From assembly GCA_964577555.1 (NCBI GenBank), contig CAZNZM010000011.1, forward strand, positions 1-31,063: a stretch of 31,063 nucleotides of DNA, in the 5' to 3' direction. How positions within the stretch are numbered: position 1 is the first letter of the stretch; the number at the start of each line of letters is the position of its first letter. This document shows positions 1 through 31,063 of this stretch, one piece after another. Origin of the DNA: an uncultured archaeon. Its GTDB lineage: Archaea > Iainarchaeota > Iainarchaeia > Iainarchaeales > Iainarchaeaceae. Under the pieces are notes generated by a model. The model was not told the origin of the DNA and did no database searches. It worked only from the letters and a program-made list of their open reading frames with translations. A program made the translations under genes and the position numbers.

Positions 1-1599
1 GCAACAACAACCACAACCACAACAATAACAATAAACCCACCAAACCAAAACCCAAAAATATCTTTGGCTTATCCTATTTCGGATTTTAAACAAAGTGCGC
101 CTCTTTCTTTTATTGCAAATGTCAATGCATCTGATCCTGATGGAACCATAAGCAAAGTTGAGTTTTATTTGAATGGTTCAAAAGTGGGAGAAGATACTGT
201 TGCTTCTGATGGTTGGAAATTCAACTTTTCAAACCTTAAAAGAGGTGCTTATAAGTTTTATGCAAAAGCGATTGACAATAAAGGCGCTTCTTCGGTTTCG
301 CCTACCATAAATATTTTAGTTTTGAGGCAGGAGATTTTAGAAGCAAAGGATTTAATCTTTAATTCAGAAGAGGAAAAATTAATAGTAAAAGACAAAGAAA
401 GTGGAATTGAAATGGTTACTTTGAATGGTATTTCGGCTTCGGATGCAAGGTTGAGTGGTTTCAAGTTGAGAAGAAGTAATGAAGAAAGTTCAAAAGAGTT
501 TTATTTGATTGCGCCATTGCAAGGTGAAGTGACAAAAACTATAAAGCTTCCTAAAAAAATGGCTTCTTCAAACGCAGTTTGTGTTTATGATAATGATGTT
601 TCAGAGATGATTGATGAAAGTGAAAAATTGATTTTTGAAGAATTCATGAACAGATGTACTAAAATAATTTGCCCCAGCGTTGGCTCTATTTCATGTTCAG
701 TTTCAAGTGATAATAATTTTATAGTAAGCGGTTTGAGGCATTCTTTTATTATAGAAGATGAAGTAGCAAGAACTTGTAATAATAATGGAGTCCAAGATGA
801 TGGCGAAACGGGAATTGATTGTGGCAATGATGTTTGTCCAGCTTGTGCTCCTTTGCCTTCATGCAATGATGGTGTTCAAAACCAAGGCGAAACAGGTGTT
901 GATTGTGGTGGTCCTTGCCAAGCTTGTCCTTCGCCTCCTTCACCAAGTTCTGGCGGAGGAAGTAGCGGAGGCGGTGGAGGTTCTGGGTCTTCTGGTGGTT
1001 CAAGTGGTAGGTCTTCTGGTGGCGGAGCAGCTGTTGGTGAAAGTAAAGTAGTTGTAAGAGATTTTAATGTTAGTCCTTTGGAGGTTTCTGTTCCTGTGGA
1101 TTTTATTTTAAGTATTTATCATAATTTGAATGGCTCAAGAGTATTTTTAGTGGATGTAAATGTATTTGATTCTTATAATACTTCGGTTAATTTGTTTAGC
1201 GGTAGTTTCTATACTCAATTGATTAGAAGCGGATTGGCTTCAAAAGTAACGTTTTCGCAGGTTTGGACTCCGTTAAAAGCGGGTGATTATAATGTTTCTG
1301 TTGATGTTTGGAACAGTTCTAAATCGGTGAAATATTCTAGTTTCAAAAATAAATTCAGTGTTGTTGAAAAAGAAAAAAGGGAAATTAGCTTGCCGCCTGT
1401 GGATGTCAATAAAGATAAAGGTGATTCAGCAGACAGGTCTTCAAAAGGTGAAGTTGAATCTAAAAAGCCGGTGCCAGAACCGGAAGTGAAAAGCAAAGAT
1501 AGCGGGTTTTTCATTGATATGAATTTGTTGTTGATTGCTATAGTTGTAGTTGTTTTGTTGGGTTTGGTATTAGTGGTTTTTTATGTGTTGAAAAAATAG
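1..1599 (+). CDS. Secreted/cell-surface protein, 5' end outside the window (Thr-rich linker, Ig-like domain, two Cys-rich modules, Gly/Ser linker, C-terminal TM anchor)
   Basis: Frame 1 is open from nt 1 (ATTTTTTTITINPPNQNPKISLAYP...), so the TTG at 64 in the ORF track is probably internal. Ig-like signature DPDGTISKVEFYLNGSKVG...AKAIDNKGASS. Two modules: CNNNGVQDDGETGIDCGNDVCPAC and CNDGVQNQGETGVDCGGPCQAC. Linker SSGGGSSGGGGGSGSSGGSSGRSSGGG. Lys/Glu-rich stalk followed by the hydrophobic tail LLLIAIVVVVLLGLVLVVFYVLKK. Confidence 0.75.
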   Translation, partial: ATTTTTTTITINPPNQNPKISLAYPISDFKQSAPLSFIANVNASDPDGTISKVEFYLNGSKVGEDTVASDGWKFNFSNLKRGAYKFYAKAIDNKGASSVSPTINILVLRQEILEAKDLIFNSEEEKLIVKDKESGIEMVTLNGISASDARLSGFKLRRSNEESSKEFYLIAPLQGEVTKTIKLPKKMASSNAVCVYDNDVSEMIDESEKLIFEEFMNRCTKIICPSVGSISCSVSSDNNFIVSGLRHSFIIEDEVARTCNNNGVQDDGETGIDCGNDVCPACAPLPSCNDGVQNQGETGVDCGGPCQACPSPPSPSSGGGSSGGGGGSGSSGGSSGRSSGGGAAVGESKVVVRDFNVSPLEVSVPVDFILSIYHNLNGSRVFLVDVNVFDSYNTSVNLFSGSFYTQLIRSGLASKVTFSQVWTPLKAGDYNVSVDVWNSSKSVKYSSFKNKFSVVEKEKREISLPPVDVNKDKGDSADRSSKGEVESKKPVPEPEVKSKDSGFFIDMNLLLIAIVVVVLLGLVLVVFYVLKK

Positions 1600-1644
1600 G
1601 TTTTTTGCCTAATGTTTTGTTTTAAGTTTGTTCTTGTGTAATCC

Positions 1645-1652
1645 TTTAAATT
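1645..1652 (+). promoter_or_regulatory. TATA-like box (TTTAAATT) 23 nt upstream of the alaS ATG
   Basis: The 8-mer tttaaatt lies at 1645-1652, followed by exactly 23 nt before the ATG at 1676. The same spacing recurs at several other genes in the window. Confidence 0.5.
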
Positions 1653-1675
1653 TGTTTTCTGGTGTTTTTTATTTT

Positions 1676-4186
1676 ATGTTTTCTGACAAGGAAATAAAAG
1701 CAAAGTATAAAGAAAAGGCTAGCTTGGAACCTGAAAAAAATTATCCTGTCCGCAAACTTAAAGAGCATGGTTTTTTTAGGCTAAAGTGTCAAAATTGTGG
1801 CAAGTTTTTTTGGAGCTTGGATTTTGATAGAAAGTTTTGCGGCGATTCTGCTTGTGTTGGGGGTTATTCCTTTATTGGCAATCCGCCTTCAAAAAAGAGT
1901 TTTGACTATTTGGAAACATGGAGTGCCTTCAAAGGCTATTTTAAAAGGTTGGGTTATTTTGAGTATAAGCGTTATCCTGTTGTTGCACGTTGGCGTCCTG
2001 ATGTTTATTGGGTTGCGGCTTCTATTTATCCTTTTCAACCTTATGTTGTTAAGGGCGAGATAAAGCCTAAGAGCAATGCTGTTATTATTCCACAACTTTC
2101 TTTGCGTTTTAATGATATTGACAATGTTGGCATTACTGGTTCACATTATGTTTGTTTTGACATGCTTGGGCAATTGCGTTTTGAAAAAGCGGTTGATTAT
2201 GATATTGAAGAGTATTGGGAACAGTACTTTGGTTGGATTGTTGATGGAATGTGTATTCCGGAGAATGAATTGGTTATTCATGAGGACGCTTGGGCTGGCG
2301 GTGGAACTTTTGGGCCTTGCATGGAGTTTTTTTCAAGAGGCATGGAAATAGGTAATCAAGTTTATATGCAATATGAACAAACAGAAAGCGGTTCTAAGGA
2401 ATTGAATATCAAGGTTTTGGATATGGGGCAAGGGCATGAGCGCGTGCCTTGGCTTACTAGTGGCAAATCTAATTCTTATGAAACCACTTTTCCAAGTGTT
2501 GCAAAAAAATTGTATAATATTACAGGCTATAAGCCTGATGATTATTTGATGCAAAGGTTTTTGCCTTATTCAGCGCTTTTGAATGTTGATGAAGCTGAGA
2601 ATATTGAAAAGGTTTGGATTAGGATTGCAAGTGATTTGAAAATTGATGTTAAGGAGTTGAAGGAAAAAATTCTTGCTTTGGCTGCTTTGTATAGTGTTGG
2701 CGAACATTCGCGTGCAGCTTTGGTTGCTTTGAATGATAATGCTTTGCCTTCTAATGTTGGCGGCGGTTATAATCTTCGTATAATTTTGCGTAGGGCGTTA
2801 GGTTTTATTGATGATTATGGCTGGAAAATCGAGTTATGCGATTTGGCTGAAGAGCATGCCAAATTTTTGAAGCCTATGTACCCTGAATTGTCTGAAAAGC
2901 TTGAGAATGTTTCGTTGATTTTGGAGAATGAGAAAAAAAAATTTTTTGAAGCAAGGAAAAGAGCTAGGCAAATAATTGAAACTGAGTTGAAGGCCAAACC
3001 AGATGTTGATTTGCTTGTCTATTTGTATGATAGTCATGGCATTAGGCCTGAAGAAGTAAGAAAGGTAGCTGCTGAAAAGGGGATAAGTGTTGTAGTTCCT
3101 GAAAACTTTTATGCTAAAGTTTCAGAGATTCATGAAAAAAAAGTTCAGGCTACTGAAACTAAAAAGCCTTTTTTCTTGGACGTTTCAAATGTGCCTGAAA
3201 CAAAAATTTTGTATTATGGCGATTGGAAGTTTTTGGAGTTTGATGCAAAGGTCGTGTTTAGCCACGAAAATTTGATTGCTTTGGACCAAACTGCTTTTTA
3301 TCCTACTTCTGGAGGTCAATTGCATGATGTTGGAGAAATAAGCGGTGTTAAGGTTTTGGATGTTTTCAAACATGGTTCAGTTATTTTGCACAAGGTTGAT
3401 TTAAATAAATTTAAGGTAGGTGATGCAGTGCATGGGGTAGTTGATTTTGAACGAAGAAAACAGTTAATGCAGCATCATACTTCTGCTCATTTGGTTAATC
3501 TTTGTGCTGCTGAAGTTCTGGGGTCGCATGTTTGGCAGGCTGGAGCCGCAAAGACTTTGGAAAAAGGCAGACTTGATATAACTCATTATGAACAAATTTC
3601 TTCTGAACAATTGAAGGCAATTGAAAAATGTTGTAATGACAAGATTATAGCTGGCTTGGTTGTTAAAAAGGAGATTTTGCCAAGGGAAGAGGCTGAGGAA
3701 AAGTATGGCATGCATATTTATCAAGGCGGTTTTGTGCCTGGCAGAAATTTAAGGATTGTTACAATTGGTTCTGATGTTGAAGCTTGTGGCGGTACTCATG
3801 CAAATAATCTTTCTGAATTGGAATGTTTAAAGATTTTGAATTCTGTTAAGGTTCAAGATGGAGTGATAAGAATTAATTATGTTTCTGGCGATGCTGCGAA
3901 AAAGGAAAAAACGAATTCTGCGGAGCTTCTCAAGCAAATTTCTGGTTTGTTTGGTGTAAAGCCTTCTCAGGTTCCTGCAAGGGCTGAAGAGCTTTTTATG
4001 AAGTGGAAAGCCGCCAAGAAAGCTCGGGCTAAAGGTGAAAAACCTGATGTAATTTTAAGAAGCTTGGAGGAGTTTAATGGTTCTGATGAGGAAATTCTTG
4101 CAAAAGCCGCAAAAACTTTTTCTACTTTGCCTGAACACTTGCCGCGTACTTTGAAAAGGTTTTTGGAAGAACTTGAAAATGGTTGA
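1676..4186 (+). CDS. alaS: Alanyl-tRNA synthetase, archaeal type
   Basis: N-terminal CQNCGKFFWS...FCGDSACVGGYSFIG element typical of archaeal AlaRS. Class II core. Editing-domain motifs HHTSAH and CGGTHA. The ATG at 1676 (MFSDKEIK...) is preferred over the TTG at 1628 because of the TATA spacing. The tail after CGGTH is only about 128 aa. Confidence 0.93.
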   Translation: MFSDKEIKAKYKEKASLEPEKNYPVRKLKEHGFFRLKCQNCGKFFWSLDFDRKFCGDSACVGGYSFIGNPPSKKSFDYLETWSAFKGYFKRLGYFEYKRYPVVARWRPDVYWVAASIYPFQPYVVKGEIKPKSNAVIIPQLSLRFNDIDNVGITGSHYVCFDMLGQLRFEKAVDYDIEEYWEQYFGWIVDGMCIPENELVIHEDAWAGGGTFGPCMEFFSRGMEIGNQVYMQYEQTESGSKELNIKVLDMGQGHERVPWLTSGKSNSYETTFPSVAKKLYNITGYKPDDYLMQRFLPYSALLNVDEAENIEKVWIRIASDLKIDVKELKEKILALAALYSVGEHSRAALVALNDNALPSNVGGGYNLRIILRRALGFIDDYGWKIELCDLAEEHAKFLKPMYPELSEKLENVSLILENEKKKFFEARKRARQIIETELKAKPDVDLLVYLYDSHGIRPEEVRKVAAEKGISVVVPENFYAKVSEIHEKKVQATETKKPFFLDVSNVPETKILYYGDWKFLEFDAKVVFSHENLIALDQTAFYPTSGGQLHDVGEISGVKVLDVFKHGSVILHKVDLNKFKVGDAVHGVVDFERRKQLMQHHTSAHLVNLCAAEVLGSHVWQAGAAKTLEKGRLDITHYEQISSEQLKAIEKCCNDKIIAGLVVKKEILPREEAEEKYGMHIYQGGFVPGRNLRIVTIGSDVEACGGTHANNLSELECLKILNSVKVQDGVIRINYVSGDAAKKEKTNSAELLKQISGLFGVKPSQVPARAEELFMKWKAAKKARAKGEKPDVILRSLEEFNGSDEEILAKAAKTFSTLPEHLPRTLKRFLEELENG

Positions 4187-4187
4187 A

Positions 4188-4209
4188 TTTTTTGTTTGTG
4201 CTTTTTTTT
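4188..4209 (+). terminator. Oligo-T tracts downstream of alaS (archaeal-type terminator candidate)
   Basis: A T6 run at 4188-4193 and a T8 run at 4202-4209 lie immediately after the TGA stop at 4184-4186. Confidence 0.45.
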
Positions 4210-4220
4210 GATTAAATAGA

Positions 4221-4228
4221 TTTTAAAA
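4221..4228 (+). promoter_or_regulatory. TATA-like box (TTTTAAAA) 23 nt upstream of the leuS ATG
   Basis: ttttaaaa lies at 4221-4228, followed by 23 nt before the ATG at 4252. Confidence 0.5.
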
Positions 4229-4251
4229 TTCTTTTAATAAACTATTTTTCC

Positions 4252-7095
4252 ATGGCAATTGATTTTTCATTAATAGAGCGTAAATGGATAGATCGGTGGG
4301 ACAAGGAAAAAGTTTTTGAAGCAAATCCAGATTCAAGGCCTAAATTTTTCGTGAATTTTCCTTATCCTTATATGAATTCTTTGATGCATATTGGGCATTT
4401 CTATACTCTTATGAGAGTTGAAGCCATGGCGAGATATAAGCGTATGCGTGGCTATAATGTTTTGTTTCCTCAGGCATGGCATTGTACTGGCAGCCCTATT
4501 GAAAATGCGGCACAGCGAATAAGAGAAAACGAGCCAAAGCAAATTGAAATTATGAGGCAACTCGGTTTTGATGATGCCCTTATCAAAGAATTTGCCGATC
4601 CAAAAAAATGGGTAGAGTATTTTCCAAAGGAAGCTGAAAAGGACCTTAAGGCTTTGGGTATGAGTATTGACTGGCGAAGAAGTTTTATCACCACTTCTTT
4701 GAATCCTTATTATGACAAGTTCATAAAATGGCAGTTCAACAAGTTGAAAGAGAAAGGTTATGTGGTTACTGGCAAGCATCCTGTTGTTTGGTGCATCAAG
4801 GACAATTCGCCTGTGCCTGATCATTCCAGAATTGAAGGGGAAGGCGAGACTCCGCAGGATTTCATGTGGATTAAATTCAGGGTAAAAAATAGCGATTGGA
4901 TAATAATGGCTGGTACTACTAGGCCTGATGCGCTTTATGGACAATCCAATTTGTGGGTTGATCCTGTTGGAGAATATTGTTTGGTTGAAGTTGGCGGAGA
5001 AAAGTGGGTGGTTGGTAAAAAGGTTTTGAGCAAAATTGAGCATCAATACATGGAATTCAAATTCATTCGTGATGTTAAACCAGAAGAATTGATTGGAAAA
5101 TGGGTTAAGGGTCCTTTGGTGGATTGTGAATTGGTGGTTTTGCCTGCTGGTTTTATTGATTCTTCTGTTGGTTCCGGGATTGTTTATTCTGCACTTGAAG
5201 ACCCTGTTGATCTTTTTGAATTGAAAGCAATTCAAAGTTCAGATGAGTTGTTGTCAAAATACAAGCTTGACAAAGATTATGTGAAAAAGTTGAAGCCTAT
5301 TGATATAATCAGTGTTCCTGGAATGGGTTCTAATTTGGGGGAACAAATTAGTAAGGAGTTTGGGGTAAAGTCTTCGGCTGACAGAGGTTTATTAGAAGAG
5401 GCTAAGCGAGAATTGAATAGAAGGGTTTTCAGGAAGGGTGTCATGCTTGGAAACTGCGGCTTTTGTGCAGGGCTTTCCGTTCCAGAAGCCCAAGCCGTGC
5501 TTAAAAAATTTCTTGTCAAAAATAATGATGCTGTAATGTTTTACGAGCTTTCAGGCAAAGTTGTTTGCCGTTGCCTTAGTGAAGCAATTGTAAAAGTTGT
5601 GAGCGACCAGTGGTTCATAAAATATAGTGATGCTGATTGGAAGGCTGAAGCAAGGGAAGCCCTTCGAAACATAAAATTGTATCCTGAATCGGCAAGACAG
5701 CAATTTGAGTATGTCATAAATTGGTTGAATGATTGGCCTTGTACGAGAGAATTTGGACTTGGGACAAACTTGCCTTGGGATGAAAAGTGGGTTATTGAGA
5801 GTTTGAGCGATTCAACAATTTACATGGCATTTTATACCATTTCGCATAAATTGAAATCTATTCCGATTGACAAGTTGAATTATGCCTTTTTTGATTATGT
5901 TTTTTTAGGCAAGGAATCTGACAAATTGTTGGTTTCAAAAAATATTTGTGATGATATAAGGAGTGAATTTGAATATTGGTATCCAGTGGATTTCAGAAAT
6001 TCTGGCAAAGACCTTATTCAAAATCACTTGACTTTTTTTATTTTCAATCATGTGGCTATTTGGCGTGACAAGTCCAAGCATCCTAAAGGGATTGGAGTTA
6101 ATGGTTGGATAACAGTCAATGGGGAAAAAATGTCAAAATCAAAAGGCAATTTTATTTTGTTGCGCGATTTGCCTGTAAAGTATGGTTGTGACGCTTCGCG
6201 TTTTACTGTACTTTCAGGTGGTGAAGGAATTGACGATGCCAATTTTGAATTGTCTTTGGCTGAATCGATGAAATCCAAGCTTTCTGATTGGCTTGTTCAA
6301 ATAATTGAATTGAGAAAAAAATGTGTTGAAGAAGAAGGAAGGCAAATTGATGTTTGGTTTGAATCTGAAGTGAATGAAATTATTTCTGAAGTCACGGCTT
6401 GCATGGACGAAGCCATGTTCAAAACAGCTTTGAAGCTTTCGTTTTTTGAAATGCAAAGGGTGTTAAAGTGGTATTTGTACAGGTCTGCCGGCAAGCCAAA
6501 CAAAAGGCTTTTGAATTGGGCTTTGCGTTCTCAAGCATTGATGCTTGCTCCTGTTTGTCCTTTTATTGCTGAAGAAGCCTGGGAATTTTTGGGTGAAAAA
6601 GGTTTTATTTGCAAGGCTGGTTGGCCAAAACCTGATTTTTCAAAAATTTCCGCCAAAGCCAAGCAAAGTGAAGAACTTGTAAAAAATACTATAAATGATA
6701 TAAAGCAGATAAAGGAATTGACAGGAATTTCAAATCCTAAAAAGATAACTATTTATGTTGCGCCGCAATGGAAATGGAGAGCAATGAGAATAGTTGTAGA
6801 AGTTTGTGCAAAAAAGCCAGACTATGGTTCTTTAATTAAAGCATTAATGTCTGATTCTGAAATAAGGATAAAAGGCAAGCTTGTTGAAGCTTTTGCAAAA
6901 CAGGCTTTTAAAGTTGCAAAGGATTTTAATTTGGAACACTCAATTGACGAGTTTGAACTATTTTCTAGCAATAAGGATTTTTTTTCCACTGAATTTGGTT
7001 GCACTGTTGAAATTGTAACACCTAAAAAAGACGATTTAAGTTCAACCAAATCCGCAAAAGCATTTCCAGGCAAGCCAGCTATTTTTATTGAATGA
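4252..7095 (+). CDS. leuS: Leucyl-tRNA synthetase, archaeal/eukaryal type
   Basis: Class I motifs HIGH (NSLMHIGHFYT) and KMSKS (GEKMSKSKGN). PYPYMN...RYKRMRGYNVLFPQAWHCTGSPI resembles archaeal LeuRS. The 947-aa length fits the archaeal form. Confidence 0.93.
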   Translation: MAIDFSLIERKWIDRWDKEKVFEANPDSRPKFFVNFPYPYMNSLMHIGHFYTLMRVEAMARYKRMRGYNVLFPQAWHCTGSPIENAAQRIRENEPKQIEIMRQLGFDDALIKEFADPKKWVEYFPKEAEKDLKALGMSIDWRRSFITTSLNPYYDKFIKWQFNKLKEKGYVVTGKHPVVWCIKDNSPVPDHSRIEGEGETPQDFMWIKFRVKNSDWIIMAGTTRPDALYGQSNLWVDPVGEYCLVEVGGEKWVVGKKVLSKIEHQYMEFKFIRDVKPEELIGKWVKGPLVDCELVVLPAGFIDSSVGSGIVYSALEDPVDLFELKAIQSSDELLSKYKLDKDYVKKLKPIDIISVPGMGSNLGEQISKEFGVKSSADRGLLEEAKRELNRRVFRKGVMLGNCGFCAGLSVPEAQAVLKKFLVKNNDAVMFYELSGKVVCRCLSEAIVKVVSDQWFIKYSDADWKAEAREALRNIKLYPESARQQFEYVINWLNDWPCTREFGLGTNLPWDEKWVIESLSDSTIYMAFYTISHKLKSIPIDKLNYAFFDYVFLGKESDKLLVSKNICDDIRSEFEYWYPVDFRNSGKDLIQNHLTFFIFNHVAIWRDKSKHPKGIGVNGWITVNGEKMSKSKGNFILLRDLPVKYGCDASRFTVLSGGEGIDDANFELSLAESMKSKLSDWLVQIIELRKKCVEEEGRQIDVWFESEVNEIISEVTACMDEAMFKTALKLSFFEMQRVLKWYLYRSAGKPNKRLLNWALRSQALMLAPVCPFIAEEAWEFLGEKGFICKAGWPKPDFSKISAKAKQSEELVKNTINDIKQIKELTGISNPKKITIYVAPQWKWRAMRIVVEVCAKKPDYGSLIKALMSDSEIRIKGKLVEAFAKQAFKVAKDFNLEHSIDEFELFSSNKDFFSTEFGCTVEIVTPKKDDLSSTKSAKAFPGKPAIFIE

Positions 7096-7120
7096 ATTTT
7101 TCGGCAGCATGCAATACAAT

Positions 7121-8806
7121 TCAAGTCAAATAATGGACATTTACTTCTATTGTTTCTTTCATTGATTTTATTTGCTTTATTGCTCTTTCGAGATTTGTGC
7201 CTTTTTTTGTCTTAACTATGAATTCAGTATAGCCCGTCTTTCCATCTTCGTTGACTTTGGTTATTCCTGTTTCTATGTTAAAGCCGTTTTTATACATTAT
7301 CTTTGCTTGCTTCATTATCAACCCGGGCTTGTCGGTGCTGTCTATCCTTATTTTAGCAAGCCCTTCAGATTGTTTCGGAGATATGATTTTTTTAAGTGTT
7401 TTTTCTATGTCTCGCCTGACTTTTTCAGATGATGCCAAAGACAACCAGCTTATTTGGACTTCTGGTTTTGGCGAATAAATTATTTTTATTCTGTCTCCTG
7501 GATTTAGTTTTGTCCAAAGGGGAAGCATTTTGCCGTTAATATTGGCTTTTGATGCGTGCTCGGCTTTTTTTCCATAAGCAAAATATGCGAAATCTATTGC
7601 AGTTGATTGCTGCGGAATTTCAACTGTCTCGCCTTTTTCCGTAAATACAATCATTGACTTGTTGTCAAAATCTAAACTCAGGGTGTTTGCAACTTCCTTG
7701 ATGTCATTGAATTTTTCTTTTTTTACTTTTGAAAACATTTTTTTGAATTTTTTCATAAATTTTACTTCATCCTTGTTTTTTAGCAGGGCTATTACGCCGT
7801 CAACTCCCAACAAGTGCATTTTTTCTGATTGAATGTATATTTTTATAGGTTTTTTTGAAGGCCCGATTATTTGAGTATGTAAAGCTTGGTATATTGAGTA
7901 TTGTGGTATTGCAATCAAATCCTTGAATTTTCCTGGAATTGGTTTAAAGGTTTCATGTATTTTTCCTAAAGCATTGTAACAACTTTCCTTATCATCAACG
8001 ATAACCTGCATTATTGCTATATCGTTTATTTCTTCAAGCTCTTTGCCTTTGGCAACCATTTTGGAGTGAATGGAGTACAACGATTTGCGTGTAATGTCAA
8101 ATTCCCAATTCATTTTTGGAAACTCGTGTTTCAAAATTTTAATTGCGTTTTTTATTTCTTCACATTTTTCATTCAATAAAGGCTTGATTTTTGTTTTGAT
8201 TTTTTTATAATTTTTTGGCTCGAGTGTTTTGAAGCAAAGGTCTTCCATTTCATATTTTATTGAATGTATTCCCATTCTGTGGGCTATTGGGACATAAACT
8301 ATCAAAGCATCGGCCGCTATTCTTATTTGCTTTTCAGGTTTAAGGTATTCAATTGTTTTAAGGTTGTGCAACTTGTCAAAAAGCTTTATTACCAAAACTC
8401 TTATGTCTTTTGCAGATGCTATTATTGTTTTTATTATATTTGCTGTTGTGTGTTCTTTTCTTGAATTGAACGAGATTATGTCAAGTTTTGTCAATGATTT
8501 GACTAAAGAAAAAATCTCGTTTCCAAAAATGGTTTTGAGCTTTTTTTCATCAGTTTTGGTGTCTTCAAGGACATCATGAAGCAATGCAACCGAAACCATT
8601 ACTTCATCCAACCCTTTTTCAGCAACCATTTTTGCTACTTGAAAAAGGTGGGTAAAATAAGGGTCTCCAGAGGCCCTGTATTGTCCTTGGTGGGCTTTTT
8701 TTGAAAAATAGTAAGCTTCTTCCACAAGGCTCAATTTTGCGTTTGGATTGTGCTTGGCAACTATTGATTTAAGTTTATTCAAATCACGTTCTTCAATTTT
8801 TTTCAT
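7121..8806 (-). CDS. Long RSH (RelA/SpoT homolog): HD hydrolase, RelA/SpoT synthetase-like, TGS and ACT domains; compact 561-aa form
   Basis: HD hydrolase motifs RASGDPYFTHLFQVA, LLHDVLEDT, KLFDKLHNLKT. Synthetase-fold motifs TRKSLYSIHSKM, FKDLIAIPQYSIYQALHT, PIKIYIQSEKMH. TGS region MIVFTEKGETVEIP...NGKMLPLWTKLNPGDRIKII. C-terminal ACT-like region AKIRIDSTDKPGLIMKQAKIM... Confidence 0.85.
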   Translation of the reverse strand: MKKIEERDLNKLKSIVAKHNPNAKLSLVEEAYYFSKKAHQGQYRASGDPYFTHLFQVAKMVAEKGLDEVMVSVALLHDVLEDTKTDEKKLKTIFGNEIFSLVKSLTKLDIISFNSRKEHTTANIIKTIIASAKDIRVLVIKLFDKLHNLKTIEYLKPEKQIRIAADALIVYVPIAHRMGIHSIKYEMEDLCFKTLEPKNYKKIKTKIKPLLNEKCEEIKNAIKILKHEFPKMNWEFDITRKSLYSIHSKMVAKGKELEEINDIAIMQVIVDDKESCYNALGKIHETFKPIPGKFKDLIAIPQYSIYQALHTQIIGPSKKPIKIYIQSEKMHLLGVDGVIALLKNKDEVKFMKKFKKMFSKVKKEKFNDIKEVANTLSLDFDNKSMIVFTEKGETVEIPQQSTAIDFAYFAYGKKAEHASKANINGKMLPLWTKLNPGDRIKIIYSPKPEVQISWLSLASSEKVRRDIEKTLKKIISPKQSEGLAKIRIDSTDKPGLIMKQAKIMYKNGFNIETGITKVNEDGKTGYTEFIVKTKKGTNLERAIKQIKSMKETIEVNVHYLT

Positions 8807-8887
8807 AGAAATAAAATTATTCAGTAATCAATTTATTAACTTCTTTTATTTTTTATCATTGTGATCAAAATTTGTTTTCTCGTATAA

Positions 8888-15280: not shown

Positions 15281-15691
15281 TCAAAGATGTTTTTTGTATT
15301 CTTTCTCCCATTTTTGCAATTCGTTAAAATCAGCCAATTTTGAACCGAAACTTAATTTTAACCCATCATTTTTGAACCTTGGAACAACATGAAAATGCAA
15401 ATGATGCACAACTTGCCCTGCAGCTTCTTTATTATTTTGGATTATATTAAAGCCATCCGCTTTAGTGGCCTTCATGGCTGCGGCACCTATTCTTTGGACT
15501 GTTTTAATAATTTCTGCAAGTTCCATTTCAGGAATATCTAACATAGTGGGATAGTGTTTTTTAGGTATTACCAAAGAATGTCCTTTGGAAGCTGGGTTTA
15601 TATCAAGAAAACTTAATGCAATTTCATCTTCATAAAGCTTAGTAGCAGGTATTTCGCCTTTAACTATTTTACAAAAAACGCAATTTTCCAT
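15281..15691 (-). CDS. HIT-family (histidine triad) nucleotide hydrolase/transferase
   Basis: Histidine triad HHLHFHVVP. N-terminal CVFCKI...GEIP motif typical of Hint-like proteins. 136 aa. Confidence 0.88.
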   Translation of the reverse strand: MENCVFCKIVKGEIPATKLYEDEIALSFLDINPASKGHSLVIPKKHYPTMLDIPEMELAEIIKTVQRIGAAAMKATKADGFNIIQNNKEAAGQVVHHLHFHVVPRFKNDGLKLSFGSKLADFNELQKWEKEYKKHL

Positions 15692-15712
15692 TTTATTATA
15701 TTTGCTGGATTT

Positions 15713-15720
15713 AATATAAA
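15713..15720 (-). promoter_or_regulatory. TATA-like box (TTTATATT) 21 nt upstream of the HIT gene ATG
   Basis: The minus strand reads TTTATATT, followed by 21 nt and then the ATG at 15691. Confidence 0.45.
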
Positions 15721-15906
15721 TAGTTTTTCTATTCCGCTATTTTCAAAAAATTACTTTTATTTGAAAATTAGTGTTTTTGACAATTTTAACTTAATTATAT
15801 CAATTAACTAAAATTTTTTTACGAGCCACTTTTAAACTTGACAAAAAATTAATTTTTATTTTTTTACAAACCAATACAATTTTTTTGACAAAGAATATTA
15901 GACGTT

Positions 15907-16461
15907 TTAATTGTTTTTCCTTGCTTTTTCATTTATTAAACTCACTTTATTAAGAAATTGTTTGAATGATTCTGCAAATTCTTCTTCAAGTTTTTTAGAA
16001 ATTTTTCCAGAACGCAAAAACGATGCTAACTCAAGCATAGTGTTCCTGTAATTTTCAAATCCTGGGCTTGCAAGCAGCTTGTGAAATGTTTCAAGTAAAT
16101 AAACAGCATCTTCATGACAACTTTCACTTGCCCAACTATTTTTGGAACATTCGACAAACATTTTCTCTATTTCTTCAACGTTTTTTGAAAGTTGAACAAA
16201 GTTTTCCTTTCCAATTTTTGTTATTTTGTATATTTTTCTTTTTCTGCCTTTATATTCTTCATGCTTTATTTCAATCAATCCATCTTTCTTAAGGGAACTG
16301 AGAGCCGGATATAATGAACCTGCTTTTGGTTTCCATAATCCCATGCTGTTTTTTTCAATTTTTTTCATTAATGAATAACCATGCAACGGTTCTTCTATAA
16401 GCGACTTGAGAATCAAATACTTTAATTCGCCTTTGAAAAAAAAATGAGGCTTTATCATCAT
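15907..16461 (-). CDS. padR: PadR-family transcriptional regulator
   Basis: Winged-helix pattern LKYLILKSLIEEPLHGYSLMKKIE...AGSLYPALSSLKKDGLIE...RKRKIYKITKIGKE. The start overlaps the stop of the upstream permease gene by 4 nt (ATGA). Confidence 0.85.
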   Translation of the reverse strand: MMIKPHFFFKGELKYLILKSLIEEPLHGYSLMKKIEKNSMGLWKPKAGSLYPALSSLKKDGLIEIKHEEYKGRKRKIYKITKIGKENFVQLSKNVEEIEKMFVECSKNSWASESCHEDAVYLLETFHKLLASPGFENYRNTMLELASFLRSGKISKKLEEEFAESFKQFLNKVSLINEKARKNN

Positions 16462-17687
16462 TCAGGTCCCCGCAATGCTTCCACAGGATCAAGAGATGCA
16501 GCTCTATTGGCCGGCAATGCTCCTGCAACCATTCCAATAATCATTGAAAAAAGCAATGAACCGACAATTAAAAACGGGTCTAATTCTACTATTAGTGCAA
16601 ACCCTGAAATATTTGCTACATATCCTATAAAAAATGCCAATACATAACCTATTATTACGCCTATGATTCCGCCTGCCAATCCTATAAAACCTGCTTCAAG
16701 AACAAATATTGAAAGCACAAGGTTGTTTGTTGCTCCGACAGCCTTCATTACTCCTATTTCTTTTGTCCTTTCCATGACTGCCATGAACATAGTGTTCATT
16801 ATTCCTATGCTGCCAACCAAAAGTGATATGCTTGCTATTCCAACCAAAAACAATTGAATTACTCCTAAAACTTGGCCTATTCTTTCAATTACTTGTTCGC
16901 TTGTAATTGTTTGGAATTCTTTTTGGTTTTTTCCGTAATCTTTTTCAAATATTTTGTCTATTTTTTCTTTTGCAACAGAAATGTCTTCCTTTTTTTTGAT
17001 TTTTATTAATGCAAATACTGGTTCAATGTTTGGAAATATTTCCTTGAATGTTTTTTTTGAGATAAATATGCTGTTGTTTGTGTTTGGGCCCCCTCCAAAA
17101 CTTGTACTGGTTTTCTTTGTAACACCAATTACTCTGAATGATTTGCCTTGTATTTCTATTCTATCCCTAAGCCTTATTTCTTTTGAAAATATGTCTTTTT
17201 GCACTGTTGGCCCTATTATCGCCACAAATCCATCGCTTGTTTGTATGTTTCTGCCTTCTTCTATTTCCAAAAAACCTATGTCTTCAAAACTTTCTGCTTC
17301 TTTTGAATCAGCTGCAAACACAGGTATTTTGGCAACATCTTTTCCGAATTTGACGGTTCCGTTGCCCGAAATTGGAGTGATTACACTTTCCACTTCAGGT
17401 ATTGCTTTTATTTTTTGAATTTGGCTGTCTTTCAACCCTGTTATGTTTGTTGCTACTCTTTGATTGTTGCCGCCACCTATAGATGCTGTGCCAGGCGCAA
17501 GAAATATTGTATTTGAACCAAGTTGTTCAAATTGTTTATTTACTGCATTATTTAAGCCGCTTCCAAGGGAAACAAGGGTTACAATGGCAGCTACTCCTAT
17601 TATTACACCTATTAGAGTAAGTGCACTGCGCAACCCTTGTCTTGAAAGATTTTTTAGTGACACTTGAGCTATTTCAATTATATTCAT
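16458..17687 (-). CDS. ABC transporter permease, MacB/FtsX type
   Basis: N-terminal TM LRSALTLIGVIIGVAAIVTLVSLG. A large extracytoplasmic domain of about 230 aa. C-terminal FtsX-like three-TM bundle (...ERTKEIGVMKAVGATNNLVLSIFVLEAGFIGLAGG...PANRAASLDPVEALR). Confidence 0.88.
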   Translation of the reverse strand: MNIIEIAQVSLKNLSRQGLRSALTLIGVIIGVAAIVTLVSLGSGLNNAVNKQFEQLGSNTIFLAPGTASIGGGNNQRVATNITGLKDSQIQKIKAIPEVESVITPISGNGTVKFGKDVAKIPVFAADSKEAESFEDIGFLEIEEGRNIQTSDGFVAIIGPTVQKDIFSKEIRLRDRIEIQGKSFRVIGVTKKTSTSFGGGPNTNNSIFISKKTFKEIFPNIEPVFALIKIKKKEDISVAKEKIDKIFEKDYGKNQKEFQTITSEQVIERIGQVLGVIQLFLVGIASISLLVGSIGIMNTMFMAVMERTKEIGVMKAVGATNNLVLSIFVLEAGFIGLAGGIIGVIIGYVLAFFIGYVANISGFALIVELDPFLIVGSLLFSMIIGMVAGALPANRAASLDPVEALRGPE

Positions 17688-17709
17688 GTTTTTGTAACCT
17701 CGTTACTAT

Positions 17710-18939
17710 TTATTGGTTGTTTTTCTTTTTTCTTATTACAAACCAATAGATTAATGCCAAAACAACTAATACTATTGCTATAAGTATTAGTGAAAATCCT
17801 TCGTTAGAATTTTTTGCTGCTTCTTCAGGAGTATATACTCTTACTTTAATCGTTTTTTCCACGCTTGAAACGTCTCCAAATTGATTTTTGTAAGTTATTT
17901 GCAGGTTAATGTTGTGTTCTCCGGGAGAAATATTTTTGTTTGCCAGAACTTCCATTTTTATCGTATCCGAATCGTCTGATTCCAATGAACCTATATAGAA
18001 TTCTCTGGTAATCATTGAATCAAAATCTGGCTTTACTTTTATATCCAAATATTTTGCAGCACCTAAACCTGAATTGAATACATTAATTGTTATTGCTGAT
18101 TTTTGGCCAGGCGATAACAAAGGTTTGATGTCTGTAATGCTGGCACCTATTTCAGCATTGCTTATGACTTTTAATCCCAAATATTGCGTATCAGACAATT
18201 TTGTTTTGTTAAAGTCAAAATAATCAATTTTGATTGGTATAAAATAGGCTTTTGACGGCGCATCGGGATTTATTAGAACTGGAATTTTGATTATTTTTGA
18301 TTCATTCGGTTCAAGCAATTGGATACTTGACGTTGCTGAACCCATTGGAACAATGTTTCTTTCTATTACGATTCCTGAAGAAGTCACAGTTCTGTCCTCA
18401 GTAATTCCAATATTTATATTATATGCAGTGCTGCTTCCTGTATTTTTCAAAGAAATAACTAAATCAGTTATTTTTCCAACTTCTGCAGAAATTGGTTCTG
18501 CTTTTTCTATAATTAGCAAAGGCTTTCTATTTTGAATACTGATTGAATAAGGCATTGACCTTTCTATAATTCCGTTTTCTCCTGTTTGGAGTTTTATTTT
18601 GTATGTTCCGTCAGGTGCCTGTGGATCAATTTTTAACCTTGATTTGACAATTGATGATTGGTTTGGTTTTATTGTTCCTATTTTTTTGATTTCAAGGTTT
18701 TCAGGAATAACATTGAATGGAAATTCCGAATTAGAATCATCTTGCTTTAAGTCAATTGAGAAAACCGTGTCTTTTGAATCAGTATTTGAATTGTTGTTTA
18801 TGTGAACAAAAATATCTATATATCCGCCAGGCATTGCAGGGGCTGGAGAATAACTTACTGTCCCGATAATTGGGTTTCCTGCAAAGGCTGTTGATGCCAA
18901 CGCCATTGCAAAAATTATTGTTATTAATTGATTTTTCAT
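17710..18939 (-). CDS. Surface-anchored protein with three Ig-like/CARDB-like repeats (COG1361 'S-layer domain'-like), with signal peptide and C-terminal TM anchor
   Basis: Signal peptide MKNQLITIIFAMALASTAFA. Three beta-sandwich-like repeats, each ending in a pattern such as APDGTYKIKL, APSKAYFIPIKI or SPGEHNINLQI. C-terminal anchor LILIAIVLVVLALIYWFVIRKKK. The start overlaps the ATPase stop by 4 nt (ATGA). Confidence 0.75.
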   Translation of the reverse strand: MKNQLITIIFAMALASTAFAGNPIIGTVSYSPAPAMPGGYIDIFVHINNNSNTDSKDTVFSIDLKQDDSNSEFPFNVIPENLEIKKIGTIKPNQSSIVKSRLKIDPQAPDGTYKIKLQTGENGIIERSMPYSISIQNRKPLLIIEKAEPISAEVGKITDLVISLKNTGSSTAYNINIGITEDRTVTSSGIVIERNIVPMGSATSSIQLLEPNESKIIKIPVLINPDAPSKAYFIPIKIDYFDFNKTKLSDTQYLGLKVISNAEIGASITDIKPLLSPGQKSAITINVFNSGLGAAKYLDIKVKPDFDSMITREFYIGSLESDDSDTIKMEVLANKNISPGEHNINLQITYKNQFGDVSSVEKTIKVRVYTPEEAAKNSNEGFSLILIAIVLVVLALIYWFVIRKKKNNQ

Positions 18940-19670
18940 TTATAGTCCCTCCTAATGAATTTTTTTGGTTTTTGTTTTGTTTCTTCTTTTTCTATTTGTC
19001 CATCTTTGATACGTATAATTCGTTCAGCCCTTTCGGCAACATAATTCTCGTGCGTGACAACCAATATTGTCTTGCCTTGTTCAGAGTGCAATTTGTCAAG
19101 AATTTCAAGTATTGTTGCTCCTGACTTTGAATCCAAGTTGCCTGTTGGTTCGTCTGCAACTATTATGTCAGGATTAACTGCCAAGGCTCTTGCAATCGCA
19201 ACTCTTTGCCTTTGCCCTCCGGAAAGTTCATATGGTTTGTGGTTCAATCTGTTGCCCAAACCTATGTCCGCAAGTATTTTTGAGGCAGTTTCAATTCTTT
19301 TTCTTTCAGGTATTCCTTGAAACCACATTGGAAGCATTACATTTTCAATTGCCGACAGCTTGTTTATTAATTCAAAGTTTTGGAATACAAAGCCTATTGT
19401 TTTGCCTCTTACAATCGCCAATTTTGAATCATTCATTTTTGATATGGGTTTACCACGTATAAATACTTCCCCTTTGGTTGGCCTTAGCAATGCGCTTAAC
19501 ACATCAAGCAAAGTTGTTTTTCCAGAACCGCTTGGCCCTGTTATTGAAACATATTCGCCATTATAAATTTTCAGGTTTATATCTCTAAGTGCTGTTATGT
19601 CGGTATCCCCCATTTTGTATATTTTATAAACACCTCTTGCTTCTATTATCGGAACTTTGTCAGTTTGCAT
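18936..19670 (-). CDS. ABC transporter ATP-binding protein, MacB/LolD-like
   Basis: Walker A GPSGSGKTT, signature LSGGQRQRVAIARAL, Walker B IIVADEPTGNLD, H-loop VVTHE. The ATG at 19670 (MQTDKVPIIE...) is preferred over the TTG at 19688. Confidence 0.92.
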   Translation of the reverse strand: MQTDKVPIIEARGVYKIYKMGDTDITALRDINLKIYNGEYVSITGPSGSGKTTLLDVLSALLRPTKGEVFIRGKPISKMNDSKLAIVRGKTIGFVFQNFELINKLSAIENVMLPMWFQGIPERKRIETASKILADIGLGNRLNHKPYELSGGQRQRVAIARALAVNPDIIVADEPTGNLDSKSGATILEILDKLHSEQGKTILVVTHENYVAERAERIIRIKDGQIEKEETKQKPKKFIRRDYK

Positions 19671-19723
19671 ATAAAACACAAAAAACAATATACAAGATTA
19701 GATATATAGGATAAGATATATTT

Positions 19724-19739
19724 AAAAACAAGTGTTTTT
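19724..19739. promoter_or_regulatory. 16-bp palindrome AAAAACA-AG-TGTTTTT between tRNA-Ser and the ABC operon (tRNA terminator hairpin and/or operator)
   Basis: Perfect 7-bp arms at 19724-19730 and 19733-19739. On the minus strand the hairpin ends in T5 and abuts or overlaps a TTTAAATA element. Confidence 0.4.
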
Positions 19740-19757
19740 GTTGATCTTGGATTAGTA

Positions 19758-19867
19758 CGCGGGGGACGAGATTCGAACTCGCGCTCCCTTTCGGGAACCT
19801 GGTGGCTTTTCCGCTTTAAAATAACAGAGCTCAAGCCAGGCGCATTTGACCTCTCTGCCACCCCCGC
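19758..19867 (-). tRNA. tRNA-Ser(UGA), class II, with a 26-nt intron at position 37/38
   Basis: Acceptor GCGGGGG/CCCCCGC, discriminator G, D stem GCA/TGC, anticodon stem CCTGG/CCAGG, loop CT-TGA-G|intron|A (anticodon 19831-19833, intron 19804-19829), variable arm TTCCCGAAAGGGAGC, T arm GCGAG-TTCGAAT-CTCGT. BHB-like: bulges AGC and CCA, a central helix CTT(G)/(A)AAG with one G.A mismatch, and a 6-bp inner helix. Confidence 0.88.
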
Positions 19868-19989
19868 TTTTAAAGATTATAAAATCTTCCAAAATTAAGG
19901 TTTTAAAGGTTAGCAATTGTTTTTTGTGTAAAATATTAAAAAAACTGTTTTTGTCCTTTGCTCAAAATTTTGAAAAAACCACATTATTA

Positions 19990-20643
19990 TCAAAGTATTT
20001 TTTTGAGTTCTTTTATTGCGCCACAAACCCCTTTTTTGTATTTGAATATAAATGAGCCAGCCACAAGTATTTCAGCCCCGGCTTGAACACACTTTTTTCC
20101 TGTTTCAAGATTAATGCCGCCATCCACTTCTATTTCGCAATTAGCCTCTATTTCGTCTATTTTTCTGCGCAATTTGGAAATTTTTTCCAATGAATTTCCT
20201 TGAAACTTTTGCCCGCCAAAACCGGCGTCAACACTCATAACCAAAGCCAAGTCAACATTATCCAATAAATCGTATATTTTTTCTGGCTGTGTTTTGCTGT
20301 TTATTGCAACACCCGGACTTAAACCTTCCATTCTTATTTTTTTTATTGTTTCTAAAGGGTTTTTTGCGGCTTCAACATGAAAAATCAATCTTTGCACTCC
20401 TTTTTCTGCAAATTCTTTTATGCGATTTTCTGGCTTTTCAACCATCAAATGGGCTTCAAAATAAATTTTTGTTCTCTTCCTCAACATGGAAATCAAATCA
20501 GCAGGAACTCCATTATTTGGAACAAATTTGTTGTCCATTATGTCCCATTGTATTATGTCAGCCCTTGCTTTTTCTATTTCAGGAAGCCATTCGACATGTT
20601 TTGAAAAATCCGCGTTAAGAACAGACACAGCTATTTTTGGCAT
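19990..20643 (-). CDS. rpe: Ribulose-phosphate 3-epimerase
   Basis: Motifs VSVLNADF, WDIMDNKFVPN, EAHLMV, MSVDAGFGGQKF, EVDGGIN, LVAGSFIF match the Rpe TIM-barrel family. Confidence 0.88.
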   Translation of the reverse strand: MPKIAVSVLNADFSKHVEWLPEIEKARADIIQWDIMDNKFVPNNGVPADLISMLRKRTKIYFEAHLMVEKPENRIKEFAEKGVQRLIFHVEAAKNPLETIKKIRMEGLSPGVAINSKTQPEKIYDLLDNVDLALVMSVDAGFGGQKFQGNSLEKISKLRRKIDEIEANCEIEVDGGINLETGKKCVQAGAEILVAGSFIFKYKKGVCGAIKELKKIL

Positions 20644-20789
20644 TAAATTAAATTTATTGGATGGATTATTAATGTTTTCCGGTTTTGCCGTTTGCAGAAA
20701 AATTATTTTTACTTATAAACCTGTTTGCTGATACAATACAATTAAATATTAAAATAAATTAAAATTAATAAAAAAAAACAGACAAAAAA

Positions 20790-21110
20790 ATGGTTGAAAT
20801 GAAACCCCCAAAAAAATTCAGGTTTTGAGTGCTTGGTTATATAAAGAGTAATAACAAGTCTCCCCCTAAAACATTTATAATAACTCATACAAATCCACAA
20901 ACAACTGAAGAAGCCAACGAAATGATAAAGGAATTCGCCGAGAAGAGTAGAAAACCTGGAATAAACACTAGGATAATTGTAATACATTTTAAAGATGGTG
21001 ATTTTGCTTTAGATTTGCGAGACTTAAACCATTTAGTTGAAATTTTGAATAAACACGGAGTTGAAATTAAACCTGGCAAAGAAAGGTTCCCAACAAAAAA
21101 GAAAAAATAA
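20790..21110 (+). pseudogene. Small A-rich ORF interrupted by an in-frame TGA (12-codon ATG-initiated leader plus 93-codon ORF); possible pseudogene or orphan
   Basis: The ATG at 20790 has a TATA-like TTAAAATT 23 nt upstream. An in-frame TGA lies at 20826-20828, and the ORF then continues to 21110 (…KTFIITHTNPQTTEEANEMIKEFAEKSRKPG…). I recognised no family. TTA-biased Leu codons are unlike the neighbouring genes. Confidence 0.3.
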
Positions 21111-21180
21111 TTTGTAAATTAATGGATTCAAAAACAATTCAAACTTAACAATAAAAACATATATGTTTTTTGTTTTTATC

Positions 21181-22584
21181 ATGGATGAAAAAATTGTTTT
21201 TTCGGAAAAATTGAATGGAGCCATACAAGTAGAGTTTATTTGGGAAGGTGAAAATAAGCCTGTTCAAAATCTTCCTGAAAATTTCATGGGAAAAAAGCTT
21301 GAAACTATTTATTTGCCTGACAAAAAAATATTTGTGGCCGGGCTTGGTAAGAGAGATGAGTTTAATGAGGACTATTATAGAAGGATTGCTGGCAAGGCTG
21401 TTAAAACCGCTTCTTATTACAAGGTTGAAAGCGTGTATTTTAACCTTAAAGAATTGAACGAGAGAAATTGTGTTCTTGTGGCTGAAGGCGCGTTGCTTGC
21501 GAATTATTCGTTTGACAAGTACAAGTCAGATGACTCGAAGTTTTTCAAAATAAAGCAAATTGTATTTCCTAAAAATGCTGAAAAATTCAAATCAGCAATT
21601 GATGCCAAGGCAATTGTATGTGAAAATACTTTGTTTGTAAGAGACCTTGTAAGCGATAATAGCGATGTGGTTACTCCTGATTTTCTTGAAGAAAAGGCTG
21701 TTGAGGTTTCCAAAAAACTCGGCTTGAAGTTTCGTGCCTTGCACAAGAAAGAATTGGAAAGCATTGGAATGAATTGTTTGCTTGCCGTGGGAAAAGCTTC
21801 AACCCAATCTCCAAGGTTGATTATTTTGGAGTATAATGGGGACAAGAATTCTAAAGACAGGTTTTTGTTTGTTGGAAAGGGAATTTGCTTTGATACTGGC
21901 GGATTGGATATAAAGCCGCGTGATTCAATGCTTGAAATGCGCATGGATATGGCTGGTGCCGCAACAGTGCTTGCGATTGTTAAAAGTGCAGCAGAGCTTG
22001 GTTTGAAAAAAAATATTGTTGGTTTGATGGCGGTTACGGAAAATTTGGTGGATGCCAATTCTTACAGGCCAAAAGATATAATCAAGTCATTTTCAGGAAA
22101 AACAATTGAAAATTTTGATACCGACGCTGAAGGCAGGCTCATATTGGCCGATGCCTTGAATTATGGCGTCAAGGAGTTTGATCCAAAAATTGTTGTTGAA
22201 TTGTCAACCCTAACTGGTTCAATCATAGGAACGCTTGGCCAACATTGCGCCGGCATGTTTGCAAATTCGCAAGCAACAAGTTTTAAAGAAAAAATGTTCA
22301 AAGCAGGCATGGAAACTTATGAGAGGGTTTGGGAGCTTCCTTTGTTTGAGGAATACCTTGATGAGACGATTGGTGAAAGATCAGATATAAGGTCTCTTGG
22401 CAAAACAAGATATAACGGAGCTATTTTTGGCGGGGCTTTTCTTTCAAAATTTGTTGAAAACAAGCCGTTCATACATCTTGATATTGCAGGCACCGCCCAC
22501 ATTGACGAACCAAAGGATTATGTTCCAAAAGATGGAACCGGTTTTGGAGTAAGGCTTTGCATAGAGTTTTTGAATAAGGTATAA
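21181..22584 (+). CDS. pepA: Leucyl aminopeptidase, M17 family
   Basis: VGKGICFDTGGLDIKP, MRMDMAGAA and the M17 signature NFDTDAEGRLILADAL. The ATG at 21181 (MDEKIVF...) is preferred over the upstream ATG at 21163. Confidence 0.9.
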   Translation: MDEKIVFSEKLNGAIQVEFIWEGENKPVQNLPENFMGKKLETIYLPDKKIFVAGLGKRDEFNEDYYRRIAGKAVKTASYYKVESVYFNLKELNERNCVLVAEGALLANYSFDKYKSDDSKFFKIKQIVFPKNAEKFKSAIDAKAIVCENTLFVRDLVSDNSDVVTPDFLEEKAVEVSKKLGLKFRALHKKELESIGMNCLLAVGKASTQSPRLIILEYNGDKNSKDRFLFVGKGICFDTGGLDIKPRDSMLEMRMDMAGAATVLAIVKSAAELGLKKNIVGLMAVTENLVDANSYRPKDIIKSFSGKTIENFDTDAEGRLILADALNYGVKEFDPKIVVELSTLTGSIIGTLGQHCAGMFANSQATSFKEKMFKAGMETYERVWELPLFEEYLDETIGERSDIRSLGKTRYNGAIFGGAFLSKFVENKPFIHLDIAGTAHIDEPKDYVPKDGTGFGVRLCIEFLNKV

Positions 22585-22619
22585 GATTCCAAAAAATATT
22601 CAAAATCTTTTTTGCATTT

Positions 22620-24038
22620 TTATAATCCTTGAACCATATTCTCTATTTTGTTGAACCATTCGCGTCCGTCTTTTTCAATCAATTCGTTAGCTTCTTTCGG
22701 ACCAAACGAACCTTTTTCATATACATGAATTGGTTTTTTCAATGATATTGCTTGGTCTATTAACCTCCATGATTCCTCAATTTCATCGGCTCGCATAAAG
22801 GCGCTTTGATCACCTTTAAGCACGTCAAGCAAAAGTGTTTCATATGCCTTTGGAGTATTTGGGCCAAAAGTGCATTCATGGCAAAAAGTCATTTTTACCG
22901 GCAAAATTTTATTTTTTTGTCCTGGCATTTTGCTGTTCAATTGCAATAAAATCCCGTCTTCAGGTTGTATTTGGATAAGAAGATAATTTGGTTTTATGTT
23001 TTGTCCTTCAAAAACGTTATAATCGGGCTCCTTGAATTGGATATAAATTGAAGAAAATTTTTTGGCAAGATTTTTTCCAGAACGAAGATAGAATGGCACT
23101 CCTTTCCATCGATTGTTGTTGATAAAAAGCTTTAATGCAAAAAAAGTATCTGTCTTGGAAAAAGGGTTAACTCCTTTTTCATCCAAATATCCTTGATATT
23201 GTCCTAACACTAAATCTTCTTTTTTTATTTTTGATATTGAACGCAACACCTTGACTTTTGAATCCCTGATGCATTTCTCGTCAAATCTTTTTGGTGGCTC
23301 CATAGCAATAAGTGCAAGCAATTGTAAAAGGTGGCTTTGGCCAACATCTTTCAATGAGCCTTCTTTATCATAAAATTCTCCTCTGGTTTCAACTCCAAAA
23401 TCTTCTATAAGATTTATCTGTACATGGTCTATGTTGTCTTTATTCCACAATGGAGCAAATATTCGATTGCATGCCCGCAAAACACTTATGCTTTGCACTA
23501 ATTCCTTGCCAAGATAATGATCTATCCTGTAAATCTGGTTTTCATCAAACGCTTTTGATATTTTGGAATTAAGGAGTCTCGCTGTTTTCAAGTCTTCGCC
23601 AAAAGGCTTTTCAAATACTACTCTGCACCAACCGTTTGTTTCAGCAAGCCTTTTTTCCTTCAAATTTTTGGCTATGTTTTCAAAGTGTTGCGGCAAAGTT
23701 GCAAGATAAAAAAGCCTATTTGAGGATAGTTTGGATTTCTTTTCAACGTCTTCAATGAAATCTTTCAAATCAATATAACCATGGCTGTCTTCAAAATCAA
23801 GCGAAAAGTAATGTATTTTACTGCTAAACGACCGCCAATTCTCCTCGCTAATTTTAATTTTTTCGCGAATACCTTCAACAAATTCTTCCCGACCTATTTT
23901 TCTTCTACCAACTCCTATAATGCAAAAATTTTCTCCAAATTCTTTTCTATGATAAAGCCCATACATTGCCGGAAAAAGCTTTTTTTGAGCAAGGTCCCCA
24001 GTGGAACCCATGATTATAAAAGAAAAATCATTTTGCAT
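22620..24038 (-). CDS. zwf: Glucose-6-phosphate 1-dehydrogenase
   Basis: N-terminal dinucleotide motif IIMGSTGDLAQKKLFPAMY, EKPFG, and active-site motif RIDHYLGKE. The start (ATG 24038) overlaps the end of pgl. Confidence 0.92.
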   Translation of the reverse strand: MQNDFSFIIMGSTGDLAQKKLFPAMYGLYHRKEFGENFCIIGVGRRKIGREEFVEGIREKIKISEENWRSFSSKIHYFSLDFEDSHGYIDLKDFIEDVEKKSKLSSNRLFYLATLPQHFENIAKNLKEKRLAETNGWCRVVFEKPFGEDLKTARLLNSKISKAFDENQIYRIDHYLGKELVQSISVLRACNRIFAPLWNKDNIDHVQINLIEDFGVETRGEFYDKEGSLKDVGQSHLLQLLALIAMEPPKRFDEKCIRDSKVKVLRSISKIKKEDLVLGQYQGYLDEKGVNPFSKTDTFFALKLFINNNRWKGVPFYLRSGKNLAKKFSSIYIQFKEPDYNVFEGQNIKPNYLLIQIQPEDGILLQLNSKMPGQKNKILPVKMTFCHECTFGPNTPKAYETLLLDVLKGDQSAFMRADEIEESWRLIDQAISLKKPIHVYEKGSFGPKEANELIEKDGREWFNKIENMVQGL

Positions 24039-24702
24039 TAACACCACCAAAAACCGTTAAGGCAATGGTTTCTTTTGCAGACAAGGCAATTTTTGCGGGA
24101 CAAGTTTCTTTGGTTTCATTTGAAGAAAGAAACTTTTTATAAGCAGACAATTTCGAGCTTGAAGCAAAAAGAAGCAATATTGAATCAGCATTTGAAATTG
24201 TTTGGGTTGAAAGAGTTATTCTTTGCTTAGGCGGCTTTGGAGAATTGCCAACATATACATAGCCGTCTTTTTTGTATTTTAGGGTTTTTGAACCTGGAAA
24301 AAGAGAAGCTATGTGGCAATCTTCCCCAACACCCAAAATCACCAAATCAAGTTTTCCTTTTGTAATTTCAAGAAACTTTTTGTTGTAATCATCAAGTCCT
24401 TTTGAAGGCTCAAACCTGTAAGCATTGGCGTTTTTTATTTTTGAAAAGAGGAGGCTATCAGCCTGAAAATAATTTGATTCGGTGCTTTTCATGTCCACTA
24501 TTCTTTCATCAGCCATAAAAATATTTACTCCCAACCAATTTATTTTTGAATGTGAAATTTTTTCAAGCAAGCCTTTTACAGAAGTGCCTCCGGAAATAGC
24601 CATTGAAAAAGGCCTTTTTCCAGAGTTTATTTTGTATGCAATAATTTCAGCTGCTTTTAGGCTAATTTCATCATAATTTTTGCAATCAATTATTTCAAGC
24701 AT
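24028..24702 (-). CDS. pgl: 6-phosphogluconolactonase
   Basis: FSMAISGGTSV, NIFMADERIV, LDLVILGVGEDCHIASLFPG match the Pgl/NagB-fold lactonase family. The ATG at 24702 (MLEIIDCKNY...) has TTTTATAA 22 nt upstream. Confidence 0.85.
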   Translation of the reverse strand: MLEIIDCKNYDEISLKAAEIIAYKINSGKRPFSMAISGGTSVKGLLEKISHSKINWLGVNIFMADERIVDMKSTESNYFQADSLLFSKIKNANAYRFEPSKGLDDYNKKFLEITKGKLDLVILGVGEDCHIASLFPGSKTLKYKKDGYVYVGNSPKPPKQRITLSTQTISNADSILLLFASSSKLSAYKKFLSSNETKETCPAKIALSAKETIALTVFGGVNAK

Positions 24703-24790
24703 AACAAAATTGAGCCATATTTTTTTATAAAACAAAGAGAAAAGCAAAAATTCATTTTATTGAAGTTTTTAATTTGACAAAATAACAAAA

Positions 24791-25252
24791 TTAATTTTCA
24801 AATAGTTTTTTGCCTTCGCTTTCAAATATTTTTTTGGCGGAAGTAAAAGCAAGCGCAAATGCATCATTCTGGTCTTTTGCTCCTTTAAACCCATGTCCGC
24901 CAAAATTTTTCATCCCTTTGGACTTGTAAAATGAAAATGCTGTTTGAGCTATAATTTCAAAAGACTCTATTTCCTCTTTTGTAAGTGGCCTCTTTTCATT
25001 TTTTCCGGGATCCAAAACCCTCATTTTTGCCAATCTGTTTATGAACTCTTTTGCAATAGAGTAAGCTTCTTTTGTTTGTCCCTTTCCGTTACTTTCAAAC
25101 AATTTCAAAAGAAAATCAACCATGCCATTAAAAACTTTCAAATGAGATTCATTAATAGCAGGATTGTTTTTTTTCAAACTGGCAATTGCACTTTGCCTCA
25201 AAACGCTTTTTTTATTATCTTTGTTTCGCGTGTTGTTTGCATTTTTTTTCAT
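24791..25252 (-). CDS. Hypothetical protein (about 153 aa, Lys-rich N-terminus, predicted helical) embedded in the pentose-phosphate cluster
   Basis: The ORF has host-like codon usage (TTG/CTT Leu). The ATG at 25252 (MKKNANNTRNKDNKK...) is preferred because the longer ORF-track version overlaps the gnd 3' end, and an AATAAATA-like element lies about 24-26 nt upstream. I recognised no family. Confidence 0.55.
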   Translation of the reverse strand: MKKNANNTRNKDNKKSVLRQSAIASLKKNNPAINESHLKVFNGMVDFLLKLFESNGKGQTKEAYSIAKEFINRLAKMRVLDPGKNEKRPLTKEEIESFEIIAQTAFSFYKSKGMKNFGGHGFKGAKDQNDAFALAFTSAKKIFESEGKKLFEN

Positions 25253-25304
25253 GAAAATTAGCACGACAAAAACAAATTTATTTATTTGGTTTTCAAAAAA
25301 AAAA

Positions 25305-26207
25305 TCATTTTTTAATATTTGGCTCTTGATGACCCCCAAACTCATGCCTTAATGCGGACACTACTTTAGATGAAAAATCAGGTTTTTTCATGGATTTTTT
25401 TCTTGCTTTCAAAGCCACTTCCAAAGAAGGCAATTTCAAACCATGTTTTTTTGCGGTTAAAATAGTCCATTTGCCAGTTTCTCCGCCACCTATACGCCCC
25501 TCAAATTTTAAGAGTTCAGGATCTTCTTTCAGCGAACGCGCAAGCAAATCAACAAGCCAGCTCCTTATTACCGAACCATTTTTATATACTTTAGTTACTT
25601 CCCTTAAATCAAATTTGAAGTCGCTTTTTTCAAGGAGCATATAACCTTCTCCAAGAGCTTGAAGAAAACAATATTCAATTCCATTATGAACCATTTTGGC
25701 AAAGTGGCCGGCTCCAACAGGACCCAAAAGAGCATAACCATCTTTTACTGCCAAAGCCTTGAATACAGGTTCAACTTCATCAAATACATCTTTATCGCCT
25801 CCAACCATTATTGAAGAACCATTAATTGCACCTTCAAGTCCTCCAGATATGCCTACATCTAAAAATCTTATGCCGTTCTCTTGAAGTTTTTTTGCCCTTG
25901 CAATTGAATCTTCATAAAACGAGTTTCCGGAATCAATTAGTATATCACCTTTTCCAATATAAGGAGTCAAATTAGAAATTACTTCATCCACTGGCTTGCC
26001 ATGGGTAACCATAATAAAAATAATTTTTTTTTCAGGCAACTTAGAACAAAAATCTTGGTAAGAAAACGTTTCAATGGCGCCCTTTTCAGCAAGCGGTTTC
26101 ATTGACAATGGATTTCTAGCATAAACAACAACTTCAAAGCCATGCAAAAGCAGGCGCTCAACCATGCGAGAACCCATTTTTCCCAAACCAATAAAACCTA
26201 TTTTCAT
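25305..26207 (-). CDS. gnd: 6-phosphogluconate dehydrogenase (decarboxylating), short ~300-aa form
   Basis: Rossmann motif MKIGFIGLGKMGSRMVERL. GISGGLEGAINGSSIMVGG. GAGHFAKMVHNGIEYCFLQALGEGY. The ATG at 26207 is preferred over the GTG at 26216. Confidence 0.85.
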   Translation of the reverse strand: MKIGFIGLGKMGSRMVERLLLHGFEVVVYARNPLSMKPLAEKGAIETFSYQDFCSKLPEKKIIFIMVTHGKPVDEVISNLTPYIGKGDILIDSGNSFYEDSIARAKKLQENGIRFLDVGISGGLEGAINGSSIMVGGDKDVFDEVEPVFKALAVKDGYALLGPVGAGHFAKMVHNGIEYCFLQALGEGYMLLEKSDFKFDLREVTKVYKNGSVIRSWLVDLLARSLKEDPELLKFEGRIGGGETGKWTILTAKKHGLKLPSLEVALKARKKSMKKPDFSSKVVSALRHEFGGHQEPNIKK

Positions 26208-26234
26208 AAAAACCACTTGAATAATTATTGAAAA

Positions 26235-27053
26235 CTAAACAAGCCTTTTGAATTCTTCAGGCGTATCTTTTGTAAATTTTTCCATTCCTTGGCTTGTAAG
26301 CTTGTGTCTCATAATTTCTCTGAACGTATTAAAACCAATTGTAGAAATTGAAGCTCCTGCAAGCGCCGCTTCCCTCACTTGCCGTGCATTCCTCATTGAA
26401 GCGGCAAGAACTTCCGTTTTTATCCCGTAATTCCTAAAAATTATTACTGTTTGCCTTACAAGGTCTATTCCTGAAACAATGCCATTATCATCAACTTGTT
26501 TCCAGTTTTTTTGAATTCCTTCTTGGGGAAAATAATCACTTTTATCAAAACTCCAGCCTGCTTCTTTTCTAAGCATATCATCTATCCTTCCGCAAAAAGG
26601 ACTGACAAATTTTGCCCCAGCCTTTGCGGCCACCAATGCTTGTTCTGGAGTAAAAACCAAAGTACAATTAACAGGGATTCCTGCTTTGCTCAATTCCTTT
26701 ATCGCTTTTATTCCCTCAAATTCTTTTCCAGTTTCTTCAGTAAAACTTGGGTTTACAGGCACCTTAATATAAACGTTTTTGGCTATTGGATTGAATTTTT
26801 TGTAAAGAGCCTTGCCTTGTTCAATCATTCCTTTTGCATCCAATTCTGTGACTTCAAGACTTACTGGAGTTCCTTCAGCAATTTTCAAAACCTTTGAAAT
26901 ATAACTTTCCAAACTTATCCTTTTGTCACTTTCTTTAAGCTTGTCAACTGCGTCTTTTACAAGCGAAGGATTCATTGTTATGCCATCACAAACCCCTGCA
27001 TTATAAACTTGTTCAATTTCAGACAATATTGCAGAATCCAAAAAAAGTTTCAT
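26235..27053 (-). CDS. tal: Transaldolase / fructose-6-phosphate aldolase family protein
   Basis: MKLFLDSA...GITMNPSL. Schiff-base Lys context YIKVPV. NCTLVFT. FVSPFCGRIDD. It is longer (272 aa) than the minimal ~220-aa subfamily. Confidence 0.85.
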   Translation of the reverse strand: MKLFLDSAILSEIEQVYNAGVCDGITMNPSLVKDAVDKLKESDKRISLESYISKVLKIAEGTPVSLEVTELDAKGMIEQGKALYKKFNPIAKNVYIKVPVNPSFTEETGKEFEGIKAIKELSKAGIPVNCTLVFTPEQALVAAKAGAKFVSPFCGRIDDMLRKEAGWSFDKSDYFPQEGIQKNWKQVDDNGIVSGIDLVRQTVIIFRNYGIKTEVLAASMRNARQVREAALAGASISTIGFNTFREIMRHKLTSQGMEKFTKDTPEEFKRLV

Positions 27054-27077
27054 AAATTAAAAAAGACCTACAAAAAG

Positions 27078-27085
27078 ATTAAATA
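27078..27085 (+). promoter_or_regulatory. TATA-like box (ATTAAATA) 23 nt upstream of ORF 27109; the same A/T block may serve divergent tal
   Basis: attaaata lies at 27078-27085, followed by 23 nt before the ATG at 27109. The intergenic region between the divergent starts is 55 bp. Confidence 0.4.
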
Positions 27086-27108
27086 ATAATTTACAAAATT
27101 AAAATTAT

Positions 27109-27642
27109 ATGGTAAAAGCAATAGTTAAATGGCTAAAAGATTACGATTTAAGACCAGACTACCCTAAAGTGGAAACAATAAAAGAACTTACTGAACTTGT
27201 CACAAAAATTAAAGCAAATGAATTAAGAGATTATTTAAAAATTGAAATGCCTGAAGGAGAAAAAAATAAACCATTATATACAATACTATTAGAAAATGAA
27301 AAAGGATATAAAATAGGAAAATTGTCAAAAGAAATGAGAGACTTGTTCAAAGCTGTTTTTAGAGCGCTTATTACTTTTTCCATAGATGTTGCTATTAAAA
27401 ACAATTTTCATAGCAATAGAGAAAAATTAAACGCCTTTTATGCGCTTTTTTCCAAGTTTATTGACCAATCAAACATTACCTCATTATATTATCAAAGAGG
27501 ATTAGAAAAACATTCTATTAGAATATATTTTCTTTCAGGAGAAAATAACCCAAGACGAACAGGTAGAAGACCAGCAAATAAATTTGGAAAACCATCAGGA
27601 AAGTGGACGTTATGGCACCTCACACACCGACGCCCACAATAA
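27109..27642 (+). CDS. Hypothetical protein, orphan, codon-atypical, with a basic C-terminal tail
   Basis: A 177-aa ORF with a well-placed TATA-like box. I recognised no family. Leu codons are dominated by TTA (about 9 of 18 by my count), unlike the TTG/CTT preference of neighbours. The C-terminus is NNPRRTGRRPANKFGKPSGKWTLWHLTHRRPQ. Confidence 0.5.
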   Translation: MVKAIVKWLKDYDLRPDYPKVETIKELTELVTKIKANELRDYLKIEMPEGEKNKPLYTILLENEKGYKIGKLSKEMRDLFKAVFRALITFSIDVAIKNNFHSNREKLNAFYALFSKFIDQSNITSLYYQRGLEKHSIRIYFLSGENNPRRTGRRPANKFGKPSGKWTLWHLTHRRPQ

Positions 27643-27667
27643 ATCAAGGCTTATTAAATAAAAAAAA

Positions 27668-28276
27668 TTATTTCAATGCTGACTTGTAAAGCTCTTCAAC
27701 TTTTGCCCAGTTAATTACGGAGAAAAATTGTTCCAAATAATCTGCACGCCTGTTTTGATACTTCAAATAATAAGCGTGTTCCCAAACATCTACTCCTAAT
27801 ATTGGGGTTTTGCCTTGCGAAACAGGATTATCTTGGTTTGGCGTGGAAACAACTTCAAGTTTTCCGTTTGAGACAACCAACCAAGCCCAGCCAGAACCGA
27901 ACTGGTTCAAGCCTGCGCTTTTGAACTTTTCCCTGAACAAATCAAAAGAACCAAAATTTTTCGTTATAGCATCTGCTATTTTGCCTTTTGGAGTTCCACC
28001 GGCTTTTGGCGCCATCATTTCCCAAAACAACGAATGATTATAATGCCCCCCTCCATTGTTGCGAACAGTTGTTCTAATATCTTCTGGAATCTTGTTCAAA
28101 TCTTTTAAAATATCTTCAATTTTCATTTTTTCAAATGGTTTTCCTGCAACTGCGGCATTGAGTTTGTCAACATATGCTTGGTGATGCTTGTCATGATGTA
28201 TTCTCATTGTTTGTTCATCAATATAAGGTTCTAATGCATTATAATCGTATTTAAGTTTTGGAACTTCAAATGGCAT
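27668..28276 (-). CDS. sod: Superoxide dismutase, Fe/Mn family
   Basis: [31 protein letters not shown] and the C-terminal metal-ligand motif [15 protein letters not shown]. 202 aa. Confidence 0.93.
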
Positions 28277-28423
28277 TAAAATTACCCCCCTATAAATTTC
28301 TAATCAATAAAAGCATTTTAAAATATAAGCAAACGTTAAAACACAAAAAAAATATTTTTTGGAATATTTTTGACGACCAAGTCATAAAAAAATAATTAAA
28401 ATTTTGTTTTATAAGACTTGATT

Positions 28424-28864
28424 TTACAATGTTGTTTGCCAGCTTCTTAGGTTCAAATACCTTTTTAATTCAGCTTTGACGTTTTGCGAACAAACGTGGT
28501 CATGATGACGAAATCCGCCTCCAAAAGTTTTTGGAATATGCATCAATTCGTGTATTATTGTTTCTATCTTGTCATTTTCTGACTGCTTGTCAAATTTTTC
28601 AGAAATCAGTTCTATTACATAAAAACTCTTTTTCTGTCCCATTCCAAGCATCATGACTTTGCCTATACAATGTATTCTTGCTATCGTTCTTTTGGTTTTA
28701 GAACCGAAAGATCTGACAACTGAAAGCCTGTCAGGTATTACCCAATTGTAACCAAGCTTTAATGCGATTTCTTTGGCTTTTTCCGTCCAAGCATGGTCAT
28801 AACAATATTTCATGGAATTAAGTTGCTCTATACTTAATAAATTACTTTTTGTTGGTGATTTCAT
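28424..28864 (-). CDS. Small predicted zinc metallopeptidase (HExxH; SprT-like / COG4900-like)
   Basis: IIHELMHIPKTFGGGFRHHDH contains HExxH plus downstream His candidates. Its 146-aa size and the upstream pattern RIHCIGKVMMLG...YVIELISEKF resemble archaeal 'predicted metallopeptidase' proteins. Confidence 0.65.
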   Translation of the reverse strand: MKSPTKSNLLSIEQLNSMKYCYDHAWTEKAKEIALKLGYNWVIPDRLSVVRSFGSKTKRTIARIHCIGKVMMLGMGQKKSFYVIELISEKFDKQSENDKIETIIHELMHIPKTFGGGFRHHDHVCSQNVKAELKRYLNLRSWQTTL

Positions 28865-28866
28865 TT

Positions 28867-29496
28867 ATGGAAAAAAAATTTGAAAAAATTCTTTTTGAAT
28901 TAAAAAAACTTTATCCTAATAATGGCACTGCCCTCAAATTTAGTTCGAATTTTCAACTTGCTGTGGCTGTTATTCTTTCAGCCCAATGTACGGATAATAG
29001 GGTTAATAGCGTTACAAAAGTGCTTTTCAAAAAACTTAAAACTCCAAAAGACTTTGCAAATGCAAGCCAAAAGGATTTGGAAAAACTTATTTACAGCACA
29101 GGATTTTACAGGGCCAAAGCAAAAAACATAAAGGCAATGGCAAAAAAAATAATTGAAAATTATGAAGGAAAATTGCCTAACTCAATGGAAGAACTTGTAA
29201 AGCTCCCAGGCATCGGGAGAAAAACAGCCAACATAATTTTAAGTGAAGGATTCGGCTTGGTTGAAGGAATTGCTGTTGATACACACGTAAAAAGGCTTTC
29301 CCAGAGAATTGGTTTGAGCAAGAACAAAACCCCTGAAAAAATAGAAGTTGATCTTATGAGAATATTTCCAAAAAAAGAGTGGAGATTCATTTCAAATGCA
29401 TTAATCATGCATGGCAGAAGAATTTGCTCAGCCAGGAAACCGAAATGCGGAAAATGCAGTCTTAATAATATTTGCGAAAGCGCGTTCAAAATATAG
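28867..29496 (+). CDS. nth: Endonuclease III (DNA glycosylase/AP lyase)
   Basis: Helix-hairpin-helix LVKLPGIGRKTANIIL, catalytic region VDTHVKR, and 4Fe-4S loop CSARKPKCGKCSLNNIC (C-x6-C-x2-C-x5-C). The ATG at 28867 is preferred. Confidence 0.92.
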   Translation: MEKKFEKILFELKKLYPNNGTALKFSSNFQLAVAVILSAQCTDNRVNSVTKVLFKKLKTPKDFANASQKDLEKLIYSTGFYRAKAKNIKAMAKKIIENYEGKLPNSMEELVKLPGIGRKTANIILSEGFGLVEGIAVDTHVKRLSQRIGLSKNKTPEKIEVDLMRIFPKKEWRFISNALIMHGRRICSARKPKCGKCSLNNICESAFKI

Positions 29497-29524
29497 GTTG
29501 CTTCACTTTTTTTGAACCAAAAGA

Positions 29525-29532
29525 ATTTAAAT
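29525..29532 (+). promoter_or_regulatory. TATA-like box (ATTTAAAT) 23 nt upstream of the DUF1858-IscA gene
   Basis: atttaaat lies at 29525-29532, followed by 23 nt before the ATG at 29556. Confidence 0.45.
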
Positions 29533-29555
29533 AGTCTTAACACGAGTTAATAATT

Positions 29556-30107
29556 ATGAACAAGAAAATGGAAAAACCTGCAGTTACCAAGGATATGACA
29601 ATTGGCGAAGTTGTTGCAAAATATCCTGAAAGTGCCGAGGTAATGTTGGCTTATGGCTTACATTGCATTGGTTGTCATGTGAATCCTTATGAGAGCATTG
29701 AAGCCGGGGCATATGGGCATGGAATGAGTCCTGAAACCATTGAAAAAATGGTTAATGAAATCAACGAGGCAATCAATCCACAAAACAGCGAAAAAGAAAT
29801 AATAATATCAACTCCTGCAGCCGACAAATTCAAAGAGTTAATGGAAAAAGAAAATAAAAAAGGTTGGGGGCTAAAACTTATTGTTGAATCGCAAGGCTGT
29901 AATGGAATGTCTTATTCAATGGACTTTGCAGAAAAACCAGAAGATAGCGAAACAACTTTAAGCGATAATGGTTTGAATGTTTTTGTTCAAAAATCCCAAT
30001 TGAACCTCGTAAAAGGAATCAGAATTGACTATTCAAAAAGCCCTACAAGCGAAGGATTTAAAATAAAAAACCCAAACAAAGGAATTTGCGGATGCGGCGG
30101 CCATTAA
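29556..30107 (+). CDS. Fusion protein: DUF1858 (hybrid-cluster-protein-associated redox disulfide domain) plus HesB/IscA-type Fe-S carrier domain
   Basis: N-terminal MTIGEVVAKYPESAEVMLAYGLHCIGCH matches the DUF1858 pattern. The C-terminal half has IscA-type Cys residues (SQGCNGMSYSMDF and terminal ICGCGGH). Confidence 0.75.
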   Translation: MNKKMEKPAVTKDMTIGEVVAKYPESAEVMLAYGLHCIGCHVNPYESIEAGAYGHGMSPETIEKMVNEINEAINPQNSEKEIIISTPAADKFKELMEKENKKGWGLKLIVESQGCNGMSYSMDFAEKPEDSETTLSDNGLNVFVQKSQLNLVKGIRIDYSKSPTSEGFKIKNPNKGICGCGGH

Positions 30108-30125
30108 AACAACTATTGTATTATT

Positions 30126-30971
30126 ATGCCGATACAAATTATTTCTGAACCGGAAAAAGAACCTGAAAAGAATAACATTCAAAAAAATGAAAAATCTGAA
30201 GCAAGACAAAATCATACTGGCAATCCTTTTATTGCGCAAAGAAAAGCTGTCGAAGACAATTTAAAATATGTCAAAAAAATAATTGCAATACACTCTGGAA
30301 AAGGCGGGGTTGGAAAAAGCACTTTTGCAGTAAACTTGGCTGCAACTCTGACAAAACTTGGTTTTAAAGTAGGTTTATTAGATGCTGATGTTGATTGTCC
30401 TTCATGCTATAAATTGCTCAACATAAACAAAAGAGTGAAAATAGAAAATAAATTGTTTCAACCTATTGACGCATACGGAATAAAAGTTTTGTCAATAGGA
30501 AACATGGTTGAAAACGAGACAAAAGCAAATGTAATGCGTGGTCCAATTATGTTCAAGCTTGTGTTTGAAATGCTGGCAAATACAAATTGGAATAACTTGG
30601 ATTATCTTTTGATTGATTTGCCTCCAGGCACTGGCGATAATCCTTTGACAATAATGCAAATTTGTCCATTATATGGTTTAATAATTGTTACACAACCACA
30701 ATCCCTTGCAATTGTCGATGCACAAAAATCTGCAAACATGGCGTCAACAATGAACATTCCTGTTATTGGATTAGTTGAAAACATGGCCGGCGACATTTTT
30801 GGAACAGCCGATTTGGATAAAATATCAGAATCACTCCACACTATTTCTTTGGGTTCTATTCCACTGAAAAAAAACATAAGAGAAAGCTCTGAAAAAGGAG
30901 TGCCAGCGGTTTTTGAAGACAAAGAACTATTGGAAATATTCAAAACAATAATTCAAAACGCGGCAATATGA
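30126..30971 (+). CDS. mrp: Mrp/NBP35/ApbC-family P-loop ATPase (Fe-S cluster carrier-like)
   Basis: Deviant Walker A SGKGGVGKST, GLLDAD, LLIDLPPGTGD, GLVENM. There is a disordered Lys/Glu-rich N-terminal extension of about 50 aa. Confidence 0.85.
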   Translation: MPIQIISEPEKEPEKNNIQKNEKSEARQNHTGNPFIAQRKAVEDNLKYVKKIIAIHSGKGGVGKSTFAVNLAATLTKLGFKVGLLDADVDCPSCYKLLNINKRVKIENKLFQPIDAYGIKVLSIGNMVENETKANVMRGPIMFKLVFEMLANTNWNNLDYLLIDLPPGTGDNPLTIMQICPLYGLIIVTQPQSLAIVDAQKSANMASTMNIPVIGLVENMAGDIFGTADLDKISESLHTISLGSIPLKKNIRESSEKGVPAVFEDKELLEIFKTIIQNAAI

Positions 30972-31063
30972 AAATTCAAAAATATTCCATTAAAACAACT
31001 TTATCAAAAAAAAAAATCGGCTCACAAAAATAATGGATTTTAAAAAACTCAACCAGCCAAAAA

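Follow-up and report, generated by a model that had tools for sequence, protein, structure and literature searches.

A compact long RSH of Diapherotrites archaea, encoded beside arginyl-tRNA synthetase, with an intact hydrolase site and a synthetase-like domain predicted to be non-catalytic

The window analysed here, a stretch of 31,063 nucleotides from an uncultured archaeon of the Iainarchaeota (assembly GCA_964577555.1, contig CAZNZM010000011.1), encodes a shortened long RSH (Rel/SpoT-type) protein in which the hydrolase active site is complete while the catalytic glutamate of the synthetase domain is replaced. Judged from its sequence, the gene probably specifies a monofunctional alarmone 3'-pyrophosphohydrolase that depends on Mn2+ and cleaves (p)ppGpp, perhaps also (p)ppApp. 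It would descend from a bacterial bifunctional Rel which an ancestral DPANN archaeon took up and which was thereafter inherited vertically in Diapherotrites.

The gene occupies positions 7121..8806 of the minus strand, starts with ATG and encodes 561 aa, exactly as given in an earlier reading made from the letters alone (hereafter the sequence-only reading). In the public records this protein is called 'GTP pyrophosphokinase', and among the other members of its clade P0130 and P0146 bear the name 'bifunctional (p)ppGpp synthetase/hydrolase'; all these names stem from automatic annotation only. The domain order of long RSHs, which had been proposed earlier, was recovered by a Pfam profile search for the first three domains and by an AlphaFold model for the ACT-like domain: HD and SYNTH follow each other on one polypeptide and precede a C-terminal region with TGS and ACT/RRM domains. 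HD_4 matched aa 31-180 (8267..8716, minus strand; 1.8e-34, 119 bits, cut-off 27.2), RelA_SpoT matched aa 241-346 (7769..8086, minus strand; 1.2e-21, 77.5 bits, cut-off 27) and TGS matched aa 385-443 (7478..7654, minus strand; 1.8e-8, 34.8 bits, cut-off 22.2). The NCBIfam profile TIGR00691 (spoT_relA) reached 436.8 bits, which is under its curated cut-off of 499.2, and was covered over positions 1-452 of 687. The best PDB match was Rel of Bacillus subtilis (6yxa, 2.9e-87). The AF2 model displayed a pLDDT of 82.4 and retrieved the same structure in Foldseek (3.7e-29); its NTD superposed on the NTD of Rel structures with TM values of 0.83-0.91, and the superposition on Staphylococcus aureus Rel 7oiw (TM 0.91, rmsd 2.2 A) shows that the fold is preserved.

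The HD domain displayed all catalytic and Mn-binding residues. R44, H53, H77, D78, E81, D82, D144 and N148 (B. subtilis numbering) were encountered in the window protein and in 63/63 members of its clade, and the hydrolase catalytic set of bifunctional Rel [HS] was thus entire; the HD/ED/DxxHN residues read by eye in the earlier work were all found again in an HMMER alignment to 6yxa and in a MAFFT table. Only one of 52 Rel-conserved positions of this domain was replaced, conservatively (R145K), and this was also its sole clade-specific position.

The synthetase-like domain was altered at several substrate and catalytic positions. The same HMMER alignment and MAFFT table bore out the earlier hand alignment and gave the changes E324 to K, Q326 to Y, R328 to Q, K304 to Q, N306 to S, R269 to Q and R241 to T; in the compact clade G240 was replaced as well and the A-x-HW-x-Y motif was lost. 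The catalytic and substrate set of bifunctional Rel [HS], from R241 to Q326 and including RxKD, was therefore incomplete. The glutamate of B. subtilis E324 (RelSeq E323) coordinates the catalytic Mg2+ in RelSeq, RelP and RelQ structures. In the window protein this position is Lys322 (codon 7841..7843, minus strand), and the profile alignment did not bring a glutamate back into register. Position 324 was lysine in 59 of the 63 clade members (two Arg, one Gln and one Glu in the remainder), and it was glutamate throughout the 202 non-clade sequences, bar one full-length outlier; position 326 was tyrosine in 76 % of the clade. Several synthetase residues unremarked in the sequence-only reading were kept (K243, K251, D264, the KxKD motif, Y308 and H312). 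Intact proteins scored 142-147 bits against RelA_SpoT, roughly twice the value obtained here, and the synthetase-like domain alone still matched Rel at about 1e-24. A conserved HD site combined with a SYNTH domain devoid of conserved catalytic sites corresponds to the definition of the [Hs] type (PMC3153485).

The synthetase motifs had been described as eroded, which proved to be the wrong word. Values of dN/dS, obtained by domain from two compared genes and approximate because dS (~0.85) is close to saturation, were 0.062 for HD, 0.065 for the SYNTH-like domain, 0.045 for TGS and 0.10 for ACT. Since the SYNTH-like value, which denotes strong purifying selection, equals that of HD, and lysine at the Glu324 position is nearly invariant, this region looks like a conserved pseudo-enzyme domain, with catalysis predicted to be lost, and not like a decaying one. 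The strong conservation, the retention of D264 and the almost unvarying Lys and Tyr of the former catalytic strand could even reflect a changed rather than a lost activity. Such features, together with the fixed, non-random nature of the replacements, the other retained residues and the automatically assigned public names, would suit a protein that has stayed bifunctional, with synthetase activity or with nucleotide pyrophosphotransferase activity towards a new acceptor, through a non-canonical Lys322/Tyr324 site. We consider this quite unlikely: the catalytic glutamate is invariant in the ~200 ordinary long RSHs examined, R241 and R269 have disappeared along with it, the profile score is halved, and the protein lacks the modules for sensing ribosome and tRNA by which synthesis is activated.

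These absences concern the C-terminal region. In the TGS domain Tyr411 replaces the histidine that senses the CCA end of tRNA (B. subtilis H420, Escherichia coli RelA H432); the corresponding column displayed His in 200 of 202 other sequences, which are ordinary Rel, and unconserved N, D, S, E or Y in the compact clade. AH (PF19296) and RIS (PF28438) found no match in the window protein. TGS and ACT are separated by about 40 aa with a single linker helix (aa 461-475; 7382..7426, minus strand; AF2 secondary structure), which stands in place of the AH and RIS/zinc-finger domains of Rel (~170 aa; RelA_AH_RIS at 458-627 in the reference Rel P0113); the suspected absence of the helical/conserved-Cys region is thereby borne out. 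The tail following TGS measured 110-123 aa in full-length clade members (143 in P0010) as against about 265-280 aa in full-length Rel. The last domain (aa 482-560; 7127..7363, minus strand) was modelled as a beta-alpha-beta-beta-alpha-beta ACT/RRM-like fold with pLDDT 84-92, and it kept the canonical ligand loop D-K-P-G-L. Pfam ACT_4 and ACT_AHAS_ss scored 21.6-21.8 bits on aa 484-555, under the gathering score of 27, which ACT profiles did pass in clade members P0023 and P0048.

Mutant data from B. subtilis Rel give these changes a common direction. There, H420 stacks on the CCA end of tRNA, and the inhibition that tRNA exerts on hydrolysis is relieved by H420E; when ZFD and RRM are removed, hydrolysis goes up and synthesis is impaired; D264G is synthesis-dead with elevated hydrolysis; and the NTD alone is nearly hydrolase-dead, the C-terminal region being needed for hydrolase activity (PMC7797070). 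Set against these data, every change in the compact protein pushes towards a hydrolase-on, synthetase-off state. Three components of the synthesis arm would have been lost, namely the catalytic Glu (replaced by Lys) along with ATP/GDP-contacting Arg and Gln residues, the ribosome-docking AH and RIS/zinc-finger domains, and the histidine with which TGS recognises the CCA end of uncharged tRNA. The HD active site would have been left untouched, and the SYNTH-like domain would stay folded and selected as a pseudo-enzyme which, given the retention of K243, K251, D264, KxKD, Y308 and H312, may still be coupled allosterically to HD and perhaps bind nucleotides. TGS and ACT would have been kept as well, and ACT could sense a small ligand. 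From this comparison we infer the enzymatic activity and its substrate, as well as a regulatory role for the pseudo-SYNTH, TGS and ACT domains. Between the two functions that the sequence-only reading had entertained, a hydrolase-only alarmone scavenger is the better supported one (intact HD, no catalytic Glu, no AH/RIS), and a tRNA-sensing regulator was weakened by the unconserved H420 position.

In NJ trees the compact proteins (n = 63) formed one clade with a bootstrap of 100/100, and all members with an organism name were archaeal. Replacement of Glu324 and loss of AH/RIS and of the TGS histidine are clade-wide traits. The clade was distinct from SpoT of gamma- and beta-proteobacteria, of which the members are accordingly not orthologues; its nearest neighbours were DPANN-type and Rel-type proteins, and SpoT of Acinetobacter baumannii (7qpr) was a distant PDB match (7e-44 versus 2.9e-87 for Rel). 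A bacterial ancestry of this archaeal long-RSH derivative is supported. The sequence-only reading had assumed long RSHs to be generally missing from archaea; for DPANN this is out of date, as RelA/SpoT was reported in 69 % of Diapherotrites genomes and a bacterial origin inferred (Li et al. 2021, PMC8407392); such genes are hence common and reported in this lineage, although not characterised. Nothing on archaeal long RSHs was found in the supplementary material of Jimmy et al. or of Li et al. A pattern scan of the genome collection (ALLHD..ED and IKL.DKLH, universal in Rel) returned at least 600 bacterial Rel proteins and no archaeal locus among the matches listed. Diapherotrites single-cell genomes described by Rinke and colleagues (Nature, 2013) reportedly included a SpoT-like gene. 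Clade member P0012 is encoded in an assembly of single-cell type dating from about 2013 (GCA_000402355.1), which is consistent with that report.

The nearest group in the NJ tree consisted of long RSHs of ~640 aa from DPANN archaea (e.g. P0085, 'RelA/SpoT family protein' of Candidatus Woesearchaeota archaeon), with a sister support of 11-38/100. Like the compact clade they have archaeal hosts and a shortened C-terminal region; one of their loci (L092) carried archaeal 23S rRNA and Kae1. Unlike the compact clade they keep E324, Q326, R241, R269, H420 and the RIS zinc finger (PF28438, CCxP...H...C), which makes them look bifunctional, and they do not adjoin ArgRS. A stepwise reduction from Rel through this form to the compact one is present in the NJ topology and is not claimed here because of these low bootstrap values.

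The host contig is archaeal. It displayed archaeal-type AlaRS (1628..4186, plus strand; TIGR03683 A-tRNA_syn_arch, 780 bits against 744.7) and LeuRS (4252..7095, plus strand, convergent with the RSH gene; TIGR00395 leuS_arch, 950 bits against 648.5), intron-bearing tRNAs and native codon usage. GC content and codon usage of the RSH gene were typical of the window, and the host-like preference for TTG and CTT noted earlier was confirmed (18 and 15, respectively, of 45 Leu codons). Because bacterial Rel proteins come closest to the compact clade among proteins outside it, a bacterial gene placed on a chimeric contig by assembly or binning had to be considered; it retains next to no probability. 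Three independent samples assembled the identical protein with the same flanks, the contigs of orthologous RSH loci carried archaeal 23S rRNA and RNase P RNA, and synteny held down to about 35 % identity, which, together with the codon usage and the archaeal-type flanks, led us to reject contamination or chimerism.

A TATA-box-like element, TTAATAAA (8832..8839, minus strand), lies 25 nt upstream of the ATG, where the sequence-only reading had placed it, and a related box recurred at the same distance in the orthologous loci L084, L086, L089 and L090. In the window, 18 out of 28 genes displayed an A/T octamer at -45..-16, compared with a background of 30 %. The element TTAATAAA may act as promoter of the RSH gene.

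Directly upstream of the RSH gene, in the same direction and after a gap of 81 nt, stands an arginyl-tRNA synthetase gene (8888..10588, minus strand; NCBIfam argS, 409 bits), itself directly preceded by tRNA-Arg(TCT) with a 27-nt intron (10611..10712, minus strand; Rfam tRNA 53.8 bits, intron-aware ARAGORN). This linkage was conserved: ArgRS or ArgH adjoined RSH in 10/10 compact-clade loci sampled, at about 35-86 % identity and with a variable other flank, loci which are not independent observations since about 15 kb of synteny is conserved within clade A. ArgRS preceded RSH in L081-L086, L089, L090 and L093-L096, the order was reversed in L088, and ArgH preceded RSH in L091. The tRNA-Arg(TCT) gene was likewise found in L084, L086, L089, L090 and L093; LeuRS was syntenic in clade A loci and AlaRS was adjacent or near in most loci. 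A joint transfer of ArgRS and RSH was rejected as the cause of this adjacency: all named ArgRS relatives were DPANN archaea, and an ArgRS native to DPANN implies that the pairing is not a co-transferred block.

The conserved pairing, the frequent tRNA-Arg(TCT) upstream, the native ArgRS and the intact ACT ligand loop would fit a protein whose main role is non-enzymatic, namely regulation connected with ArgRS, tRNA-Arg or the supply of arginine, with TGS and/or ACT as sensors and the catalytic sites secondary. We hold this to be very unlikely, as the perfectly conserved HD catalytic residues argue for catalysis, the CCA-reading histidine of TGS is lost, RSH has its own conserved TATA-like box, and the adjacency could be an inherited position. 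A functional tie of RSH to arginine or tRNA-Arg may nevertheless accompany the hydrolase function.

The main difficulty of the preferred reading, an alarmone hydrolase, lies in its substrate. We know of no (p)ppGpp synthetase in these Diapherotrites genomes, which counts against it, as does the fact that (p)ppGpp had been detected in no archaeon as of 2021 (as stated in PMC8646023). Small alarmone hydrolases and MESH1, a metazoan enzyme that acts on NADPH, were also among the matches of the HD domain, and so was the structure of MESH1 with bound NADPH (5vxa). If the host has no alarmone synthetase, the HD domain might act on something other than the host's own (p)ppGpp, either another 3'- or 2'-phosphorylated nucleotide such as NADPH or (p)ppApp, or alarmones coming from bacterial neighbours, toxins or viruses; small alarmone hydrolases are indeed able to neutralise toxSAS products (10.1101/575399), and NADPH-producing pentose-phosphate enzymes are encoded in the window, albeit 11-17 kb from RSH. 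This alternative remains unlikely in our judgement. All residues conserved in the HD of (p)ppGpp-hydrolysing Rel are kept, with R145K as sole clade-specific position, and nothing in the sequence signals a changed specificity. The pentose-phosphate genes were not syntenic with RSH in other loci, and a link between them and RSH was dropped.

A more speculative proposal, which we think somewhat unlikely, combines several of these elements. An orphan hydrolase deprived of a synthetase of its own could serve as a signalling or defence module, in which the pseudo-SYNTH domain with its Lys and Tyr would be a nucleotide sensor gating HD. It would clear foreign alarmones or act on a different phosphorylated nucleotide. 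The position of RSH beside ArgRS or ArgH throughout the clade suggests, in addition, that it would be functionally linked to ArgRS, to tRNA-Arg or to the supply of arginine.

Among known systems, the window protein resembles bifunctional Rel of Firmicutes and Actinobacteria (B. subtilis 6yxa, Streptococcus equisimilis RelSeq 1vj7 and S. aureus 7oiw), with which it shares the order HD, SYNTH, TGS, ACT, 33-36 % identity, the NTD fold and an identical hydrolase active site. It differs from Rel by its archaeal host, by being about 170 aa shorter without AH or RIS/zinc finger, and by the replacement of Glu324 (Lys), R241, R269, Q326 and A-x-HW-x-Y and the loss of His420. The hydrolase-only long RSH SpoT[Hs] of Moraxellaceae constitutes a bacterial precedent (PMC3153485). 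As in A. baumannii SpoT (7qpr), an active-looking HD and a non-catalytic SYNTH are kept within a long-RSH architecture. SpoT[Hs], unlike the compact protein, keeps its C-terminal region in full (701 aa) and occurs together with an alarmone-making RelA; its SYNTH domain is highly divergent and was not retrieved by the SYNTH domain of the window protein alone, whereas the archaeal SYNTH is strongly constrained. We know of no such partner synthetase for the compact archaeal RSH. Small alarmone hydrolases and metazoan MESH1 have the HD fold and catalytic residues in common with it, although they are single-domain proteins of about 180-200 aa and the compact protein keeps pseudo-SYNTH, TGS and ACT. 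As far as we are aware, MESH1, like the compact RSH, sits in an organism devoid of a known alarmone synthetase.

RelA/SpoT genes in DPANN are already known (Li et al. 2021), and so are hydrolase-only long RSHs in bacteria. The combination of a hydrolase-only compact form with a fixed position next to ArgRS in these archaea appears not to have been described before. The stringent response is usually attributed to bacteria and plastids. On the reading preferred here, strong selection would long have preserved in these archaea a bacterial stringent factor reduced to its degrading half, which raises the testable question of which substrate is degraded and by whom it is made, the same puzzle as that posed by animal MESH1. 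The annotations 'GTP pyrophosphokinase' and 'bifunctional (p)ppGpp synthetase/hydrolase' are probably wrong for this clade, and metabolic reconstructions that give Diapherotrites a stringent response should be revisited. At about 560 aa, with a conserved pseudo-synthetase and without ribosome-binding modules, the compact protein represents a naturally occurring minimal long RSH, and it may serve as a model for the control of a hydrolase by SYNTH, TGS and ACT domains.

The RSH gene occupied positions 7121-8806 on the reverse strand and encoded, from an ATG start, 561 aa; these coordinates, first proposed in the sequence-only reading, agreed exactly with the ORF list. Pfam models delineated HD_4 (aa 31-180, 1.8e-34), RelA_SpoT (aa 241-346, 1.2e-21) and TGS (aa 385-443, 1.8e-8) domains, and ACT models matched aa 484-555 with scores slightly under their cut-offs. 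The NCBIfam RelA/SpoT model reached 436.8 bits, below its cut-off of 499.2, and was covered over profile positions 1-452 of 687. The closest solved structure was B. subtilis Rel (6yxa, 2.9e-87). An AlphaFold model with 26 sequences of the compact clade (63 short proteins, see below) as input was confident (pLDDT 82.4, pTM 0.63); its N-terminal half fitted Rel catalytic fragments (7oiw, TM 0.91, rmsd 2.2 A; 1vj7, TM 0.88) and aa 482-560 displayed the beta-alpha-beta-beta-alpha-beta ACT fold. In reference Rel P0113, TGS (385-442) and ACT (645-722) are separated by the helical and zinc-finger AH/RIS region (458-627). The window protein displayed a single helix (461-475) in its place, so that about 170 aa were gone and the suspected absence of the helical/conserved-Cys region was borne out.

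The host was an archaeon on independent grounds, and the surroundings of the gene were archaeal-type, as had been stated. AlaRS and LeuRS, located on the side of the RSH gene away from ArgRS and convergent with it, passed archaeal-type equivalog cut-offs (780 > 744.7 and 950 > 648.5 bits, respectively). Both tRNA-Arg(TCT) (10611-10712, reverse strand) and tRNA-Ser(TGA) (19758-19867, reverse strand) contained introns 3' of the anticodon (27 and 26 nt, respectively). The RSH gene was typical of the window in its GC content and codon usage (distance to pooled codon usage 0.094, range 0.077-0.146). Orthologues shared their contigs with archaeal 23S rRNA (L086, L089) and archaeal RNase P RNA (L086, L089, L090), and all named ArgRS relatives belonged to DPANN archaea, first Diapherotrites (47-91% identity), then Woesearchaeota and Nanoarchaeota. 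Because of these synthetases, tRNAs, codon usage, orthologue contigs and ArgRS relatives, the window was assigned to the Diapherotrites (Iainarchaeia) lineage. A bacterial/archaeal chimera, which had been raised as a concern, was excluded by the archaeal flanks, the typical composition, the archaeal-rRNA contigs of orthologues and three independent samples, each of which yielded the identical protein with identical flanks; the chance of an artefact is negligible.

Residues were numbered after B. subtilis Rel on the basis of HMMER and MAFFT alignments. The hydrolase set was complete (R44, H53, H77, D78, E81, D82, D144, N148). In the synthetase site, E324 was replaced by Lys, Q326 by Tyr, R328, K304 and R269 by Gln, N306 by Ser and R241 by Thr; K243, K251, D264, the KxKD motif, Y308 and H312 were kept. 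The earlier hand alignment to the Rel consensus was correct, as both alignments confirmed. The synthetase motifs had been called apparently eroded: the substitutions (E324K and others) were real, but erosion was not observed. Nei-Gojobori dN/dS values against the 86%-identical orthologue of L084, approximate at a dS of ~0.85, were 0.062 (HD), 0.065 (synthetase-like domain), 0.045 (TGS) and 0.10 (ACT). Among positions at least 85% conserved in ordinary Rel, the clade displayed replacements at one out of 52 in HD (R145K), nine out of 47 in the synthetase-like domain (G240, R241, R269, E324, Q326, A341, H343, W344, Y346) and one out of 18 in TGS. Lys occupied position 324 in 59 of the 63 members and Tyr position 326 in 76 %. 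As sole query, the synthetase-like domain still matched Rel synthetase domains at ~1e-24, but the structure of Acinetobacter SpoT[Hs] was not among its matches. The active site was remodelled in a targeted, fixed way, and the rest of the domain was maintained without decay. A non-canonical transferase activity, to be weighed against these kept and replaced residues, is improbable.

The TGS histidine H420 of B. subtilis (H432 in E. coli RelA) stacks on the CCA end of deacylated tRNA (PMC7797070). Its column held His in 200 out of 202 ordinary sequences and N, D, S, E or Y in the compact clade (Tyr411 in the window protein), and the invariant neighbour G424 was mostly Ala in the clade. The catalytic Glu324 is replaced, the AH/RIS domains are absent and the histidine that reads the CCA end is lost, so that three separate components of ribosome- and tRNA-activated synthesis are gone. 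In B. subtilis Rel, hydrolysis is inhibited by tRNA and this inhibition is relieved by H420E; deletion of ZFD and RRM increases hydrolysis and compromises synthesis; the NTD alone is almost hydrolase-dead; and D264G is synthesis-dead with elevated hydrolysis (PMC7797070). In the light of these effects, every change found here argues for an enzyme that is hydrolase-on and synthetase-off and would still need part of its C-terminal region.

The window protein is probably a monofunctional alarmone 3'-pyrophosphohydrolase of Rel ancestry. Hydrolysis of the alarmone 3'-pyrophosphate would be its sole activity, the pseudo-synthetase domain would be retained as an allosteric or scaffold part, TGS and ACT would persist as regulators, and the ribosome-coupled synthesis machinery would have been deleted. 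We know of no alarmone synthetase in these archaea, which is the weak point of every functional reading. A substrate other than the alarmone (p)ppGpp, in the manner of MESH1, has to be considered beside the same complete hydrolase set and seems unlikely.

The homologue search returned 21 clusters of 558-590 aa with 45-100% identity, whose names read 'Candidatus Diapherotrites archaeon', 'archaeon' or 'uncultured archaeon'. Below these the score dropped from 514 bits to 359, the level at which bacterial Rel proteins of ~715 aa began. Searched exhaustively with a profile, 1.84 billion representatives yielded ~40 more compact ones, and those with names were again archaeal. When 265 sequences were sorted by residue 324 and tail length beyond TGS, 196 combined Glu with a long tail, 62 Lys, Arg or Gln with a short tail, six (fragments among them) Glu with a short tail, and one Lys with a long tail. 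Compact proteins with residue 324 replaced formed one clade of 63 (bootstrap 100/100, NJ tree of the HD-SYNTH-TGS region), and the AH/RIS loss and the Glu-to-Lys change therefore trace to a single ancestor. The nearest group, with weak sister support (11-38/100, NJ), comprised ~640-aa DPANN long RSHs in which, unlike in the compact clade, the RIS zinc finger was kept and the synthetase site was intact; one, labelled Woesearchaeota, lay on a contig carrying archaeal 23S rRNA. Outside the clade, the full-length 725-aa Rel-type protein P0226, from the exhaustive search, displayed K324, S243 and N264, residues that indicate an independent loss of synthetase. P0219 (590 aa) and P0266 (539 aa), from the same search, had short tails and intact synthetase residues, so that, together with P0226, they show that compaction and inactivation can happen separately.

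The ArgRS gene (8888-10588) was co-directional with the RSH gene and 81 nt upstream of it, and was itself preceded by tRNA-Arg(TCT), detected by Rfam and intron-aware ARAGORN and missed by default ARAGORN. This arrangement, with LeuRS and AlaRS converging from the opposite side, was kept in orthologues at 86, 57, 46 and 45% identity. In L088 the two genes adjoined in reversed order, and in four more divergent subclades (L093-L096) ArgRS was again directly upstream, with variable downstream genes (His genes, GDH/MgtE or AlaRS). One lineage, L091, was devoid of an ArgRS neighbour and displayed a co-directional argininosuccinate lyase gene 24 nt upstream (TIGR00838, 356 > 279.5 bits). ArgRS was not adjacent to the intact ~640-aa homologue. 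Co-transfer of the pair was rejected, given that this ArgRS is a native DPANN gene. Although striking, the linkage is in part inherited synteny, and a chiefly regulatory role tied to ArgRS is very unlikely. The A/T box TTAATAAA noticed earlier upstream of the ATG was present at 8832-8839 and recurred with the same spacing in orthologous loci. It agreed with a genome-wide pattern, in that an A/T octamer occurred at that distance in 18 out of 28 window genes against a 30% background, and the RSH gene is probably served by a TATA box of its own.

Intron-containing tRNA-Arg(TCT) genes, with the intron 3' of the anticodon, were also found in L084 (4663-4768), L086 (7310-7420), L089 (3889-4041), L090 (5836-5986) and L093 (3204-3333), with introns of 31-78 nt compared to 27 nt in the window. 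They lay within ~0.6 kb upstream of ArgRS in the window, L084, L086 and L090 (directly adjoining in the first two), separated from it by three genes in L089, and, in L093, ~2.9 kb upstream but on the other strand. A 'tRNA-Pyl(cta)' with a 161-nt intron, called by intron-aware ARAGORN between RSH and ArgRS in L088 (7822-8067, forward strand), is probably an artefact since Rfam reported no tRNA there. His-related genes flanked compact RSHs in two divergent lineages, L091 (4390-7976; HisRS, tRNA-His, HisG/HisD fragments) and L093 (9756-11041; HisI, HisG). Besides an intron-containing tRNA-Arg and the ArgRS-RSH pair, the L093 contig bore two ECF-type sigma-70 family genes (3843-4427 and 5086-5664, both reverse strand), scoring 65 and 37.4 bits against TIGR02937 (cut-off 42.9, not reached by the second); bacterial-type sigma factors are unexpected in a DPANN archaeon.

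Elsewhere in the window, positions 19990-27053 harbored oxidative pentose-phosphate genes, which are uncommon in archaea and were probably also acquired from bacteria (ribulose-phosphate 3-epimerase, glucose-6-phosphate dehydrogenase, 6-phosphogluconolactonase, 6-phosphogluconate dehydrogenase and a transaldolase/FSA-like gene), near a Mn/Fe superoxide dismutase (27668-28276). Tandem SPFH/Band_7 paralogues of 272 and 265 aa, overlapping by 4 nt, occupied 10877-12489 (forward strand); a Band_7 gene also lay upstream of ArgRS in L084, L089 and L090. A PadR-family regulator, a MacB/FtsX-type permease, a CARDB/NPCBM-domain protein and an ABC ATPase (15907-19688, reverse strand), syntenic in L081 and L084, look like an export operon.

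A SpoT-like gene was reportedly found by Rinke and colleagues in 2013 in Diapherotrites single-cell genomes. The statement that archaea are generally regarded as lacking long RSHs stands with Atkinson et al. 2011 (PMC3153485), but not with Li et al. 2021 (PMC8407392), who inferred a bacterial origin for the RelA/SpoT genes that they recorded in Diapherotrites (69% of genomes), Woesearchaeota (41.7%), Pacearchaeota (21.3%) and Nanoarchaeota (19%). Hydrolase-only long RSHs are known as SpoT[Hs] of Moraxellaceae (Atkinson et al. 2011, PMC3153485). The presence of the family in this lineage is thus already published and its hydrolase-only form has bacterial precedent. A literature search on archaeal compact RSHs found nothing on the state of their catalytic sites, the absence of AH/RIS, the loss of the TGS histidine, the linkage to ArgRS or the descent of all compact forms from one origin. 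Public records for clade proteins often read 'GTP pyrophosphokinase' or 'bifunctional (p)ppGpp synthetase/hydrolase'. The compact RSH is a real finding whose sequence had been read accurately. Compact RSHs form a well-defined, testable subfamily, and they raise the question of what role an alarmone hydrolase plays in archaea that may possess no alarmone synthetase.
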